Source: an uncultured Gammaproteobacteria bacterium
GTDB taxonomy: Bacteria > Pseudomonadota > Gammaproteobacteria > Steroidobacterales > Rariloculaceae
Assembly: GCA_963810755.1 (NCBI GenBank)
Contig: CAWEOP010000008.1
Coordinates: forward strand, 648,631 to 712,630
Length of the DNA stretch: 64,000 nucleotides
Reading direction: 5' to 3'
Numbering within the stretch: position 1 is the first letter of the stretch; every line of letters begins with the position of its first letter. The notes below the pieces were generated by a model. It made no database searches. It was not told where the DNA came from and saw only the letters and a program-made list of their open reading frames with translations. Made by a program: the position numbers and the translations under genes. Positions 1 to 64,000 of this stretch are shown one piece after another.

Positions 1-216
1 GCGCGCGTCGTGCGAGAGCGCGCGGTGCGCGAGGAGTGGATTGCAGGCGCCGAGGATGGTGTAAGGCCGAAAGTCCACCCCGAGCTTTTCTTTGAACGTG
101 GCTCGCACGTCGATTCGTGTGAGGATCCCGAATCCTTCTTGCCGCAGTTCCTCGCCGACGCGCGTCAGGGCGACTTCGTAGCTCACGGGCAGTTTGGTTT
201 CGAATGAGAGGTTCAA
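1..216 (-). CDS. DUF302 domain protein (partial; 3' end runs off the window; TTG start at 216)
   Basis: Reverse-strand translation from TTG(216) gives LNLSFETKLPVSYEVALTRVGEELRQEGFGILTRIDVRATFKEKLGVDFRPYTILGACNPLLAHRAL. This fits the DUF302 core as I recall it (GF..l..id...lg.df.pY.ILGaCNP). GGAG lies a few nt upstream. It is not in the ORF track because it is truncated and has a non-ATG start. Confidence 0.55.
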   Translation of the reverse strand, partial: MNLSFETKLPVSYEVALTRVGEELRQEGFGILTRIDVRATFKEKLGVDFRPYTILGACNPLLAHRALSHDAR

Positions 217-351
217 GGTGGCTCCTCGAGCGCGTTACCGCATGCTCCCCGCGCCCGGCGCGCGTGTATATACGTGTAAGCCGCAATAGACGGCTCGTGA
301 GCTGATGATCGTCCGGCATGGACCGGCGGAGGTTGTGCTAACCTCGAGACC

Positions 352-1416
352 ATGTGTTCCGGCGTCGTCCAACGCTTCATCGCGCTCATCGGTATTTCCA
401 CGGCGACAGTCCTCACGTGGCCGTCGCCGGCAGCTGCGCAAGCGAAAGGCTCGGCGGATTCGATGGCGGCCGCGCGCGTCAACGGGAGCTGGGCCCCGCC
501 GCGCACCCCCTGGGGTCATCCCGACCTCGAAGGGATCTGGACGACGGACGACATGCGGGGCATTCCGCAGCAGCGCCCCGAGCAATACGGCACTCGGCAG
601 TATCTGACCGACCAGGAATTCGCCGAGCGCGAAGCGCAGCGCGAACGCGCGAGGCAGACGCAGGACCGCGGCGCGGTGGGCACGTTCCGCAATGAGGAGG
701 GCACGCGCTCCTTCAGCTACACGTCGATGGTGATCGACCCTCCGGACGGCCGCGTCCCGCCGACGGTGCCCGCAGCCAAGGAGCGGCGCTCGACGCCCGG
801 CACGTTCGGCATCGGGCCATTCGACAGAGTGCTCGACTTCAACCTCTACGACCGCTGCATCACGCGCGGCGTAATCGGCTCGTTCGGGGCGGCCGTGTAC
901 GGCAACGGCGCACGAATATTGCAGACGCCGGATACGGTGATCATCTCCCACGAGATGGTCCACGACACGCGGATCATCCCGCTCGACGGCCGCCCGCCAC
1001 TCGGCGCTAACATCCGCCAGTACATGGGCGACTCGCGCGGTCATTGGGAAGGGAACACGCTCGTCGTCACCACGGCGAACTTCACGGACAAGACGAACAT
1101 CGCCGGCGCGCGCCACAGCGAGCAGCTGCGGCTGACGGAACGCTTCACGCGCATCGATCCCGAGATGATCGACTACGAGGTCCGCGTCGAAGATCCGCTG
1201 ACGTGGGAGAAACCGTGGACGATGCGCATGACGATCACGCAGCAGCCGAGCTACGAGATCTACGAGTACTCGTGCCACGAGGGGAACGTAGCGCTCCCGC
1301 ATACCTTGATGGGAGAGCGCGCCTACGAGAAGGCGGCCGCCGAGGCCGCGGCGAAGGGGTTGCCGCCGCCGGAGCGCGTGTTCGAACGCGTGAACGGGCC
1401 AGACCGAGCAAGATAG
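352..1416 (+). CDS. Exported P-family paralog P1 (uncharacterised)
   Basis: 354-aa ORF with a signal-like N-terminus (RFIALIGISTATVLTWPSPAAAQA). It carries the motifs shared by six other ORFs here: GHPDLEGIW, RCITRG, IPLDGRP, GHWEGNTLVVTT, YEVRVEDPLTWEKPW and YEYSCHEGN. Confidence 0.8.
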   Translation: MCSGVVQRFIALIGISTATVLTWPSPAAAQAKGSADSMAAARVNGSWAPPRTPWGHPDLEGIWTTDDMRGIPQQRPEQYGTRQYLTDQEFAEREAQRERARQTQDRGAVGTFRNEEGTRSFSYTSMVIDPPDGRVPPTVPAAKERRSTPGTFGIGPFDRVLDFNLYDRCITRGVIGSFGAAVYGNGARILQTPDTVIISHEMVHDTRIIPLDGRPPLGANIRQYMGDSRGHWEGNTLVVTTANFTDKTNIAGARHSEQLRLTERFTRIDPEMIDYEVRVEDPLTWEKPWTMRMTITQQPSYEIYEYSCHEGNVALPHTLMGERAYEKAAAEAAAKGLPPPERVFERVNGPDRAR

Positions 1417-1527
1417 GGCGGGCCGCGCCGAGTGCGATGACGCGGTGAGACGGTTGCGGTTGCCACTCGCAACCCGCCGGGCTCGGTACTAAGCTGAGCC
1501 CCATTCCAGCTCGCCAGGGGTACTCCG

Positions 1528-4308
1528 ATGAAACGGCTTCCGATCTCGGCCGTGGTGGCGGCCGTCGCTCTTTCTTGCACGCTCGGCATCACGCTCGACG
1601 CGCCCGCGCAGCGCAGCCGCGACGCCGGCGCAGCGCTCCCCGACGTCGAAATCCCGTTCGACACGTTCACGCTCGCGAACGGCCTGCGAGTCGTCGTGAG
1701 CACCGACCGCAAAGCGCCCGTGGTCGCGGTCGGCGTGTGGTACGCGGTGGGCTCGCGGGATGAGCCCACGGGCAAGACCGGCTTTGCGCACCTGTTCGAG
1801 CATCTGATGTTCAACGGCACGGAGAACTACAACAACGAATTCTTCGAGCCGCTTCAATCCGTCGGCGCCACCGACATGAACGGCACCACGTGGTTCGACC
1901 GCACCAACTATTTCCAAACCGTGCCGAACACGGCCCTCGACCTCGCGCTCTGGATGGAGAGCGACCGCATGGGGCATCTCCTCGGCGTGGTCGATCAGGC
2001 GAGGCTCGACGAGCAGCGCGGCGTCGTGCAAAACGAGAAGCGGCAGGGCGACAACCGGCCGTACGGTCTCGTCGAGTACAGCATGCTCGCGGGCCTGTTC
2101 CCGGCCGGCCATCCGTATAGCTGGTCGACGATCGGCTCGATGCAGGACCTCGACGCGGCGTCGCTCGACGACGTGAGGAACTGGTTCCGCGAGCACTACG
2201 GTGCCGCGAACGCGGTGCTCGCGCTCGTCGGCGACATCGATGTCGCTACGGCGCGCCCGCTCGTCGAGAAATACTTCGGCGACATCGATCCGGGTCCGCC
2301 AGTGGCGCGCCGCGAAGCCGCCGTGCCGATCCGCGCGAGCAATACGCACGACACGCTTCGCGACCGCGTGCCGCAAGCACGCGTTTATCGCTATTGGGCG
2401 GTGCCCGGTGTCGACAAGCGCGAGGCCACGCTGCTGTCACTTGCGGCCGAGGTGCTCGGCCAGGGCAAGTCGTCGCGCCTTTACGAAGCGCTCGTCTACG
2501 ACAAGAAGGTCGCGACTGAGGTCACGGCGTACCTCGAGAAGCACGAGCTCGCGAGCATGCTCGCGATCGAGCTCACGCTCGCTGACGGCGTGAGCGCCGC
2601 TGACGGCGCGCGCGAGCTCGACACGCAAGTCGCGGCGTTTCTCGCGAGCGGGCCCACGAGCGCCGAGCTGGAGCGCGTGCGCATGGTCGACTACTCGAGC
2701 TTCGTGCGCGGCGTCGAGCGCGTCGGCGGCTTCGGCGGCAAGACGGTGGTGCTCGCCGAGGGTTGGCTCTACGCCGACGATCCCGGCTTCTACCGCCGTC
2801 AGCTGCAATGGATGCGCGAGGCGCGGCCGCAGGACGTTGCGGAGGCCGCGCGCGAGTGGCTGAGCCACGGATATCACCAAGTCGACGTCGTTCCGTTCGG
2901 CGCTCTCACGGCCGGAGCCGAGCACGCGGACCGCAGCAAGCTGCCCGTCGTCGATCGAACGCCCGAGCTCACGTTCCCGGCGATCGAGCGCGCGACGCTC
3001 GCGAACGGCGCGAAGCTCGTCGTCGCGCAGCGCGCGGGCGCGCCGCTCGTGGAGCTGCTCGCGCAATTCGGCGGCGGCTTCAACTCGGATTTCGGCGGCC
3101 CGCTCGGGCTCGCGTCGTTCACGACGAGCATGCTCGAAGAGGGCACGACTACACGCTCGGCGCTCGAGATCGCGGCCGAGGCCGAGCGCCTCGGCGCGCA
3201 GCTCAACACGAACGCCACGCTCGGCACGAGCGACGTGCGCGCGTCCGCGCTCAAGGCGAGCCTCGCGCCGACGCTCGCGCTAATGGCGGACGTGATCCGC
3301 AACCCGGCGTTCGCCCCGGCCGAGATCGAGCGATTGCGCAACATCTGGCTCGCGCAGATCCAGCAAGAGAAGGCGCAACCGCAGAGCCTCGCGTCGCGCC
3401 TGATGCCGCTCGCGATCTACGGCGCCGATAGCCCGTACGGGATGCCCCTCACGGGCAGCGGCGACGAAGCGTCAATAGCGAAGCTCACGCGCGACGATCT
3501 CGCGCGCTTCCATCGGCAGCGCATCCGCCCCGACAACGTCACGTTCTACGTGGTCGGCGACCTCGACCTCGCGGCCGCGACGGCCGCGCTCGAAGCCGCG
3601 TTCCGCGGCTGGAGCGCGCCGGCGGAGCCCGTGCCGCCGCTCCGGAGCGCGGCGGCGCCGCAACGTTCGTCGCCGCGGTTGATTCTCGTCGACCGGCCTA
3701 ATGCGCCGCAGAGCTTGATCTACGTGGGGCGTGCGACGACGCCGGCCGCTGCGCCGACGGCGCTCGCGCAGATCGCGATGAATAGCGCCTTCGGCGGCCA
3801 GTTCACGGCGCGCATCAACATGAATCTGCGTGAGGACAAGCACTGGTCTTACGGCGTGCGGAGCTCGTTCATCGACGCCCCCGGGCCGCGGCCGTGGTTC
3901 ATTTCCGCGCCCGTGCAGACCGACAAGACGATCGAAAGTGTCGCTGAGCTGCGCAGGGAAGTGGCTGACCTCAACGGCGCTCGGCCGATCTCGGCGGAGG
4001 AGTTCGAGCGCGTGCGCACGCAGGGGATTCGTGCGCTACCTGGCCAGTTCGAGACCGCCGCGAACGTGCTGAGCTCGATCTCCAACGCCGCGTCGGCGGG
4101 CCGGCCGCTCGATTGGAGCGCGACGTTGGCCGCGCGCTACCGCACGCTGTCGCTCGCCGAGACGCGGGCGGCCGCGCAGGAGGTCGTCAAAGCGGACGAG
4201 CTCGTGTGGGTGGTGGTCGGAGATCGCGCGAAGATCGAGAAAGGACTGCGCGCGCTCGACATCGCGCCGCTCGAAGTTTGGGACGAGGATGGGAGTCCTG
4301 CGAGGTAA
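1528..4308 (+). CDS. M16 (pitrilysin/insulinase) family zinc peptidase, two-unit form
   Basis: 926-aa ORF with a signal-like N-terminus. It has the HxxEH zinc motif (FAHLFEHLMFNGT) followed by a second, non-catalytic-looking M16-like half. Confidence 0.9.
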   Translation: MKRLPISAVVAAVALSCTLGITLDAPAQRSRDAGAALPDVEIPFDTFTLANGLRVVVSTDRKAPVVAVGVWYAVGSRDEPTGKTGFAHLFEHLMFNGTENYNNEFFEPLQSVGATDMNGTTWFDRTNYFQTVPNTALDLALWMESDRMGHLLGVVDQARLDEQRGVVQNEKRQGDNRPYGLVEYSMLAGLFPAGHPYSWSTIGSMQDLDAASLDDVRNWFREHYGAANAVLALVGDIDVATARPLVEKYFGDIDPGPPVARREAAVPIRASNTHDTLRDRVPQARVYRYWAVPGVDKREATLLSLAAEVLGQGKSSRLYEALVYDKKVATEVTAYLEKHELASMLAIELTLADGVSAADGARELDTQVAAFLASGPTSAELERVRMVDYSSFVRGVERVGGFGGKTVVLAEGWLYADDPGFYRRQLQWMREARPQDVAEAAREWLSHGYHQVDVVPFGALTAGAEHADRSKLPVVDRTPELTFPAIERATLANGAKLVVAQRAGAPLVELLAQFGGGFNSDFGGPLGLASFTTSMLEEGTTTRSALEIAAEAERLGAQLNTNATLGTSDVRASALKASLAPTLALMADVIRNPAFAPAEIERLRNIWLAQIQQEKAQPQSLASRLMPLAIYGADSPYGMPLTGSGDEASIAKLTRDDLARFHRQRIRPDNVTFYVVGDLDLAAATAALEAAFRGWSAPAEPVPPLRSAAAPQRSSPRLILVDRPNAPQSLIYVGRATTPAAAPTALAQIAMNSAFGGQFTARINMNLREDKHWSYGVRSSFIDAPGPRPWFISAPVQTDKTIESVAELRREVADLNGARPISAEEFERVRTQGIRALPGQFETAANVLSSISNAASAGRPLDWSATLAARYRTLSLAETRAAAQEVVKADELVWVVVGDRAKIEKGLRALDIAPLEVWDEDGSPAR

Positions 4309-4369
4309 CCGGCCTCCCTGCGATTTTAGGTGTGATGCAGCCTGGCAATACTCGTGCCTTGCGGGGTAC

Positions 4370-6406
4370 TCAACGCGAAACAGGTACGAGCTCCGAGCGC
4401 AGCGCAACCCAATCGGGAGTCTCGAGCACCGGGTCGCTCCAGGTGTTCTGCCGGATCAGTGCGAGCGTCATTGGATCCATGCCCACGCCGCGATCAGCGA
4501 GTGCGGCGCGGACCTGCTCGCGAGCGCGGTCGTGCTTCCCGAGCGCGAGAGAGGCCATGGCCATGAGCCCCGGGTCCAAGTGATAGCCCGCGACGCTGCG
4601 CTCGAACTCCGCAATCAGCCGCTCGGCGTCGGCATGCGCGCCGACGCTCGCGTAGCTGCACGCCGCGTCGACGCGGAAGTTGCGCGCGTCCTCGAGAAAC
4701 TGCTCCGCGAGTCGCAGCGGCTCCAGCACCTGCTCCGGATCGCCGCTCGCCGTGCGCGTGCGCGCGAGCCCGACGTAGCCGATGGACGCCGTCGGCGCAG
4801 CCTCGATCATTGCTTCGTATTCCTTCGCGGCGGCGTCGACGTTGCCTAGTGCGCGCAATGCCATCGCAAGCGGCGTGTGCGGCGCGGGATTCTTGGGATC
4901 GAGCTCGATGGCGCGCCGCGCGGCGCGGACGGCGTCGGCGTGCTCGTCGCGTAGGAACGCGGCCATGGCGCTGTAATGCAGCACGACGAGGTCGTTCGGG
5001 TTGATCTGCAGCGCACGATCGAGCGTCGCGCGCGCGTCGGCGAACCGCCCGCGGAAGAGATCGAGGCGCGCGAGCGTGGCGTAGGCCGTGGCTTCGGTCG
5101 GATCGAGCGCCACGGCGCGCCGCGCGTCCGCGTCGATCCGCTCCACGAGCTCGGTCCTCACGCCGCGCCAGCCCTCGGCCGGTATCGGGTCGAAAGTGAG
5201 CGAATCCATGCGGAGGTGCGCGCGCCAAGCGAGCGCCGCGGCAAAATTCGGGTCGAGCGCCGACGCCTCGTCGAGGTAGTTCAACATCGTCCGGCGGATC
5301 GCGAGCGGCGTGCCGACGCCGATGCCGCCATGCGTGCGATACAACGACAGCACACGAAGGTAGAGCGCGTAGGCGCGCGGCGACCGCGTCCGCGGGGGGC
5401 GCGATTCGGCACGGGCCGTGGGCGCGAGCTCGGGCTCGATAGCGGCCGCGATACGGGCCGCGATGTCGGCCTGGATGTCGAACACGTCGCGCGGGTCGGC
5501 GTCGTACTCCTCGCTCCAAACACCGGAGCTCGTGGCCGCATCGATCAGCCGCACACTGACGCGTACGCGATCGGGAGAATAGCGCACGGAACCCTCGACG
5601 ATCGCTGCCACGTTGAGGTCGGCCGCGATTTCGCCAATCGGTGCGGTGCCGTTCGCGTAGCGCATGACGGATGTGCTTGCGATCACGTTGACGCCTCGGA
5701 TCTTAGCGAGCCGGCTCAGGATCTCTTCGTGCATGCCGGCCGCGAAGTACGCGTCGTCCTCGTTCGGGCTGAGATCCTTGAACGGCAGCACGGCGACGGA
5801 GCTCGGCAATGGCGAGTGTGGCCCGAGCGCGGCGGCTTGCGCACGCGGGGCCGCGCGCGACGGCGAATTCTCCGCCGCGTAGCGACTGGCGAGCAGCGTT
5901 GCGCCGAAGACGGCGAGAGCTGCGAGCGCACCTGACGCGGCTACGCCCAAGAGCAATCGGCGCGCGGCAGACGTGCGCGCGGTCGCAGGCGCGCTCAACG
6001 TGACGGCGCCGGCGGTGCCGATGTCCGCGGCGGGTGCGGCGGCTTCGTTTGCGAGCGCCGCGCGCGCGGCAGCGCGTTTCCGTACGGCGACCACGAGCTG
6101 ATAGCCGCGCCGCGGCACGGTCGCGACGAACCGCGGCTCGTCCTGCGCGTCGCCGAGTGCGCGCCGCAGCGCCGCGATCGTTTGGCTGAGGTTGTTGTCC
6201 TCGACGATCGTGGTCGGCCAGAGCGCGGCCGCGAGCGCCTGGCGCGTCACGACGTGGCCTGCGTGCTCCGCCAGACAAACCAAAGCGTCGAACGCCTTCG
6301 CCGTGATCGGTACGTAAGTTCCGTCCCCGCGCGTGAGGACGCGCCGAGCGGGGTCGAGCTCGAACCCCTCGAATTCATAGACGAAGTCGGCTTGCGGGTC
6401 GTTCAT
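4370..6406 (-). CDS. CadC/OmpR-type winged-helix regulator with TM segment and TPR repeats
   Basis: The N-terminus (FEGFELDPARRVLTR...LSQTIAALRRALGD...RFVATVPRRGYQLV) is a typical trans_reg_C winged helix. A hydrophobic segment (LLLGVAASGALAALAVFGATLLA) follows, then C-terminal TPR-like repeats. I took the start at MNDPQ (6406); the ORF-track maximum is 6451. Confidence 0.8.
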   Translation of the reverse strand: MNDPQADFVYEFEGFELDPARRVLTRGDGTYVPITAKAFDALVCLAEHAGHVVTRQALAAALWPTTIVEDNNLSQTIAALRRALGDAQDEPRFVATVPRRGYQLVVAVRKRAAARAALANEAAAPAADIGTAGAVTLSAPATARTSAARRLLLGVAASGALAALAVFGATLLASRYAAENSPSRAAPRAQAAALGPHSPLPSSVAVLPFKDLSPNEDDAYFAAGMHEEILSRLAKIRGVNVIASTSVMRYANGTAPIGEIAADLNVAAIVEGSVRYSPDRVRVSVRLIDAATSSGVWSEEYDADPRDVFDIQADIAARIAAAIEPELAPTARAESRPPRTRSPRAYALYLRVLSLYRTHGGIGVGTPLAIRRTMLNYLDEASALDPNFAAALAWRAHLRMDSLTFDPIPAEGWRGVRTELVERIDADARRAVALDPTEATAYATLARLDLFRGRFADARATLDRALQINPNDLVVLHYSAMAAFLRDEHADAVRAARRAIELDPKNPAPHTPLAMALRALGNVDAAAKEYEAMIEAAPTASIGYVGLARTRTASGDPEQVLEPLRLAEQFLEDARNFRVDAACSYASVGAHADAERLIAEFERSVAGYHLDPGLMAMASLALGKHDRAREQVRAALADRGVGMDPMTLALIRQNTWSDPVLETPDWVALRSELVPVSR

Positions 6407-6552
6407 CGCACGCTGCGGGCGGCCGTTACAGCGAATTTCATCAGATTTCACCGAACCGGCAACGTTTTCTCACGTCGCGGTCCGTTAACTAGTGTCGTCA
6501 GAGTCTTGGGTATTCGCAATCGCGGAAAGCGTGTGCGCCGCGGAAGGAGAGG

Positions 6553-7311
6553 GTGATGGCTGCTGCAACGGGGTTCCCAATCGCGGGCGCGAGAGAGGCT
6601 GCGGCTCGGCGATCGTTACAGTACGTGATCACGGCCTGCGGGCTTGCCCTCGTGGTGTTTCTCGCGTTCACGCGCACCTATTGGGCGCCGCTCGCGTCGA
6701 GCTCGGACGCGCTGCACCCCGCGATCCACGTGCACGCCGTCCTGTTCTTCACGTGGACCCTGTTCTTCGTGGCCCAAACGGCTCTCGTCGCCGGCGGCCG
6801 CACGGTCTGGCACCGCGAGCTCGGCATGATCGGGATAGCGCTCGCCGCAGCGATGCTGTTCTCGGGAATGCTCGCCACTATCGTGAGCTTGAACGCAGGG
6901 CTTGCCGGGCCGCGACCCGACGTTGCGCGGCGAGCAGCCGCGCTGAGCTTTTCCGGAATGACGCTGTTCACGACATTCGTGACGCTCGGGATCGCGAGCG
7001 TCAAGGCTCCCGAACGTCACAAGCGCTTCATGGTGCTCACCACGTTCGCGATCCTGCAGGCGGCGGTCGCGCGCGTGATCATGCTTTTTCCGGCGATCAC
7101 GCTACCGCAGCGCGTTCACGTCGGGGCAGCGATCGTGGACGCGCTCCTGCTCGGAGTGATGCTGCACGATCGCCGCCTCACGGGGCGCTGGCATCCGGCC
7201 TATGTGCTCGGCCTCGCGTTCATCGTGGCGATCCAAGTCGCACGCAGCGCGATTCTCGACACGCCGCTGTGGATCGACTTCACGGCGTGGTTGGCGGCAC
7301 TGGCGCGTTGA
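6553..7311 (+). CDS. Integral membrane protein, unknown function
   Basis: 252-aa ORF with several long hydrophobic stretches (ACGLALVVFLAF, VLFFTWTLFFVAQTALVA, IGIALAAAMLFSGMLATIV and others). No family recognised. Confidence 0.6.
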   Translation: MMAAATGFPIAGAREAAARRSLQYVITACGLALVVFLAFTRTYWAPLASSSDALHPAIHVHAVLFFTWTLFFVAQTALVAGGRTVWHRELGMIGIALAAAMLFSGMLATIVSLNAGLAGPRPDVARRAAALSFSGMTLFTTFVTLGIASVKAPERHKRFMVLTTFAILQAAVARVIMLFPAITLPQRVHVGAAIVDALLLGVMLHDRRLTGRWHPAYVLGLAFIVAIQVARSAILDTPLWIDFTAWLAALAR

Positions 7312-7320
7312 ACATATCGC

Positions 7321-7348
7321 GGCGCGCCCGCCGCTCGGCGGGCGCGCC
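7321..7348. terminator. GC-rich hairpin between convergent genes (possible bidirectional terminator)
   Basis: GGCGCGCCCGCC-gctc-GGCGGGCGCGCC forms a perfect 12-bp stem with a 4-nt loop. It lies between the stops at 7311 (+) and 7356 (-). There is no clear U-tract. Confidence 0.4.
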
Positions 7349-7355
7349 GGTACAC

Positions 7356-7727
7356 TCAATGCCAATACGGCTTCGTGCCGTAGTGCGTGAACGCCCGATC
7401 GCGGAACGCGCGACCGTCGTCCTTCGTCAATGCCTCGAGCGAGTCCGCCGGGGCGTTCTTGAGCTGCTCTGCGGTGAACGAGACGACGTACCCGCCCTGG
7501 GTCGGGTCGTAGTCGAGCTCGCTCCACGGCACGGGGTGGTATTTCTCGCCCATGCCGAGCAAGCCGCCGAAGCTCACGACGGCAAACAAAATATTGTTGG
7601 AAGTTTTCTCGAGAATGATGTCTTTGACCTCACCGATCTTCTTCCCGGTGGGGTCGTACACGTTCGTGCCGATGGCTTTGCCGGCGCGGATTGCGGTGGT
7701 GTGCCCTGTTACTGTCGTCATCGTCAT
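7356..7727 (-). CDS. PRC-barrel domain protein
   Basis: GKKIGEVKDIILEKTSNNILFAVVSFGGLLGMGEKYHPVPWSEL is PRC-barrel-like. AAGGAGG lies just upstream of the ATG pair at 7727/7721, and 7721 has the better spacing. Confidence 0.8.
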   Translation of the reverse strand: MTMTTVTGHTTAIRAGKAIGTNVYDPTGKKIGEVKDIILEKTSNNILFAVVSFGGLLGMGEKYHPVPWSELDYDPTQGGYVVSFTAEQLKNAPADSLEALTKDDGRAFRDRAFTHYGTKPYWH

Positions 7728-7775
7728 GGCCTCCTTGTTTGAGTTGCGGCAGTGACGATGCACGAAGAGTGCCAA

Positions 7776-9531
7776 TCACGACTCCGCTGCGTGCTTCCCG
7801 GCGATGAACCCCTGGCACATGCAGCGCGCGAGTCCGTGCATGGAAAAACCACCCGCCGATTCGCCGCCGCAATAGAGGCCGGCGATCACGGCGCCGTTCA
7901 GGTCGACGACCTGACATTCGGCGTTGATCCGCAGGCCCGCGCGCGTGTCGTGGATCACGGGCGTGGACCACGCGGCATAGAACGGCGGCCTGGCGATCTT
8001 GTACGGCGGCTTTGGCCTGCCGAAGTCCTCGTCCGTGCCGGAGTCGACGAACGAATTGAAACGCGCGATCGTGGCCACGAGGTTTGCGGGCGGCATGGGC
8101 ACACGCTGATGCTTCATCACGATCTTCTCGGCGAGGCTCGCGAGCGTATCGGCGCTGAAGAAGAAACCTCGCTCGACATCCACGTTCGGCGGCGCCGGGC
8201 TCCACTCCTCGCGCTGCACCGCGTCGGCGTCGAAAATCGCCCAAATGGGGCCGCCGCCGTTGCGGCCGTCGCCGATCCCGGCGAGCGCGGCCGCGACCCA
8301 GCCGTTCGGGTCGTAGTCGGTGCGCTTGGCGTTCAGGTAGCTGTTCGGAACATAGGGATCGAGCCGGCGGTAGCTGTTCGACGTGTATTGGCCTGCCGTC
8401 TCGTCGTAGAAACGCTGGCCGAGCATGTTGACGAGAACCACGTTCTGCCAGTCCCCTACGGCCAAGCCGCTCGCGCCCGCTTTGTCGAACACTTCCGAGC
8501 CCGGCATCCAGCGCAAGTTGCGGTAACCGTACTGCGCGCCGAGCGTGCCGGGCTTCGTCAGCGTCTCGCCGAATTCACCCGTCTGGTTGTACGCGCCCCA
8601 GAGCGACGCGCCGATCGCCAGCGCCGCGAGCTCGCCGCTCGCGTCTTGGTTGGACCAGGGCATGCCGGCGAGCCCGCAATATTCCTCCGTCAGCCGCGGA
8701 TCGAACATGCGGCGAAAGTTGACGTTGCCCGGTGGACCCGCCGGTCGCGACGATCACGGCCTTGCGCGCGCGGATATCGAGCGATCCGCCCGTGTGTTCC
8801 GCGGCCACGCCTAGCACGCGCCTCGCACCCGCTTCCTCGCGGTAGATCGCCGTCATGCGATGCTGCAGCAGAATCTGCACGCCGGCTTTGTTGGCCGCCG
8901 CTTCGAGCGGCCGCATCAAGCCGTTGCCGGAGCTCGACGTCATCCGCCGTTCCGGCTCGACCGGCTTGCCGGTCTGCACCAACGGATAGTCCAAGTTGAG
9001 CGGATGCGTTTCGCGCGGCGCCGAGTTGCCGATCGAGCTGCCGCCGAGATTGTCGGGAGCCTTGTCGAGAAAGACGACGCCGTGCGCGCGCAGCCATTCG
9101 AACGTCGCGGTGCAATGGTCGGCGAAGGCGCGAATGAGCTCGCGGTCGTTGTACCGATAGTCGGGGAAGCCATTCGGCTGAACGATCGACCAATCGGTCA
9201 AATCGCGGAACACGAGATCGGGAGAGTCCTCGATACCGTACTTCTTCTGCGCGCTCGTGCCGCCGCCGAGCGGAAGATTGCCGCCGCTGCAGATGGCGTG
9301 GCCGCCGATGTGATTCTCGGCTTCGAGCAGCACGACGTCGGCGCCCGATTCCCTCGCGACGATCGCCGCGGGAAGTCCCGTCGCCCCGGAGCCGATCACG
9401 ATCACGTCGGTCTCTCGATCCCAATGCCGAGGCGGACGCGTCTCCGCGCCGTCCGCACCGAGCGCTGTCGCCGCGCCGGCGGCGCCGACCGTCTTGACCC
9501 ACTCGCGCCGTGAAATCTTACGTTGCGCCAT
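7776..9531 (-). pseudogene. Tat-exported FAD-dependent oxidoreductase (fumarate reductase/KsdD-like flavoprotein), split by a 1-nt frame break near 8727-8731
   Basis: MAQRKISRREWVKTVGAAGAATALGA is a twin-arginine signal, and DVIVIGSGATGLPAAI is an FAD Rossmann motif. ORFs 8575..9642 and 7776..8708 join as ...IVATGGSTG/NVNFRRMFDPRL... once one base is removed at gccc|ggt. Confidence 0.8.
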
Positions 9532-9681
9532 CGCTGCCCCCGAGCGTGTGCGCCGCAGAATACCACTGCGCGAGCCTCCCGCTTCCGCCGAGTGGCGCTG
9601 CGTGCAACGGACGCGGGCCGGCCTCACCGCCACGTTCGGCACCGTCGCGGGCCGCGCCGGATCGCGAACGGTGAACGGGCG

Positions 9682-10962
9682 TCAGCTCTTTGCGGCGCGC
9701 TGCCGCACGGTCGGATCGTCCTCGCGCCCGAGCGCGTTCGACCACGTGAGAGCCTCGATCTGCAGTTGCGGCAGCTCGCCCGTTTCGCACGGGTCTCCCT
9801 TCGCCAGGAGCGCCGAAACGGTCGCGTCGTCCGTGCGCTCGAGTGCTTCGACCACCTGCAGCAGGTGACCCAGCGGACCGCTGCGCTCTAGCAGCGCAGC
9901 GCGCACGTCGTCGGGGAACTGCAAATGTTCGATGAGCTCGGTCATCGGCGTTTCGAGCAGCGCGTCGAGCAGCGACAGAATGCCCGTCATGAATGCTCGG
10001 TCTTGCAAGCGTCGATCGTTTGAACGCTGCCCCGCTAGCAGCTCCATCAGCTTGCCGCGCGCGGCGGCGAGCTGCAGTAACGGGGTCGGGAAATGGCCGC
10101 TGCTGTCGTGCGCGAACAAGAGTAGCTGTAGCCAACGCTGCAACTGGCGGCGGCCAAGGATCTTGAGTGCGTGCGCGAGCGACTGGATCGGCGAACGAAC
10201 ACCCGTTCCCACGGAGTTCACGACGCGCATCAGCTTATAGCTGAGCTCCGGCGCCTGCTTGAATGTGCGCTCGATCTCGGCCGCGTCGGCGTGCTCGTCG
10301 AGCGACTGCTCGAGCAGGCGCATGATCACGCGCTTCGACGGATCGGCGCGCCGGCCCTGCATTAGCACCGGCCGTGCAAAGAAGTAACCTTGAAAAAGGT
10401 CGAACCCCAGTTCGCGGCACTGGTCCACCTTCATGCGCGTGTCAACCTTCTCGGCGAGCAGCGCCACGCGTCCGGCCGAGCGGGCTGTCGTGACAAGCGC
10501 GGGTAGATCGGCGTCAGCGGTCGCGAGCACGTCGATCTTGACGATATCGATCAAGGGCAGCAGGGACGCGTGGACGGCGTCGATCTGCACGACATCGTCG
10601 AGCGCAAAAGAGAACCCGCGCTCGCGCAGGTCTCGGCACCGCTCGACCACCTCCGGCGTGATCCGCACGTGCTCGAGCAGCTCGATGACCGTGCGGTCCG
10701 GCGGCAGCAGCTCCACGACGTCGGACATCAGCAACGCCGCGTCGAAGTTGATGAACGCGCGTGCGTCGCCGAGCACCGACGCGATGCCGAGCTCGTTGAA
10801 TGCAAAGTGGATCACGCTCGCCGTCGCGGTCTTGTCGTCCGTGACGTGCGCTGCGTTGGTCGTGCCGGACCGGAACAGCAGCTCGTAGCCGATGGTGTCG
10901 CCGATGAGGTCGATAATCGGTTGGCGGGCCAGCCAGAATGCGGGTCGTGAGGGCACGCGCAA
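9682..10962 (-). CDS. EAL plus HDOD domain signalling protein (COG3434-like)
   Basis: IGYELLFR, KIDV and FDLFQGYFFARP are EAL-domain blocks. The C-terminal half (LMRVVNSVGTGVRSPIQSLAHALKILGRRQLQRWL) is HDOD-like. The start is TTG/GTG. Confidence 0.85.
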   Translation of the reverse strand: MRVPSRPAFWLARQPIIDLIGDTIGYELLFRSGTTNAAHVTDDKTATASVIHFAFNELGIASVLGDARAFINFDAALLMSDVVELLPPDRTVIELLEHVRITPEVVERCRDLRERGFSFALDDVVQIDAVHASLLPLIDIVKIDVLATADADLPALVTTARSAGRVALLAEKVDTRMKVDQCRELGFDLFQGYFFARPVLMQGRRADPSKRVIMRLLEQSLDEHADAAEIERTFKQAPELSYKLMRVVNSVGTGVRSPIQSLAHALKILGRRQLQRWLQLLLFAHDSSGHFPTPLLQLAAARGKLMELLAGQRSNDRRLQDRAFMTGILSLLDALLETPMTELIEHLQFPDDVRAALLERSGPLGHLLQVVEALERTDDATVSALLAKGDPCETGELPQLQIEALTWSNALGREDDPTVRQRAAKS

Positions 10963-11016
10963 GTATTCCCGGCCTGCGCGCCGTAGAACAGGAACCGGCG
11001 CACACCTCGTGGAGCC

Positions 11017-11508
11017 CTACTGCAGCCCGCCGCGCACGGACGTGATCCGCTGCGTGTTGAATCCGAGCCAATGCATGCGGCCGACGTAGCGCGCGTGCTC
11101 GACCTTGATGCAGCGATCCATCACGACGGAGACGCCGCCTTCCTCGGCGATGCGCGCGCCTTCCTCGTTGATGACGCCGAACTGGCACCAGAGGTTCTTG
11201 GCACGGATCGCAACGGCGTCTCGCGCGATGCCCGGCAGCGCGTCGGGCGCCCGGAACACGTTGACGATGTCGACGGGCACCGGCACGTCGCGCAGGCTCG
11301 GGTAGCTCTTCTCGCCCAAGATCTGCGCCTCGCGCGGATTCACGGGAATGACGCGATAGCCGTGCCGCTGCAGGTAGAACCCGACGAAGTGGCTCGCGCG
11401 CAGCGTGTTGCTCGACAGCCCGACGATCGCGATCGTTTTTGCCTCGCGCAGCACGCGCTGGATCGTGAGCGGATCCTGGTACGCGTGAAGGTCGAATGCC
11501 GTGCTCAT
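11017..11508 (-). CDS. CoA-binding domain protein
   Basis: 163 aa from MSTAFDL. AIVGLSSNTLRASHFVGFYLQRHGYRVIPVNP is a CoA_binding_2 signature. Its ATG overlaps the metY stop (ATGA at 11505-11508). Confidence 0.85.
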   Translation of the reverse strand: MSTAFDLHAYQDPLTIQRVLREAKTIAIVGLSSNTLRASHFVGFYLQRHGYRVIPVNPREAQILGEKSYPSLRDVPVPVDIVNVFRAPDALPGIARDAVAIRAKNLWCQFGVINEEGARIAEEGGVSVVMDRCIKVEHARYVGRMHWLGFNTQRITSVRGGLQ

Positions 11509-12818
11509 CGCGCCGCTCCCGCAGGGGCGGCCGCGCGCGCACGCGCGAAGCCCTGCTCGAGGTCCCAGATCAGATCGTCGACGTCCTCGATGCCGACCGA
11601 CAACCGAATCGTGCCCGCGCGCACGCCGGCCGCTACGAGCTCTGCTTCCTCGAGCTGCCGGTGCGTCGTGCTGGCCGGATGAATCACGAGGCTCTTCACG
11701 TCGCCGACGTTCGCGAGATGCGACCAGAGCGTCACGCCGCGGATGAACTCCTGGCCGGCTTCGCGGCCGCCGCGGATGTCGAACGTGAATATCGAGCCCA
11801 CGCCGCGCGGCAAGTACTTCTCGACGAGCGGCCGATAACGGCTCGCGGGAAACCCGGAGTAGGTGACGTTCGAAACGAAGTCGTGCTTCTCGAGGTAGCG
11901 CGCGATCGCAGCGGCGTTCGTCACGTGCCGGTCCATTCGCAGCGACAGCGTTTCGAGACCTTGCAGGAACAGGAACGCGTTGAACGGGCTCAAGCACGCG
12001 CCGAGATCGCGGAGCGTCTCCGCGCGCAGCTTCATGAGATAGCCGTAGGTGCCGAACGTCTCGTGGAACTCCAGGCCGTGGTAGGCGGGCGAGGGCTCGG
12101 CGATCACGGGGAACCGGCCGTTCGACCAGTTGAACGTGCCCGAGTCGACGACCACCCCGCCGATGCTCGTGCCGTGACCGCCGATGAACTTGGTGGCCGA
12201 GTGCAGCACGATGTCCGCGCCCCATTCGATCGGCCTGCAGAGATACGGCGTCGCGAACGTGTTGTCGACGAGCAGCGGGATCCCGTGGTCGTGCGCGATC
12301 TTCGCGATGCCCTCGATGTCGAGCACGTTGCCGCCCGGGTTGCCGATGGTCTCGCCGAAGAACGCCTTCGTGTTGTCGCGCACGGCTTTCCGCCACGCGC
12401 CGAGGTCGTCGGGGTCGACCCATGTGATCTCGACGGACATCTTGCGCAGCACGTGCTTGAGCTGGTTCACCGTGCCGCCGTAAAGCGCGGCGGAGGACAC
12501 CACGTGGTCGCCGGGCGAGAGCAGCGTGAACAACGCGGCGGCCTGAGCCGCGAGGCCGCTCGCGAACGCGACCGCGCCGCAGCCGCCCTCGAGGCTCGCC
12601 ATGCGCTCCTCGAATACCGCTGTCGTCGGATTCATGATCCGGGTGTAGGTGTTGCCGTATTCCTGGAGATTGAAGTACGCGGCCGCGGACTCGGGGTCCT
12701 CGAACACGTAGCTCGTCGTCTGATAGATGGGTACCGCGCGCGCTCCGGTATTCGGATCGGGGCGCTGACCGCCGTGGACTTGGCGGGTGTCGAAGCCGAA
12801 CGGACGTGATTCTTCCAT
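11505..12818 (-). CDS. metY: O-acetylhomoserine sulfhydrylase (PLP-dependent)
   Basis: 437 aa. FGFDTRQVHGGQRPDPNTGARAVPIYQTTSYVF and HSATKFIGGHG (PLP lysine) are typical of MetY/Cys-Met metabolism enzymes. Confidence 0.9.
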   Translation of the reverse strand: MEESRPFGFDTRQVHGGQRPDPNTGARAVPIYQTTSYVFEDPESAAAYFNLQEYGNTYTRIMNPTTAVFEERMASLEGGCGAVAFASGLAAQAAALFTLLSPGDHVVSSAALYGGTVNQLKHVLRKMSVEITWVDPDDLGAWRKAVRDNTKAFFGETIGNPGGNVLDIEGIAKIAHDHGIPLLVDNTFATPYLCRPIEWGADIVLHSATKFIGGHGTSIGGVVVDSGTFNWSNGRFPVIAEPSPAYHGLEFHETFGTYGYLMKLRAETLRDLGACLSPFNAFLFLQGLETLSLRMDRHVTNAAAIARYLEKHDFVSNVTYSGFPASRYRPLVEKYLPRGVGSIFTFDIRGGREAGQEFIRGVTLWSHLANVGDVKSLVIHPASTTHRQLEEAELVAAGVRAGTIRLSVGIEDVDDLIWDLEQGFARARAAAPAGAAR

Positions 12819-12837
12819 CGACGCTCCTTGCGAGTCT

Positions 12838-14037
12838 TTAGCGCGCGAGAAACTCCTGGATCATAGGTGTCTGGCGAGCCTCTTCCAACAGGAAGCAGTC
12901 GTGCCCGTACGGCGCGTCGATGATCTCGAGCCGCACTTCCTTGCCCGCGGCGCCGAGCGCTGCGGCGAGCTCCTCCGAGTCTTGGGGAGGGTAGAGCCAG
13001 TCGGAGCTGAACGCGATCAGCAGCGAGCGCGCCTTGATCGCGCGCACTGCGTCAATGAGACTCCCGCGGCCGTACTGCCGCGCGAGATCGAAATACGACA
13101 GCGCGCGCGACATGTAGAGATAGGTGTTCGCGTCGAAGCGTTTGACGAAGCTCTCGGCCTGGTGGCGCAGATAGCTCTCGATCTCGAACTCGGGGTCGGT
13201 GAGCAGGTAGCGAATATCGTCGGAGAATTGCAGCCGCCGGCCGAACTTGCGCCCGAGCGCGAACGCCGAGAGATACGTCATGTGGCCCAGCATGCGCGCC
13301 ACGCCCATGCCGTGCGTCGGCGCGCGGCCCGTGCCGTAGTAGTGGCCGTCCTGCCAATCCGGATCGGCCGTGATCGCGTTGCGCGCAATCGCGTTCCAGG
13401 CGACGCCCTGCGGCCGCAACGCGGGTGTGCTAGCGATCGAAATGATCGCGTCGACGTCGTTGCGGTAGAGCACCGCCCACTCGAGCGCCTGCATGCCGCC
13501 GAGCGAGCCGCCCGCGACCGCGGCGAGCCGATCGATGCCGAGCTCGCTCAGGAACGCGCGCTGGGCGCGGACCATGTCGGCGACGGTGATCACGGGGAAG
13601 CTGCTGCCGTAGGGCCGGCCGGTTGCCGGGCTCGTGCTCGACGGTCCCGTCGTGCCACGGCAGCCGCCGAGCAGGTTCGTGCTGACGACGAAATACCGCT
13701 CGGTATCGAAGGCCTTGCCGGGCCCGATCATGCCGTCCCACCAGCCCAAGGCGCGGCCGCGGTCCGCGTCGCGCTCCTCAGCGGCGAAGCCGTCGCGAGT
13801 GCCCGCGGCCGGGGCGCTGCTCGCGTAGCCGGCGGCATGCGCGTCGCCGCTCAGCGCGTGGCACACGAGGATCGCGTTGTCGCGCGCCGGCGCGAGCGTT
13901 CCGTAGGTCTCGTACGCGATCCGTACGGGATGAAGCTCCTGCCCGCAGTCGAGCCGCAGCGGCTCCGGCAGATCGAGGAAACGAGTGTCGACCGTGCCGA
14001 CGGAGCCCTCGGTGCTGTCGCTCGAGCGCACGCGCAT
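12838..14037 (-). CDS. metX: Homoserine O-acetyltransferase
   Basis: LDCGQELHPVRIAYETYGTL..NAILVCHALSGDAHAAG and GGSLGGMQALEW match the MetX alpha/beta-hydrolase signature. I took the start at MRVRSS (14037); the ORF-track maximum is 14160. Confidence 0.9.
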   Translation of the reverse strand: MRVRSSDSTEGSVGTVDTRFLDLPEPLRLDCGQELHPVRIAYETYGTLAPARDNAILVCHALSGDAHAAGYASSAPAAGTRDGFAAEERDADRGRALGWWDGMIGPGKAFDTERYFVVSTNLLGGCRGTTGPSSTSPATGRPYGSSFPVITVADMVRAQRAFLSELGIDRLAAVAGGSLGGMQALEWAVLYRNDVDAIISIASTPALRPQGVAWNAIARNAITADPDWQDGHYYGTGRAPTHGMGVARMLGHMTYLSAFALGRKFGRRLQFSDDIRYLLTDPEFEIESYLRHQAESFVKRFDANTYLYMSRALSYFDLARQYGRGSLIDAVRAIKARSLLIAFSSDWLYPPQDSEELAAALGAAGKEVRLEIIDAPYGHDCFLLEEARQTPMIQEFLAR

Positions 14038-14176
14038 CGCGCGAGTGTATACGTGATGCCCGCGCGGCGCGCTTAGACAGGGGTCGGCGTCGCGGCGTAT
14101 GATCCCGCGTCTCCGCGACAGCGGAACACGACGACTCCAAGACCAGAAATCTGACGACAATATTAAGGAGCAGACG

Positions 14177-14746
14177 ATGGCTCAGGCGGCGGCAAAAAAG
14201 GTCGATAACGGCGTCAACGTAGGGGCTCTGCTCGAGGCGCGTGAAGCGCTCCGCAAGGCACCCGAGGCGGCCAAATTCACGTGGCGGGCCTCGTGCAAGT
14301 GGAAGAACGGCACGCACAGCCGCACCCAGGTGGCTGGGTTTCACGGGCTCGGCGCAGAGCAGAAGCACAAGACCGAGTTCATGTTCGAAGCGGATCACCC
14401 CGAGATCTTCGCGTCCGAGGACATGGGCGCGACACCGGTCGAGTTCGTGCTCGTCGGTCTCGCGAGCTGCCTCACCGCGGGCGTCGCGGCAGTCGCGCAG
14501 AACCGCGGCATCCAGATTCGATCCATCGAAGCGAAGCTCGAAGGGTCGATGGACATCCAGGGGATCCTCGGCATCGACAGCGACGTGCGCAACGGCTACG
14601 ACGACATCAAGGTGACGTTCGACATCGACGCGGACGCGACGCAGAAAGAGATCGAAGCACTCGTCGCGCAGTCGCAGAAGCGCTCGGCCGTGTTCGACAT
14701 CGTGACGAACCCGACCGACGTGACGGTCGAGGTCCACAAGCGCTGA
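14177..14746 (+). CDS. OsmC/Ohr family protein
   Basis: AAGGAG lies 6 nt upstream of ATG 14177. GATPVEFVLVGLASCLTAGV contains the conserved OsmC Cys region. Confidence 0.85.
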   Translation: MAQAAAKKVDNGVNVGALLEAREALRKAPEAAKFTWRASCKWKNGTHSRTQVAGFHGLGAEQKHKTEFMFEADHPEIFASEDMGATPVEFVLVGLASCLTAGVAAVAQNRGIQIRSIEAKLEGSMDIQGILGIDSDVRNGYDDIKVTFDIDADATQKEIEALVAQSQKRSAVFDIVTNPTDVTVEVHKR

Positions 14747-14776
14747 GCGCGGCCGGCCCGCGCGGGGGCGTGGCAG

Positions 14777-14840
14777 CGAACCCGGGGCTTCCGATCGAAC
14801 CCGGAGCGTTCCATCGAACCCGGAGGTTCCATCGAACGGA
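14777..14840. repeat. Imperfect tandem repeat, about 19 nt x 3.4
   Basis: The copies are cgaacccggggcttccgat (14777-14795), cgaacccggagcgttccat (14796-14814), cgaacccggaggttccat (14815-14832) and cgaacgga... (partial). Unit lengths of 19/19/18 are not multiples of 3. Confidence 0.7.
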
Positions 14841-16081
14841 TCACGACCGTCGTCATCGGTGCCGGGCACACCGGGCTCGCGGTCAGCCGGCTGCTGACCG
14901 AGCGCTCGATCGAGCACGTGCTGCTAGAGCGCGGCGAGATCGCGAACTCTTGGCGCCGCGAGCGCTGGGATTCGCTGCGTCTCCTTACGCCGAACCGGCA
15001 GAGCCGGCTGCCGGGGTACGCGTACGACGGCGCGAACCCGGACGGCTACATGACGATGGCCGAGGTCGTCGAGTTCATCTCGGGATTCGCACGCGTCTGC
15101 GCGGCGCCGGTCCGCACGCAGACCGACGTCATCGCAGTGCGGCCCGCGGATGACGGCGGCTATCGCGTCGTCACGAATCGCGGCGAGCTGCGCTGCCGCA
15201 GCCTCGTGATCGCGAGCGGCGCCTGCAACGTCGCCGTCGTGCCGGGCGTTGGTGCGGGGGTTCCGTCCGCGATCCGGCAAGTCACGCCGTTCGACTACGG
15301 AAATCCGAGCCGTCTGCCCGACGGCGGTGTGCTCGTCGTCGGGGCGTCCGCCACCGGCGCGCAGCTCGCGGACGAGATCCGCCGGTCGGGGCGCCGCGTG
15401 ATCATCTCCGTCGGCGAGCACGTACGGTTGCCGCGCACCTATCGTGGCCGCGACGTGCTCTGGTGGATGGAAGCGAGCGGCATCTGGAACGAGCGCTACG
15501 ACGAGATCGACGACATCGCGCGCGCGCGCAAGCTGCCGTCGCCGCAGCTCGTCGGCTCGCCCGAGCGCGCGACGCTCGATCTCAACGCGCTGCGCGCGTC
15601 GGGCGTCGAGATCGTGGGGCGGCTGTCGGCCATCCGCGACGGCCGCGCGCTGTTCTCGGGCGGGCTGCGCAATCAGTTCGCGCTCGCGGACCTGAAAATG
15701 AATCGCCTGCTCGACACTTTCGACGAGTGGGCGCGGAGCGCGGCCGACCTCGACGTCGGTCCGCCCGAACGATTCGAGCCGACACACGCGCCCGCGGCGC
15801 CGCGGCTGCAGGTCGATCTCGCGAGCGGAGAGATCCGCTCGATCGTTTGGGCGACGGGATTCCGGCCCGACTATCGGTGGCTCGAGGTTCCGGTGCTCGA
15901 TACCAAGGGGCGGCTCCGCCACGACGGCGGCGTCGTCGACGCGCCGGGGATGTACGCGATCGGTCTCCCGGTACTACGGCGGCGCAAGTCGACGTTCATT
16001 CATGGCGCGGAGGACGACGCGAGGGACATCGTCGAGCATCTCGCTCGCTCGCTCCGTGCGACGGCTTCGTCTCGTGCATAA
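14831..16081 (+). CDS. FAD/NAD(P)-binding flavin-dependent oxidoreductase (COG2072/CzcO-like); start codon unresolved
   Basis: The ORF-track start (GTG 14918) cuts off the in-frame Rossmann motif TTVVIGAGHTGLAVS (14843-14887). No ATG/GTG/TTG lies between the in-frame TGA at 14744 and that motif. ATC 14831 follows GGAGG by 4 nt. Later motifs include WRRERWDSLRLLTPN and a second GxGxxG (VVGASATGAQLA). Confidence 0.75.
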   Translation: MERITTVVIGAGHTGLAVSRLLTERSIEHVLLERGEIANSWRRERWDSLRLLTPNRQSRLPGYAYDGANPDGYMTMAEVVEFISGFARVCAAPVRTQTDVIAVRPADDGGYRVVTNRGELRCRSLVIASGACNVAVVPGVGAGVPSAIRQVTPFDYGNPSRLPDGGVLVVGASATGAQLADEIRRSGRRVIISVGEHVRLPRTYRGRDVLWWMEASGIWNERYDEIDDIARARKLPSPQLVGSPERATLDLNALRASGVEIVGRLSAIRDGRALFSGGLRNQFALADLKMNRLLDTFDEWARSAADLDVGPPERFEPTHAPAAPRLQVDLASGEIRSIVWATGFRPDYRWLEVPVLDTKGRLRHDGGVVDAPGMYAIGLPVLRRRKSTFIHGAEDDARDIVEHLARSLRATASSRA

Positions 16082-16120
16082 ACAGCAGCTTACGAGACTA
16101 ATGTGAAGGTGTTTGGAGTA

Positions 16121-16134
16121 CCCTCCGCGGAGGG
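16121..16134. repeat. CCCTCCGCGGAGGG palindrome, intergenic copy
   Basis: Perfect 14-bp palindrome between the convergent stops at 16081 (+) and 16155 (-). The same 14-mer recurs at 45710, 45819 and 46340, with 13/14 matches at 40832 and 46382. Confidence 0.85.
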
Positions 16135-16154
16135 TGGCCGCGCGGCTTCGGCCC

Positions 16155-17174
16155 TTAGTGCCTGGCGCTCTTATCCGTGCAATTGAACGGCATCACGCGC
16201 TCGGCTGGGCGCCAAACCCACGACCGCCTGCCCTCGATCGGCGCGGTCAACGAATCGGGGTCCGTGATCGACAGCGTGTAGTTGAGACGGCTGCCGTCCG
16301 CGCTCGGCGAGAAGCGCTCGACCAATTTGGCGGAGGGGCCCATCGGAACGCCCATGTTGTTGACATACGGCTCGTTGAGCCGCGTGGTTTCGACGACGAG
16401 AGTGCCTTCTTCCCAATGGCCGACCGAGTAGCCGAGCGGCGTCCGCGGCGCCGCCGCGTCGGAGCTCTCGCGCATGTGGATCGTGCGGAGCGTGTCGTAT
16501 TCCTCCATTTTCAGCGCGATCGTGTCGCCGCGATCGACGAACTCGATCGGAAACGGCTGCCGAATGATCGCCGGCATGCCCTTCGGCGTGCAGCCGACCG
16601 TGGTCGTGTCCTCGACGGGGTTGAAACGCGCGGCGGCTTGCCGCGCCTTCTCCGTCAACGGCCAAGTCAGACCCGCGAACAGCGACGCGGGATTCGCGTC
16701 CGGATCGTCGAGGTCGGAGGCCCACGTGCGAAACAGCGTGGTCGACGCGGACGCGGTTCCGGACTCGAACAGCGCGCGGTCCGATCCGTAGCCGAGCGCG
16801 TTCGCCGCCCAGAGGGGCTTCGAGTAGCGCCACATCACGAGCTCTTGCCCGTCTCCTGCCAGCAGGTTCGTTCCGTACATGCGTACGCCGGACCGCTTGG
16901 AGGGCCAACCCGCCGCTTTCACCGTGTCGCCGACCTTGAAGATCTCGAGCGGCACGTTCATCCGCCGAAAGTTATTGAGGCCGGCGCTTTCGATGTCCCA
17001 AGTGACGGTTTTGCCCGCCGCGTCGGTGGCCTGCACGAGAATCCGCGCGTGCGGGTTCTGCCACGCCACGTCGATGAGCTTGCCTTCCACTACCACCGAC
17101 TTGGTATCGTCGTACTCGCTGTAAGAGTGATGGGCATTGGCCGCAAGCGTGATCGTGAAGGACGCGATTCGCAG
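16155..17174 (-). CDS. Natural fusion of a D module (DUF6152-like) to a P-family domain; start uncertain
   Basis: FTITLAANA|HHSYSEYDD...VAWQNPHARILV...KVGDTVKAAGWP is the D module. It is followed by CTPKGMPAIIRQPF, GHWEEGTLVVETT, YTLSITDPDSLTAPIEG and FNCTD, which make up the P domain. The only nearby start is CTG 17174 (giving MRIASFTITLAANA). The ATG at 17390 adds 72 Arg-rich residues, and the ATG at 17260 is out of frame. Confidence 0.7.
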   Translation of the reverse strand: MRIASFTITLAANAHHSYSEYDDTKSVVVEGKLIDVAWQNPHARILVQATDAAGKTVTWDIESAGLNNFRRMNVPLEIFKVGDTVKAAGWPSKRSGVRMYGTNLLAGDGQELVMWRYSKPLWAANALGYGSDRALFESGTASASTTLFRTWASDLDDPDANPASLFAGLTWPLTEKARQAAARFNPVEDTTTVGCTPKGMPAIIRQPFPIEFVDRGDTIALKMEEYDTLRTIHMRESSDAAAPRTPLGYSVGHWEEGTLVVETTRLNEPYVNNMGVPMGPSAKLVERFSPSADGSRLNYTLSITDPDSLTAPIEGRRSWVWRPAERVMPFNCTDKSARH

Positions 17175-17373
17175 GTCGCGATCGAGAGCGTTCGGCGCGT
17201 CGCGACGGATACGTGACGACGAGCCGCCGCAGTGCGCCCAAGGACATCGTCGAGACGCATCGTGTTTGGCTCCTGCTCGGCTGCGGAGGGGCCGATGAAT
17301 CGTACGTTGCGCGCGCGCGCAGCGATAGTGGCTAGCCCGAGGCGAAGTCGCGGCCGCCGACGCGGCAGCGCGG

Positions 17374-18375
17374 CTAGCGTGAGCTAGCATCGCCGCCGGC
17401 AGCTTCTTCGGCGCGCAAGGCCGACAGCATGCCGCGCAGGCTGTAGTTCCCTTCGTGGCAAGCGTATTCGTAGATCGGCCCGTTGCTCTTCTTCCAGTAG
17501 ATCGCGGCGGTCCACGGCCGCGTCCAGACGGTGGGATCCTCGACGGTGAACTCGTAGCGCAGCGTGTCGTCGCTCACGCGCGTGAATCGCTCCGTGAGCC
17601 GCAGGTTCTCGTCAGAGAAGCGGAAGTAGCCGCCCATCGGGCTGCCGGAAGAGGGGAAGTTCGTCGTGTCGACGACGAGCGTGTCGCCGTCCCAGTGGCC
17701 TCGTGAGTCGCCGAGGTACTGCCGAATCGCCGGCGACACGTGCGGCCGGCCATCGAGCGGAATCATGCGCGCGTCGTGGATCTTCTCCATTTGAATCGCG
17801 ACGTCGCTCGGCGATTGGATGATCCGATAGACGCTCATGTACGCGGCGAAGAGATCGGGGAAGCCGTAAGTGATGCAGCGATCGGTGATCGAGAGATCGC
17901 TGGCGCTGCGCGCGCGGGCGGGTTGCGCGGCGGCTCGCGCGGCGCGGCGCTGCGTGGCCTCCGGCGTGAGCGGCGGCAGCCGTCCGTCCGCGGGATCTTC
18001 GATGAGCGACGTGCGGCGCTCGAAGTAGCGATTGGGCACCCAGTTCTGGCTGTACGTGCCGGTCGCGCCGAGCTGACGCGGACGGTTCTCGTCGAGCAAC
18101 GCGAGGTAGAGCGAGTCGCCGAACACCGCGTCCGCTTCCGCGTTGAAGAGCTCAGCGGCCCGCGCCTTCAGCGCGGACAGCTCGTCCTCGGTGAGTAGCG
18201 GCTTACCCGCGAGCTCGGGCGGCCGCTCGAGCGGCGTGGCGCTGTTGTTCTCCCAGGTACCCTGCAGATCGGGCTTGCCGTTCGCGAGCCTCGGCACGGC
18301 CCACGGCGTTTGGGCGATCGCCTGAGTGCCGCAGCACCACGTCGCGAGAGTAACGGCCAGCAATGATCTGCGCAT
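17374..18375 (-). CDS. Exported P-family paralog P3 (uncharacterised)
   Basis: Signal peptide MRRSLLAVTLATWCCGTQAIAQ. Motifs present: GKPDLQGTW, RCITYGFP, IPLDGRPH, GHWDGDTLVVDTT, YEFTVEDPTVWTRPW and YEYACHEGN. Confidence 0.85.
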   Translation of the reverse strand: MRRSLLAVTLATWCCGTQAIAQTPWAVPRLANGKPDLQGTWENNSATPLERPPELAGKPLLTEDELSALKARAAELFNAEADAVFGDSLYLALLDENRPRQLGATGTYSQNWVPNRYFERRTSLIEDPADGRLPPLTPEATQRRAARAAAQPARARSASDLSITDRCITYGFPDLFAAYMSVYRIIQSPSDVAIQMEKIHDARMIPLDGRPHVSPAIRQYLGDSRGHWDGDTLVVDTTNFPSSGSPMGGYFRFSDENLRLTERFTRVSDDTLRYEFTVEDPTVWTRPWTAAIYWKKSNGPIYEYACHEGNYSLRGMLSALRAEEAAGGDASSR

Positions 18376-18505
18376 GAGCGGTGACTTTACACCCGGCGTT
18401 CGCGGGAACGAAAGTCGTCCGGTGTTAGCGCCAGGACGCGCGAGCCGCTATGCTTTCCACCGCCGTCACACTAACTCCGAACGGTCTACCAAGCGAGCAC
18501 ATCCG

Positions 18506-20990
18506 ATGAACTCGACGATGTGGAAGATCGCGCTTCGTACCCTGGCGCGCGACAAGAGCTACGCCCTGATCAACGTTGCCGGCCTCGCGATCGCGGTGGC
18601 GTGCTGCCTGCTGCTCGGCATCTATCTGCGCAGCGAGCTCACCTACGACCACGGCCACACGAACTACAAGCGGATCTTCCGTGTCGTGAACGAGTTCGAG
18701 ATCAACGGCAAGCTCGATCGTTTCGCGGTCACCTCGCCGATGCTGGGACCGATCCTCAAAGACGACAACACGGACGTGGCAGCCTACGTTCGCTTTCTCA
18801 CGTCCAACACGCAGCGCTTCATTCAGCACGGCGACGTCGGCTACTACTGGGACAACGTCTTTCTCGCGGACGTGAACGTTTTCGACGTGTTCACGCACAA
18901 AGTGATCTACGGCGACCCGAAAACGGCGCTCGTGCCGCCGAACGCAGTGGCCGTGAGCAGGACGCTGGCCGAGCGCTATTTCGGCGACAAGAACCCGATG
19001 GGCGAGACCCTCACCGTCGACGGCAACGAGGTGGAGATCACGCTCGTGTTCGAGGACTTGCCCGCCAACACGCATTTGAAATACGACCTGTTGTTCTCGC
19101 CGAACATACCGCTGTACGCGATACCCGATGACGTCGTGCAGCGCCGCCAGAGGCTGTTCAACGTCGGCTGGTACACGTATCTGGTGCTGCCGGAGAACTA
19201 CGATCCGTCCAAGTGGGGCGACGTGTCGAAGGAGTTCTTCGACCGGAACATGACGGAGTTGGGCGCCCGGATCAACGCGCAATGGCGCAGCTGGTTGCAG
19301 CCGCTCGCGGACATCCATTTGCACTCCGACGTGCCAGCGGATCTGCCGACCGGCAACCTCTACTACCTCTACGGATTCATCGCGGTCGCCGTGTTCACGC
19401 TGCTCGTCGCGTGCATCAACTACATGAACCTCGCCACGGCGCGGGCGGCGAAGCGCGCGAAAGAGGTCGGGATGCGCAAGGTGCTCGGCTCTAACCGCAG
19501 CGCGCTGATCATGCAGTTCCTCGCGGAGTCGCTGCTGCTCGCGGTCGTTTCAGTGGTGATCGGTGTGCTGCTCGTGAAGCTCATCGTGGCGTTCACTCCG
19601 ATCAGCGCACTGCTCGGTATGCCGATTTCATTGAGCTTCACGGAGACGCCCGAAGTGCTCGGGTGGGCCGTCGCGCTCGCGTTGATCGTGGGGTTGGGTG
19701 CCGGGCTGTATCCTGCTTTCTACCTCGCCTCGATCGCGCCCGTCTCGACGCTCGTCGGCGGTGCGCGCGGCAGCACGCGCAGCTCGAGCTTGCGCGAGGG
19801 GCTCGTGTTCGTGCAGTTCATGATCTCGATCGCAGTCATGGCCTGCACGCTGATCATGGCGTCGCAGATGCGTTACATCTCGACCATGTCGCTGGGGTTC
19901 GAGCGCGAGAACAAGCTCGTCGTGACGCTGCGCGGTGTGGACACGATCACGAGCAGCGACGCGATCAAGACCGAGCTCTTGCGCGACCCCAATGTTCTAG
20001 GCGTGTCGTGGTCGAACTCGCAGATGGGCGGCAACTTTCCGACCAATGTGCTGGGCCTCGAGAACAACGAAGGCGTGATCGAGAACACCACGATCACGCA
20101 CATGGCCGTGGGACCGGAGTTCGTCGACGTCATGGGCTTGCAGATCATCGCCGGCCGCGCGCCCGCCGACGAGATCCCTAGCGCGGCGGCCGACGCTCCG
20201 GCAGGTCCGGGAGGCCCGCGGATTACCGAGATCGTCGTCAACGAGGCGACGGTCCGCGGGCTGCACTGGGAGGAGCCCCTCGGCAAGCGGTTCGAGCTCG
20301 GCGGCGGCGGGCCGAACGCGCAGAAGGGCACGGTCGTGGGTGTCGTGAAGGACTTCAATTTCCGCTCGGTGCACGACGCGGTCGCAGCCGTTCGCGATCT
20401 ACCGGCAGGTCGACAACTTCACGCAACTGCCGCCGGCGCTGCGCCAAATGCAGCTGCGGCCGCTCGTGCTGAACATCTCCGGCAACGACGTGCGCGGCAC
20501 GATCGAGCGCGTCCGGGAAACCGTCCGCAAGTTCGATCCGATCCATCCGTTCGTGTTCGATTTTCTCGACGATTCCCTTGACCGGCTTTACGCCGCGGAC
20601 GAAAGGCTCACGAAGCTGATCGCGATCTTTTCCGGCTTCTGCATCTTCATCGCGTGCCTCGGCCTCTTCGGGCTCGCGTCGTTTTCGGCCGCGCAGCGCA
20701 CACGCGAAATCGGCGTCCGGAAGGTGTTCGGCGCGCGCACCGGGCAGATCATCGCGTTGCTCGCGCACAAGATCGTTTGGCTCGTGATCGGCGCGGCGGC
20801 GCTCGCGAGCGTGCTCGCCTATCTCGCGATGCGAGCGTGGCTCGAGAACTTCGCATTCCGGACGAGCATCAATCCGCTGATCTTCGTGCTCGCGGCGGCC
20901 GCGGGCCTCGGGATCGCTTACGTGACGGTGGTGCTACAGTCGATGAAGGCCGCTCGCGCGCACCCGGTGAAGGCGCTGCGCTACGAGTAG
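18506..20990 (+). pseudogene. FtsX-like (MacB-type, duplicated) ABC permease without ATPase domain; frame break near 20380-20390
   Basis: MWKIALRTLARDKSYALINVAGLAIAVA is a typical FtsX-family N-terminus. ORFs 18326..20581 and 20448..20990 join as ...VVKDFNFRSVHDAV/QPFAIYRQVDNFTQLPPALRQMQLRPL... after a 1-nt correction. The C-terminal REIGVRKVFGA block is the second FtsX unit. Confidence 0.8.
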
Positions 20991-21028
20991 CCGAGCTGAC
21001 CGCGGGCGCCGGCGCATCGTCGGTCGGC

Positions 21029-21319
21029 TCAGGCCGGGGCGCTGCCCGCGGCCTGATAGACCGTCCACAGCCCTATGAGGATGAATCCGGCACCGGCCGC
21101 GTACGACAGATATTTCGGATTCACGTATTGCGACACCACGGCGCCGGCGGCTACGCCGATCGCGGACGTAATCACTAGTGCCGACGCGGCCGCGAAGAAG
21201 ATCGTCCAGAGGCTTACAGCGCTCTTCGACGCGAACAGCAGCGTCGCGAGCTGTGTCTTGTCTCCAAGCTCCGCCAAGAAGACCGTCCCGAACACCGTGC
21301 CAAACACTTTCCAATCCAT
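21029..21319 (-). CDS. UPF0016 (GDT1/TMEM165-like) single-repeat cation transporter subunit
   Basis: 96 aa from MDWKV. FLAELGDKTQLATLLFA is the E-x-G-D-(K/R)-(T/S) signature of UPF0016. Confidence 0.8.
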   Translation of the reverse strand: MDWKVFGTVFGTVFLAELGDKTQLATLLFASKSAVSLWTIFFAAASALVITSAIGVAAGAVVSQYVNPKYLSYAAGAGFILIGLWTVYQAAGSAPA

Positions 21320-21650
21320 GCTATCGAGCCTCTGTCCAACAGTTCTCGCCAAATCGATGATCGCCGCCGAACGCGCGCGCCCGGCCGCAAACGATCTTAC
21401 GCAAGCGCGCCGGACATTGCCCTCGAGCCGAAGCGGAGGCGAGCGCCGAGACTCTCTCGCGTGCGGGACGGCGGTTCCGATATCGGGACGGTCGAACGTC
21501 CGAGGCGCGGGCGTTCCGCTGAGGCCTGTCCTGTAAATCAATCGGTTAGCCGGCCCGCAGCTTTGGCAAGATCGATGCATTGTGAAAGCCGAAGCGCGTT
21601 CGTGCGGTCCATGCGGAGCCCGCACTCGCGGCACGGCATAGGAGGACGAA

Positions 21651-24118
21651 ATGCTGTCGAATCTCTGGCTTGATCTCCGCCAGGCGGCGCGCCGGCTGCT
21701 GAGCACGCCGGGCTTCACCGCCGCGGCCGTGATCACGATCGCACTCGGCGTCGGCGCGAACGCGGCGATCTTCGGCGTCGCGAAGTCCGTGCTGCTCGAT
21801 TCGCTTCCGTACGGCGACGCCGACGGCCTGGTGCGCGTCTACGGGCGCCTGCTCGACGGCTCGCGGGATCGCGGACCGCTCACCGCGGGCGGCGTGAGCG
21901 ACCTCGCCGAGCGGCAGCAATCGTTCGCGAGCTTGGCTGCGTTCAACGGCTTGGTCGGCGACGCGGTGCTCGGAACCGAGGACGGTCCGCGCGTCGTGAA
22001 GGTCGCTTGGGTCGAGCCCGGGTTGTTCGACACCCTCGGCGTTCCGCCCGCGCAAGGGCGCATGTTTCGGCCCGACGAGGCTGCGAGCGGTTTCGTGCCG
22101 CTCAGCGGCGGTCAGGAGGGCGAGGATACGGCGAGCGCAGTCGTGATATCGCACGCCGCATGGCAGCGGATTTTCGGCGGGGATCCCAACGCGCTGGGTC
22201 GCAGCGTGCTCGTGTCGGGCATAGCGCGGACCGTGGTGGGCGTGCTGCCCGCGGACTTCGTCGGCATGGCGGGCGAAGCGGACATCTACTTCGCGTTCGA
22301 CATCGCGCCCGTCGTCGCGCATCCGATCTTCGCGCGGCGATCGGGCTGGCTCGGGCTCGTCGGCCGGCTCAAGCCGGGCGTCAGCTACGCGACCGCGCAA
22401 GCCGAGATCACGACTCTCTGGCAACAGATCGCCGCCGAGCATCCGGCGGACTACAGCACTCAAAGCGTGACGACCCTATCGATGCGCGACGCGGTGGTCG
22501 GCGACACGCGCACGCCGCTTCTGATACTGCTTGCGAGCGGCGCCTTGGTGCTGCTCGTCGCCTGCGCGAACTTGGCGGGCGTGCTGCTGTCGCGCGCGCT
22601 CTCGCGGCGCCGTGAGTTTGCGGTTCGCGTCGCGCTCGGCGCCGGACGCTCGCGTCTCGTGCGCCAGCTGCTGTCGGAGAGCGTGCTGCTCGGCTTGGCC
22701 GGAGGCGCTGCCGGACTTCTGCTCGCGACTGTCGCGCTGCTCGCGCTGCGCGGGCTCCTTGCGCAGTCGCTGCCGAGCACCGCGGCGCTGTCGCTCGACG
22801 GCGGAGCCATACTGGTCACCGCGCTCGTCGCGGTGCTGGCCGGTCTCGCTTTCGGCTCGATACCCGCGTTCGCCACCGCGAGCGCGGACCCGCAGTCGGT
22901 GCTGCGCGAGGAAGCGCGCGGTACGAGCGAGACGCGTCGCTCGCGCACGCTGCGCGGCACGCTCGTGGCCTGCCAGCTCGCGCTCTCGATCAGTCTGCTC
23001 GTGGGCGCGGGCCTGCTCGGCCGCAGCTTGTTCGTCATGAGCAGCGCACCGCTCGGCTTTGCGCCCGAAGGCGTGCTGACCGCGACGGTGCGCTTGCCGA
23101 CTCGCGAGTACGCGACGCCCGAGGCGCGCGAGGCGTTCTACGAGCAGTTCTCGGAGCGGCTACGCGGTCTCCCGGGCGTGCAGGCGGTTGCGACAGCTTC
23201 GTCGTTGCCGACGGCCGTCGGGCAGCGCGCGGGGCTCGCTGTCGAAGGCGCGCCCGCGGACGAAGCCGAGCCATTCGTTCTCGGGAGCCTCGTCTCGGAC
23301 GACTATTTTCGCCTGCTGCAGATCCCGCTGAAGCAGGGCAGGACCTTCGATGCGCGCGATCGGCGCGGCCCCGAAACCCCGCCGAAAGCGATCATCAGCG
23401 AGAGTGCTGCACGGCGCTTCTGGCCCAACGGCAATGCGCTCGGCGCCCGCTTTCGATTCGGGCCGAACCGCGAAGCGCCACTCGCCGAAGTGGTCGGCAT
23501 CGTCGGCGACGTCCGCAACGACACCGCGCGCCCCGACGCAGAGCCGATGATGTACTTGTCGACGCGCGGGCCCGCCCTCGCGATCGCGAGGTTCCTGATC
23601 CGATCGGACGGCGATCCGCTCGCGCTGGCGAGATCCGCCGAGCGCGAGCTCGGCGCGTTGAACGGCGGTGTGGTGTTCGACCGCGCGATGCTGCTGCGCG
23701 ACGTCGTCGGCCAGTCGCTCGTCGGCCGGCAGCTTCCGACGTTGCTGATCACCGCATTCGGCGCGTTGGCGCTGCTCCTGTCCTCGGTCGGCGTCTACGC
23801 CATGTTCGCGAGCATGGTGGCGGCGCGCGAAGGAGAGATCGCCGTGCGCGTCGCTCTCGGCTCGGGGCCCGCGGCGATCGCGCGGCTGGTGCTGCGGCAA
23901 GGAGCCGGCTGGATGGCGGCGGGGCTCGCGAGCGGCATGCTCGGCGTCGTCTACGTCGCGCGGCTGCTGCGCGATTTGCTCTACGGCGTGTCGCCGTTCG
24001 ATCCGCTCGTGCTCGGCGCGGCGATCGCGACGCTCACGGCTGTGCGACGGTGGCGTTGCTGCTGCCGCTGCGGCGCGCGATGCGTGTCGAGCCGGCGGAC
24101 GTGCTGCGGGCGCAGTAG
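21651..24118 (+). pseudogene. ADOP-type duplicated orphan FtsX permease; frame break near 24043
   Basis: AGGAGGA lies upstream of ATG 21651. The N-terminus LWLDLRQAARRLLSTPGFTAAAVITIALGVGANAAIF is ADOP-like. After ...AIATLTAV a 1-nt deletion hides the expected tail ATVALLLPLRRAMRVEPADVLRAQ*, which ends at TAG 24116-24118. Confidence 0.8.
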
Positions 24119-24126
24119 ACAACCGC

Positions 24127-26632
24127 ATGAAGCTCAACGATCTCGTCGATTCCGTCGGTCGCGATCTGCGCCATTCGCTGCGCCGCCTCTGGCGGCGGCC
24201 CGCCTTCACGTTCGCCGCCGTGCTCACGCTCGCGCTCGGCATCGGCGCGACGGCCGCGATCTTCAGCGTCGTCTACTCGGTGCTGATCAAGCCGCTGCCG
24301 TACCCGAACGCCGACGAGCTCGTGAGGATCAGACATAGCGCTCGAGGCCAGCTGGGCGGGGCCGATTTCGATGCGACGATGTATCTCACGTATCGCGACG
24401 AGAACCGGACGTTTGCCAGCATCGGCCTGTGGCAGGACGCGTCGGCGACGCTGACCGACGGCGGGGAGCCGGAGCGGGTGCGCTCTCTGCGAGTCACGGA
24501 CGGCACGCTCCAAGCGCTCGGTGTGCAGCCGATGCGCGGACGGTGGTTCACGGAGCAGGAGCTCGAGGCCGGGACGCAAGGGCCCGCGCCGGTCATTCTC
24601 TCGCACGCGTTTTGGCAACGGCGATTCGGCGGCGACGAGACGGCTGTCGGGAGTCAGCTCTCGATCGATTCGCAACCGGCGCAAGTCGTCGGCATCATGC
24701 CGCCCGACTTCAGATTCCTCGACCACACGCCGCAGCCCGACCTGATTGTCGCGCTGCGGTTCGACCGTGCGGCGCTGCAGATCAACGGCGGCTTCAACTA
24801 TCAGGGGCTCGCGCGCCTCAAGCCCGGCGTCACGCCGGCCGAAGCGCGTGCCGACGCGGAGCGCGTGCTCGCGCTCTGGCCCGACGCCTGGCCGATCCGA
24901 ACCGATCTCGGGCTCACGCGCGAAGCCCTCGCGAGCACCCGCTTGACCCCCGTCATTCGGTCTTTGAAGGACGACGTGGTCGGCGGCGTTGCGGGCATGT
25001 TGTGGGTGCTCATGGGCGCGATCGGCGCCGTGCTTCTCGTCGCCTGCGCCAACATCGCGAATCTCATGCTCGTGCGAGCGGATGCGCGGCGGCAAGAGTT
25101 CGTCGTGCGCGCCGCGCTCGGGGCAGGGAGCGCGCGAATCGCGCGAGAGTTGCTCGTCGAGAGCTTCAGCTATCGGCGCAGCCGGCAGCGTGCTCGGTTT
25201 GGTGCTCGCTTACTTGGGGCTGCAGGTTCTCGTCGCCATCGGCCCGAGCAACCTGCCGCGCCTTCAGGAGATCGCGCTCTATCCGCCCGTGCTCGCTTTC
25301 ACGGTAGTCGTCTCGCTCGCGGCGACGCTGGTGTTCGGCTCGATCACGGCGCTCAAGCACGCGCTGCACATCGGCACCCCCATGACCCTCGGCGCTCGCG
25401 GCGCAACCGCGAGCCGCGAGCGGAACGCGACGCGGAGCGCTTTGGTCGTCGTGCAGGTCGCGCTCGCGCTCGTGTTGGTCGTGAGCGCGGCCCTCATGAT
25501 CCGAACGTTCCAGGCGCTGCGCGACGTCGACCCGGGTTTTTCGGATCCTGCGACGATTCAAACGGCGCATTTTTGGATTCCGAACGCCCTGCTTCCCGAC
25601 CCGCAAGCGTACACGCGCGTGCAGCACGAGATCCTCGACAAGATCGCGGCGCTTCCGGGTGTCGCGTCAGCCGCCTTTGCGAGCACCCTGCCGATGGAGT
25701 CGCCGCCGATCAGGCCGCCGATCGTGATCGAAGGACAGACGCTGCCGGCGGGACAGATGCCGGCGTTCCGCGGACACAAGTACGTCTCGCCGGGGTATTT
25801 CGAAGCGATGGGCACGCGGATCATTGCGGGACGCGACATTACCTGGAGCGACATCGAAACGGGCGGCCGCGTGGCCTTGATCTCCGAGGAGTTCGCTCGA
25901 GAGATCGCAGGAGAGCCCGCCGCCGCGCTCGGCAAACGCATCAAGACCTTCTTTCAGACGGATGCCTGGCGCGAGGTGATCGGCGTGGTGGAGAGCGTGC
26001 ACGAGGCCGGGCTGTACGAGGAAGCGTCGAGCTTCGTGTACTGGCCCGCGCTCGTGGCGGACATGTTCGGTTCCCCCGTGGTCGGAACTCCGTTTGCCGC
26101 GCTCGTGATCCGCAGCGACCGCGCGGGCGCTGCGAGCCTCATGGACGAGGTTCGGCAAGCGACGTGGTCGGTGAACGGGAGCGTTCCAATCACCCAGGAG
26201 CGCACCATGCAGGACGTGTACGCCGGCTCGCTCGCGCGCACGTCGTTCACGCTCGTGATGCTCGCGATCGCCGGCGGCATGGCGCTGCTGCTCGGCGTCA
26301 TCGGGATCTACGGCGTCGTCGCATACGTCGTCGCGCAGAGAACTCGGGAGATCGGTATTCGCTCGGCGCTCGGTGCCGAGCCGCGGCAACTCGAGAAGAT
26401 GTTTCTGCTGCACGGGCTCATGCTGAGCGGAGTGGGCGCTGTCGTGGGCCTCATCGCGGCGTTGGCATTGGGGCGCCTGATGTCGTCGCTGTTATTCGGC
26501 ATCGGCCCGATGGATCTCACCGCGTACGTGGTGGCGCTAGGCGTCACGATCGCGGCCGCGGCGCTCGCGAGCTACCTGCCCGCGAGGCGCGCGGCGACGA
26601 TCGATCCCATCGAGACGCTCAGGGCGGAGTAG
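24127..26632 (+). pseudogene. ADOP-type duplicated orphan FtsX permease; frame break near 25163-25172
   Basis: It starts 8 nt after the previous stop. DLRHSLRRLWRRPAFTFAAVLTLALGIGATAAIF is ADOP-like. ORFs 24127.. and 24989..26632 join at ...ARELLVES/..SAIGAAGSVLGLVLAY.... The C-terminus LPARRAATIDPIETLRAE is canonical. Confidence 0.8.
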
Positions 26633-26647
26633 TCCGCGCGCTGCACG

Positions 26648-27526
26648 TCAGTCGTTCGCCCGCAAACCGGTCTCGGCGATCAGAGAAGCGATCTCGGTTA
26701 CATAAGCCTCGCGGCGCTCCGAGTAGGCGTCGAGCGTAGCGGAGAGCGTAATAGCGTCGAGCTCCTCACCGCGCCCGCGCTGCTCCCCACGCAGCTGACG
26801 GAATTCCGCGTAGCGCGGATTCGTGTTGAGGTTGCGCACGTAACTGCGCACGGAATCGGCAACGCTCGCGAATCGTTCGACGCTGAACTTCGGATTCTCG
26901 AGCGCGGCCGGCGCGATGCCACAGCCGGGCTCGTAGCAGCGCTCGCCGAAGAAGCCGTTGCCTTCGATCGCAAACCGCGACGTTCCCCATCCGGATTCCT
27001 TCGCGGCTTGCGCGAGCACGAGTGATGTCGGAATCGCGTCGACGCGGCTCGTTAGATTTTGCAGCAAGCTCTCCACCGAGGTCTCGGCGTCCGCCTCGAC
27101 GGAGTAGTCGCGCGCGAGTCGAATGAGACTCTCACGGTTGCTGCGAGAGGGCGTCTTGCCCGCCGCCACGCGCGCGGCGATGGTGCGCACCGAATCGCGT
27201 TCGCGTTCGACGTCGGCGACGACGCCGGCCGCGATCGGGCGCATGAATTCGAAGAACTGCGCTTTGCGCGCCTGCGAATCGAGGGAGCGAAAGTCGGGAA
27301 CGATCGCGGACTGCACGTACGCCTGAGCGCTTGGAGCAGCGGCGAACCACTCGAGCGCGGCGCGTTGGCTTACCAACCACAGGAGCGCGAGAGCCATGCA
27401 GCCGAGCGCGATCCAACTCGCGGTCCGTGAGGTGTGAGTGAGGGTCGCGGTAGGCGCTTCCATCATCTTGTCGTTCTCATTCTTCATGTGTGCCATCGCG
27501 ATGTTCGCTCTCAGGGGGGCGCCCAA
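26648..27526 (-). CDS. Bax/FlgJ-like glucosaminidase domain protein with N-terminal membrane anchor
   Basis: IPTSLVLAQAAKESGWGTSRFAIEGNGFFG is a mannosyl-glycoprotein endo-beta-N-acetylglucosaminidase-type motif. WIALGCMALALLWLV is a TM segment. The start could be 27496 instead. Confidence 0.75.
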   Translation of the reverse strand: MGAPLRANIAMAHMKNENDKMMEAPTATLTHTSRTASWIALGCMALALLWLVSQRAALEWFAAAPSAQAYVQSAIVPDFRSLDSQARKAQFFEFMRPIAAGVVADVERERDSVRTIAARVAAGKTPSRSNRESLIRLARDYSVEADAETSVESLLQNLTSRVDAIPTSLVLAQAAKESGWGTSRFAIEGNGFFGERCYEPGCGIAPAALENPKFSVERFASVADSVRSYVRNLNTNPRYAEFRQLRGEQRGRGEELDAITLSATLDAYSERREAYVTEIASLIAETGLRAND

Positions 27527-27734
27527 AAAGTCGGGCTGAGACAGTGGTGCAAGATCCGGGCCCTAGCGGGCACCGAGCAAGGGCGCGGGTCTCAGGCCGA
27601 CGGGCGCCGAGCGTTACTCAAGAAGGTGGCCGCCTCCCAGAACTTGGAACAAGCCGTCGTTTCCGACGACGACGCTGCGGCCCGGCGAGACGTTCAGCTC
27701 GCGAACGGTGTACGCGTTCAGCGCGTAGTAGCGG

Positions 27735-29168
27735 CTACTTGCTCGCGGCGACGGCGGTCGTCGCGCGCCAAGTGAACTCGACGAACCGATAGAGCGAGGA
27801 TTCCAGCAACCGCTCGACGTCGCTGTGCGGCCCGTAGTCGATGGTGTCGCTCTCCGTGCTCGCGGGTCCGATGCCGTAGGCCTGGATGCCCTTGGCACGC
27901 AGCTGTGCCATGTCGGTCGCGGCGGTCGCCATCTTGGGCAGCACCGCGGCGCCGGGGTACATCCCGGCGGAGACGGTTTCGAGCGCGCGATACATCTCCG
28001 AGTCGAGCTTGGACGGCGGCGCCACCGGGCGGAGATTCGCGGTGATCGGCTCGATCTGCACGGCCTCGTCGCCGACGACGCGCGCCGCGTCGGCGAAGAA
28101 GCGCGCGATGTCCTCGTCGGGCAGCGCGCGAACGTCGAAAGTCGCCTCCGCGACCGACGGGATCACGTTCGCGCCGACGCCCGCCTTGAGGATGGTCGGC
28201 ACGATAGACGTGCGCAGCATCGAGTAGTGCTCGGGCTCGTGCTCGGCGAAGTAGCGCTGGAGCGACGCGGGCGGTTGGGTGCCCAAGAGCTCTCGGTAGC
28301 GAGCAGCGGACTCGGGTGGCGCGATCTGCGCGAGCTTGCCGAAGTAGGCGCGCGTCGTTTCGTTCAAGCGCATCGGCGTTTCCCACGTGCCGAGCTTCGC
28401 CACTGCGGCCGAGAGATGCGTGAGCGGATTGTCCACCCGCGGAATGGAGCCATGCCCCGACGTGCCGGTGGCGACCAGGCGGAACCGCCGCGGCACTTTC
28501 TCGGTCGTCTCGATCGTCACCCGCGTGAGCTTGCCGTCCACGAGCGTCATCTCGCCGCCTTCGGCGAGCGCGAACTCGGCGTCGATCTCGTCGTAGTGCT
28601 GGCTCACCATGAACGGAATGCCGACGCCCGTGGGATCGGCCTCCTCGGCGGACTCGGCGAGGAAGATCACGTCGCGGTCGAGCGCCATGCCGCTGCGCTT
28701 GATCAGCAGCAGGGTGATGAGATTGGCGGTGAGGTTGTCCTTGTCGTCGCGCGCGCCGCGTCCCCAGACGTAGCCCTCTTTCAACACGGCTCCGAACGGA
28801 TCGACCGGCCATTTCTCGCGCTGCACGCCGACGACGTCGGTGTGCGACATGAGCAGGATCGGACGTTTCGAGCCGTTGCCTTTGATGCGGGCGACGAGGT
28901 TCGCGCGTTGCGCGTCGAGCGCGAACGTCTTGACCGGTATTCCTTCCTTCTCGAACACCTGCTTCAAGTAGTCGACGGCGCGGGTTTCGTTGCCGGGCGG
29001 GCTGCTCGTGTCGAGCTGGATGAGTGCGCGGTAGTGACGCAGGATTTCCGCTTCGTGCTGCTTCCAGTCGACCGGCGCGGGCGCCGCGAGCGAGGAGGAG
29101 GCGAAGGCGCCGATCACGACGGTCAGCGCAGTGACACGAGTCGGCACGAGAGGGAGAGGTCGGGTCAT
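27735..29168 (-). CDS. M20/M25/M40 family metallopeptidase, exported
   Basis: Signal-like MTRPLPLVPTRVTALTVVIGAFASSSLAAPA. LLMSHTDVVGV...WGRGARDDKDNL matches the M20 metal-binding blocks. Confidence 0.85.
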   Translation of the reverse strand: MTRPLPLVPTRVTALTVVIGAFASSSLAAPAPVDWKQHEAEILRHYRALIQLDTSSPPGNETRAVDYLKQVFEKEGIPVKTFALDAQRANLVARIKGNGSKRPILLMSHTDVVGVQREKWPVDPFGAVLKEGYVWGRGARDDKDNLTANLITLLLIKRSGMALDRDVIFLAESAEEADPTGVGIPFMVSQHYDEIDAEFALAEGGEMTLVDGKLTRVTIETTEKVPRRFRLVATGTSGHGSIPRVDNPLTHLSAAVAKLGTWETPMRLNETTRAYFGKLAQIAPPESAARYRELLGTQPPASLQRYFAEHEPEHYSMLRTSIVPTILKAGVGANVIPSVAEATFDVRALPDEDIARFFADAARVVGDEAVQIEPITANLRPVAPPSKLDSEMYRALETVSAGMYPGAAVLPKMATAATDMAQLRAKGIQAYGIGPASTESDTIDYGPHSDVERLLESSLYRFVEFTWRATTAVAASK

Positions 29169-29243
29169 GCAGCGCTCCGGTCGGCGGTCCGCGGTGGCCG
29201 ACATGATACCGGACGGGTAGCGAAACGGTTTAGAGTCTGGCGC

Positions 29244-29747
29244 GTGGGCGCATTCGCCGAATGGCTCTCCGGAACCAGCCCCAGCGTCGCGATTCAAACG
29301 ACCGCCTGGTTCATTCGCCTATTGCAAGCGACGCACTTGTTGACCGCCGGCGTGGTCGCCGTCTCCGGTCTGATGATTGCGCTTCGCGTGCTCGGTTGGC
29401 AGCGAGCGGACGTGCCCTTCGAAGCCGTCTGGGCGCGCTTCGCGCCGTGGCTCGGTTTGGGCCTGGCCGTCATGCTCTCGACCGGAATCGCCCAGACGCT
29501 CGGCGACCCCGTCCGCGAATTCACGGCCACTTCCTATTGGGTGAAGCTGGCGCTGGTTCTGAGCTGCGCAGCGGGAACGCTGTTGCTCGCCCGGTCCGCG
29601 CGGCGCGCGCCGTCCGCGGCTCGTTTCTCTTTCGTCGCGAAGCTCACGGCGGCGGGGCTCATCTGTTTCTGGCTCGCGATCGTGCTGCTCGGCCGCATGA
29701 TCGCTTACGACTCTGCGATCTGGGGCAGCTTGTCTCTGCGCACATGA
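29244..29747 (+). CDS. Membrane protein, unknown function (first of a coupled pair)
   Basis: GTG 29244 lies in frame with the tail of ORF 27825..29747. It has four hydrophobic segments (HLLTAGVVAVSGLMIAL, WLGLGLAVMLSTGIA, WVKLALVLSCAAGTLLLA, LTAAGLICFWLAIVLLG). The upstream part of that long ORF is antisense to the M20 gene. Confidence 0.6.
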   Translation: MGAFAEWLSGTSPSVAIQTTAWFIRLLQATHLLTAGVVAVSGLMIALRVLGWQRADVPFEAVWARFAPWLGLGLAVMLSTGIAQTLGDPVREFTATSYWVKLALVLSCAAGTLLLARSARRAPSAARFSFVAKLTAAGLICFWLAIVLLGRMIAYDSAIWGSLSLRT

Positions 29748-30283
29748 GCACGCAGGCCATCCTCGACGGCATCGAACGCTCCGCGCTGGCGGAGTGGATG
29801 CGGTACACGAATGGCGCCATGCCCGTCGTCGAGTCGACGCATGTGCTCGCGGCCGTCCTGCTGTTCGGCACGGTGCTGATCGTGGACATGCGCTTGCTGG
29901 GCCTCCTCGATTCGTCTCGAGCAGTCACGCGCGTGAGCCGCGAGACGCTGCCCCTGACCTGGCTAGCGTTCGGCGTCTCCGTGATCACGGGCTCGCTGAT
30001 GTTCACCACCAGCGCTCACACCTATTTCGCGAACACGGCGTTCCAGTGGAAGGCGCTCGCGCTCTTCGGCGCCGGTCTCAACATGGCGCTGTTTCAGCTG
30101 CTCACGGCCCGCAGCGTGCTCGCGTGGAATGTGAGCTCCGCAGTGCCGCGTGGGGCGCGCGTTGCAGGCCTCGCGTCATTGCTGCTTTGGGCCGCCGTGG
30201 TACTGCTCGGCCGCTGGATCGGGTTCACGAAGGGACACGATTTCACGATTCCCGCCGGCGTCGAGCTCGTGTTCCCCGGTTGA
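29744..30283 (+). CDS. Membrane protein, unknown function (second of a coupled pair)
   Basis: ATG 29744 overlaps the previous TGA (ATGA). It has four hydrophobic segments (HVLAAVLLFGTVLIV, LTWLAFGVSVITGSLMF, WKALALFGAGLNMALF, LASLLLWAAVVLLG). Confidence 0.65.
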   Translation: MSTQAILDGIERSALAEWMRYTNGAMPVVESTHVLAAVLLFGTVLIVDMRLLGLLDSSRAVTRVSRETLPLTWLAFGVSVITGSLMFTTSAHTYFANTAFQWKALALFGAGLNMALFQLLTARSVLAWNVSSAVPRGARVAGLASLLLWAAVVLLGRWIGFTKGHDFTIPAGVELVFPG

Positions 30284-30434
30284 CGGCCCAGACCACTGCT
30301 GACCCGGCGGCCGTTCGAGCTGCCTCGCGGTGCTGCTGTTCGCAAATGTTAGAGGTAACGGGTGGCTTTTATGCCGTCCGGCGGCTAGGGTTCGAGATGC
30401 GACAGCCGCTTCATCGTCGTCGGGAGCCAACTGA

Positions 30435-30686
30435 GTGCCAAGGAAGACCAAGCTTGCCGTAGTGCCGGAGCCGCCCGCTGATGCGAGCGTGCTTCACCTC
30501 GAGAACGCTCCTTTTCTCAAGGGCCGCGAGAGCGAGAACCTGGTTTGCGGGAGCTGCGGCCTCGTGATCTGCAAAGGAGTCAGCGCCGAAAGCTGCATGG
30601 CCAAGTTTTCGGCACCGGCCCAGTTGCTCGTTAGATGTCCAAAGTGCGGCACTCACAATTTGCTCAACGCAAAGGTCGGCGACTGA
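30435..30686 (+). CDS. Small zinc-ribbon-like protein (hypothetical)
   Basis: 83-aa ORF with two CxxC pairs (CGSCG and CPKCG) about 38 residues apart. It has a GTG start and no recognised family. Confidence 0.4.
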   Translation: MPRKTKLAVVPEPPADASVLHLENAPFLKGRESENLVCGSCGLVICKGVSAESCMAKFSAPAQLLVRCPKCGTHNLLNAKVGD

Positions 30687-30754
30687 ATCGCGTTCGGTCG
30701 TGAGCTCGGGCTCGATCGCCGACGCTCGTTCTCTCATTCGCTGCCCGCGCGATC

Positions 30755-32065
30755 TTAAGCGTCGATCGCCTCGTACACCGTCTGGCGAAACTGTCGCTGC
30801 GCCTGCGCACCTGGAATGCGGGGCAGCGACGCTGCACCGGGCTGCGGCGGCGCCGGAGTGCACTCCTGCAGCCAGATGAGGATCATCTCTTCCTGCGGAT
30901 CGGCCTGCCACCAGCCGCCGAAGGCGCCGGGCCAGCCGAACGTGCCGGCACGGCCGATGACGATCCCGGGCTGAGCCTCGTCGATGACGACCGCCATGCC
31001 GAGACCGAAACCCTGCGTGAAGGGCGCGTTGGCCACGAACGGGAATTGCCGCTGCGCGTCCGTGATGTGGTCGCTGCGCATCACTCGTGCGGTTTCCGGT
31101 TGCAGCACGCGCACGCGACCGAGCTTGCCGTCGTTCAGCAGCATCCGCGCGAAGCGCAGGTAGTCGCTGGCCGTCGATACGAGTCCCTGGCCGCCCATGG
31201 CATAGGCCATGGTCTGTTCGTCCGTAAACCCGCCCACTTTCGACGGCGTGAATTGCCCGGGCTGCGTCGAGATATAGAACGAGGCCATACGCGCGCGCTT
31301 GTCGGGAGGAATCCAGAAGCCCGTGTCGTCCATGCCGAGCGGTGCCAACACCTTTTCACGCATTGCGCGATTCAGGTCCGTGCCGTGAGCGCGAGCCGCA
31401 ACGAAACCCAGCACGTCGATGGAATGCCCATAGTTGAAGCGCTCGCCCGGCTGATAGATGAGCGGCAACTCGGCGAGCGACTTCAGCCAGGCATCGGGCG
31501 GCATTTCGCTCGCGATGCCCATGCCGAACCGGGCGAGCAGGGCGGCACCGAGCGGCGGCGGCGAGAGGAACCCGTACGCGAGCCCCGAGCGGTGCGTCAT
31601 CAGGTCTTCCACGGTGATCGGCCGCGCCGCGGGTACGGTGTCGTCCAGCGGACCGTTGGGCCGGCGCAGCACGCGCATCTCCGCGAACTCCGGCGCCCAG
31701 CGCGTGATGGGATCGTCGAGTCGCATCTTGCCTTCATCCACAAGACGCAATGCGAGCGTCACGGTAACGGGCTTCGTCATCGAGGCGATACCGAAGATCG
31801 CGCCGCGATCCATCGGAATCTTGTTCTCCATGTCGAGCCAGCCGGCCGTCGCGTCGGCGACGAGCTCGCCTTTGCGCCACACCTGCGCCACGACGCCGGG
31901 GATGTCGCCGGAATCGACCGCGGCGCTCGCGGCTTGCTGCACGATTTCTTGGAGCTTAGTGGACGGCGTCGCCGCGAGCGCGACGCGTGCACCGGGCACG
32001 ATCGCGGCGCAAGAGAGGGCCGTTCCCGCGGTCACGAACTGACGGCGGGTGATGGGATGTTTCAT
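30755..32065 (-). CDS. Serine hydrolase, beta-lactamase/PBP4-like family, Tat-type signal
   Basis: MKHPITRRQFVTAGTALSCAAI is Tat-like. IASMTKPVT is the SxxK active-site motif. The ORF-track extension to 32878 is an Arg-rich overlap with the AraC gene. Confidence 0.85.
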   Translation of the reverse strand: MKHPITRRQFVTAGTALSCAAIVPGARVALAATPSTKLQEIVQQAASAAVDSGDIPGVVAQVWRKGELVADATAGWLDMENKIPMDRGAIFGIASMTKPVTVTLALRLVDEGKMRLDDPITRWAPEFAEMRVLRRPNGPLDDTVPAARPITVEDLMTHRSGLAYGFLSPPPLGAALLARFGMGIASEMPPDAWLKSLAELPLIYQPGERFNYGHSIDVLGFVAARAHGTDLNRAMREKVLAPLGMDDTGFWIPPDKRARMASFYISTQPGQFTPSKVGGFTDEQTMAYAMGGQGLVSTASDYLRFARMLLNDGKLGRVRVLQPETARVMRSDHITDAQRQFPFVANAPFTQGFGLGMAVVIDEAQPGIVIGRAGTFGWPGAFGGWWQADPQEEMILIWLQECTPAPPQPGAASLPRIPGAQAQRQFRQTVYEAIDA

Positions 32066-32070
32066 GACAT

Positions 32071-32973
32071 TCACTCCTTGAGTGGGAAGTAGTGATCGAC
32101 CCAGCTGCCCGCGGTGACTTTGAGCCCCTGCGGGAACACTTCGAAGGCGGGGAACTGCACACGCGACAGCGGCAGGCGCGGCACGTAGTGCGTGTAGATC
32201 CGTTGGCGCGCGGCGTTCACCTGCGGGAACACGTCGCCCTTGCGCACGACGTGGCGGAACACCGCGCAGGTCGCGGCCGGCAAGCTGCGCCGTTGCAACT
32301 CCGGAGGCGGCGAAGCGTCGGCTTGGACACGCAGCGCAGAGAGCGACTCGACGCCGCCATCGCGCGGGTCGAAGTTCAGCGTGACGGAATACGTGCTCGC
32401 ATCGAGCGCGCCGGGGAAGCCGCGCAGTGAATCCAGCCGCTGCCACGTCTGCGGCAACTCGTGCGGATTCGCGGGCGAGATGCGTCGGACCAGGCCCGCG
32501 AGATGCAGCTCCGGCACCTGTTCCACTCGCTCGTGGATTTCGGGCTCGCGCGGCGCGGACTTTTTCCGCCGCAGCACGCTCCGCACCGGTCCGAGGCTGC
32601 GCAGCCGGCCCGGCGGATGACCGAACGCACGCACGAACGCGCGCGTGAACGCTTCCTGGGAATCGAAGCCGCTGTCGAACGCCAGATCGACGATGCGCAG
32701 GCCGGGCTCCGCGAGCAGACGGCCGATGGCCGCTTCGAGGCGCCGCCCGCGCACGTAGGACATCACGCTCTCGCCTTGCAGCCGCGTGAAACCGCGCGAG
32801 AAGCGCGACGCAGAATAACCGGCGTGATCCGCGACGCTCTTGACCGTCATCGGCTCGAACAGGTGCGCCTCGATCCACGCGATGGCGGTGAGATGCGCGT
32901 GGATCAGCGCCGCTTCCTCCGAGCCATGCGGAGCGTCGGGCTCATTCGGGGGCGTGTGATCCTGCGACGACAT
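32071..32973 (-). CDS. AraC family regulator with GyrI-like effector domain
   Basis: The HTH blocks VKSVADHAGYSASRFSRGF and DLAFDSGFDSQEAFTRAFVRAFG are AraC-type. The C-terminal half looks like a GyrI/SOUL-type domain. Its stop lies 5 nt before the hydrolase start. Confidence 0.85.
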   Translation of the reverse strand: MSSQDHTPPNEPDAPHGSEEAALIHAHLTAIAWIEAHLFEPMTVKSVADHAGYSASRFSRGFTRLQGESVMSYVRGRRLEAAIGRLLAEPGLRIVDLAFDSGFDSQEAFTRAFVRAFGHPPGRLRSLGPVRSVLRRKKSAPREPEIHERVEQVPELHLAGLVRRISPANPHELPQTWQRLDSLRGFPGALDASTYSVTLNFDPRDGGVESLSALRVQADASPPPELQRRSLPAATCAVFRHVVRKGDVFPQVNAARQRIYTHYVPRLPLSRVQFPAFEVFPQGLKVTAGSWVDHYFPLKE

Positions 32974-33128
32974 GGGCCGTATCTTAGGCGGCCCGCGGCG
33001 GCTGTCTTGATCGATCCTGCTCGTGACGATTGACCGTCGTCAGGCGACGACATCGCTAGGGATTGCTACGAATGCTAGGAATCGGCAGCTTCGCTGCGCT
33101 TGAACACCGAATAGCGCAGAATACAGCC

Positions 33129-33674
33129 ATGGCGTCGTTGCAAATTCCAGTGACCAAGGCCGATCACGCGAAAGGCCGTCCAGACGCGCCGGTCACGCTC
33201 GTGGAGTACGGCGACTACGAGTGCCCGCACTGCGGTGCCGCTTATCCGGTGGTGCAGCAGCTGCAGAAGCGGTTCGGCGCCGATTTGCGTTTCGTCTATC
33301 GCAATTTCCCGCTCGGCGAAATCCACCCACACGCACTGAGTGCTGCGATGACGGCCGAGTTTGGCGCAACCCATGGACGCTTCTGGAACGTTCACGACGC
33401 CTTGTTCGAGAACCAGCAAAAGCTCGGTGCGGCGCTTTATCAAGCGATCGTCACCGAGCTCCAACTTGACGCCAAACAGTTGCGCGCCGCTCTCGAGGCC
33501 AATACCTACCTCGAAAGAGTCCGAGCCGATTTCAATGGCGGTGTGCGCAGCGGCGTGAACGGCACACCGTCGTTCTTCGTCAATGGTAAACGGTACGACG
33601 GTTCGCCGGATTTCGAGACCATGGCGGCTGTGCTCGGTGAAGCCATTCGAATGGCGAAGCCGCACGCACGCTAA
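33129..33674 (+). CDS. DsbA-like thioredoxin-fold protein
   Basis: VTLVEYGDYECPHCG contains the CxxC active site. NGTPSFFVNG is the cis-Pro loop region. There is no signal peptide from MASLQ. Confidence 0.85.
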   Translation: MASLQIPVTKADHAKGRPDAPVTLVEYGDYECPHCGAAYPVVQQLQKRFGADLRFVYRNFPLGEIHPHALSAAMTAEFGATHGRFWNVHDALFENQQKLGAALYQAIVTELQLDAKQLRAALEANTYLERVRADFNGGVRSGVNGTPSFFVNGKRYDGSPDFETMAAVLGEAIRMAKPHAR

Positions 33675-33706
33675 GCGCCGTCGCCACGGAGTGCGGCGTC
33701 GTGCGG

Positions 33707-34160
33707 CTACTCGGGCTTCGCGGATTTCGATTCCGGTTCGTAGATCGGGGTAACGCCGGTAAACAAAGCGTTGCCGCCGCCATCCACGACGGTAAGCGCG
33801 TAAGCGATCGTCGGAAAGTTGCGTGCGCGCGCACCGGTCACCTTGACGACGTCGCCGGGCTTCAGCGAGTCCCGCTTCCATCCACGGCGCATCAAGGTGT
33901 TCGGGCTCGGCAGCTCGAAGTTCCAGTTGGCGGTTTCTCCGTTCTTGTCGGTCACGTCGACGTAGAGCCGGGCGTGCGGGCTTTTCCATTCGAGCGTGGT
34001 GACCTTGCCCTCGATCAGCTACTTTCAGCTCGAAATCGAATTCCGACTGCGAGTGATGGGCCGACGCGGGTGTGAGTACGAGACTGATGCCGGCGAGGAC
34101 CGGCAGTAGAGACAAACACCTCTGCATCGATAGCACGACTCGTGAAGTAGCTCCGTTCAT
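33707..34160 (-). pseudogene. D module D2 (DUF6152-like small exported protein); frame break near 34019-34024
   Basis: MNGATSRVVLSMQRCLSLLPVLAGISLVLTPASA|HHSQSEFDFELKV then shifts frame to LIEGKVTTLEWKSPHARLYVDVTDKNGETANWNFELPSPNTLMRRGWKRDSLKPGDVVKV.... ATG 34160 overlaps the P4 stop (ATGA). Confidence 0.7.
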
Positions 34161-34990
34161 CGGAACAGCTTCACGTCTTGCTCGTCGTCCAGGCAAATCT
34201 CTTCGAGCATCGTGGTGTCCGCCTGGAACGCCATTTCGATCGTGACCGACCAGGGCTTCGTGTAGGCCTTTGGATCATTCACCGCGATCTCGACCTGCAT
34301 GATGCCGAAGTTGACGCGCTTCAGCCGCTCGGTGACGCGTGCGGATTCCGTGATCGGACTACCCTGAATGTCGAGCCACATGTCGTCACGAATCCCGTTG
34401 GTCTCGATGACGAGCGTGTCTCCCTCCCAGTGCGCCGTCGAGTAACCGTTCCAGGTGGGGTTCGGGTTGTCGGGCAGCGGCCGGCCGTCCAGGAACACGT
34501 CCCTGTAGGCCGCGTTGAATTCATGCAGCATCACCATCTCTCCGGGGGTCTGCACGATCTTGATGTACTGCGGCAGCGTCCAGGCGCGCGGAAAATTCGG
34601 CGGCTTGCAGTAGGTGTGGGGATCTTCCCTGCCGCCGTTGGCACGCCTCGTCACCATCTGCTCCTTGGACCACTCGGTGTAGGGCAGGCCGTCCGGCAGC
34701 TTGATCCCTAAGTTGATCTGCTCGCGCGCCATGCGCTCTTCCTGGACGCAGTCCTTTTCCTTGCAGTAGTCCTTGGCGGGCACATTGGCAAACCAGATGC
34801 CGGAGAAATCAGGCTTGCCTTCGCGGGTACGCGGCGCCGGGGCTTTCAGATCCGGCGCACCGCTCGCGGTGCGCGGTATTCCCGGCGTGGGATAGTCCAG
34901 CCACTGAGCCAGGGTCACCGCGGGACTTGCCCCCAGCACGAGCAGGGCGAGCGCAGACCAGACTGGTGGGGTGCGGTTGGCGATCGGCAT
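34157..34990 (-). CDS. Exported P-family paralog P4 (uncharacterised)
   Basis: I took the start at MPIANRTPPVWSALALLVLGASPAVTLAQ (34990). Motifs present: GKPDFSGIW, YCKPPNFP, FLDGRPLP, AHWEGDTLVIETN, VEIAVNDPKAYTKPW and EEICLDDE. Confidence 0.8.
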   Translation of the reverse strand: MPIANRTPPVWSALALLVLGASPAVTLAQWLDYPTPGIPRTASGAPDLKAPAPRTREGKPDFSGIWFANVPAKDYCKEKDCVQEERMAREQINLGIKLPDGLPYTEWSKEQMVTRRANGGREDPHTYCKPPNFPRAWTLPQYIKIVQTPGEMVMLHEFNAAYRDVFLDGRPLPDNPNPTWNGYSTAHWEGDTLVIETNGIRDDMWLDIQGSPITESARVTERLKRVNFGIMQVEIAVNDPKAYTKPWSVTIEMAFQADTTMLEEICLDDEQDVKLFR

Positions 34991-34998
34991 GGCGTGCG

Positions 34999-36933
34999 CT
35001 ACGTCGGTTGCGCCGTGAGCTGCGCCGGCTCGGCCCCGCTCTCGCGGATCGCGTCGAACAGCGCGCGCGACATGCGCTCTTCGACCTCGGCCGCGCGCTG
35101 CAGCGGCACGGGATAACGAACGATCGCCTCGATCGAGCCGGACGAGAACCGCAACTGCACGTGAGCCTGCGCTTTCTCGGCGGCGCTCGACGACGACGTT
35201 CTCTGCAGCTCGCGCGTCTGCCGATCGAGCTCGTCGCGGTACTTCTCGAGCACGCGATTGGCGGCGCTCAGCAACCGCTCCTTGATGGCGGTGTAGTCGC
35301 CGTCGGCCGGTATCGTGAGGGTGACCTCGCGCCACGCGAGGCTGACGCCGGGGATCTGCTTGAAGATGCCGCCCGACGCTTGGAACACCACCGAGTTGGC
35401 GAAGGCTACGACGCGGCCGGTCGGGCCGTCACTGCGGGCCGAGCTCCATCAGATGCAGGCGCACGAGACCTAGGTCGATCACTTCGCCGGTGACGTTCGC
35501 GATCTGAACGCGATCGCCGACGCGCAGGCCGTATTTGCCGATCAGGAAGAAGTAGCCGACGATCGACACGAGCACGCTCTGCATCGCGACGGCGACGCCG
35601 GCGGTCAGCAGGCCGGCGAACGTGGCGAACGAGCTCGCTTCCGTGGCGAACGCGATTCCGACGATCGCGAGCGCGACCGCCCACATCACGATTCGGCGCA
35701 CGAGCAGCAGCTGGTGCCGTCGCCGAGTCTCTTGCACGTAGTTGAATACGGCGCGCTTCCACAGCTCGCCGGCGACGAACACGGCGGCCAGCAGCAGGAG
35801 CAGCAGCCCCACGCGAGCCGCGAGCGTCTTCAGAGCCGATCGATACTGCGTCCGGGTGGCGTCGCGCCAGCTGTCGAGATTGTTGCGGTACTGATCGAGC
35901 AGCACGCCGGCTTTGGTCAACGGCACGAGAATCGACGACGTTTGCTGAAAGAGCCACGCGATCGTGTCGTACTCGTCGCGCGCGGTCTTGAGCTCGGTCG
36001 CGTCGCCCGCGGCCGGCCGCGCGCCGAGCGCATCGCCGCGAGCGGACAGCGTCTCGATCTGCTGCTCGGGCACCGCGCGAATCTGGGTGAACGTCTGCTG
36101 AAGCGCTTCCGTGCGGCGGTCGACCTCGTCGATCGTCGAGAGCTTGCTCTGGAGCCTGAGCACGTTGGTGCCGAGATCCCAGATGCCGAATCTGCGCGCG
36201 CCGACTTGCTCGGTGGTGGACGGCGGCGCAGCGTTGCCGATTCCGGCGGCGCCTGCTTGCGCGTCCGCCGCGCCGAGCTCCGGCATGGCGCCGCGAGCGC
36301 CGCGCGGGATCGATGCCGCGATGGCGTTGATGTGCTCCTTGAGCGCGCTCACTCCGGAGCCGTTCGCGTCGGTCTCATGCGCGAAGTCGACCATGTTGTT
36401 CAGGAGATTGCGCCGCGCGTTGAGGAGATCGAGCTCGCTTTGCAGCTCCGCGACCTTCGCTTGCAGCGCGGCGCGCTCGGCGGCTTCCGCTCCGGCGAGC
36501 TGCCGTTGCGTGGCCGTGATCTCGGCCTGAATCGCAGTGCGGCGCGCGTCCAGAGTCTCGCTGGTCTCTCTGCAGCACCTGCGGCGAGCTCGCCGTCGAT
36601 CGGGCGCGTCGGCTTGCTCCATCTCCGCTTGGCTGCTCAGGAGCTCGGCGTTCGCGCGCGCAAGCTCGAACGCGAGCGCGACGACGCGGTCGGCGGTCTG
36701 CCGGTTGGCATAGAGGATGAGCAAGTCGCTCGGCTGCGTGGCGGACTGCTGCTGAACGCCGAGCATGCGGTACCAGTCCACCGTCTCGTCGAGAATGCGG
36801 ACGACCTGGTCGCCCGTCATGACGGCGCGGGAGGTGATCTGCGGCTCGGGCGGCGGCAGGGTCCGCGTCCTGCGCGTGGGCCCACGATCGCGAGGGTCAC
36901 GGAAAGAAAGATTGGTGCGATTCGCTTCAGCAT
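34999..36933 (-). pseudogene. MscS-family mechanosensitive channel with long coiled-coil N-terminal domain; frame break near 35430-35441 and possibly a second near 36875-36885
   Basis: The TM region plus GKYGLRVGDRVQIANVTGEVIDLGLVRLHLMEL hits a TGA. It continues in another frame as SDGPTGRVVAFANSVVFQASGGIFKQIPG..., which is the MscS beta-domain. A signal-like MLKRIAPIFLSVTLAIVG (ATG 36933) sits one frame off the main ORF. Alternative start: ATG 36820. Confidence 0.65.
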
Positions 36934-37167
36934 CGGGGGCTCGGCCTGTGGCGCAAAGCGCAATGATACCCGCTGGGTGTTCCCGCGGGCGCCTTCGCCG
37001 AGGTGCGCGCCGGTTCTTGGCGTATTCGAGTTTTCGCGCCAAATGCAGACGATCGAGATCTTTTCTCCGCGCCGCGATCCGGCGGGTAATCTCGCCGGCA
37101 TCGAGCACGAGATCGTTTTCTACGATCCCGAGGCGTTCGCGCAGCCGCTGCGGCTCGTTCAGGTCCG

Positions 37168-38041
37168 TCACTTGATCTTCGCGAGCCCCTCCGTGAGCTC
37201 GATGTTCGTGCCCCACGGATCCTTGATGAACGCAATCGAGATCCCGAGAGCGGGCACCTCGCGGTACGACACCGTGAGCGGTATCCCGTCGGCCTCGAGC
37301 TTCTTCGTGAACGCCTCGAGGTTCTCGACCTCGAAGCCGATGTGATCGAGCGCGCGGCCCTGTGTCGCGACGACCGGCGTCGGCGAAGGCGAGAAACTCA
37401 AAATCACTCCGGGCAGGTTAGCCATCACGAACGCCTGGCCCGGGTTTTGCGGCTGCACCGCGGCGCCGAAGGTCTTGGCGTACCACGCCTGCATCTCGGT
37501 GTTCTGCTGACCGAAGAAATGCACGTGGTGCAGCTGAATCGGCGCCTGCTGGCCCTTCACTTCGACGATCTCGACCTTGATGTCGTCCGGACCGAGCGCG
37601 AAGGCGATGTTCGTGGTCGGGTTCGCCGCGGCGATGTCGTCCGTCACCTTCACGGTCGGGGCCACGCGACTCGCTCGTGATCATCTTGAAGCCATTCGCC
37701 TTGATCCTCGCGACCAAGGGTTTCAAGTCCGGCGCCGAGAAGCCGACGTGGTTGACCGTGCTCCCGATCGTCCCGCCGGTCGGCTGCTGCATCGGCCGGA
37801 AGAACAGGAACACGTTCGGAAACTCGATGACCTCCAAATTGTTGGTGCCGATCGTGGCGACCTTGCCGCCGAGCGTGTCGGCGAAGAACCGCTTCTGAGC
37901 GGCCATGTCCGTCGTGTTGAAATGATGGTGACCGTAGACGACCGGGCCTTTGGCCGCGATCGTCTGCGCCGAGATGCTCGAGGGGACCGCCGCGATCAGT
38001 GCGAGGCCTGCGGCGACGATGGACAGGGTGAAGCGTGTCAT
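37168..38041 (-). pseudogene. Exported two-domain VOC (glyoxalase/bleomycin-resistance/dioxygenase fold) protein; frame break near 37660-37670
   Basis: Signal MTRFTLSIVAAGLALIAAVPSSISAQ. HHHFNTTD and VNHVGFSAPD are VOC metal-ligand-type blocks. ...NGFKMITSES shifts frame to APTVKVTDD..., and the second half carries LHHVHFFG and LDHIGFEV. Confidence 0.75.
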
Positions 38042-38294
38042 AGAGTCCTCGATCAAAGAGGGGCGAGTGGATTGGCGCGAACGCGGCTCAGTCTAGCGAA
38101 ACGAGGGCGTGGGTCAAAACTAAGAAGCGGGAGCTCGATGATGCGATCGACCGAGGCCGAATGGTTTTCCCGTTTGCGGGCGTCTCACACTCGCGGTCCG
38201 CTGAACCGGTTCAGTTTGCGTTCAGGGCGAACGTGCGGAGATTAGCTCCAGCGTCATTCAGCGGATTGGATTTGCCCACACAGGACCCTCGAGA

Positions 38295-39025
38295 ATGATT
38301 GGCCGCGCGAACCTTAGGCTTGGGATCATCGCGCTCTGGTGCGTCGCTGGAGCGGGCTGCGGCGACGTTAGGAAAACCCGACCGAACGCGCGCTGACGGC
38401 TGAACCTGCGCGGACGTCGGCGTCAGCTCCGGTGCCTGCGGCGCCCGTCGCACCGGCGCCGATATCCGCTTCCGGTGCCGCGCCCCCCGGGACCGCTCCT
38501 TCGGCAATTGTCTCCGCGTCCGCGGGCAGCGCACCCGATTCGATCGATGCAACGTCCGTGGCGCCCGAGTCGCCGCCTGCATTGCCGTCGGCCCCTCCGG
38601 CCGAGGTCGCGGTGGCGGAGCCCCCGGTTGTCGCGCCGACGGCGCCGCTTACTCAGGTATCCGAGGCTCCCGGTGTCATTCCGTCGCCCGCGGCTTCACC
38701 GTCGTCGGCCGAGACGTTGGATTTCACATCGCTCGTAACGCGGCTTCGAAAAACGAAGGCGATCAATTTACGGGCAAAGGTCGCCGTCAAGCACCAGTCG
38801 GACGACTTGTTGGAGAGGTTCCGCGAGTACCACACGCAGCACGGGACCACGACGCTCGCCGACCTACGACGCTCCTACGACTTTCTGTTCCACGAGTTGT
38901 ATTCGTTGCTCCGAGACGCCGATCCGCCGCTCGCCCGTGACATTGATCGGTCGCGCGCCGCGATCTGGGACGTCCTCGCCGACCCGAGAAAGTTCAGCAC
39001 GTCCATCTTGATGGCAGGAGCTTGA
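38295..39025 (+). pseudogene. Putative lipoprotein with Pro/Ala-rich linker; frame break near 38367-38380
   Basis: ATG 38295 encodes MIGRANLRLGIIALWCVAGAGC (lipobox-like AGAGC) and stops at 38394. The 38432 ORF frame is open from 38372 (ENPTERALTAEP...). The two join across the run ggaaaaccc. The C-terminal 100 aa are non-repetitive. Confidence 0.45.
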
Positions 39026-39132
39026 TCGCGGCACGCCTATCGCTTCCAGGCTCGGACCAAGTGAAAGCCGGAGCTCGAGATGCTAACGCGATTGATGGCA
39101 ACCGTGCCGATCGCTGCAGGTCGCATAGGAAT

Positions 39133-39160
39133 GGCGCGACAGCCGCGAAGCTGTCGCGCC
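39133..39160. terminator. Hairpin downstream of the metallothionein-like ORF
   Basis: GGCGCGACAGC-cgcgaa-GCTGTCGCGCC forms a perfect 11-bp stem 23 nt after the minus-strand stop at 39183. On the minus strand it is followed by attcctat, a weak U-tract. Confidence 0.4.
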
Positions 39161-39182
39161 CCGTCCGGCGACTCGCGATTGC

Positions 39183-39350
39183 CTACGCTTTGCGCTGCGC
39201 GCACCCGGACGTGCACGCGCACTCCGGTCCGCAGACGCAGCTCGGTCCGCACGCGCAACTCGCTTGCGCTGCAGCGGCCTGGCACCCGCAGGTGCAGCTC
39301 GAACCGGCGCACGAGCCGCAACCGCACGGGATCTTCTTTGCTTCGTTCAT
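39183..39350 (-). CDS. Metallothionein-like Cys-rich small protein (55 aa, 13 Cys)
   Basis: Reverse-strand reading is AAAGGAGA-cctctc-ATG, then MNEAKKIPCGCGSCAGSSCTCGCQAAAAQASCACGPSCVCGPECACTSGCAQRKA*. All 13 Cys use TGC and are arranged as CxC/CxxC clusters. There are no aromatic residues and no His. It is absent from the ORF track, which here lists only ORFs of 60 aa or more. Confidence 0.6.
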   Translation of the reverse strand: MNEAKKIPCGCGSCAGSSCTCGCQAAAAQASCACGPSCVCGPECACTSGCAQRKA

Positions 39351-39429
39351 GAGAGGTCTCCTTTCACGTTGGTGTTGGAACGTGGGTGCACTCTACGGCC
39401 GGCTCGGTGAGCCGACTTGAACGAAGAGG

Positions 39430-40248
39430 CTAATCTTCGCGCGAGGGGAGAACGTCCATCAGGGACGGCGGGATCCCGATCATCCGGCGGCTCGTGCGTG
39501 CGAGGTGAGCGGAATCCGCGAAGCCCGCCGCGTGCGCGGCCGCCGAAAGCGACGCGCCGTTCATGCGGTGCTCCCACACAATGCCGAAGCGCCGCCACAG
39601 AATGTACGGCCGCAAGCCCATTCCCGTCTGCTCGGCGAACAGATGCCGGAAGCGACTCGGGGACAGGTGCGCGACGCGCGCGACTTGCTCGAGCGTGAGC
39701 GGGTCGGATAGATGATCGTTCACGTACTTGACGGCGCGGAGGATTCGCTCATCGCTCGCCACCGACGGTTCCGAGTGCTGCGTCAGCTCGCCGACGACGC
39801 GGCGTGCGAGCTCGACGACGGCGTCCCGGCCGCGCTGCCCTAAGCATGCGGCGCGGAGCTCGACGAGGAGCGAGCGCACGCGCGTCCGGTCGGCCTCCGC
39901 GATGCCGCTTTGCGGCCAGCGCTCGGTGAGGACCCGGCCCTCGCGCGTCTCCGGCTCGACGAAGATCGTCGCGCCGTAATGAATTTTGGAGCCGTCCATG
40001 CCGTGAGAGTGGCGCGACGGGACGATGGCGACGTCGTAGTCCGTCCAAGGGTCGTCGTCGTTCGGACGCAGCCGGATTCGGCCGTCGAACAGGAAGCAGA
40101 TTTGAATTGCCTGATGGGCGTGCGCCGGGAATGCGCCGGCCGTGCCGACGAAGATCGCTCCGCCGTCCCACGGAAAGTATTGGGCGGTGCTGACGGGTTC
40201 CGACATCGATTCTCTCAATCGCTCCGTGCGCTCCCGCGAGCGCGACAT
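39430..40248 (-). CDS. AraC family regulator with N-terminal cupin-like sensor
   Basis: The C-terminal HTH blocks LTLEQVARVAHLSPSRFRHLF and AAHAAGFADSAHLARTSRRMIG are AraC-type. The N-terminal FPAHAHQAIQICFLFDG is cupin-like. It lies 79 nt upstream of the Cys-rich ORF on the same strand. Confidence 0.85.
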   Translation of the reverse strand: MSRSRERTERLRESMSEPVSTAQYFPWDGGAIFVGTAGAFPAHAHQAIQICFLFDGRIRLRPNDDDPWTDYDVAIVPSRHSHGMDGSKIHYGATIFVEPETREGRVLTERWPQSGIAEADRTRVRSLLVELRAACLGQRGRDAVVELARRVVGELTQHSEPSVASDERILRAVKYVNDHLSDPLTLEQVARVAHLSPSRFRHLFAEQTGMGLRPYILWRRFGIVWEHRMNGASLSAAAHAAGFADSAHLARTSRRMIGIPPSLMDVLPSRED

Positions 40249-40386
40249 TAGCCCTTCCGTTCAAGCGACGGCAGGCCTTGCGGAGCACACTTTGCCACGT
40301 CCCGGCTGTGCGCCGACCCTTAGGAGTTCCGCGATGATCATACCGTGCCTGCGCTTCGTTTCTGTCGCCGAGACCGGGAGGCCGTG

Positions 40387-40788
40387 ATGGAATTGGAATA
40401 CACCGTCGGCATCGCTCTGGCGCTCGGCATTTTTTGCTTCGGGCGATGGACGTGGTTCGATCGCGAGAGAGCTTTCTATGCGACGATGCTGATCGTCGTC
40501 GCTTCCTACTACGTGTTGTTCGCTGCGATGGCGGGCTCGGCGCAGGTACTCGTCGCCGAGTCGATCGCGACGGCCGCGTTCGTGATCGTCGCGGTAGTGG
40601 GGTTCAGACGCTACTCTTGGCTCGTCATCGCCGGCCTGGCCGGGCACGGCGTGTTCGACTTCTTTCACGCGCTGATCGTGCAGAACCCAGGGGTACCGGA
40701 TTGGTGGCCGGGGTTTTGTCTCGCGTTCGACGTCGGCGTGGCCGCTTTGCTCGCGTGCGGCACGATGCTGCGAGCGCGATCGCGCTGA
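40387..40788 (+). CDS. Small membrane protein, unknown function
   Basis: GGGAGG lies 5 nt upstream of ATG 40387. Four hydrophobic segments are present (VGIALALGIFCF, ATMLIVVASYYVLFAAMA, ATAAFVIVAVVGF, WLVIAGLAGHGVFDFF). Confidence 0.6.
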   Translation: MELEYTVGIALALGIFCFGRWTWFDRERAFYATMLIVVASYYVLFAAMAGSAQVLVAESIATAAFVIVAVVGFRRYSWLVIAGLAGHGVFDFFHALIVQNPGVPDWWPGFCLAFDVGVAALLACGTMLRARSR

Positions 40789-40789
40789 A

Positions 40790-40848
40790 CGCTTCGCGGA
40801 GGGGTGGGTGCACGGTGATGGTCCGGAAAATCCCTCCGCGGAGGTGCT
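40790..40848. repeat. Bipartite palindrome-bearing element, intergenic copy
   Basis: The sequence is cgcttCGCGGAGGG-g-tgggtgcacggtgatggtccggaaaat-CCCTCCGCGGAGGtgc. It aligns along its whole length with 46340..46398. It begins 2 nt after the stop at 40788, between convergent genes. Confidence 0.75.
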
Positions 40849-40869
40849 AGTGTCCGAGCAACAAATCCG

Positions 40870-41439
40870 TCAGGGCTTTCGACCGACGATGCCGTAGTGA
40901 TACGGCGGTAACGCAACCTCGGGAATCAAAAGCTCGAAACCCGCGTCGTGGATCCATTGCCGGCATTGCTCCGGTCGCGGTCGAATCGAAAGGTCCGGAC
41001 CGCGGGGCGTAGTCGAATCGTGAACCCAGTGGATGACAGCTGCTTTGCCCTCCGACCGAAGGGCGCGGAAAGCTTCGCGCAAAAGACCCTGGGGCTCTTC
41101 CCCGTGGAGGATGTTGAAGAGCATCGCGTAGTCAACAGACTCACTTGAGAGGCCACTCCCCTTCGAGACGAAGTCTCGCTGGATGGCCTTCACGTTGGAT
41201 AAACCGCAAGATGCGGCGCGTCGCGACGTCGCGCGTATCATCTCCGCGTCCATATCGAGTGCGTGAACCACTCCCGTCGTTAGTTTCGCGGCTGCGGTCG
41301 TGAACGTGCCATAGCCGCATCCGAAATCGACTACGTCAGCGTTGGGCATCGTGAAGGAAAGAGCCGACAATACCTTCGGCGCATCGAAGAACCGATCCCA
41401 GCTCTGCTCCGCTGGCATGCCGCTGTCGCGAACTTTCAT
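40870..41439 (-). CDS. Class I SAM-dependent methyltransferase
   Basis: VVDFGCGYGTFTTAAA is SAM-binding motif I. I took the start at MKVRDSG (41439); the ORF-track maximum is 41496. Confidence 0.8.
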   Translation of the reverse strand: MKVRDSGMPAEQSWDRFFDAPKVLSALSFTMPNADVVDFGCGYGTFTTAAAKLTTGVVHALDMDAEMIRATSRRAASCGLSNVKAIQRDFVSKGSGLSSESVDYAMLFNILHGEEPQGLLREAFRALRSEGKAAVIHWVHDSTTPRGPDLSIRPRPEQCRQWIHDAGFELLIPEVALPPYHYGIVGRKP

Positions 41440-41620
41440 ACGGCTTCCCGCGATGCGCAAGAACAACGGAAACAATTGGAGAGCGTCATGCCGCAATACA
41501 CTACGATGGTCACGATACTAGTAGTGCTCCAGTCGATGACGTCACGGCGAACAACGAGCGATCCGGCCAGGATGCCCTGACGGGCTCGTCGTTGCTCGCC
41601 GTGGTCACGGCGGTGACGCG

Positions 41621-42343
41621 TTATTCGTCGAGCAGCGGAGCAAAACCGCCCCAGAACATGCGTTGCCCGTCGAACAGCCTTTCGTCCTTGCCGGGCGGCT
41701 GCATGCGCGGGTCTTTCCTGACCTGCTTCCAGCCCTCGTCGCGGGTGGCTTTGTCGGGCCATTCGACGAAGGAGAAGACGACGCTTTCGTCTGCGGTGGC
41801 CTTCACGGCGCGCTTGAAGTCCGTGACCTTGCCGTCCGGAACGTCGTCGCCCCAGGCTTCGACGACTCGCGTCGCGCCGTATTCCTTGAAGACGTCCGCG
41901 GCCTTAGCCGCGATCTTGCGATACGCTTCTTTCTTGCCGCTGGGCACCGGCACCACGTAACCGTCGGCATAGCCCGGCGTCCCGCTCCCAGTCTCGTCAA
42001 CGATGGATTGAAAGCCGCCGTGGATCATCCGTTTGCCGTCGAACGGCATGTCCGCGCCGAACTGCTTCATGCGCGGATCCTTCATCATCTTCTCGTTGGC
42101 TGCGTCGCGTGCGGACTTCGAGGGAAATTCCCACCAGCCCATCACGACGACTTCGTTGCTTTCGGCGTTCACGGCGCGCTTGAAATCCGTGACCTTGCCG
42201 TCCGGGACGTCGTCGCCCCAAGCCTCGACCACGCGCGTCGCGCCGAACTCCTTGAAAATCGGTGCGCCCTTGGAGGCGAGCTCTCTGTATGCGTTCTTCT
42301 TGCTGGCCGGAACTGCTGCTACGAAGCCTTGGATGTAAGTCAT
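41621..42343 (-). CDS. Tandem double DUF1428 protein
   Basis: AAGGAG lies upstream of ATG 42343. Two DUF1428-like halves are present (MTYIQGFVAAVPASKKNAYRE... and GYADGYVVPVPSGKKEAYRK...). Each contains the identical 25-aa block GATRVVEAWGDDVPDGKVTDFKRAV and an FDG(K/Q)RM tail. Confidence 0.85.
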   Translation of the reverse strand: MTYIQGFVAAVPASKKNAYRELASKGAPIFKEFGATRVVEAWGDDVPDGKVTDFKRAVNAESNEVVVMGWWEFPSKSARDAANEKMMKDPRMKQFGADMPFDGKRMIHGGFQSIVDETGSGTPGYADGYVVPVPSGKKEAYRKIAAKAADVFKEYGATRVVEAWGDDVPDGKVTDFKRAVKATADESVVFSFVEWPDKATRDEGWKQVRKDPRMQPPGKDERLFDGQRMFWGGFAPLLDE

Positions 42344-42675
42344 TGATTCACTCCTTTTCGGATCGCTTTCGGCTCCGACTGGCGCGACATCGGAGCCCAA
42401 TTTCCTATCAGCGGACTCGTGCGCCTCATCTACACGTCGATCGAGAACAAGGGAATTCGACAAGCTCGATGTCTTTTTTCTTCCGTCGACCTTATGACGA
42501 TGTGTCATGACGTCGCGGCACGCGCGGCTGGCGGTGAGAAATGCGGGCCAAGGGCGGAGTGGCGCGAGAATCTGCCTTGGCCGCAGAATGCCACGTGTGA
42601 TCAAGAAGTCGCCGGTCATCGACTATTGGGACGGCGTCGAGCGCGTTGCATAGACCGAACTCCCCGGGAACTCGT

Positions 42676-43038
42676 ATGTCCGAAGATGCCGGAAGCGACA
42701 TGAAAGCGCGGCTGCGCGCTGACCTGATCACTGCAATGAAGGACAGGCGCACCCTCGAGGTGAAGGTCATCCGGGCGCTGGTCGCGGCGATCGACAATGC
42801 TGAAGCTCCGCCCGCCCGCACGGAGAAGGCGGGGCTAGTCCATCATCAGTTCGCCAGCGGATCGGCAGAAGTCGAACGGCTCCTTCTGAGCAGAGGCCGG
42901 GTACGTGACGTATTGCTGGGCGAGATCCATGAACGCGAGCGAGCGGCCGCGGAGCTAGAACGTCTGGAAATGATGGATCGTGCCGAGCAGTTGCGCGTAG
43001 AAGCCCTCCTGGCAAGGCGCTACCTAGATACGGAGTAA
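42676..43038 (+). CDS. GatB/YqeY domain protein
   Basis: MKARLRADLITAMKDRRTLEVKVIRALVAAIDNAE resembles the YqeY N-terminus (L..al.aAmKa.d....lr.l.aaik..E). I took the start at MSEDAG. Confidence 0.65.
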   Translation: MSEDAGSDMKARLRADLITAMKDRRTLEVKVIRALVAAIDNAEAPPARTEKAGLVHHQFASGSAEVERLLLSRGRVRDVLLGEIHERERAAAELERLEMMDRAEQLRVEALLARRYLDTE

Positions 43039-43272
43039 CGAGATTCGCGTTCTTGGTGAGAACGGCAACCCGCCAATCCGAACTCCCGCGACAAATAACC
43101 CCCACCTGGCGCGGCCTCGGAGGCGCAAAATAGCGTCTCGCCCGGTCGGCCTTTGGTCCAATTGGGACGCGTCCGTTGTCGAGCTTAACTTTCGATACGA
43201 AATTTGGTGGGCGACGCCGTGGCGACAAATATTCAACGCGGGCCCGCTCGCCACGATCAACCGGAGCACCCG

Positions 43273-44814
43273 ATGACCGCCTCGAGCAAACCGAACATCA
43301 TCATGATCATGGCCGACGACGTGGGCATCTGGAACGTCAGTGCCTACCACCGCGGCATGATGGGTGGCAGCACGCCGAACATCGACCGACTCGCACGCGA
43401 GGGGGCGCTGTTCACCGATTACTACGGACAACAATCCTGCACGGCGGGACGCGCGGCGTTTATCACCGGGCAGACGCCGTTCCGCACCGGGCTGTTGAAA
43501 GTCGGCCTGCCCGCAGCGAAACAGGGTTTGCAGGATTCCGATCCAACGATCGCGGAATTCCTCAAGCCACTCGGCTACGCGACGGCGCAGATCGGCAAGA
43601 ACCACTTGGGGGATCGCAACGAATACCTGCCGACAGTCCACGGTTTCGACGAGTTCCACGGGATCCTCTACCACCTCAATGCGCTGGAAGAACCCTACGA
43701 TCCGCAGTATCCGAAGGACGAGAAATTCCGCGCGAGGTTCGGCCCGCGTAACGTCATCCACAGCGTTGCGACCGACGTCGACGATCCGACCGAGGATCCG
43801 CGCTGGGGGCGCGTCGGCAAGCAGAAGATCACGGACGCCGGCCCACTGCCGCCGCATCCGGGCATGGATCCCGCCGCCAAGGTGAGCATGGAAGACATCG
43901 ATGCGGATCTGGTCAAGCGCTCGTGCGACTTCATCGACCGCTCGGTGAAGGCGAAACAACCGTTTTTCCTCTGGCACAACTCCACGCGGTGCCACTCCTT
44001 TACGCATCTTTCCAAGAAGTGGGACGGCAAGACCGGCTTCGGACTGTTTGCCGATGCGATGGCGGAGTTGGACTGGATCGCGGGCGAATTGCTCGCCAAG
44101 GTGGACGAGCTCGGTATCGCCGACAACACGATCGTGATGTTTACCAGCGACAACGGCGCGGAAGTCTTCAGCTGGCCTGATGGCGGCAACCATCCGTTCC
44201 GCGGCGAGAAAGGCACGGTGTACGAAGGCGGCTTCCGGGTGCCCATGCTGGTCAGGTGGCCTGGCGTCATCAAGCCGGGCACCATCATCAACGACCTCAT
44301 GTCAGCAGAAGACTGGATGCCGACGCTCGTCGCGGCCGCGGGCGAGCCGGACCTGAAAGAGAAGGTGCTCACCGGCTTTCAGGCGGGCGAAAAGACGTTC
44401 AAGAACCATCTCGACGGTTACAACTTCAAACCCTTCTTCGAAGGCAAGGTCGCCGAAAGTCCGCGTCGCGAATTTTTCTATTTCAGCGACAACGCCGACC
44501 TGATGGCAGTGCGTTACAACGAGTGGAAGATCACCTTCAAGACCATCGTCGGCAACCTGTTCAGCGGCAAGGAGGACTCGACCAACGTCCCGCTGGTGAC
44601 TAACCTGCGCGTCGATCCATGGGAGCGATACCAGACCGAGTCGACGTCCTACGGCGAATGGTGGGGCAAGAAATTGTGGGTCATGATGCCTGCCATGATG
44701 GTCATGGGTCAGTTCCTCGCCACCTTTAAGGACTACCCGCCCAGCCAGGTCTCCGGTTCGCTCAGCGTGGAGAAGGCGTTGGAGGCATTGCAGGAAGGAG
44801 GCAGGAAGAACTGA
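43273..44814 (+). CDS. Arylsulfatase-family (type I sulfatase) enzyme, no signal peptide
   Basis: PNIIMIMADDVG and the formylglycine-motif region QQSCTAGRAAFITGQTPFRTGL (C-T-A-G-R) are present, along with later sulfatase blocks (GKNHLGD, FTSDNGAE). 513 aa. Confidence 0.9.
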   Translation: MTASSKPNIIMIMADDVGIWNVSAYHRGMMGGSTPNIDRLAREGALFTDYYGQQSCTAGRAAFITGQTPFRTGLLKVGLPAAKQGLQDSDPTIAEFLKPLGYATAQIGKNHLGDRNEYLPTVHGFDEFHGILYHLNALEEPYDPQYPKDEKFRARFGPRNVIHSVATDVDDPTEDPRWGRVGKQKITDAGPLPPHPGMDPAAKVSMEDIDADLVKRSCDFIDRSVKAKQPFFLWHNSTRCHSFTHLSKKWDGKTGFGLFADAMAELDWIAGELLAKVDELGIADNTIVMFTSDNGAEVFSWPDGGNHPFRGEKGTVYEGGFRVPMLVRWPGVIKPGTIINDLMSAEDWMPTLVAAAGEPDLKEKVLTGFQAGEKTFKNHLDGYNFKPFFEGKVAESPRREFFYFSDNADLMAVRYNEWKITFKTIVGNLFSGKEDSTNVPLVTNLRVDPWERYQTESTSYGEWWGKKLWVMMPAMMVMGQFLATFKDYPPSQVSGSLSVEKALEALQEGGRKN

Positions 44815-44877
44815 TTTGCGCGCGGAGCGCTTCTGGCCGAAATCGGACATCGCGCGTGCGTAAGTAACCGAAAGTTA

Positions 44878-44917
44878 TTGGGAAACCCAGAGTACTGGAC
44901 GTATAATCAGTACTCTG
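44878..44917 (+). promoter_or_regulatory. Sigma70-like promoter overlapped by a perfect 10-bp inverted repeat (CTG-N10-CAG architecture)
   Basis: TTGGGA (44878-44883), an 18-nt spacer, then TATAAT (44902-44907). CAGAGTACTG (44888-44897) - gacgtataat - CAGTACTCTG (44908-44917). GGAGA and ATG 44944 follow. Confidence 0.45.
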
Positions 44918-45709
44918 TTCAAACCCCACTTTCGGAGACGCTCATGACCGCACTTCACGCGCGGCGCCGTCCCTGTCGCCGCATCCAACGATCTTTCCGT
45001 CGACGACGCTTCAATAGACGAGCTCGACCTCGAGATCCGCACGCTCACGCGCCAAATGAACGCCGAGACGTATCGGATGCTGATGTTGGTCCGCGCGTTC
45101 GACGACCGCTTCGGCTTCGCGAAATGGGGCCAGCGCAATTGCGCCGAGTGGCTCGCGTGGCGCTGCGGATTGTCGCTCTCCGCGGCCCGCGAGAAGGTGC
45201 GCACGGCGCAGGCGCTGCGCTCGCTGCCCGCGATCTCGGCCGCATGCGCGGACGGGCGCCTGTCGTACTCGAAGGTGCGCGCGCTCACGCGCGTCGCCGC
45301 GAATCACGACGAAGACTTGCTGCTCGCGTACGCGCTCGACGCGACGGCGAGCCAAGTCGAGGAGCGCTGCCGGCAGCTGCGCAACGCGGAGCCCGAATCC
45401 GTGCACGGCGCGCGGCACGTGTGGGAGCGGCGCTCGCTCGCGGTGTTTCGCGATCGCGCGCGCGGCTGCGTGCGGATCACCGTCGAGCTGCCCGAAGCCG
45501 ACGGCGAGCTCGTCGCGCGCGCGATCGAGCACGCGGTCGCGGCCGGCGACGCGGCGTTCGGCGTCGAGTTCGCCTCAAATCCCGAGCACTCGGCCGACGC
45601 GTGGCGCGCGCAGCAGGCGGACGCGCTCGTCGCGATCTCGAAGGCTTATCTCGGCGGCGGCAGCGGCGGCGTCCGGGCGGTCGGGAACGCGGGCGGCGAG
45701 GAGGGCGAG

Positions 45710-45723
45710 CCCTCCGCGGAGGG
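45710..45723. repeat. CCCTCCGCGGAGGG palindrome inside the HNH ORF (copy 1)
   Basis: Perfect 14-mer, read in frame as PSAEG (GEPSAEGDD). Confidence 0.85.
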
Positions 45724-45818
45724 CGATGACGCCGAGCCGGCGCGGCCGCGATCGGCGGCGGCTGCCGACCACTATCAGGTCGTCGTGCACGTCGACCGCT
45801 CCGCTCTCGAAGGAAAAT

Positions 45819-45832
45819 CCCTCCGCGGAGGG
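45819..45832. repeat. CCCTCCGCGGAGGG palindrome inside the HNH ORF (copy 2)
   Basis: Perfect 14-mer with the ggaaaat flank also seen at 40824. It is read in a different frame as SLRGG (EGKSLRGGAG). Confidence 0.85.
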
Positions 45833-46339
45833 GCGGGGCGATCCGATCTCCCGATCGAGACGGTGAGGCGCCTCTCGTGCGACGGCAGCGTCGTGACCGT
45901 CGTCGAGGACGAGCACGGCACGCCGCTCGACGTCGGCCGCAAGCAGCGCACGGTCGGGACGGCTTTGCGCCGCGCGCTCTGGTCGCGCGACCGCGGGTGC
46001 ACGTTTCCGGGGTGTCACAACACGCGCTACGTCGACGCGCATCACATCCATCACTGGGCGAACGGCGGCGAGACGAGCCTCGACAACACGACGCTGCTCT
46101 GCACGTATCACCACACGCTCGTGCACGAAGGCGGCGTCACGATGCATCGCGATGAGTGCGATGCGCTTTACTTCCGGCGCGCAGACGGGCGGGTGATTCC
46201 GCGCGGCGGGTATCGCGCCGAGGACATGATCGACGACGCGATCGGCGCGGACGGCGCCGAGTTCGATCCCGCGTCGGCGAGCGGGCGAATGATCGCGATC
46301 ATGCACGGCGTCGAGTACTGCGAGCACGACGGCGCGGAG

Positions 46340-46398
46340 CCCTCCGCGGAGGGCTGGATGCACGGATGTGGTGCGGAAAGTCCCTCCGCGGAGGTGCG
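46340..46398. repeat. Bipartite palindrome-bearing element inside the 3' end of the HNH ORF (copies 3 and 4)
   Basis: The sequence is CCCTCCGCGGAGGG-c-tggatgcacggatgtggtgcggaaagt-CCCTCCGCGGAGGtgc. It is collinear with 40790..40848 and is translated as AEPSAEGWMHGCGAESPSAEV. Confidence 0.8.
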
Positions 46399-46515
46399 GG
46401 AGACGCGGGGCGTGTACTTACTCGGGTGCCATTGATCCCACGGCCGAACCTGCGCGTGCACCCCGAGTGGTACTGGCGATAGACTGACCGCAGTGGTTGG
46501 TCACGGGAGAGGAGC

Positions 46516-46788
46516 ATGCCGAGATACGTCATCGAGCGCGAGATTCCGAATGCGGGCAAGCTCTCACCGGCTGAGCTCAAATCGATCTCGCAGAAGTCCT
46601 GCGGCGTCTTGAGCAAGCTCGGGCCGCAGATTCAGTGGGTTCAGAGCTACGTCACGAACGACAAGGTCTACTGCGTTTACATCGCTCCGAACGAGGAGAT
46701 GGTTCGCGAGCACGCGCGCCAAGGCGGCTTCCCGGCGAATAGCGTCGCGAAAGTCATGACCGTGATCGATCCGACGACGTCGGAATGA
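46516..46788 (+). CDS. DUF4242 domain protein
   Basis: GGGAGAGGAG lies upstream. MPRYVIEREIPNAGKLSPAELKSISQKSCGVL...VYCVYIAPNEEMVREHARQGGFPAN matches my recollection of DUF4242. Confidence 0.8.
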   Translation: MPRYVIEREIPNAGKLSPAELKSISQKSCGVLSKLGPQIQWVQSYVTNDKVYCVYIAPNEEMVREHARQGGFPANSVAKVMTVIDPTTSE

Positions 46789-46992
46789 CCTCGCGGCGAA
46801 CGATCGGCGTCGGCGTTAGGTCGACCGGAACGCTGCTATAGCGGAGCGGCTACGCTCGCGGCCCATCACCCGAGTCGTTCGCCCCTGTAGTCGGCGGCCG
46901 CCCACATGGGTTAAGTTGCGCCGGAGCGGCGCATGCTCTCGGCCGAGAGCGCGCACGCCGCTGCACAACTACACGAAAACGAGGGGCGCATC

Positions 46993-48498
46993 ATGACGAC
47001 CAAAAGGTTGGTGCTTTTTGCTCTCGGCTGGCTGCTCGCGGGTTCCGCGGCCGCGCAGGACGCGCGCACGGTTCTGCAGGCCGCGGCCGATGCGATCGGC
47101 GCTCGCAACGTGCGATCGATCGAATACACGGGCGGCGGCTGGGTCGCGGCCGTCGGCCAGAGCTACACGCCGGAAGACGACTGGCCGCGGTTCGAGATGG
47201 TGAACTACTCCCGGACCATCGACTATCAGAACCGCTCGTCGCGAGAAGAGTACGTCCGCCGGCAAGGCGACTACGCGCCGCGCGGCGGTGGCGGCACTCC
47301 GCTGCAAGGCGAGCAGCCCCAACGCTTCTTCACGAGCGGCAACGCGAGCTGGAACATGAACGGAGCGCAGCCCGCGCCCGAGCCTGCCGCCGCTGAAGCG
47401 CGTCTGCTCGACATCTGGCTGTCGCCGCACGGTTTCATCAAGGCCGCTCTCGAGGCGGACGACGCAACGGCCGTGGAGCTCACGCTCGAAGGCAAGAAGC
47501 GGACGATCGTCTCGTTCACGGCGCTCGACAAGTACCGCGTGAACGGCACGATCACCGAGGACAACCTCGTCGAGCGCACGCAAACGTGGATCGCGAATCC
47601 CGTGCTCGGCGACGTGGTGTTCGATCACCGCTATTCGGACTACAAAGACTTCGGCGGCGTGAAGTTCCCGACGGTCCTGCACTCGCACCAGGGTGATCCG
47701 CGCGTGAACGCCGGGCACAACTGGAAAGAGGTTCGCGTCACCGCGGCGCGGGCCAACGTCGATGCGCCGAAACTAGCTGTGCCCGATAACGTGCGCTCGG
47801 CGAAGGTGCCGCCCGTCACCGTCGAGTCGAACGAGCTCGCGCGCGGAGTATGGCGCATCGCCGGCGGGTCGCATCACAGCGTGGCCGTCGAGTTTCGCGA
47901 CTTCGTCGCGGTCGTCGAAGCGCCGCTCGACGAGGCGCGCTCGCTGGCGGTGATTGCGGAAACGAAGCGGCTGATTCCGAACAAGCCGATTCGCTACATC
48001 GTGAACACGCATCACCACTTCGACCATTCGGGCGGTTTGCGCACGTTCGTCGCGCAGAGCGCGACGGTAGTCACGCACGAAGGCAACCGCGAGTTCTACG
48101 ACGACGTGGTTTTCCACCCGGGTGCGCGCACAGTCGAGCCCGACCTCCTGTCGAGCCGTTTGCCGTGGTTCGCGGGCAATCGCGTGCCGGCTTTCGAGAC
48201 GGTGAGCAATAAATATGTGATCAGCGACGGCCAGCGGACGCTCGATCTCTACGCGCTAACTGGCGTGCCGCACTCCGGCACGATGCTCGTCGCGTATCTG
48301 CCGACCGAGAAGATCCTGATCAACGCGGACCTGTACTCGCCGCCCGCGCCCGGCGCTCAGCCGCCGGCCGCGAACGCGAACATCCGCGCGCTGAACGAGA
48401 ACATCCGGAGGTTGGGCCTCGACGTGGAGCGGCACGTCGGCATCCACGGCCAGGTCGCGCCGAATGCGGACTTCCTGAAGATTTTGAGCGGTAGCTGA
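46993..48498 (+). CDS. Exported metallo-beta-lactamase-fold hydrolase with N-terminal extra domain
   Basis: Signal MTTKRLVLFALGWLLAGSAAAQ. YIVNTHHHFDHSGG is the HxHxDH zinc motif. Confidence 0.85.
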   Translation: MTTKRLVLFALGWLLAGSAAAQDARTVLQAAADAIGARNVRSIEYTGGGWVAAVGQSYTPEDDWPRFEMVNYSRTIDYQNRSSREEYVRRQGDYAPRGGGGTPLQGEQPQRFFTSGNASWNMNGAQPAPEPAAAEARLLDIWLSPHGFIKAALEADDATAVELTLEGKKRTIVSFTALDKYRVNGTITEDNLVERTQTWIANPVLGDVVFDHRYSDYKDFGGVKFPTVLHSHQGDPRVNAGHNWKEVRVTAARANVDAPKLAVPDNVRSAKVPPVTVESNELARGVWRIAGGSHHSVAVEFRDFVAVVEAPLDEARSLAVIAETKRLIPNKPIRYIVNTHHHFDHSGGLRTFVAQSATVVTHEGNREFYDDVVFHPGARTVEPDLLSSRLPWFAGNRVPAFETVSNKYVISDGQRTLDLYALTGVPHSGTMLVAYLPTEKILINADLYSPPAPGAQPPAANANIRALNENIRRLGLDVERHVGIHGQVAPNADFLKILSGS

Positions 48499-48511
48499 CG
48501 GAGAACACGCC

Positions 48512-49440
48512 ATGCTGAAGCCCACCGTACTCACCGCCTGCGCTCTCGTTCTACTCGCGATCGCCGATCCCGGCCGCGCCCAGGCAGCCCTTTGCCAACG
48601 TGACGCCGGACATGATCCGCACTTCGTTGCCGGTCGAAGGCGCGCCGCTCGCCGAGAAGGGCGCTTACGAGGTCACTTCCGAGCCCACGTTCGGCGTGCC
48701 CGGCCACGTGATCGTGCGCCCGGCGAATCTCGACGCGTTCCCGAAGAAGGACACGCTGCCCGTCATCGCGTGGGGCAACGGCGGCTGCGCGATCGACAGC
48801 AAGAGCTTCATGGGTTTCATGCAGACGGTGGCTTCGCACGGCTTCCTCGTGATCGGCACGGCGCCGATCGAAGGTGCGGCGCAGCGGCGAGCGAACGTCG
48901 ACGACCTGCGCAGCGCGATCGATTGGGCGGACAAGGAGAACGCGCGCGACGGGTCGCCGCTCAAGGGCAAGATCGCGACTGGACAAAGTGGCCGCGATGG
49001 GCAGTTCGTGCGGCGGCTTTCTCTCGATCGAGGTGGGCGCCGACCCGCGCGTCAAGACGATCGGCGTGTTCAACTCGGGCGTGATTCACCTCGACCCGAA
49101 GAATCCGCCGCCGTTTCCGATCCCGGACGTCGCGACGCTCGCGAAGCTGCACGGACCCGTGCTGCTCGTGAACGGCCACGACACCGATTTCATGATGGCG
49201 ACGTCGAGAGCCACCTACGATTCGCTCGAAAAGAAAGCAGCTTTCTACGGCTCGCGCCACGGTGCGGGGCACAGCGCCACGTTCTTCCACCCGGGCGGCG
49301 GCGAGTTTGCGAACGTCGCGTGGAGCTGGGCGGCATGGCAGCTCAAGGGCGACAAGAAGGCGGGCGCGATGTTCGTCGGTAAGGACTGCGGGCTCTGCAA
49401 GAATCCGAGCTGGGACGTGGAGTCGAAGGGTCTCAAGTAG
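48512..49440 (+). pseudogene. Exported alpha/beta hydrolase (dienelactone-hydrolase-like); two frame breaks near 48586-48594 and 48972-48984
   Basis: Three ORF pieces join. Piece 1 is the signal MLKPTVLTACALVLLAIADPGRAQA. Piece 2 is FANVTPDMIRTSLPVEG...PVIAWGNGGCAIDS...PLKGKI. Piece 3 is LDKVAAMGSSCGGFLSIEVG...LLVNGHDTD...HGAGHSATF, which includes the GxSxG-type nucleophile elbow G-S-S-C-G. Confidence 0.7.
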
Positions 49441-49451
49441 CAGCGCTGGAC

Positions 49452-49480
49452 GCGCCGGACGTCTCGTCGACGTCCGGCGC
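49452..49480. terminator. GC-rich hairpin between convergent genes
   Basis: GCGCCGGACGTC-tcgtc-GACGTCCGGCGC forms a perfect 12-bp stem. It lies between the stops at 49440 (+) and 49504 (-). There is no U-tract. Confidence 0.45.
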
Positions 49481-49503
49481 CCGCAAACTGGCAGTGGCAG
49501 ATC

Positions 49504-51297
49504 CTAGTGGCGAATCTGCGAAGCGATGTCCTCTAGCTCGTAGACTTCGCAGTTACCGCGCTCCGCACCGATCAGGCCCGGGCGGCCGAAGCCCGGAGTG
49601 GCGGCGGCGCCGGTAGTACGCAGCATCGGGTTGAGCGTCCAGGGCTGGAGGAGCACGTCGGGATCCTCCACCGTGACCTCGTAGAGCATCTGGTCACCCT
49701 GCCGCTTGAAGCGTTCCGTGACCTTCATCTTCTCGGAGTGAAAGAAGCCGCCGCGCGCCAGCCAGGTTGCCGGCGTAATGCCGAGCGATTCGATCACGAG
49801 CGTGTCGCCGTCCCAGCGGCCGTAGGAATGACCCGTGTACTTGACCTGGCGGAGCTGCTGTTCGTCCGGCTTGACGCCATCGGTCGCGACCACGCGGAAG
49901 TCCGAGTACCCGCCGCCGCCATCGCCGCCGTTGCCATAGAGGAGGGTGATGTCGGCGTCGGTCTGGAAGATACGGCCCGGCGGTCCTTGCCGCGGAACTC
50001 CCATCGGCTGACAGGTCATGATCGGGTCTTCGCGGTTCGTCCACATGTCCTTATAGACGACCTCGTCCCAGTGCTCGGGCTTGTAGAGCGGGCGGTTCGG
50101 CCCGTAGCGTGAAGCCGCCTCGAACTCGAAATCGAGTGTCTGATTCCACGCCGGGCTGCAGCCTTCGAGCTGTTCCGGTGCGCAGCGGCGGTTGCCATAG
50201 CGCCAGATGAAGAACTTGTTGCCGCCGGTCCAGGCACCCGTGAGGTCGGGTTTGCCGTTGGCCAACCGCGGCGTCGGGGCGGTGGAATCGAGCACGGGCG
50301 CCTTCTGGTCGGTGCCGTACATCTCCACCGGCTCCGGGTCACGGCCGCTCACGCTCTTCGGCACCGGCACGACGACGTAGACACTGCCCGTCTCCGTCTG
50401 CTTCGTGGTGAGCTCGCGTACGACTTTGCCGTTCTTGCTCTCCGTCATCTTGCCGGCCATCAAGACTTCGATCCGGTTGAGCTCGTTGTTGTAGTCGTTG
50501 TAGTCGCTGTAGGTGAACTCGTAGGTGTCGCGTCCGTACGTGACGCGAACGGATTTGGTCATGAAGCGCTCGTCGAGCTGGGCAACGGCCTTTGCGCCGT
50601 CGACGCCCGGAATCGGGAACGTGATGATCGGCGTACTACCTTCCCAGGCCACCGACGTGTCACCGATCTTCGGGGTTCCTGCCTCGAGCAGCTCGCCCGG
50701 ATTGCGCCACACTTTTCGCAGGGGGATGCCGGCGCCCGCCAGCGCGGCCTTGGGTGCGCCCTGTGGGCTCGCCCAGAGGCGGATCAAACGCTCGGCAACG
50801 GCGTTCGGCATCGGCTTGGCCGTGCCTTTGCCCGGCTCGAGACCGGCGCCCCGGATGTCCTCATCCCAAGCGTACTTGCCGCTGACGACCTCGATATTGG
50901 AATACGTCTGACCGTTCGGCAGCGCACATTTGATCTCGGTGCGGTAGCCGGGTTGTTGGTAGCTAGCGTCGTAGCGGTATCCCGACGTGCCGAGCTCGCC
51001 CTCCCTGCTGCCCTCCTTGAACGGCGTGAGCGTGCAGGCCCGGCCGTTGACCTGGATCGTGCCTTCAGCCCGGTACTGGAGCGAGACCATGAGCTCGTGC
51101 TCCTCGATGCCGCGCAGCATGCCCATGTGCCACGGCCAGTTGAACAGCACCGACTTCAAGTCCTTGGCGCCGGGCTCGGGGTTATAGACGGCGGGCGGCG
51201 GGCCGCCAAACTGGGCGACTGCCGCGAACGATACCGTGATAGCGATGGCTATCCCGATAGCGCTCGACTTCTTAATAGTCCCCTTGTCGAAGGTCAT
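49504..51297 (-). CDS. Exported P-family paralog P5, long form with about 340-aa extra N-terminal domain
   Basis: GGGGGAG lies upstream of the ATG pair at 51303/51297. The TM/signal segment is SSAIGIAIAITVSFAAVAQ. The C-terminal half carries GKPDLTGAW, MTCQPMGVP, GRWDGDTLVIES, YEVTVEDPDVLLQPW and NCEVYE. Confidence 0.85.
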   Translation of the reverse strand: MTFDKGTIKKSSAIGIAIAITVSFAAVAQFGGPPPAVYNPEPGAKDLKSVLFNWPWHMGMLRGIEEHELMVSLQYRAEGTIQVNGRACTLTPFKEGSREGELGTSGYRYDASYQQPGYRTEIKCALPNGQTYSNIEVVSGKYAWDEDIRGAGLEPGKGTAKPMPNAVAERLIRLWASPQGAPKAALAGAGIPLRKVWRNPGELLEAGTPKIGDTSVAWEGSTPIITFPIPGVDGAKAVAQLDERFMTKSVRVTYGRDTYEFTYSDYNDYNNELNRIEVLMAGKMTESKNGKVVRELTTKQTETGSVYVVVPVPKSVSGRDPEPVEMYGTDQKAPVLDSTAPTPRLANGKPDLTGAWTGGNKFFIWRYGNRRCAPEQLEGCSPAWNQTLDFEFEAASRYGPNRPLYKPEHWDEVVYKDMWTNREDPIMTCQPMGVPRQGPPGRIFQTDADITLLYGNGGDGGGGYSDFRVVATDGVKPDEQQLRQVKYTGHSYGRWDGDTLVIESLGITPATWLARGGFFHSEKMKVTERFKRQGDQMLYEVTVEDPDVLLQPWTLNPMLRTTGAAATPGFGRPGLIGAERGNCEVYELEDIASQIRH

Positions 51298-51431
51298 GAT
51301 CATCTCCCCCAAAGTCCGATTCCTGCTCGAGCGCAATCGTGGCCGATATGGGGAGAAATGCCAATCCTTTGGGGGCGGCAATCGCCGGGAAGGCCGTGCT
51401 AATGTCATTGCGCATCAAGAGGGGGGTACAT

Positions 51432-51803
51432 ATGAGAGCTCGGCCTATTCTCGTCGCGGCGCTGCTGACGGCGACGTCCGCCCTGGCGCACCACAGCAAC
51501 TCGGCGTTCGACCCAGAGAAGGTGGTCGTGCTCAAAGGCACGGTCACGCAATGGCTGTGGACGAACCCGCACGTGTGGATTCATCTCGCGGTCGACGATG
51601 GCAATGGCGGCAAGACCGAGTGGCAGATCGAGGGCCGCCCGCCCGGCGTGTTGGCTCGTTCCGGCTGGTCGAGGACGATCTTCAAGCCCGGTGACACGAT
51701 CACAGTCGATTTCAGCCCGGCGCGGGACGGCAGCCACACGGGTCTCGCCACACGCGTCACGCTCGCCGATGGCACCGTGCTCGGACAGGCCTCCCCGCAA
51801 TAG
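51432..51803 (+). CDS. D module D3 (DUF6152-like small exported protein)
   Basis: AGAGGGGGG lies 5 nt upstream of the ATG. The sequence is MRARPILVAALLTATSALA|HHSNSAFDPEKVVVLKGTVTQWLWTNPHVWIHLAV...RSGWSRTIFKPGDTITVDF. Confidence 0.8.
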   Translation: MRARPILVAALLTATSALAHHSNSAFDPEKVVVLKGTVTQWLWTNPHVWIHLAVDDGNGGKTEWQIEGRPPGVLARSGWSRTIFKPGDTITVDFSPARDGSHTGLATRVTLADGTVLGQASPQ

Positions 51804-51825
51804 CTCGCGGGTGAGGGAGGACATC

Positions 51826-52587
51826 ATGTCGAAGACCACTGGATTACTGTCCGTCGTGCTCGTGTGTCTGCTGCTGGGAGCGACGCTGTCCGTTCGCTCG
51901 CAGGAGACCGCGGCTCGTCCGGACTTCTCGGGCGTGTATTTCCCGTTCAACCCGAACGCCGCGCCTGCCGCACCGCGCGGGGCGGGCACGCCGCCGCGAC
52001 CCGTCGCCGTGATCGACGGGCGTGCGGGCCGGCCCGACACCGCGCCCAAGCTCAAGCCCGAATACTTGGCCAAGTGGGAGGAGATGCGGAAGTCGCGAAT
52101 GGCGGGATCGTCCGAGACCGATCCGAATGCCAACTGCCTCTCCGCCGGCATGCCCGGAATGATGTCGATGACCTACGGCATGGAGCTCAACCACACGAAG
52201 GACAAGATCACCATCTACGGCGAGCTCAACGACGTGTATCGACGCATTTACCTCGACGGCCGCAAGCCGCAACCGCGCACACTCGACGATCCGACGTTCG
52301 CGGGCTACTCCGTGGGGCATTGGGAAGGGGACACGCTCGTCGTCGAAACGCAAGCGATACGCGAGGACACGCTGCTCGACCTGTTCTCGCCGCACAGCGA
52401 TCAGCTCACCGTGCAGGAGCGGATCAGATTCACAGAGCCCGGCGTCCTCGAGGACCGTCTTACGGCAAGCGACCCGAAGGCGTTGACCGAACCCTTCACG
52501 CAGATTCGTACCTATCGGAAAGCGTCGCCCCCGAACGACGAGCTGCGTGAGTTCTCGTGTGCGGAGGGGCTTTCGTCGGTGAAGTGA
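51826..52587 (+). CDS. Exported P-family paralog P6 (uncharacterised)
   Basis: GGGAGG lies upstream of ATG 51826. Signal MSKTTGLLSVVLVCLLLGATLSVRSQ. Motifs present: RPDFSGVY, NCLSAGMPGMM, YLDGRKPQ, GHWEGDTLVVETQ, LTASDPKALTEPF and EFSCAEG. Confidence 0.85.
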   Translation: MSKTTGLLSVVLVCLLLGATLSVRSQETAARPDFSGVYFPFNPNAAPAAPRGAGTPPRPVAVIDGRAGRPDTAPKLKPEYLAKWEEMRKSRMAGSSETDPNANCLSAGMPGMMSMTYGMELNHTKDKITIYGELNDVYRRIYLDGRKPQPRTLDDPTFAGYSVGHWEGDTLVVETQAIREDTLLDLFSPHSDQLTVQERIRFTEPGVLEDRLTASDPKALTEPFTQIRTYRKASPPNDELREFSCAEGLSSVK

Positions 52588-52630
52588 GAATCGCGATTTT
52601 TCGACTGTCGAACGCCGGGAGACTAGCGAC

Positions 52631-53017
52631 ATGAATTGCAGATCGATACGCAACGCGTGGTTCTGCGCGTTGAGCGCATTGATGTGGGCGACCACGGTCT
52701 TTGCGCATCACTCCGGCGCGATGTTCGACGACACGCAAATGCGGTCGCTGTCTGGAACGGTGCGCGAGTTCCAATGGCACAACCCGCATTGCTACATCCA
52801 GCTGATGGTGCCATCGGCCACGGGAGGCCCTGACGAGGAATGGAGTCTGGAAATGGCCGCGCCAATGTACCTCTACAACTTGGGCTGGCGCCCCTCGACG
52901 CTCAAACCGGGTGACCGAATCACCGTGAAGATCTCGCCGCTGCGCAAAGGTGACAGAGGAGGGCTTGTTTCGGAGGCGGCAACGGCCGATGGCAATCCGA
53001 TCGGGAGAAAACCATGA
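52631..53017 (+). CDS. D module D4 (DUF6152-like small exported protein)
   Basis: The sequence is MNCRSIRNAWFCALSALMWATTVFA|HHSGAMFDDTQMRSLSGTVREFQWHNPHCYIQLMV...NLGWRPSTLKPGDRITVKI. Confidence 0.8.
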   Translation: MNCRSIRNAWFCALSALMWATTVFAHHSGAMFDDTQMRSLSGTVREFQWHNPHCYIQLMVPSATGGPDEEWSLEMAAPMYLYNLGWRPSTLKPGDRITVKISPLRKGDRGGLVSEAATADGNPIGRKP

Positions 53018-53802
53018 ACGCTGCGCGCCACGGCTTGCGTATCGGTCTGCTGTGTTCCGTGCTCGGCCTGGCCGCGTGCTCTGCGAAGGAGACGGATCCA
53101 CGCGTCGCAAAGTTTGCGCAACTACCGGATTGGAGCGGAATCTGGGTCTCGGCAGAACCCATCGGGAAAATCGGTATCAGTGGCTATCCCGAGATGGAAG
53201 ACCCATTCAACGATTGGAAAATACTGGGCTTCAGCGCCCCATACAACGAGGCCGGCAAGGCTGCACTCGGACAGTTCATGGCGCAAGCCGAGCTCGCAAA
53301 GGCAGAGAAGTCGACTTCGGGTTGGAGTTTTCCACAGATGATGGAAGCGCCGACACCGCTGCAGTTTACGATCACCCCGGACGAGACGCTGATCGTCAAC
53401 TTTTACCGCGATGTTCGCCATGTCTACACCGACGGACGCGACCATCCAGCGGAGCAGGATCGCTGGCCCACGCCCTGGGGAGACTCAGTGGGCCACTGGG
53501 AGGGCGATACGCTCGTGATCGACACGCTGGCCATCCAGCGACTTGCCATCGGCCTTCCTCTTCCCCCCTTCTCGGAGCAAGCGCGCTACGTCGAGCGCCT
53601 GCGCAAGACCACTCCCGATCGCATTGAATCGGAGGTTACGGTCACCGACCCGGCCACGCTCACTGAGCCATGGGTCATCAACCTCGCATACAAGCGCGCG
53701 CCGATGATGGATCGCATGTTCCACAATCTATTCGACAACGATCGCGACAGCATCAGCGGCGATACATTCACGATCGATCCGCCGAAATCCGCGAGTCCCT
53801 AA
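53014..53802 (+). CDS. P-family paralog P7, lipoprotein form
   Basis: The ATG overlaps the D4 stop (ATGA 53014-53017). The lipobox is LGLAAC. Motifs present: PDWSGIW, YTDGRDHP, GHWEGDTLVIDT and VTVTDPATLTEPW. Confidence 0.8.
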   Translation: MNAARHGLRIGLLCSVLGLAACSAKETDPRVAKFAQLPDWSGIWVSAEPIGKIGISGYPEMEDPFNDWKILGFSAPYNEAGKAALGQFMAQAELAKAEKSTSGWSFPQMMEAPTPLQFTITPDETLIVNFYRDVRHVYTDGRDHPAEQDRWPTPWGDSVGHWEGDTLVIDTLAIQRLAIGLPLPPFSEQARYVERLRKTTPDRIESEVTVTDPATLTEPWVINLAYKRAPMMDRMFHNLFDNDRDSISGDTFTIDPPKSASP

Positions 53803-53817
53803 GACACGCACGGCGGC

Positions 53818-55545
53818 TCACGCCTTTAGCACTCCCGCGTCGTGAACCACCTTGCCGCCGACGAGCGTGAGCACTGCGCGGATCTTGCGGATGTCCGCGT
53901 CGGGTACCGTGAAGAAGTCGCGATCGAGCACCGCGAGGTCCGCGAGCTTGCCGGGCTCGATCGAGCCGACCTTGTCTTCCATCCGCAGGAACCAGCTGTT
54001 CGAGCGCGTGAACAGCGAGAGCGCCTCTTCGCGCGTGAGCTGCTGGCCGGGGTTCACCGGCATGCCGAACGAGTTGAGCCCCGTCGTCGCGTAGTGGATG
54101 TGCGGCCACGGGTTCAGCGGCGCGATGTGCACGCCGTCGCCGTGGATGCCGGCCTGCACGCCGTGGTCGACGATCGTGCGGAACTGGGGACCTACGACCT
54201 GGTTCGGATCGCTCGACGTGACCCAGCGGAACGCCGCCATCTCGACGCCGCAGCCGAGCGCCTTCAAGCGCGACAAAAGATCCGGCGTCACCTCGGGCAC
54301 GTGATGCACGACCCAGCGCAGATCCTTGATGCCGAATTCCTGGTCCATCTTCTCGTAGGCGTCGACCACCTGCGTGAGCCCCGCGAGGTTCTGCACGCTG
54401 TTCTCGTTGCGCCACTGCTTCGCGGCGACGAGGCGCTGTGCCTCGAGCCAGGTGGCGCCGGCCGACAGCGGCGCCGCCCATTCGCCGATGGCGCCCGTTT
54501 GCACCATGTCGTCGCCGAAGAACTGGAACTGGTTCCGAAGCCGCTCGTGCAGCTCGGGCAGCGCGGGATCGTTCTGGTTGCTCAAGAAATTGATCTGGAG
54601 CCGCACGGTGGCGCGGCCCTCGCGGTGCAGTGCGAGCCACGGGTCGTACATCGTGTACTGATCGAGATTCGAGAGGATCTGCGACGGGTGCAGCGGGCCC
54701 GGCGTCGGGAACAGCACCTGATCGAGGTGCGTCGTGAGGCCGACGCTCGTCGAATAGTTCATCGCGTCGAGCGTGCTGCGCGTGCGGTCCGCGAACGTCT
54801 GCATCCGGCGCAACAGAAACAGCGCCGACGCGGACGGACCGCCCATGCCGAAGCCGGCCGCGCCGATGGCGCCCGTGTCGCTGACGTTGATCTTCACGAT
54901 CGCGGGATGCGCGGGCTCCGCCGCATCGGCCTCGTCGAAGAATTTCTTCGCGAGGCTGTTGACGGCGCACGGGCCCGTGAAGCGCTCGTACAGGAACACG
55001 GGCCGGTCGGGGACGGCCTCGTCGAGCTCCGCGAGCGTCGGATGGCGGTGCTCGGCCCACTGGTTCGGGTGCCAGCCGCCCATCGACGTGATCCATTGGC
55101 CGTCGGGCACGTCCTTGCGCCGCGCGGCGAGAGTTTCCTGCACCTCGCGGATCGACGTCGTGTTCTCGAGGATCGTGTGGAAGCCCGGGCGGTTCGCGAG
55201 GCTCACGCTGTGGATGTGCGGCTCGACGAGCCCGGGCACCACCGTGCGGCCGCCGAGATCGATGACGCGCGCGCCGGCCGGTGCCGGTCCGCCTCCGACG
55301 GCCGCAAACACGCCGTTGCGGATCACGACGCTGTCCGCCACGGTGCCGCGGCCGTCGATCGTGTGGATGCGTCCGTTGACGAGCGCGACGACGGAATCCG
55401 CGCCGGGTCCCGTCGCGGGCGTCGACGTCGGAGCAGGGGCGGGCGGAGCGCACGCGGATCCCGCGATCGCCGTCGCGCCCGCCGCGCCCAAGGTTTTGAG
55501 AAATCCGCGCCGCGATCGGCGATCGCGATCGTCAGTGTCGCTCAT
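53818..55545 (-). CDS. Tat-exported amidohydrolase-family (Amidohydro_3/YtcJ-like) metal hydrolase
   Basis: MSDTDDRDRRSRRGFLKTLGAAGATAIAGSACA is a Tat signal. VVPGLVEPHIHS is the HxH metal motif. I took the start at 55545; the ORF-track maximum is 55752. Confidence 0.85.
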   Translation of the reverse strand: MSDTDDRDRRSRRGFLKTLGAAGATAIAGSACAPPAPAPTSTPATGPGADSVVALVNGRIHTIDGRGTVADSVVIRNGVFAAVGGGPAPAGARVIDLGGRTVVPGLVEPHIHSVSLANRPGFHTILENTTSIREVQETLAARRKDVPDGQWITSMGGWHPNQWAEHRHPTLAELDEAVPDRPVFLYERFTGPCAVNSLAKKFFDEADAAEPAHPAIVKINVSDTGAIGAAGFGMGGPSASALFLLRRMQTFADRTRSTLDAMNYSTSVGLTTHLDQVLFPTPGPLHPSQILSNLDQYTMYDPWLALHREGRATVRLQINFLSNQNDPALPELHERLRNQFQFFGDDMVQTGAIGEWAAPLSAGATWLEAQRLVAAKQWRNENSVQNLAGLTQVVDAYEKMDQEFGIKDLRWVVHHVPEVTPDLLSRLKALGCGVEMAAFRWVTSSDPNQVVGPQFRTIVDHGVQAGIHGDGVHIAPLNPWPHIHYATTGLNSFGMPVNPGQQLTREEALSLFTRSNSWFLRMEDKVGSIEPGKLADLAVLDRDFFTVPDADIRKIRAVLTLVGGKVVHDAGVLKA

Positions 55546-55642
55546 GGCAGCCCCCCGATGTCCCCGTGAAACGAACGTCGCCGCTCGTGATGGCGGCTCG
55601 ACCGGCGGATCATACTCCGCGGCAGCGCTGCGGCTGCTTTGA

Positions 55643-55963
55643 TCAGGCCTCGCTCGGGTCCGGTCCTGGCAGCGGCGCACCTTGCACCGGACCACGATAG
55701 AGCTCGCCGACAGGCGGCCCGAGCTTCGGCATGGCTTTGGTGACAGCGGCATGCCAGGAGTGCTCGTCGTCCGGACGTCCCGGGTGCCGGTAGGCGGTGA
55801 GCGTGACGAACTTGTCGGAATGTCTCAACGCGAATTCGTAAATGTAATCGTCGTTGGACGCGAAACTGCGTGCGAGCAGGCCATCATCGCAGCCGGGCGG
55901 CGTATGAAAGGTGCCGACCTGGCGCCGATAGACTCGGAGCGCCTCCGCCATCTCGTCTGTCAT
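55643..55963 (-). CDS. Hypothetical protein
   Basis: 106-aa ORF with ordinary composition (MTDEMAEALRVYRRQVGTFHTPPGCDDGLLARSF...). No family recognised. Confidence 0.45.
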   Translation of the reverse strand: MTDEMAEALRVYRRQVGTFHTPPGCDDGLLARSFASNDDYIYEFALRHSDKFVTLTAYRHPGRPDDEHSWHAAVTKAMPKLGPPVGELYRGPVQGAPLPGPDPSEA

Positions 55964-56148
55964 GGGTGCTCCTCTACGAGGGACTGCTCATGGCAAGAAT
56001 CGTGCGACGCAAAAGGATAAAAAGAAACCCCGCCGTTGCAAACGAGTCGCTAGCGAAGGCGAGGGCAGTAGCGGCACCGTGACGGAGCTATATTAGGCCG
56101 TCTCGCTTTCGAACAGACCTGACGCTGACGTAAGGGGAGAGCGCCTTT

Positions 56149-56625
56149 CTGAACGCCGCGAAGCTCCTCGACCGTTGGCGCCGCCTCGCGCCGCTGCCTT
56201 GCGGGCCGTGGCTCTTCTCCAAGCTTTTCGGATACGCCGTGCCTTACTCGGGCTCCGTCCGCCCGCGCATCCGCGTGCTCGAGCCGGGGCATGCCGAGAT
56301 CGAGATCCCCGACCGCCGCTCGAACCGCAACCACTTGGGCTCGGTGCACGCGATCGCGCTGATGAACTTGGCCGAGATGACGAGCGGTCTCGCGATGCTG
56401 GCCGGGCTGCCGCCGACGGTGCGCGGCATCGTCACGACGCTTTCGATGACGTACCACAAGAAGGCGCGCGGCACGATCCGCGGCGTCGCACGCGTCGTCG
56501 TGCCGACGGTCACCGAGGACCGCGACTTCGACGTCCTGGCCGAATGCTTCGACCGCGAGGGCACTCTCGTCGCGACCGGCAACGTGCGCTGGCGCCTCGG
56601 TCCCATCCGGCCCAAGGCCGGCTGA
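56149..56625 (+). CDS. Hotdog-fold thioesterase-like protein (DUF4442-like); non-ATG start
   Basis: LDRWRRLAPLPCGPWLFSKLFGYAVPYSGSVRPRIRVLEPGHAEIEIPDRRSNRNHLGSVHAIALMNLAEMTSG matches the DUF4442 pattern as I recall it. The frame is open from 56134 only. CTG 56149 lies 9 nt after AAGGGGAG. The ORF-track GTG 56239 would truncate the domain. Confidence 0.65.
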   Translation: MNAAKLLDRWRRLAPLPCGPWLFSKLFGYAVPYSGSVRPRIRVLEPGHAEIEIPDRRSNRNHLGSVHAIALMNLAEMTSGLAMLAGLPPTVRGIVTTLSMTYHKKARGTIRGVARVVVPTVTEDRDFDVLAECFDREGTLVATGNVRWRLGPIRPKAG

Positions 56626-56628
56626 CCG

Positions 56629-57597
56629 ATGGAAACGGCGTTCACGCGGCATGCCGGCGTGCAAGTCCCGCTGATCTGCGGGCCGATGTATCCCTGCTCC
56701 AACCCCGAGCTCGTCGCAGCGGTCAGTGACGCGGGCGGGCTCGGCGTGGTGCAGCCGATATCGCTGACCTACGTGCATGGCCACGAATTCCGCGCCGGGC
56801 TGCGCTACATCCGCTCGCTGACGCTGAAACCGATCGGGTTCAACGCGCTCATCGAGGGGGGCAACAAGGCCTACCTCGAACGGATGCGCGGGTGGATTGA
56901 CGGCGCCCTCGAGGAGGGCGTGCGTTTTTTCATCACCTCGCTCGGGAACCCGAAGTGGGTTTGCGAGCGCGTGCACGCGGTGGGCGGTGTGGTTTACCAC
57001 GACGTGACCGAGCGGAAGTGGGCGCAGAAAGGGATCGACGGCGGCGTCGACGGCCTCATCGCCGTCAACGCGCGCGCCGGCGGACACGCGGGGCCGCTCT
57101 CACCCGAAGCGCTCTTCGAGGAGCTCGCGCCGTTCGGCAAGCCGATCGTGAGCGCGGGCGGCGTCGGCACGCCGCACGAGTTCGCGCGCCACCTGCGCCT
57201 GGGTTATGCCGCGGTGCAGGTTGGCACGCGCTTCATTGCGACGCACGAGTGCAAAGCGAGTGACGCGTACAAGCAGGCGATCGTGGACTCGGGCGAAGAC
57301 GACATCGTCCTCACCGAGCGCCTCACCGGCGTTCCGGTCGCCGTCATTCGCAACGCCTATGTCGAGCGGCTCGGCACGAAGGCGGGCGCGTTCGCGCGCT
57401 GGATGCTCAAAGGCCGCAAGACGAAGCACTGGATGCGCACGTGGTATGCGCTCAACTCGATCCGGCGACTCAAGAAGTCGCTCATGACCGAAGACACGAG
57501 CAGCGAGTACTGGCAGGCGGGCAAGTCGGTCGCGGGGATTCACGAGGTCAAGCCGGCCGCGCAGATCGTGCGGGAGTTCGCCTCGGCGCTGGACTGA
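56629..57597 (+). CDS. Nitronate monooxygenase / NPD-family FMN oxidoreductase
   Basis: VPLICGPMYPCSNPELVAAVSDAGGLGVV and AGGHAG are NMO-family blocks. It starts 3 nt after the previous stop. Confidence 0.85.
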   Translation: METAFTRHAGVQVPLICGPMYPCSNPELVAAVSDAGGLGVVQPISLTYVHGHEFRAGLRYIRSLTLKPIGFNALIEGGNKAYLERMRGWIDGALEEGVRFFITSLGNPKWVCERVHAVGGVVYHDVTERKWAQKGIDGGVDGLIAVNARAGGHAGPLSPEALFEELAPFGKPIVSAGGVGTPHEFARHLRLGYAAVQVGTRFIATHECKASDAYKQAIVDSGEDDIVLTERLTGVPVAVIRNAYVERLGTKAGAFARWMLKGRKTKHWMRTWYALNSIRRLKKSLMTEDTSSEYWQAGKSVAGIHEVKPAAQIVREFASALD

Positions 57598-57714
57598 CCG
57601 TCGTCGACGCCGTCTGAATCTTTGCACGAGAAGAACGTAGCGCGAGTCTCGATGCGGACGAGCTATGTTCGGTACCGCACATACGTTTTCGATTCCGGCG
57701 CCGTATGTTGAGCT

Positions 57715-57963
57715 GTGGGGGATGAGACAGCACAGCAGACGTGGCAACGCTTCCTGGCGGAATACGCCATCGCGCGCGCCGAACACCATATCGCCTTTCA
57801 GGTGCTCACGACCGGAGCGTTCGCCCGTGGCCACCTGGACTCGGAGTCTGCCGACTCGCTTGCGGAACGGGCAGCACGGCAGAGGCTGCTCAGCCTGCGC
57901 GACAATTTGGAGCGACTGGAAGCAGATTCGCGGGTCGACGCCTCGGGCGCCGTCGAGGACTAG
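57715..57963 (+). CDS. Hypothetical small helical protein
   Basis: 82-aa GTG-start ORF with non-repetitive composition and no recognisable family. Weak call. Confidence 0.3.
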   Translation: MGDETAQQTWQRFLAEYAIARAEHHIAFQVLTTGAFARGHLDSESADSLAERAARQRLLSLRDNLERLEADSRVDASGAVED

Positions 57964-58047
57964 TTGGCAAAGGTTGCGTGAGGTATCGGTGCCGACCCGG
58001 CCGGCGACAGGCCGTTGAACGTGCCCTAATGCCATGCGCGCGTCCGC

Positions 58048-58622
58048 TTAAACCCAGAGCGCGCCGAGATCGAGCTCGATCGCGTCGAACGGCGCCGCGC
58101 GAATGTTGGCACCGCCTTCGTGGCTCGCAGTGAGCCTGAACACTCCGCGCGCGAGGGACAAGACCTCGAGCGTACGCAGGATTGGATTCACGAGCCACAC
58201 GTGTGTCACGCCTTCGCGTGCATAGATTCTGAGCTTCTTGCCGCGATCCAACGCTTCGGTCGACGCGGAGAGCACCTCGCAAACCCAGTCGGGCGCGCTT
58301 GTCTGATGCGCGGCCGAAGGAACGACCGCCAGGCGCTCCCGGCGCCAGCCCGCGAGATCCGGGACCAGCACGTCCTTGCCAAAATGTAGCTCCGGCTCGG
58401 CCACGATGGCCCAGCCCCCTGGGCCGTTTTGGCCGAGATGGAATGGGCCGCCGAGCAGGAAACCGACTACCGAGGCGGCATGAGCGTGCGGGTAAGCGGG
58501 TCGCGGCGACGCATACAGCTCGCCGTCGAACATCTCGGCGACGAAGTTGTCCGGAACGTCGCGCAGATCGTCGTACGTTCGCCGATGAGCCAGACGCGTT
58601 CATGGAGAATATCCGTCCCCAT
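58048..58622 (-). pseudogene. Uma2 (DUF820) family endonuclease; frame break near 58572-58582
   Basis: AEMFDGELYASPRPAYPHAHA...PDLAGW...APDWVCEVLSAST...KLRIYAREGVTHVWLVNP is the Uma2 pattern. The expected N-terminus MGTDILHERVWLIGER / TYDDLRDVPDNFV is split over two frames. Confidence 0.7.
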
Positions 58623-58838
58623 TTCGACGTGATGCTCACCGCCATCGCCGCAGGGCGCGTTGAACTGATCCGCCTGCAACGCGAAGGGCGGATCGAGGAC
58701 GACGTGCTTCACGATCTTGAGCGCGATTTAGACTTGGAAGAGCTGGGCATCATCTTTCAGCGGCGACTGACGCGACGCAACGCGTTCCCGAGGGCACGCC
58801 TCCCGCGCTCGCCACGCGCGTCCCCGCTACGCCGGTGA
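58602..58838 (+). pseudogene. Possible C-terminal remnant of a CPA1-type Na+/H+ antiporter
   Basis: LTAIAAGRVELIRLQREGRIEDDVLHDLERDLDLEEL resembles the conserved cytoplasmic tail of NhaP-type antiporters as I recall it. No TM part precedes it, because the upstream sequence is antisense to Uma2. Confidence 0.3.
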
Positions 58839-58951
58839 CCTCGATCGAGTCACTAAGCGGAGGATCGCGCTAAGATCCTGCCCCAGCTATTACAAACCAA
58901 AGGTTGACGCATATGCGGCAATACTTCGACAGGATCTGGCAGGCGAGACGA

Positions 58952-59881
58952 ATGAGGAATCGAATCGCGCCGGCGATACTCGTGTTCTTGTCGTTTCCCG
59001 CGGCGACCACCGCTGCAGCGTGGCACATCAGTCACCCCGGTTCGTCGGTGAACACGGAGTATCACGAAGCTTTTTCGGCAATTACCAGGGACGGACTTAC
59101 GTTGTTCATCTCGTCCGATCGCCCCGGAGGCTTCGGTTTGTCTGAAAAGGGCGTCTCTTCAATGCAGGCGAGCTACGACATTTACGTCACGCACCGGGCG
59201 AGCCTGGACGCTCCTTGGGGCTCTGTCATCAACTTGGGGCCAAACATCAATACGAGCGCCTCCGAACATAGTCCGGTTCTCTCTCCGGACGGCCACTACA
59301 TGTATTTCATGAGCGCACGTCCCGGCGGGTTTGGTGCGGAAGATATCTATCGAAGCTATCGCGAGGACGTGACGGCTGATCAAGGCTGGCAGCAGCCTGA
59401 GAATCTCGGTGAAGGCGTGAATGGTCCGGACGTGGAGTCATGCCCGGTCTATTACGTGTCGGAGGAGGGCAGCGCCCATCTGTTCTATATTCAAATCGCG
59501 GGCCCAAACGCGGCACCCGATTTCAAAGTGAGCGATTGGGATCCGGGCACAAACCTCTTCACGCCATCGCGGCTCGTCAATATCAGCACTCCTATGCCGG
59601 ATGGCCATCTTGATCCATGGCATGGCTATATTTGGGGGATCCAGTACCCCGGGGGCTATGGGGGTAGTGACCTCTGGCAAACCGAGCGTACCGAAGGCGA
59701 AGCCGATCTCGCGAAGACCTGGGCAACGCCCGTCAACGCTGGCCCTGAGATCAATACAGAGTATGAAGAACAAATGCCGTCGGCGACCGCCGATGGAAAG
59801 AGATTGGTCTTCGTGTCGGATCGCCCGGGCGGTGTCGGTGGAATGGATATCTACGAAGCCGCAGTCGAAGCGAACGACTGA
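58952..59881 (+). CDS. Exported TolB-like beta-propeller (PD40 repeat) protein
   Basis: Signal MRNRIAPAILVFLSFPAATTAAA. Repeated blocks are LFISSDRPGGFG, YFMSARPGGFGAEDIY and LVFVSDRPGGVGGMDIY. Confidence 0.75.
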   Translation: MRNRIAPAILVFLSFPAATTAAAWHISHPGSSVNTEYHEAFSAITRDGLTLFISSDRPGGFGLSEKGVSSMQASYDIYVTHRASLDAPWGSVINLGPNINTSASEHSPVLSPDGHYMYFMSARPGGFGAEDIYRSYREDVTADQGWQQPENLGEGVNGPDVESCPVYYVSEEGSAHLFYIQIAGPNAAPDFKVSDWDPGTNLFTPSRLVNISTPMPDGHLDPWHGYIWGIQYPGGYGGSDLWQTERTEGEADLAKTWATPVNAGPEINTEYEEQMPSATADGKRLVFVSDRPGGVGGMDIYEAAVEAND

Positions 59882-59922
59882 GGTTGCGACGCCCGATGCT
59901 GATTCATCGCCAACCTTCCCAA

Positions 59923-60192
59923 TTAGCTGGGAGCTTGGTCGCGCTTCGACTCCGGCGACCGCCATGCCTTCACGATGCGTTCGATGCTGACCGGCTTCGT
60001 GCCGGTATGCGGAACAAACGCGAAGAGCTCGCCGCGCGCTCGCTTAACGTGCGTAACCCTCGCGAGCACAAACCGGCCCGCGGGCGACGCGAAAATCAGT
60101 TCGTCGCCGACGTGCAGGTCCTGGGGCGCGACGGGTTCGCCAGTGCGAAGCGGACCGGGTGGTGAGCCTTCTTGTTGTATTGATGGCTTCAT
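59923..60192 (-). CDS. Hypothetical protein
   Basis: The ORF-track entry is 98 aa. I took the start at MKPSIQ. No family recognised. Confidence 0.35.
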   Translation of the reverse strand: MKPSIQQEGSPPGPLRTGEPVAPQDLHVGDELIFASPAGRFVLARVTHVKRARGELFAFVPHTGTKPVSIERIVKAWRSPESKRDQAPS

Positions 60193-60338
60193 GGCGGACA
60201 GCATAGCGCGAGTGTCCAACTCCGGCTGCGGTGCCCGGCCGGTTGGCGACGGTGGATATTGCCGAGCGCAGGAGCCGGCGCTGAACCGGGACGTAATGCG
60301 GCGCGCTCGGCCGGCATTCGCGGAAAGCGGTACGGTGT

Positions 60339-61187
60339 GTGGCCAGTTCTGAGACGACCCTTTTCACCGAAAGTCATCGGCAGCAACTCACCGAGTTCGG
60401 GGTTGCGCGCATCGAGTCTGTGATCCCGAAGGACTGCGCGGATGCCGTCATCCAAGCATTACCAGTCGTTTCAGCCATCGACTTAGGTAATCCGGCCACA
60501 TGGTATTCGCAGCCTGCGGAGTTTCCGGGAATCATTCCTTCACACCATCACCAAAGCCAGTGGGACATTCGCCAACATCCGCGCCTACACCAAGCGTTCA
60601 GTGAGCTATGGGGAACGGAGATGCTTTGGGTAACGATGGATCGGATAGGGTTCGTTCCGCCGCTCCGTCCCGGTGAAGAAGCGCGATGCGAGCTGCATTG
60701 GGACATGGACCCGCGGGGCCCGTCAGCCTATCAAGCGATTGTCTATCTGACCGACGTGCCGTCCGAGCGGGCGCCGTTTAGCGCCGTACCGTCAATTTTT
60801 CGCGATCTCGATCCATGGCTAAACGCGCAAATCGATTTCGACTTCTCGAAAGCTGACTTCTCATCGGAAGCCGCTGTGCAGGTTCCTGGGCACGTGGGGG
60901 ACTTGATCGTTTGGGATTCAAAGCTGCCGCACGGACCAGGCGCAAATAGATCACCCCTGCCGCGCGTGATGCTTGCTGTCACAATGTTCCCGGCGGAGGA
61001 GTCTCCATTAAGAGCTTCAACGCCGCTGACGTGGAGTCGACAGGAACAGATCGAGTGGTGGCGCACTAAGCGTGCGCCTCCATGGTGGCGAGACGTACCG
61101 AATCAACGAGATCCAGAACCCGGGGCGCGGGCGATGTTGACGGCTCTTGGGCGTCTCATCGTTGGGATCGAGAAATGGCGCGCTTAA
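60339..61187 (+). CDS. Phytanoyl-CoA dioxygenase (PhyH)-like Fe(II)/2OG oxygenase
   Basis: ELHWDMD (HxD) and IVWDSKLPHGPGANRS (distal His) fit the PhyH facial triad. The start is GTG. Confidence 0.7.
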   Translation: MASSETTLFTESHRQQLTEFGVARIESVIPKDCADAVIQALPVVSAIDLGNPATWYSQPAEFPGIIPSHHHQSQWDIRQHPRLHQAFSELWGTEMLWVTMDRIGFVPPLRPGEEARCELHWDMDPRGPSAYQAIVYLTDVPSERAPFSAVPSIFRDLDPWLNAQIDFDFSKADFSSEAAVQVPGHVGDLIVWDSKLPHGPGANRSPLPRVMLAVTMFPAEESPLRASTPLTWSRQEQIEWWRTKRAPPWWRDVPNQRDPEPGARAMLTALGRLIVGIEKWRA

Positions 61188-61365
61188 AGTTGCGGTCAAC
61201 CGACGATAGCGACCGCAACAATGGAGGAAGGGCGTGACTACTGTAGGTAACTGCGCTCGGCCGAAATACGGCTACGTTCGACAACGCACAAACACGGGTA
61301 TTTCAGCGAGGTAATTTGCGGCGGCACGGATCACGCTTCTCGATAACTCAAAGGAAAATGAAGCC

Positions 61366-61524
61366 ATGACAGTCTCAACGTTGATGCTCGTCGTCTCGCT
61401 GGTTCTTGCGCTCCTGGCTGCGTTCGGTTTGCCGAAGGGCAGTGGCCGCGTGAGTCTATTCCCACTCGCATTCGCATTCTTCTTGTTGAGCCTGTTGGTG
61501 GGCGGGCGCCTCCTCTCGCTGTAG
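61366..61524 (+). CDS. Possible 52-aa two-helix membrane peptide
   Basis: The sequence is MTVSTLMLVVSLVLALLAAFGLPKGSGRVSLFPLAFAFFLLSLLVGGRLLSL*, with AAAGGAAAA upstream. It is not in the ORF track because it is shorter than 60 aa. Weak call. Confidence 0.3.
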   Translation: MTVSTLMLVVSLVLALLAAFGLPKGSGRVSLFPLAFAFFLLSLLVGGRLLSL

Positions 61525-61548
61525 CAAGTAGGCGGTCCAACTGCCGCT

Positions 61549-61836
61549 ATGAAATCGCTTCCGACGAACGTCTTTCCTTACAAGCGAACCCCGGAATTCA
61601 CGGAGAGCACGGTACCGGCAGGTCTTCTTCGCAGTCATGACACAAAGGACGGCGTGTGGGGAACGATTGTCGTGCTTGAGGGCACGCTTCTCTATCGAAT
61701 ACTGGAGCCACAAGTCGAGGAGATTCTTCTTTCATCGAATCGGTACGGAGTGGTAGAGCCAACTGTGCGACATGAGGTAGTGCCATCCGCCGGAGTGCGA
61801 TTCTATGTGGAGTTTCATCGCGCGCGAGTCGCCTGA
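61549..61836 (+). CDS. DUF1971 domain protein (TehB N-terminal/YeaR-like)
   Basis: LPTNVFPYKRTPEFTESTVPAGLLRSHDTKDGVWGTIVVLEGTLLY matches the DUF1971 pattern (y..tp.f....iP.gl...H.Tk.GvW..i.vl.G.l.y). Confidence 0.75.
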   Translation: MKSLPTNVFPYKRTPEFTESTVPAGLLRSHDTKDGVWGTIVVLEGTLLYRILEPQVEEILLSSNRYGVVEPTVRHEVVPSAGVRFYVEFHRARVA

Positions 61837-61902
61837 CAACCGGCTGCAGCGGACGTGATCTAGCACCACGACGCGCCGCGCAGCGATCACTTTTGGAGTT
61901 GC

Positions 61903-62118
61903 TTACGGAGTTGGCGCAGGTGTCGGCCGGGTAATCTCTTCCGACGGGTTCGACCCTCGGCCGGTATTCTGCTCTTTCGGATCGTTGCCTATGCGCTGAT
62001 CGCGTTCGCCGGTAGCGGTTGAGTGGGCGTCGCTGTTTGAGGGCTGCCGGTCGCAGGCGGCCGTTACGATTAGTAGTGCGACGAGGGTCGTTCCAAGAGC
62101 GAGCGTTTGGTGTTTCAT
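61903..62118 (-). CDS. Small lipoprotein (hypothetical)
   Basis: MKHQTLALGTTLVALLIVTAAC has a lipobox (VTAAC) and is followed by a polar, low-complexity tail. Confidence 0.45.
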   Translation of the reverse strand: MKHQTLALGTTLVALLIVTAACDRQPSNSDAHSTATGERDQRIGNDPKEQNTGRGSNPSEEITRPTPAPTP

Positions 62119-62417
62119 AGTGCTCAACTACGAGCAAAGTCCGTGCCACCAAGAAGGACCCGGCCGGAGCCAGGTCGTGCGGTGAGCGCTCCAATAATTG
62201 GAAGCTGGCCCAAGAGTGCCTCAATCGCCCACATGTGCGTGCGGAGCAATAACGCGCGTCGATCGCCCAACCGGCCGTGAGGCTTCCGCAAGGTCTGGCC
62301 GCGAGGGTCGTTCGGTAGCGCACATACGATGTAGCTAGTTCCGCGATACCGTGCGCTACTGCGCCGACTCACAATAGACGCGCGGTCTCTAGAGTCGTTC
62401 GCCATAGGAGTTGTGCG

Positions 62418-62621
62418 GTGCATCTATCCGATACGGACCTGACCCTCGCTGCGGCGAGCTGCCGCACTGTCGCTGAGGCGAGGAAGAATGCCGCGGAAAA
62501 GGAAATAGATCCCGCTGCTCGAGCTGTTGCAAATCAAGAATCCGTTTCACTAAGCGAACTCGCAGAGCGTTTCGAAAAAGCTCGAGTTATGAATGTGCTA
62601 CCTCAATCGTCGGAAGAGTGA
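62418..62621 (+). CDS. Hypothetical small protein
   Basis: 67-aa GTG-start ORF with no recognised family. Weak call. Confidence 0.25.
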   Translation: MHLSDTDLTLAAASCRTVAEARKNAAEKEIDPAARAVANQESVSLSELAERFEKARVMNVLPQSSEE

Positions 62622-62920
62622 CCGAAATCGAACCCACGGTTAATCCGTGAAGCACCGGCACGATAGTTCCGTCGAAGCGTGGATCTGGATCAGCGTTGGG
62701 CTGATATTCGTCGCCGCTCTCGTTGTGCTGCTGACGTGATGGACCACGGCCGCTCGGCTCGCGGACAGCTGAGCGCGAGCTCGTTCCTCGCAGACGTCGG
62801 CGCCTGCTGGCGTCCTGCCGAACTCAATCTGCTCCCGCAGCCTGCGGGCTTAGCGCGTTTATCGCTGCCTGCCCTAGGGTGCGAGCGCGCCGCGGCATGT
62901 TCCTTGCTTGTTCCGTGGCT

Positions 62921-63568
62921 ATGAAATTATCACACACCTCTTGCGCTCTTCTGATCGGACTTGCAGGCGTTGTGGGTGGCTGTGCCGCGGCTTCAACAGC
63001 GCCGCAGAAGGCGGAGGCACAACCGCAGCAGAAAGCTGACGCGCAAAATCAACGGAAGATTCTGAATGAGGGCTACAGTCTTCTTTACAGCGACGTCGCG
63101 AACCTGTCCAAGGTCGACCTGATCTTTCTCGTCAAGTCTGAGGCGCAGCCAGTCAATGAGGTGACGACGGCTGTGACTGAGTACGCCGATGCCCTCAAGA
63201 GCACGCTTGACCGCGTGGCAAAGGACTACCCAGCCGTCAATATCGCACTCGATCCGTTGCCTGTGATGGAGCAACGGGCACGCGACGCAATCACAAAAGA
63301 TCGCATATTGAGCTTTGCACCCCTCGTCGGCCTAACGGGTGAGAGCTTCGACCGCCGGATGTTGCAGGTCCTCGAAGGCACGCTCAACCGGCTCCGGTTC
63401 CTGGCCAAAGCGTTGGCGGACGAAGAACCAGAACCGAGCCTCAAGCAAATCGCGACGACTGCCCATGACAGGTTTGAGCAGCTCTATCAGCGGGTCCTCA
63501 ATATGCTCGACGAGAAGTACTTCATCAACACGGGGGAGCGGAAAGTCGCGAAGAAGGAGGCGCCATGA
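62921..63568 (+). CDS. Lipoprotein, unknown function
   Basis: MKLSHTSCALLIGLAGVVGGC has a lipobox (VVGGC). A Q/A/K-rich linker follows, then a helical-looking domain. Confidence 0.6.
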   Translation: MKLSHTSCALLIGLAGVVGGCAAASTAPQKAEAQPQQKADAQNQRKILNEGYSLLYSDVANLSKVDLIFLVKSEAQPVNEVTTAVTEYADALKSTLDRVAKDYPAVNIALDPLPVMEQRARDAITKDRILSFAPLVGLTGESFDRRMLQVLEGTLNRLRFLAKALADEEPEPSLKQIATTAHDRFEQLYQRVLNMLDEKYFINTGERKVAKKEAP

Positions 63569-63589
63569 TGCCGCGGTTCCCGTTCACAG

Positions 63590-64000
63590 CTAGCGCGTCT
63601 CCACAGATGCGAGAAACTCGGCGATGGCCTCATTGAAGGCCTGCGTTTCATCGACATTGACGGCGTGCGCCGCGCCCGGAATCACTTTGACAATCGATCC
63701 CGGCACCAGCGCCTGGAATTCCCTTGCTGTTGCTGGCCGCGCCTCGTCGAATTCCCCAACTAGAAACAGCGTCGGGAGATTGAGCTCAGACAATCGCTTG
63801 ACCCGATCGTAGTCACGCAGGGTGCCTGTGGCCACGAACTCCGACGGCCCCCACATGTATTCGTATAGTTCCTCGTTGAACCTCACCGGCAGTGACTCAC
63901 ATGCCGGGAACCGTCCTTGAACCTCCGGCGCACGCGAAAGAAACTGCGCTGAGAACAATTCGTTTGCAGCCGCGAACTCCGGCGTGTCGTAGTTCCCACT
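63590..64000 (-). CDS. Alpha/beta hydrolase (proline-iminopeptidase-like), C-terminal part; 5' end outside the window
   Basis: The frame stays open to position 64000 (SGNYDTPEFAAANELFSAQF...). LPTLFLVGEFDEARP...IPGAAHAVNVDE is the typical Asp/His end of the alpha/beta-hydrolase fold. Confidence 0.75.
   Translation of the reverse strand, partial: SGNYDTPEFAAANELFSAQFLSRAPEVQGRFPACESLPVRFNEELYEYMWGPSEFVATGTLRDYDRVKRLSELNLPTLFLVGEFDEARPATAREFQALVPGSIVKVIPGAAHAVNVDETQAFNEAIAEFLASVETR

Follow-up and report, generated by a model that had tools for sequence, protein, structure and literature searches.

The question raised by this locus is whether one reading frame that carries two protein modules, called here D and P, is a natural fusion of families that elsewhere occur as separate neighbours, where such a gene starts, and what the two modules may do together. 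The window, i.e., the whole stretch of 64,000 nucleotides that was analysed, holds a 411-residue ORF at 16155..17390 on the reverse strand, confirmed by the ORF call. The preliminary description read it as a D module followed by a P domain. This composition is borne out by Pfam and by tblastn, and all the motifs that had been quoted (AHHSYSEYDD, WQNPHARILV, CTPKGMPAIIRQPF, GHWEEGTLVVETT and FNCTD) are found in the frame. Residues 80-166 match Pfam DUF6152 (PF19649) with E=1e-18 and 67.6 bits, above the gathering threshold (cutoff of 27), and cover positions 5-91 of the 98 in the model. The alignment proposed earlier, of the fusion against D2-D4 and P1-P7, establishes homology of the D part to the former and of the P part to the latter. 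Within the window, tblastn pairs the D part with 51441-51701 (E=1e-12), 34018-33833 (2e-11) and 52703-52948 (2e-6). The C-terminal domain is homologous to six P paralogs, at 52075-52566 (2e-12), 53227-53670 (1e-9), 17877-17515 (P3, 1e-7), 34690-34253 (3e-7), 931-1281 (5e-7) and 49833-49642 (1e-4). The features are collected in Table 1.

Table 1. Features of the fusion gene and of the split D and P copies, in window coordinates.
Feature	Position	Strand	Remarks
Stop codon of the fusion gene	16155..16157	-	ORF call
P module core, predicted eight-stranded CRABP/FABP-like barrel	16173..16598	-	AF2, Foldseek; invariant Cys...Cys, Arg, Gly-x-Ser-x-Gly-x-Trp and Glu
P module, N-terminal segment	16599..16832	-	Short strand with invariant Trp (TLFRTW), then helix LTEKARQAAARF
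D module, mature DUF6152, predicted OB fold	16833..17132	-	Starts His-His-Ser; invariant Asn-Pro-His loop and a Glu; Pfam, AF2, Foldseek
Signal-peptide coding region, interrupted by the frameshift	17133..17260	-	Reconstructed ...TRRTLSIAT[x]IASFTITLAANA, cleavage before HHS
Frameshift site	17160..17176	-	Net +2 nt relative to L001 and L002; exact position ambiguous within this stretch
True start codon ATG (MRLDDVLGRTAAAR...)	17258..17260	-	N-terminus of ortholog P0001
Spurious 5' extension of the mechanical ORF	17261..17390	-	Arg-rich, overlaps the end of P3; carried by no homolog
Shine-Dalgarno AGGAG	17270..17274	-	9 nt 5' of the true start; kept in orthologous loci L001 and L002
P3, exported 333-aa protein of the P family, stand-alone	17374..18375	-	Directly upstream of the fusion
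D4, DUF6152 copy with internal frameshift	33710..34160	-	Downstream of a P gene; split pair P>D
P4, stand-alone P gene upstream of D4	34157..34840	-	5' limit approximate
D2, stand-alone DUF6152, own signal peptide	51429..51803	+	Pfam E=2e-33; split pair D>P
Stand-alone P directly after D2, own signal peptide	51823..52587	+	Nearest to the P part of the fusion among the in-window copies
D3, stand-alone DUF6152	52631..53017	+	Pfam E=6e-28; split pair D>P
Stand-alone P after D3	53014..53802	+	Lipoprotein-type signal (LAAC); without the Cys pair

No Pfam or NCBIfam model matches the P paralogs or the P part of the fusion. Pfam at E<=10 returns only sub-threshold noise across all P paralogs (DUF4948, Tsp36_N, Inhibitor_I78, DUF1918), an NCBIfam scan of the fusion and P3 gives no match, and a PDB sequence-profile search gives none below E=0.5. 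Family HMMs score the window fusion at 175 (D), 126 (LNK) and 258 (P) bits, and it retains all 44 invariant columns of alignment A1. The distance from D to P had been put at about 90 residues; the Cys of CTPKGMP actually lies about 104 residues after GWP. An intervening stretch does exist, but it is no neutral linker: it is the P module's own N-terminal segment, equivalent in alignment A6 to the PDFSG(I/V)W...helix part of stand-alone P proteins, without their signal peptide. This segment keeps W159 in 349/350 sequences and coevolves with both D and the P core.

Databases already contain this architecture. The ~100 N-terminal mature residues of D match PF19649, and homologs of ~344 residues are auto-annotated at NCBI as 'DUF6152 family protein', so that it is not new as such; the Pfam model, however, spans only the first 98 positions and leaves the C-terminal 230 residues, i.e., P, without a model. 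No paper mentioning DUF6152 or PF19649 was found in the searchable literature. Among 431 homologs, more than 100 are full-length (~345 residues), with 94-99% coverage, 95-52% identity and a collinear order of D, P N-terminal segment and P barrel. In addition, 570 clusters at 50% identity match the fusion at E<=1e-30, and at least 575 fusion loci occur in GTDB species genomes, all of them MAGs, from Gammaproteobacteria, Acidobacteriota, Rhodospirillaceae, Gemmatimonadaceae and Binatia. Since D->P is the arrangement of hundreds of divergent proteins spread over many phyla, the fusion is natural, as had been claimed, and not two genes joined by error. It is very likely a genuine member of a large uncharacterised exported family of ~345 residues, in which DUF6152 is fused N-terminally to a P domain devoid of its own signal peptide. 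For the reading as a whole, comprising identity, start, frameshift and the D-P unit proposed below, we estimate a probability of about 0.8.

The suggested search for further fusions and their domain order was carried out on 85 fetched loci plus the window. All 134 fusions surveyed are D->P and none is P->D; the survey also holds 30 D-only and 41 P-only ORFs. A same-strand P neighbour lies beside 19/30 of the D-only ORFs, in the order P>D in 10 cases and D>P in 9, i.e., split genes adjoin in either order, unlike the fusions. The best matches of fusion domains are other fusion domains (133/134 and 130/134), and from these relationships the fusions look as if they went back to one ancient event, or to a few, and not to many independent ones. 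The 134:0 order may therefore reflect a single ancestral event, and not repeated selection for a free D N-terminus.

Three starts had been considered: CTG 17174, ATG 17390, which adds 72 Arg-rich residues, and ATG 17260 combined with an indel. The third is correct, as indicated by the conserved AGGAG and ATG, the N-terminus of ortholog P0001 and a 2-nt gap in the alignment with orthologs. P0001, 95% identical, begins MRLDDVLGRTAAARFPVSVAARRMLLIAT, and the window in the ATG-17260 frame reads MRLDDVLGRTAAARRHVSVATRRTLSIAT. The frameshift was located by DNA alignment with L001 and L002 and by three-frame translation, and falls inside the h-region of the signal peptide (~17160-17176). As assembled, the ATG-17260 frame ends early, and the window copy has no intact frame from the conserved ribosome-binding site and ATG through the signal peptide. 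Because the frame is broken by these 2 nt, the mechanical ORF runs back to ATG 17390, which fails as a start, its extension being absent from every homolog and the conserved ribosome-binding site and ATG lying downstream of it. CTG 17174 is ruled out by the P0001 N-terminus, the ATG-17260 frame and the DNA alignment. The signal had been called vaguely Tat-like; its RR pair is present in the window and in P0001, yet missing in most orthologs, which read, e.g., MTRLTALIAT, MTKALAGLVG or MARQSFLVAI. Tat export was discarded, the S/T-R-R-x-F-L-K motif not being conserved, and these N-termini make Sec export of the fusion family the more likely route. A consensus scan of 15.9-18.7 kb found neither promoter nor terminator. 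Judged from its sequence, the window copy cannot be exported as written; this bears on the functional status of the copy, not on its family membership.

A frameshift in the fusion's own signal peptide, others in D4 and in an FtsX permease gene, and split D-P pairs in the same window could together suggest that the fusion is itself an artefact, adjacent D and P genes having been joined where a sequencing error deleted a stop or shifted the frame. This reading is effectively refuted and retains a negligible probability: a contiguous D->P protein of ~345 residues occurs in hundreds of independent assemblies, closed chromosomes included, and the D-P junction is conserved and confidently folded. 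Each stand-alone D and P has its own signal peptide, and the fusion has that of D only; its P part lacks the one that every stand-alone P carries. The idea that the ORF becomes two genes once corrected is likewise contradicted by the contiguous orthologs, and the present data contradict a stop or second frameshift between D and P, as well as consistently split orthologs. The +2 nt could nonetheless be real, making the window copy a true recent pseudogene, a paralog no longer exported whose loss would be tolerable through the many D/P paralogs. The indel indeed lies outside any homopolymer, the surrounding 15 nt also show substitutions relative to L001 and L002, and there is no canonical in-frame start from 17390 to the His-His codons. 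Redundancy is high, the 64 kb carrying one fusion besides three D and six P copies, and D4 is likewise frameshifted. A pseudogene is rather unlikely, however, given that the 326 codons compared have a dN/dS of 0.097, which indicates strong purifying selection on the mature part, and carry no further lesion, and given at least three frameshifted genes in 64 kb, the housekeeping-type FtsX permease among them. Related long contigs are similarly gene-fragmented (L005), a pattern typical of error-prone long-read assemblies. The low dN/dS suggests either a sequencing error or a very recent lesion. Elsewhere in the window, frameshifts were observed near 34.0 kb (D4) and near 20.4 kb (FtsX permease). 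For the annotation of the window, the gene start is fixed and the frameshift flagged, which together with these two constitutes a warning on assembly quality.

The full-length AF2 model of the fusion has a pLDDT of 90.1, and that of D alone 93.4. Secondary structure elements of D are predicted at E13-23, E29-36, E42-49, H52-57, E70-78 and E84-91. In the models, D is an OB fold, a five-stranded barrel with strands 1-3, a helix, then strands 4-5, and Foldseek retrieves SSB, PriB and the LysRS OB domain with probability 1.0 and TM of 0.45-0.6, matches that are weak and generic (E about 1e-3). Shared with these proteins are the helix between strands 3 and 4 and the ligand face typical of OB folds, formed by loops L12, L3-alpha and L45, on which the conserved residues of D lie. 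In contrast, there is no sequence similarity, and D-P is exported and not nucleic-acid binding. CusF, a periplasmic Cu(I) chaperone with an OB fold, is a possible functional analogue of D; D, however, is devoid of the Met-rich CusF motif. Neither CusF nor TIMP is among the top 50 Foldseek matches of the full-length and D-only models.

The P core is predicted to form a CRABP/FABP-like barrel. Foldseek returns CRABP2, FABP4 and iFABP with probability 1.0 and TMt of 0.45-0.59, structural matches that are weak and generic (E about 1e-3, TM about 0.5). As in calycins (CRABP2, FABP4, iFABP, lipocalins), the modelled antiparallel barrel is preceded by a helical insert and by a short strand that carries an invariant Trp. 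This Trp of the calycin N-terminal strand is present in the fusion, with the Gly of Gly-x-Trp replaced by Arg. The PDFSG(I/V)W motif of stand-alone P proteins resembles the N-terminus of CRABP2, which we take to be PNFSGNW. P differs from calycins in its length of about 190 residues, its disulfide, its export and, here, its fusion to an OB domain. Pfam, PDB profiles (E>0.5) and hhalign reveal no sequence or profile homology of P to FABP/CRABP or lipocalins; hhalign of the family profiles against CRABP2 is not significant (probability 0.2-1.1%).

The domain-fusion, or Rosetta-stone, inference was reportedly put forward by Marcotte and by Enright in 1999. D and P are known separately, as linked genes and as one polypeptide, which resembles that situation, two families occurring both as separate adjacent genes and joined. 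It differs in that the split and fused forms are here paralogs within the same genomes, and in that few fusion events are possible, so that the statistical weight is below that of 134 independent fusions. The structure prediction called for in the preliminary description gives one compact body (AlphaFold, pTM 0.86). Cross-domain coevolution was analysed by mfDCA. For the pair G63-F206 the score is 1.525, the null maximum being 1.051, and its rank among 14,200 D-P pairs is 2 in one split half and 21 in the other; two cross-domain pairs reproduce in these halves. Six of the top 15 D-P pairs link P strand 206-211 with D loops L12, L3-alpha and L45, and N-terminal residue 18 couples to residue 93 of L45. 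D-P pairs above the 99.9% null number 15, against 14.2 expected, i.e., there is no enrichment, and consequently only the top pairs carry weight. Coevolution support for D-P packing is thus modest, with a clear and reproducible top pair. As fusions recur, split genes adjoin, the model is compact and two coevolution pairs reproduce, the earlier proposal that D and P act together is reasonable. Through the fusion, DUF6152 is linked to a P family that is very large and has no Pfam model, and both families are best studied as one unit.

Conservation was counted in 350 non-redundant fusions. His-His is present in 348/348 non-gap rows, the residues of the NPH loop in 347/350 (N), 350/350 (P) and 349/350 (H), and the Glu in 324/350; His-His, Asn-Pro-His and Glu are still invariant when stand-alone D2 and D3 are added. 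In 157/167 D-containing ORFs a hydrophobic segment runs directly up to the His pair, position -1 being A, G or S and position -3 a small residue. Among the 157 members with A-x-A then H-H, 155 have A, G or S at -1, and in 153 NPH comes about 25 residues after His-His. The window copy fits the pattern, with ANA followed by HHSYSE...WQNPH. From these motifs, cleavage of the signal peptide would leave the His as the first residue of mature DUF6152 family proteins, and the invariant His40 of NPH is a candidate second ligand.

Metal sites involving an N-terminal His are found in the histidine-brace copper proteins (LPMO AA9/AA10, CopC, PmoB CuB, YcnI/DUF1775) and in the Ni/Co site of NikM/CbiM. There an invariant His comes to stand first or second in the chain through a processed or native N-terminus, as it probably does in D, and a second invariant His stands on a nearby loop, a role that the NPH His may play. 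Being an OB fold and not an Ig-like, cupredoxin or membrane fold, D is outside the known His-brace families, and any resemblance is mechanistic only. Copper or nickel genes are missing from fusion neighbourhoods, in which no metal-related genes were found as conserved neighbours. No paper pairing 'histidine brace' with 'OB-fold' was found in the searchable literature.

These features suggest a mechanism, which we propose tentatively and at less than even odds. Signal peptidase I would cleave after A-x-A and make the invariant His-His the new N-terminus. Together with the Asn-Pro-His loop (L12) and the conserved Glu at the end of strand 3, it would form a putative metal centre on the canonical OB ligand face. 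This face would pack against the first barrel strands, the P barrel would hold a small organic ligand, and D and P would be one periplasmic unit binding such a compound or transforming it metal-dependently. The broader proposal is decidedly speculative and probably goes too far, namely that DUF6152 is a new N-terminal-His, histidine-brace-like metal centre on an OB fold at the mouth of an FABP-like barrel, fused or encoded adjacently, and defines a new periplasmic metalloprotein family, enzymes or metal-ligand binders, with thousands of members, which in uncultured Gammaproteobacteria and Acidobacteriota of soil and sea would have expanded to many paralogs per genome. If the N-terminal His do bind metal, a new fold joins the short list of histidine-brace-type sites.

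D-P might, on the other hand, be a non-catalytic, metal-independent periplasmic carrier of hydrophobic or amphipathic small molecules (lipid, quinone, aromatic), the barrel binding the ligand, the OB domain serving as lid or docking module and the N-terminal His recognising ligand or partner. The best structural analogues of P, CRABP2, FABP4 and iFABP, are ligand carriers. The family also has a massive number of paralogs, dispersed among genes of catabolism and uptake (TonB-dependent receptors, sulfatases, esterases) with no fixed partner, a pattern known for orphan binding proteins. We regard such a carrier as possible, if on balance unlikely. Conservation is highest at polar residues (His, His, Asn, His, Glu, Arg, Ser, Glu), which do not vary over an identity range of 35-95%; this fits fixed chemistry or a cofactor better than diversified ligand pockets. 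His-His, moreover, is strictly positioned at the processed N-terminus, a hallmark of N-terminal metal sites. Far less probable is an inhibitor-type role, in which D would insert its free N-terminus into the metal site of a partner enzyme, with P as an accessory. TIMP, an OB fold, places its N-terminal amine in an enzyme's metal site, and the serralysin inhibitor is its beta-barrel counterpart. The OB fold and the functionally conserved free N-terminus of D would be analogous to TIMP, metallo-hydrolases such as Lactamase_B occur among the neighbours, and D2 weakly matches Inhibitor_I78 (E=0.023). This match is below threshold, though, no conserved target gene was found nearby, and the NPH and Glu invariants beside the N-terminus point to a site within the molecule; neither I38 nor TIMP figures in the Foldseek top-50 lists. 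The fusion also offers features open to experiment: the processed His-His N-terminus, the invariant Asn-Pro-His loop, the Cys pair and, in a barrel resembling those of lipid-binding proteins, an Arg, a Ser and a Glu that do not vary. Uncultured degraders of organic matter in soil and sediments carry the family in abundance and in many paralogs, and thousands of genes would be annotated once its chemistry is assigned.

Among the 187 flanking genes analysed no partner is conserved, and what they show is only a loose leaning towards catabolism and uptake, the commonest Pfam family among neighbours accounting for just 5 of 86 or 101. A conserved operon around the fusion was dropped, as the flanking genes share no partner. 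P3 adjoins the fusion upstream on the same strand, as first described, and has at least 8000 homologs, all labelled 'hypothetical' and without a Pfam domain. It was rejected as an obligate partner of the fusion, since its orthologs at 77-80% identity stand alone, with no such pair around them. The P3-fusion pair occurs in the window, L001 and L002, an adjacency that is conserved locally only.

One reading frame on the reverse strand encodes a D module followed by a P domain, as the preliminary description had it, and P3, a P paralog, lies immediately upstream on the same strand (see the table). Residues 80-166 of this fusion ORF match DUF6152 (PF19649) in Pfam with an E-value of 1e-18 and 67.6 bits, where the gathering score is 27; the other 230 residues, as well as P3, have no matching model in Pfam or NCBIfam. 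In the window, tblastn with the fusion (E-values from 1e-12 to 1e-4 across the D and P copies) finds its N-terminal part homologous to three further DUF6152 copies and its C-terminal part to six P copies.

Coordinates of the fusion, its relatives and other genes discussed
Feature	Position	Strand	Source	Remark
Fusion ORF	16155..17390	-	ORF listing	411 aa
P3	17374..18375	-	ORF listing, tblastn	333 aa, P copy directly upstream of fusion
D2	51429-51803	+	tblastn	DUF6152 copy
D3	52631-53017	+	tblastn	DUF6152 copy
D4	~33710-34160	-	tblastn	DUF6152 copy, frameshifted
P1	490-1320	+	tblastn	P copy
P4	~34157-34840	-	tblastn	P copy
634-aa ORF	49504-51408	-	tblastn	P copy at C-terminus
P paralog	51823-52587	+	tblastn	P copy
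P paralog	53014-53802	+	tblastn	P copy
OsmC and homoserine-acetyltransferase-like (Abhydrolase_1) genes	12838-14746			also at L001 495-2404
Flavin-monooxygenase-like gene	14750-16081	+		first canonical start GTG 14918
FtsX/MacB-type ABC permease	18326-20990	+		frameshift near 20380-20450; ORFs 18326-20581 and 20448-20990
DsbA-like thioredoxin-fold gene	33063-33674	+		EYGDYECPHCG

The P domain had been placed about 90 residues after D. The domain itself stands, but the gap is not a separate spacer: alignment with the window's stand-alone P proteins assigns it to the N-terminal segments of P. Stand-alone P proteins run from a signal peptide (a lipoprotein signal, LAAC, in one of them) through PDFSG(I/V)W and a helical stretch to C..G.P and the barrel; in the fusion, D is followed by TLFRTW, the helix LTEKARQAAARF and GCTPKGMP. 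The fusion thus consists of a mature D and a P that lacks only its signal peptide, as expected where the genes of two exported proteins have truly fused.

The D-P fusion, taken from the outset to be natural, is real. A search of a 5.8-billion-protein collection gave 431 matches, more than 100 of which are proteins of ~345 aa with 94-99% query coverage, identities between 95% and 52%, and PF19649 in every case; a few of these homologs bear the name "DUF6152 family protein [Gammaproteobacteria]". In a profile search of 1.84 billion cluster representatives at 50% identity, E<=1e-30 is reached by 570 clusters, E<=1e-10 by 4536 and E<=1e-3 by 17,874, and the top 150 listed are nearly all full-length, ~340 aa. 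Scanning a single genome for each GTDB species reveals at least 575 encoded relatives. The best 80 of these all lie in MAGs, of uncultured Gammaproteobacteria (Ca. Rariloculaceae, Woeseiaceae, Arenicellaceae, Cellvibrionales) and of Terriglobia, Vicinamibacterales, Rhodospirillaceae, Gemmatimonadaceae and Binatia; several are on closed chromosomes, and multiple copies per genome are common. The nearest species-level relative among the matches listed is from a soil Gammaproteobacteria MAG (79%).

HMMs built here for the D, middle and P parts were run on all ORFs of 85 fetched loci and the window. They detect 134 D-to-P fusions, 41 P-only and 30 D-only ORFs and no P-to-D fusion, the proportions of fused and split ORFs being biased because the loci were picked via fusions. 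A same-strand P-only neighbour accompanies 19 of the 30 D-only ORFs (P before D in 10, D before P in 9). The two domains of fusions find their best matches in those of other fusions in 133 and 130 of 134 cases, so the fusions may stem from one or a few events. Public databases already contain the architecture, automatically labelled "DUF6152 family protein", and a literature search found no paper on DUF6152 or PF19649; the window gene is thus a further member of a known, uncharacterised kind. What is new here is the corrected start and frameshift, the conserved N-terminal site, the distribution of the family, and the description of P as an FABP-like module in its own right, which has no model and is coupled to DUF6152.

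Three starts had been proposed, and ATG 17260 with an indel is the one borne out. An ortholog 95% identical to the fusion begins with MRLDDVLGRTAAARFPVSVAARRMLLIATIAPSFAITLAVDA followed by HHSYSEYDD; the window reads MRLDDVLGRTAAARRHVSVATRRTLSIAT in one frame from ATG 17260, and IASFTITLAANA followed by HHSYSEYDD in the frame of the ORF. Nucleotide alignment with two orthologous loci (L001 and L002) reveals a conserved AGGAG 9 nt 5' of ATG 17260 and a net surplus of 2 nt in the window within ~17160-17176. ATG 17390 is therefore rejected, its 72 Arg-rich residues being a spurious extension, and CTG 17174 is not needed. The signal had been called vaguely Tat-like; orthologs, however, do not conserve the twin arginines, which makes Sec, not Tat, the probable export route.

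The surplus breaks the frame. From His-His to the stop, comparison with L001 yields a dN/dS of 0.097 (dS 0.25) and no further lesion. At least two more window genes are frameshifted (D4 near 34.0 kb and the FtsX/MacB permease near 20.4 kb), and similar gene fragmentation is found on related long contigs (L005). Together these favour an assembly error as roughly twice as likely a cause as a very recent pseudogene, and a true pseudogene is rather unlikely; the permease and the two D-gene frameshifts suggest an error-prone, possibly long-read, assembly.

Conservation was assessed over 350 fusions (non-redundant at 95%, ~35-95% identity), in a profile whose positions equal the AlphaFold2 model residue number plus 10. 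His23-His24 occurs in all 348 non-gap rows, Asn48 in 347/350, Pro49 in 350/350, His50 in 349/350 and Glu70 in 324/350. Further along, Trp159 (the Trp of TLFRTW) is kept in 349 of 350 fusions, Cys203, Arg238 and Glu295 in every one, and Cys341 in 329 of 330 non-gap rows; Gly39, Gly90 and Gly257-x-Ser259-x-Gly261 are among the best-conserved columns. With stand-alone D2 and D3 added, His-His, Asn-Pro-His and Glu are still invariant. His-His directly follows a hydrophobic stretch in 157 of 167 D-containing ORFs, the 10 exceptions being mostly truncated. The -1 residue is A (132), G (17) or S (6) and -3 is small; as this pattern follows the signal peptidase I rule, His-His is taken as the mature N-terminus.

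The AlphaFold2 model of the fusion (337 residues, from a 39-sequence alignment) reaches a pLDDT of 90.1 and a pTM of 0.86, a value that would be hard to obtain without confident relative placement of the two domains. D (model residues 13-112; pLDDT 93.4 when modelled alone) runs strand-strand-strand-helix-strand-strand, as an OB fold does, and matches SSB, PriB, Stn1 and the LysRS anticodon-binding domain (TM 0.45-0.6, E ~1e-3). P matches CRABP2, FABP4 and iFABP (TMt 0.45-0.59, E ~7e-4 and above). Tests for sequence-level homology to solved structures or CRABP2 failed for the fusion and family profiles, and the predicted OB-fold and FABP-type assignments are fold analogies, not family memberships.

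Mean-field DCA on the fusion sequences (Meff 267; signal-peptide columns as the non-contact null) retrieves the expected antiparallel ladders within P and within D. Across domains, the profile pair 73-216 (G63-F206 in the window) scores 1.525 vs a null maximum of 1.051 and ranks 2 and 21 of 14,200 D-P pairs in random halves; another reproducible pair is 108-303 (ranks 39 and 31). Of the 15 top D-P pairs, six link P strand 206-211 with the D loops L12, L3-alpha and L45, and N-terminal residue 18 is coupled to L45 residue 93. D-P pairs above the 99.9% null number 15 vs 14.2 expected, with no enrichment. These couplings lend modest support to an arrangement in which the canonical ligand face of the OB fold, with the His cluster, would look toward the first strands of the barrel.

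The fusion is an exported protein of two domains, D and P, which are linked genetically as well as fused. Its OB fold bears a processed His-His N-terminus that is strictly conserved, together with an Asn-Pro-His loop; its P barrel is FABP-like and has a Cys pair as well as invariant polar residues. In our tentative model (probability about 0.35), His-His at the free N-terminus, together with the loop His and the Glu, would bind a metal ion at the interface with the barrel, which would hold a small organic ligand; in the periplasm, the D-P unit would either bind organic compounds or transform them chemically. Histidine-brace copper proteins and the N-terminus of NikM/CbiM have N-terminal-His metal sites, a design that the proposed site would follow. 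The exclusive D-to-P order may reflect the need for a free D N-terminus, and fits a founder effect equally. A metal-independent carrier is rather unlikely, and D as an inhibitor-type module is very improbable.

No conserved operon surrounds the fusions: among 187 immediate non-family neighbours, the commonest Pfam families (sulfatase, TonB-dependent receptor, GSDH/PQQ dehydrogenases, alpha/beta-hydrolases and esterases, metallo-beta-lactamase fold, glyoxalase/dioxygenase, tannase) each occur no more than 5 times in 86 or 101 genes. Fusions are frequently in tandem. One locus (L004; ENA ERZ25039547 contig_7727, 1-17047) has six DUF6152-bearing genes of 293-348 aa in 17 kb, interleaved with tannase/feruloyl esterase, alpha/beta hydrolase and metallo-beta-lactamase/alkyl-sulfatase-like genes and an IS110 transposase. 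In the window, L001 and L002 the fusion is preceded by P3, whose orthologs at 77-80% identity stand alone in other loci. The OsmC and Abhydrolase_1 genes are placed differently relative to the P3-fusion pair in L001 and the window, which indicates local rearrangement between close relatives. P3-type proteins have at least 8000 matches, all "hypothetical" and without a Pfam domain; the P family is very large and has no Pfam model.

P3 and P1 are 40% identical and define a subfamily of stand-alone P proteins whose N-terminus is extended by 140 residues. The window's second P-domain fusion, of another kind, is the exported 634-aa protein, with its C-terminal P domain (PRLANGKPDLTGAW... GRWDGDTLVIES) and N-terminal 400 aa without a Pfam match. 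The paralog at 53014-53802 has a lipoprotein-type signal peptide (LGLAAC) and neither cysteine invariant in the fusion family, so P-family members may be soluble or membrane-anchored. In the flavin-monooxygenase-like gene, the dinucleotide-binding motif TTVVIGAGHTG lies 5' of the first canonical start, with no ATG, GTG or TTG between the preceding stop and the motif, which points to a non-canonical start or another sequence error. D4, 3' of P4, is frameshifted between HHSQSEFDFELKV and LIEGKVTTLEWKSPHARLYV, and its upstream ATG (34160) overlaps the P4 stop as ATGA. Just downstream of this pair and convergent with it lies the DsbA-like gene, which may bear on the Cys pair conserved in P domains.

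Follow-up and report, generated by a model that had tools for sequence, protein, structure and literature searches.

Gene content and arrangement of the locus

The window, that is, the whole 64,000-nucleotide stretch of DNA analysed, contains four genes of the family here called D (DUF6152) and seven of a family here called P, the D1-P3 fusion being counted in (Table 1). A sequence-only reading had described five open reading frames (P5, D3, P6, D4 and P7) as encoding only two types of exported protein; all five were found at the positions it had given, the division into two types was borne out, and both types carry export signals, the P7 lipobox and the signal peptides being visible in the translations. 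The numbering used in that reading implied further copies, which were found as P1, P2, D1-P3, P4 and D2. The window copy of D1-P3 has an indel within its signal-peptide region, while the N-terminus of its orthologue P0241 is intact, and the frameshift of D2 is absent from orthologues such as P0129. The N-terminal domain of P5 (~340 aa) has no Pfam match; it shows weak similarity to the N-terminal part of the MBL-fold protein at 46993.

Table 1. Positions of D, P and DUF6644 genes and of the conserved upstream element within the 64,000-nucleotide window.
Feature	Coordinates	Strand	Description
P1	352..1416	+	solitary long-type P; start codon uncertain; M16 peptidase downstream
D1-P3	16155..17260	-	natural DUF6152-P fusion; second signal peptide absent
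P2	17374..18375	-	long-type P protein, 333 aa; directly upstream of D1-P3
DUF6644 tandem pair	29244..30283 (29244-29747, 29744-30283)	+	four-helix membrane proteins
D2	33707..34160	-	DUF6152 gene, frameshift near 34018-34030
P4	34157..34990	-	P-family protein; stop overlaps D2 start
P5	49504..51297/51303	-	exported, 597-599 aa; divergent from D3; P domain C-terminal (tblastn and HMM)
Upstream element	51393..51431	+	~35 nt, just 5' of D3: TGCTAATGTCATtGCGC..GGAGG..ATG
D3	51432..51803	+	exported DUF6152 protein, 123 aa; predicted mature N-terminus HHS
P6	51826..52587	+	exported P-family protein, 253 aa; without catalogued family
D4	52631..53017	+	exported DUF6152 protein, 128 aa
P7	53014..53802	+	P-family lipoprotein, 262 aa; lipobox LAAC

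The D3-P6 gap measures 22 nt (CTCGCGGGTGAGGGAGGACATC) and contains GAGGGAGG, and the ATGA at 53014-53017 forms a D4 stop/P7 start overlap; a further ATGA overlap joins the P4 stop to the D2 start at 34157-34160. The 4-nt D4/P7 overlap is kept in an orthologous pair on another contig (L164), as is a D3-P6 gap of ~23 nt in three loci (L001-L003). The D-P junctions appear translationally coupled, as had been proposed, and this feature is conserved in orthologues. When the upstream regions of 10 orthologous loci were aligned, conservation was confined to the ~35-nt element before D3, and blastn similarity to all orthologous loci starts at 51393-51400. Judged by its letters, the element looks like an extended -10 box with a ribosome-binding site; it has no Rfam match.

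The suggestion that the D-P unit had been duplicated in place did not hold, since D3 and D4 are 41% identical, P6 and P7 about 29%, and no DNA repeat was found between the units. D3-P6 and D4-P7 each have orthologues (83-90% nucleotide identity) that stand alone in other contexts, and similarity to cassette orthologues ends sharply at the cassette ends. On these comparisons the two are old paralogous cassettes juxtaposed by happenstance and, as they lie apart elsewhere, no recent in-place duplication has occurred. Among the hydrolases said to flank the cassette, the MBL-fold protein and the RR-motif amidohydrolase were confirmed, but the alpha/beta-hydrolase-like open reading frame at 48512-49440 can be read through only with two frameshifts, and as partners of the module the hydrolases fell away, not being conserved beside D-P loci elsewhere. 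Neighbours in other genomes include regulators of the MarR, TetR, AraC/GyrI and LysR types, TonB-dependent receptors and MacB/FtsX permeases, and in four independent contexts (L002/L003, L016, L055 and L072) the gene immediately preceding D or P encodes a PQQ dehydrogenase. Genes of canonical copper, zinc or iron homeostasis did not recur near the module among the neighbourhoods examined.

Conserved residues and predicted folds of D and P

D had been likened to DUF6152, correctly: D3 and D4 matched Pfam PF19649 with E-values of 2e-33 and 6e-28 and bit scores of 114.7 and 97.2, against a curated gathering cut-off of 27 bits, and the matches spanned model positions 5-97 of 98. PF19649 was carried by all of the best 120 D profile matches listed, and no paper on DUF6152 was found in the literature. 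The motifs read from the window proved real and conserved when scored over 130 D and 129 P sequences from other genomes. In D, an Ala at position -1, the end of the predicted signal peptide, was conserved in 93% of the 130 sequences, His1 and His2 in 98%, an Asn-Pro-His motif (its His being His28) in 97-99% and one Glu (Glu48) in 99%; conserved Cys or Met were absent and the C-terminus was not conserved. A distant subfamily, encoded next to DUF6644, retains His1, His2 and the Pro-His. The AF2 model of mature D3 (pLDDT 90.7) is a five-stranded OB barrel whose strands 3 and 4 are separated by a helix, and Foldseek on this model returned an OB fold resembling the OB domains of LysRS and SSB. The structural matches of D and P alike are weak (E about 1e-3 to 2e-4, TM 0.5-0.6).

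A histidine brace is defined as a Cu site in which the mature protein starts with His, whose amino group and imidazole chelate the metal, while another His gives the third nitrogen of a T-shaped arrangement; the known families are LPMO, pMMO, CopC, PmoF1, YcnI and X325 (PMC10952591). None of these has an OB fold. D resembles LPMOs and other histidine-brace oxidases, as defined there, in that an invariant His follows the signal peptide at once (Ala(-1) 93%, His(+1) 98%, n = 130, with cleavage predicted), and it has further invariant His together with nearby aromatics; His2 and His28, conserved in 98-99% by sequence comparison, are candidates for the second brace His. It differs from LPMOs in its fold and in lacking a carbohydrate-binding context, and no Pfam, NCBIfam or PDB match was obtained to LPMO AA9-17, PmoB, CopC, PmoF1/PCuAC, YcnI/DUF1775 or X325. 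An invariant His-His at the N-terminus of an OB-fold protein hints at a metal centre of a new type.

P, which had been reported as matching nothing nameable, indeed belongs to no named family. No Pfam or NCBIfam model matched any P protein of the window, 20 diverse P proteins gave no Pfam match even at E <= 5, the PDB yielded no match, including by profile search, and no paper on the family was found in the literature. The family is nevertheless very large and falls into about 19,959 clusters at 50% identity (~20,000); P6 alone has 4552 word-indexed homologues, of which the best 120 listed were all hypothetical or unnamed. P is predicted to be a disulfide-bonded calycin/FABP-like beta-barrel, its C-terminal ~180 residues forming an up-and-down antiparallel barrel of ten strands that invites comparison with FABP, CRABP2, lipocalins and nitrobindin. 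The barrel aligned in Foldseek with CRABP2, FABP4 and LBP-8 at E about 1e-3 and TM to target 0.52-0.57, a resemblance at fold level only. In contrast to calycins, P shows no calycin sequence signature in Pfam, has an extra N-terminal region of ~100 residues with PD(L/F)xGxW, and partners with or fuses to an OB domain; unlike the intracellular lipid-binding proteins, it is exported and disulfide-bonded. The 129 P sequences contain no obvious metal-binding motif and no conserved metal-ligand cluster, and His190 is conserved in only 76%.

Linkage of D with P and with DUF6644

In other genomes, a same-strand P gene lay within 500 nt of 79% of 127 D genes, compared with 11% (maximum 20%) upon random placement inside the same loci. 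Of the P-centred metagenome loci, 55% held a D; among the 66 P domains there whose flanks were long enough, 38% had a D next to them. More than 110 full-length homologues of the D-P fusion were found (~345 aa, 51-95% identity), and a Bryobacterales locus (L048) carries an independent one. AF2 folded the D-P fusion into one compact body with an ordered linker (pLDDT 92.8, pTM 0.88), and mirror-tree comparison of D and P identities gave r = 0.85, permutations reaching no more than 0.08. The system abounds in the soil phylum Acidobacteriota and is also carried by Novosphingobium humi and Croceibacterium atlanticum. Since D and P occur side by side or fused repeatedly in soil bacteria, it is very probable that they act as one unit; since P frequently lacks a D in the P-centred loci, and Alpha- and Betaproteobacteria have D genes unaccompanied by P, they are not strictly obligate partners.

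Adjacency, fusions and co-diversification, all extending across phyla, support the proposal of a functionally linked, undescribed extracytoplasmic module. P fell into no characterised family, adjacency was enriched and the D-P packing of the fusion was confident, the opposite on each count of what the sequence-only reading had named as grounds for giving it up. The contrary explanation, that D and P are two abundant exported families brought together fortuitously in gene-dense islands of exported-protein genes, can point to the chance adjacency that multi-copy, clustered families produce, seen in the 11% of random placement. Its probability is negligible: it is opposed by the observed adjacency, the conserved coupling junctions, the co-diversification of the two families, the many fusions and their confident, compact fold, and the fusion and adjacency data effectively refute it.

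The label "two-component" does not strictly fit the module, as in many genomes D has a second recurrent partner, the membrane protein DUF6644, P being present or absent. The pair in the window matched Pfam PF20349 (E 8e-8 and 1e-10). Tight D-DUF6644 pairs, overlapping or separated by <=55 nt, were found in Paracoccus denitrificans PD1222, P. versutus, Sinorhizobium meliloti, Rhizobium lentis, Azospirillum spp., Comamonas antarctica and Cupriavidus campinensis, and four-gene P-D-DUF6644-DUF6644 operons in metagenomes (L116, L144, L157, L105 and L001). A single His of DUF6644, located in the first helix, is invariant. Its Pfam matches to DUF2214, which we take to be a member of the CopD-like clan, were weak (E 7.6e-4 and 1.5e-3), and some DUF6644 members are named DUF2214 by NCBI; hhalign comparison with CopD-type proteins was not significant (probability 0.2% with YebZ alone, 1.4% with a five-sequence CopD alignment).

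Possible functions of the module

The reading that we favour, tentatively, is that D and P form one extracytoplasmic unit with a metal centre on D and a ligand pocket on P. The two would be halves of a single protein unit, made from coupled genes or as one fused chain. Signal peptidase would cut after the conserved Ala and expose His1-His2 of D, which, with the Asn-Pro-His at the start of strand 2 and the Glu of strand 3, may build a mononuclear metal site, with copper, held in a histidine-brace-like manner, as the leading candidate. The pocket of P, lined by conserved Arg, Glu and Asp residues and a Trp, would hold a small organic ligand, probably hydrophobic or anionic; the organic nature of the ligand is inferred from the modelled FABP-like fold, the adjacent regulators and the PQQ dehydrogenases. 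A metal site on D combined with a ligand pocket on P would make the complex a periplasmic metal-dependent binding or redox module acting on small molecules, its ligand specificity supplied by the many diverged P paralogues. In some lineages D may be tied to the inner membrane through DUF6644, as a route for metal or electrons. Against the favoured reading speak the lack of conserved Cys and Met in D and of a metal-binding motif in P, the absence of CusF from the 50 best structural matches of D, the missing recurrence of metal-homeostasis genes nearby, the weakness of the structural matches and the occurrence of each family without the other.

Metal trafficking is a possible, if not a likely, alternative, with D as a periplasmic metallochaperone in the manner of CopC, YcnI or CusF that would exchange a metal ion with DUF6644, the latter in the role of CopD or YcnJ, and the P proteins as clients or adaptors taking up or presenting the metal. 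It would account for the tight D-DUF6644 pairs of Paracoccus, Sinorhizobium, Rhizobium, Azospirillum, Comamonas and Cupriavidus, the five four-gene P-D-DUF6644-DUF6644 operons, the invariant first-helix His and the weak DUF2214 matches. As in CopC-CopD and YcnI-YcnJ, D is small and exported, with a conserved His at its predicted mature N-terminus, and its gene lies immediately upstream of, and often overlaps, that of a polytopic protein with a transmembrane His, the gene order being that of CopC-CopD; copper exchange between YcnI and YcnJ, as reported (PMC12154828), offers a precedent. However, CopC and YcnI are Ig-like beta-sandwiches whereas D has an OB fold, and position 2 of D holds another invariant His; D shares no sequence or profile similarity with CopC, profile-profile comparison of DUF6644 with CopD, YebZ and PcoD gave nothing significant, the Cop and Ycn systems have no counterpart of the P barrel, and copper genes are absent near D-P. 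No CopA, CopB, Cus or metal-sensing regulator recurred in the examined neighbourhoods, four D and seven P genes in 64 kb, with arrays of up to seven elsewhere, would be odd for a chaperone, and P lacks a conserved metal-ligand cluster. D shares a small, predicted-periplasmic, five-stranded OB barrel with CusF, CcmE and YgiW/BOF, but Pfam sets it apart in a family of its own and the Met-Met-His-Trp site of CusF is absent. There was no CusF_Ec Pfam match for D at E <= 0.1, CusF was not among its 50 best Foldseek matches, and a CusF-type metallochaperone was rejected for want of a family profile match and of conserved Met.

Rather unlikely, in our judgement, is a metal-independent carrier, in which P would be a lipocalin/FABP-like binder of hydrophobic compounds (lipids, quinones, xenobiotics or antibiotics, for example) and D would dock the loaded barrel at membrane or outer-membrane partners, its histidines serving for binding or pH sensing. 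The predicted FABP/CRABP-like fold of P, its huge diversification, its often solitary occurrence, the lipoprotein nature of P7 and the nearby TonB-dependent receptors, MacB/FtsX permeases and ligand-sensing regulators all fit such a carrier, but it leaves unexplained both the 97-99% invariance of the His-His, Pro-His and Glu of D across phyla and the D-DUF6644 pairing where P is absent. Haem handling, with D as a CcmE-like haem chaperone, P as a nitrobindin-like barrel for haem or tetrapyrroles and DUF6644 ligating haem through its first-helix His, is very improbable. CcmE (1LM0) does figure in the Foldseek list for D (rank 44, TM 0.52), P has the predicted ten-strand FABP-like barrel and DUF6644 its single invariant transmembrane His; yet the CcmE match is no better than those of generic OB domains, the C-terminal haem-binding tail of CcmE is absent from D, His190 of P is conserved in just 76%, and no genes for haem biosynthesis, uptake or cytochrome maturation recurred in the examined neighbourhoods. 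D as a CcmE haem chaperone was set aside, its match being generic, its C-terminus unconserved and its neighbourhoods devoid of ccm genes.

Within the favoured reading of a metal centre on D and a ligand pocket on P, a bolder and improbable version would make DUF6152 a new kind of histidine-brace copper centre, built on an OB fold and seated on the mouth of the P barrel. The complexes would then form a very large, hitherto unrecognised family of periplasmic copper oxygenases or peroxygenases acting on small hydrophobic or aromatic substrates, with DUF6644 re-reducing or metallating the centre, and, if this were true, soil Acidobacteriota and Proteobacteria would harbour thousands of substrate-specific variants of a kind of enzyme never yet assayed.

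The function of the D-P pair is perhaps metal-dependent. A very large family with neither a Pfam model nor a solved relative is now tied to the catalogued D, and three orphan families (P, D and DUF6644) become one testable system. As the module is present in tractable hosts, namely P. denitrificans PD1222 and S. meliloti for D-DUF6644 and N. humi and C. atlanticum for D-P, its genetics and biochemistry are feasible now.

D and P genes in the window and the origin of their cassettes

Consistently with the sequence-only reading, the ORFs D3, P6, D4, P7 and P5 lie where it had placed them, with 22 nt containing GAGGGAGG between the D3 stop and the P6 start and an ATGA overlap of D4 with P7. D, which it had likened to DUF6152, does belong to that family (PF19649; D3 114.7 bits and D4 97.2 bits, Pfam threshold 27), and P, which it could not name, had no Pfam or NCBIfam match in P5, P6 or P7. 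Searching the window with the five proteins (tblastn) enlarged the D/P set beyond these five genes, to totals of four D genes and seven P genes for the 64 kb, including one ORF holding both domains (D1-P3, a natural D-P fusion).

Positions of D and P genes and neighbouring features in the window
Feature	Position	Strand	Remark
P1	352-1416		
D1-P3	16155-17260		one ORF with D and P domains
P2	17374-18375		
MacB_PCD/FtsX-type permease	18509-20581	+	
MacB_PCD/FtsX-type permease	21642-24338	+	
MacB_PCD/FtsX-type permease	24968-26632	+	
DUF6644 tandem pair	29244-30283	+	3.4 kb from D2 and P4
83-aa protein	30435-30686	+	directly after the DUF6644 pair
AraC/GyrI-like regulator	32071-32973	-	adjoins D2/P4
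DsbA-like thioredoxin	33063-33674	+	adjoins D2/P4
D2	33707-34160		
P4	34157-34990		P4 stop overlaps D2 start as ATGA
DUF222/HNH endonuclease	45056-46435	+	
SCO4226-like ("nickel responsive") small protein	46516-46788	+	
MBL-fold protein	46993-47850	+	
Alpha/beta-hydrolase-like ORF	48512-49440		
P5	49504-51297/51303	-	
P5 N-terminal domain	50278-51297	-	~340 aa
D3	51432-51803	+	
P6	51826-52587	+	
D4	52631-53017	+	
P7	53014-53802	+	

The reading frames of D3, P6, D4, P7 and P5 are intact. One frameshift each is needed in D2 (34018-34030) and in the signal-peptide region of D1-P3 (~17170-17180), and two are required to read through the hydrolase-like ORF. D2 and D1-P3 orthologues are intact, and the hydrolase orthologue in L004, the closest locus, has its own frameshift at a different position. 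Since long-contig MAGs of the MFD series are the nearest relatives, we infer that these frameshifts are probably long-read assembly indel errors and not marks of pseudogenes.

The proposal that the D-P unit had been duplicated in place did not hold: identity is 41% between D3 and D4 and about 29% between P6 and P7, and no DNA repeat beyond chance 16-17-nt matches links D3-P6 with D4-P7. When cassette boundaries were drawn by blastn against all fetched loci, D3-P6 orthologues showed 72-87% nucleotide identity over the full unit, with a sharp start at 51393-51400 and end at 52571-52590, and a D4-P7 orthologue, alone in locus L164, matched 52588-53798 only. Because of these sharp limits and the solitary D4-P7 orthologue, D3-P6 and D4-P7 are, judged by sequence comparison, two old paralogous cassettes that were juxtaposed, not a recent in-place duplication. 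Each carries a short conserved upstream element, the similarity reaching ~35-43 nt upstream; that of D3, TGCTAATGTCATtGCGC..GGAGG..ATG, looks like an extended -10 box and a ribosome-binding site. The palindrome AATGTCATT upstream of D3 was rejected as an operator, not being kept in orthologues. Scanning 49300-54000 for promoters, terminators, Rfam families and repeats gave nothing above chance except inverted matches at the GHWEGDTLV-coding segment.

Among the loci with cassette orthologues (L004-L014 and L164), those at 75-83% nucleotide identity include MAGs labelled Acidobacteriota, and the label of the closest locus, L004, is Gammaproteobacteria. This cross-phylum identity hints at horizontal transfer of self-contained cassettes, and could also be a binning or labelling artefact.

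Genetic linkage, fusion and co-diversification of D and P

A D-profile scan of one genome per species yielded 80 loci. Across these and three P-centred loci, a same-strand P lay within 500 nt of 100 of the 127 D domains (79%), compared with 11% (maximum 20%, 200 trials) when D was placed randomly in the same P-rich loci. P followed 73 D domains and preceded 48, a few of them being counted twice because P flanks them on both sides. Among 80 P-centred metagenome loci, D was present in 55%, and an adjacent D accompanied 25 (38%) of the 66 P domains whose flanks were long enough to judge. The D3-P6 spacing of ~23 nt recurs in L001-L003, and the 4-nt D4/P7 overlap in L164.

No second signal peptide separates the D and P domains of D1-P3, for which more than 110 full-length homologues (~345 aa, 51-95% identity) came up in a database search, from many independent data sets and all with DUF6152 N-terminal. 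A D-P fusion unrelated to D1-P3 occurs in a Bryobacterales MAG (L048), and P0363 is a P6-type fusion; P0080 was dropped as a frameshifted mis-call, and a read-through in L058 was not counted, P keeping its own signal peptide there. D-D and P-P identities correlated over 97 D-to-P pairs (r = 0.85; r = 0.58 where D identity was <60%; permutation maximum 0.08), a correlation partly confounded by shared phylogeny. D and P are exported proteins whose genes are coupled and in some cases fused, and whose sequences diversify together. In the AlphaFold2 model of the fusion, built with 134 sequences, mean pLDDT was 92.8, pTM 0.88 and the inter-domain region well ordered; since this pTM applies to a 339-residue two-domain chain, the modelled relative placement of the domains appears confident, and D and P are predicted to pack together.

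Predicted folds and conserved residues

Foldseek matched the D domain of the fusion model to OB folds (LysRS anticodon-binding domain, RPA, OBody) and D3 alone (pLDDT 90.7) to the SSB Rim1 (E 2e-4, TM 0.61) and LysRS; the haem chaperone CcmE ranked 44th. PDB sequence and profile searches with D gave noise only, Foldseek against viral structures nothing informative, and the full-text literature no paper on DUF6152 or PF19649. Among 130 D sequences from several phyla, conservation reached 93% for Ala at -1, 98% for His1 and His2 of the predicted mature protein, 97-99% for the Asn-Pro-His opening strand 2, and 92% and 99% for a Trp and a Glu on strand 3.

The P domain aligned with CRABP2, FABP4 and LBP-8 (Foldseek E about 1e-3, TM to target 0.52-0.57); as modelled, P is a calycin or FABP-like up-and-down barrel, the resemblance being at fold level only. 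Twenty diverse members had no Pfam match even at E <= 5, and P had no NCBIfam match and no PDB relative by sequence or profile (noise only). When 1.84 billion cluster representatives were searched exhaustively with a profile, 19,959 proteins scored at E <= 1e-3 and 11,819 reached E <= 1e-10, including P-P tandems and one glyoxalase/VOC domain fused to P. Conserved residues (P6 numbering) comprise Cys104 and Cys245 (a probable disulfide pair), Glu133, Arg139, Asp144-Gly-Arg146, Glu198-Arg199, Asp216-Pro217, the block G-x-S-x-G-H-W-E-G-D-T-L-V, and His190-Ser191 (76% and 82%). P copies next to a D have His190 in 79% of cases, against 6 of 16 solitary copies; as a D-linked residue it was dropped, the window's own copies contradicting the pattern.

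The DsbA-like protein encoded, like an AraC/GyrI-like regulator, beside D2/P4 may be relevant to the conserved P disulfide. The N-terminal domain of P5, which has no Pfam match, shows weak similarity (E 0.002 in a pairwise BLASTP) to that of the neighbouring MBL-fold protein, a domain without annotation; the two may share an uncharacterised exported domain. Just upstream of the MBL-fold gene lie the DUF222/HNH endonuclease and SCO4226-like genes.

A membrane partner of D and possible functions

All-against-all clustering of neighbour proteins, in search of a third gene, gave no general neighbour of D besides P in the fetched loci. The second-largest cluster consisted of antisense shadow ORFs of D and P, and most other recurrent neighbours were rejected as independent partners, coming from one syntenic Acidobacteriota block (L026, L033, L035, L036, L039, L043, L051, L057, L070, L079) with the order Ldh_2, two SnoaL-like, SGL lactonase, PEP-mutase-like, D-P arrays and a cytochrome-c/beta-propeller protein.

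DUF6644 (PF20349), a four-helix membrane protein of ~160 aa with one invariant His in the first helix and a GRWI motif in the last, recurs near D. Operons in which two DUF6644 genes accompany P and D were seen in L116, L144, L157, L105 and L001; in L111 and on a Novosphingobium humi plasmid, DUF6644 is transcribed divergently from D or P. In cultured bacteria with complete replicons, one DUF6644 gene comes immediately after D (overlap or gap <=55 nt) and P is absent, as in Paracoccus denitrificans PD1222, P. versutus, P. ferrooxidans, Sinorhizobium meliloti, Rhizobium lentis, several Azospirillum species, Comamonas antarctica and Cupriavidus campinensis; loci L169-L173 also belong to the D-DUF6644 evidence. 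D of these pairs retains His1, His2 and Pro-His. D is also coupled to a membrane protein. DUF6644 matched DUF2214 weakly, and the full-text literature held no paper on DUF6644 and nothing relevant for DUF2214. The 83-aa protein beside the window's DUF6644 pair has two CxxC pairs (zinc-ribbon matches).

The invariant His1-His2, Pro-His and Glu could form a metal site on D, for which histidine-brace-like copper, as defined in PMC10952591, would be the leading candidate because the amino terminus of D is free. P would give a ligand pocket, and DUF6644 would connect D to the membrane, supplying metal or electrons. A module that would bind or turn over small organic ligands by redox chemistry with the help of a metal ranks first, as a tentative choice; pure metal trafficking, second, is rather unlikely. 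Every metal-based reading faces these difficulties: canonical metal-homeostasis genes or regulators were not found nearby, the adjacent regulators including MarR, TetR, AraC and LysR types; neither Cys nor Met is conserved in D; and P lacks the ligand cluster typical of metal sites. A metal-independent carrier is placed third, as somewhat more doubtful still; haem handling is fourth and improbable, and coincidence of D and P, set beside their adjacency and fusions, is last and scarcely credible.

Most alike in working are CopC-CopD and YcnI-YcnJ, in which the gene of a periplasmic protein with an N-terminal His precedes that of a membrane protein bearing His. The system falls outside these families, since neither fold nor profile matched; a relationship of DUF6644 to CopD was not established, neither of two hhalign runs being significant. 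Full-text searches for a histidine brace on an OB fold, or for N-terminal-His periplasmic OB-fold copper proteins, returned no paper. As we know of no system in which an OB-fold protein with an N-terminal His is joined by a calycin barrel and a membrane protein of four helices, we rated D-P-DUF6644 as far from every known kind; it could still prove to be a variation on periplasmic metallochaperone systems.

Among cultured Sphingomonadales, a TonB-dependent receptor and a MarR regulator come after D-D-P in Croceibacterium atlanticum, and N. humi has the order hypothetical-P-D-TetR. The gene of a PQQ-dependent dehydrogenase immediately precedes D or P, in the same orientation and at a gap of 42-213 nt, in four independent contexts (L002/L003, L016, L055, L072), which hints at a tie of D/P to periplasmic redox enzymes. 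The three large permease genes of the window adjoin P2 and D1-P3, and the fusion orthologue in L165 has the same neighbourhood beside it.
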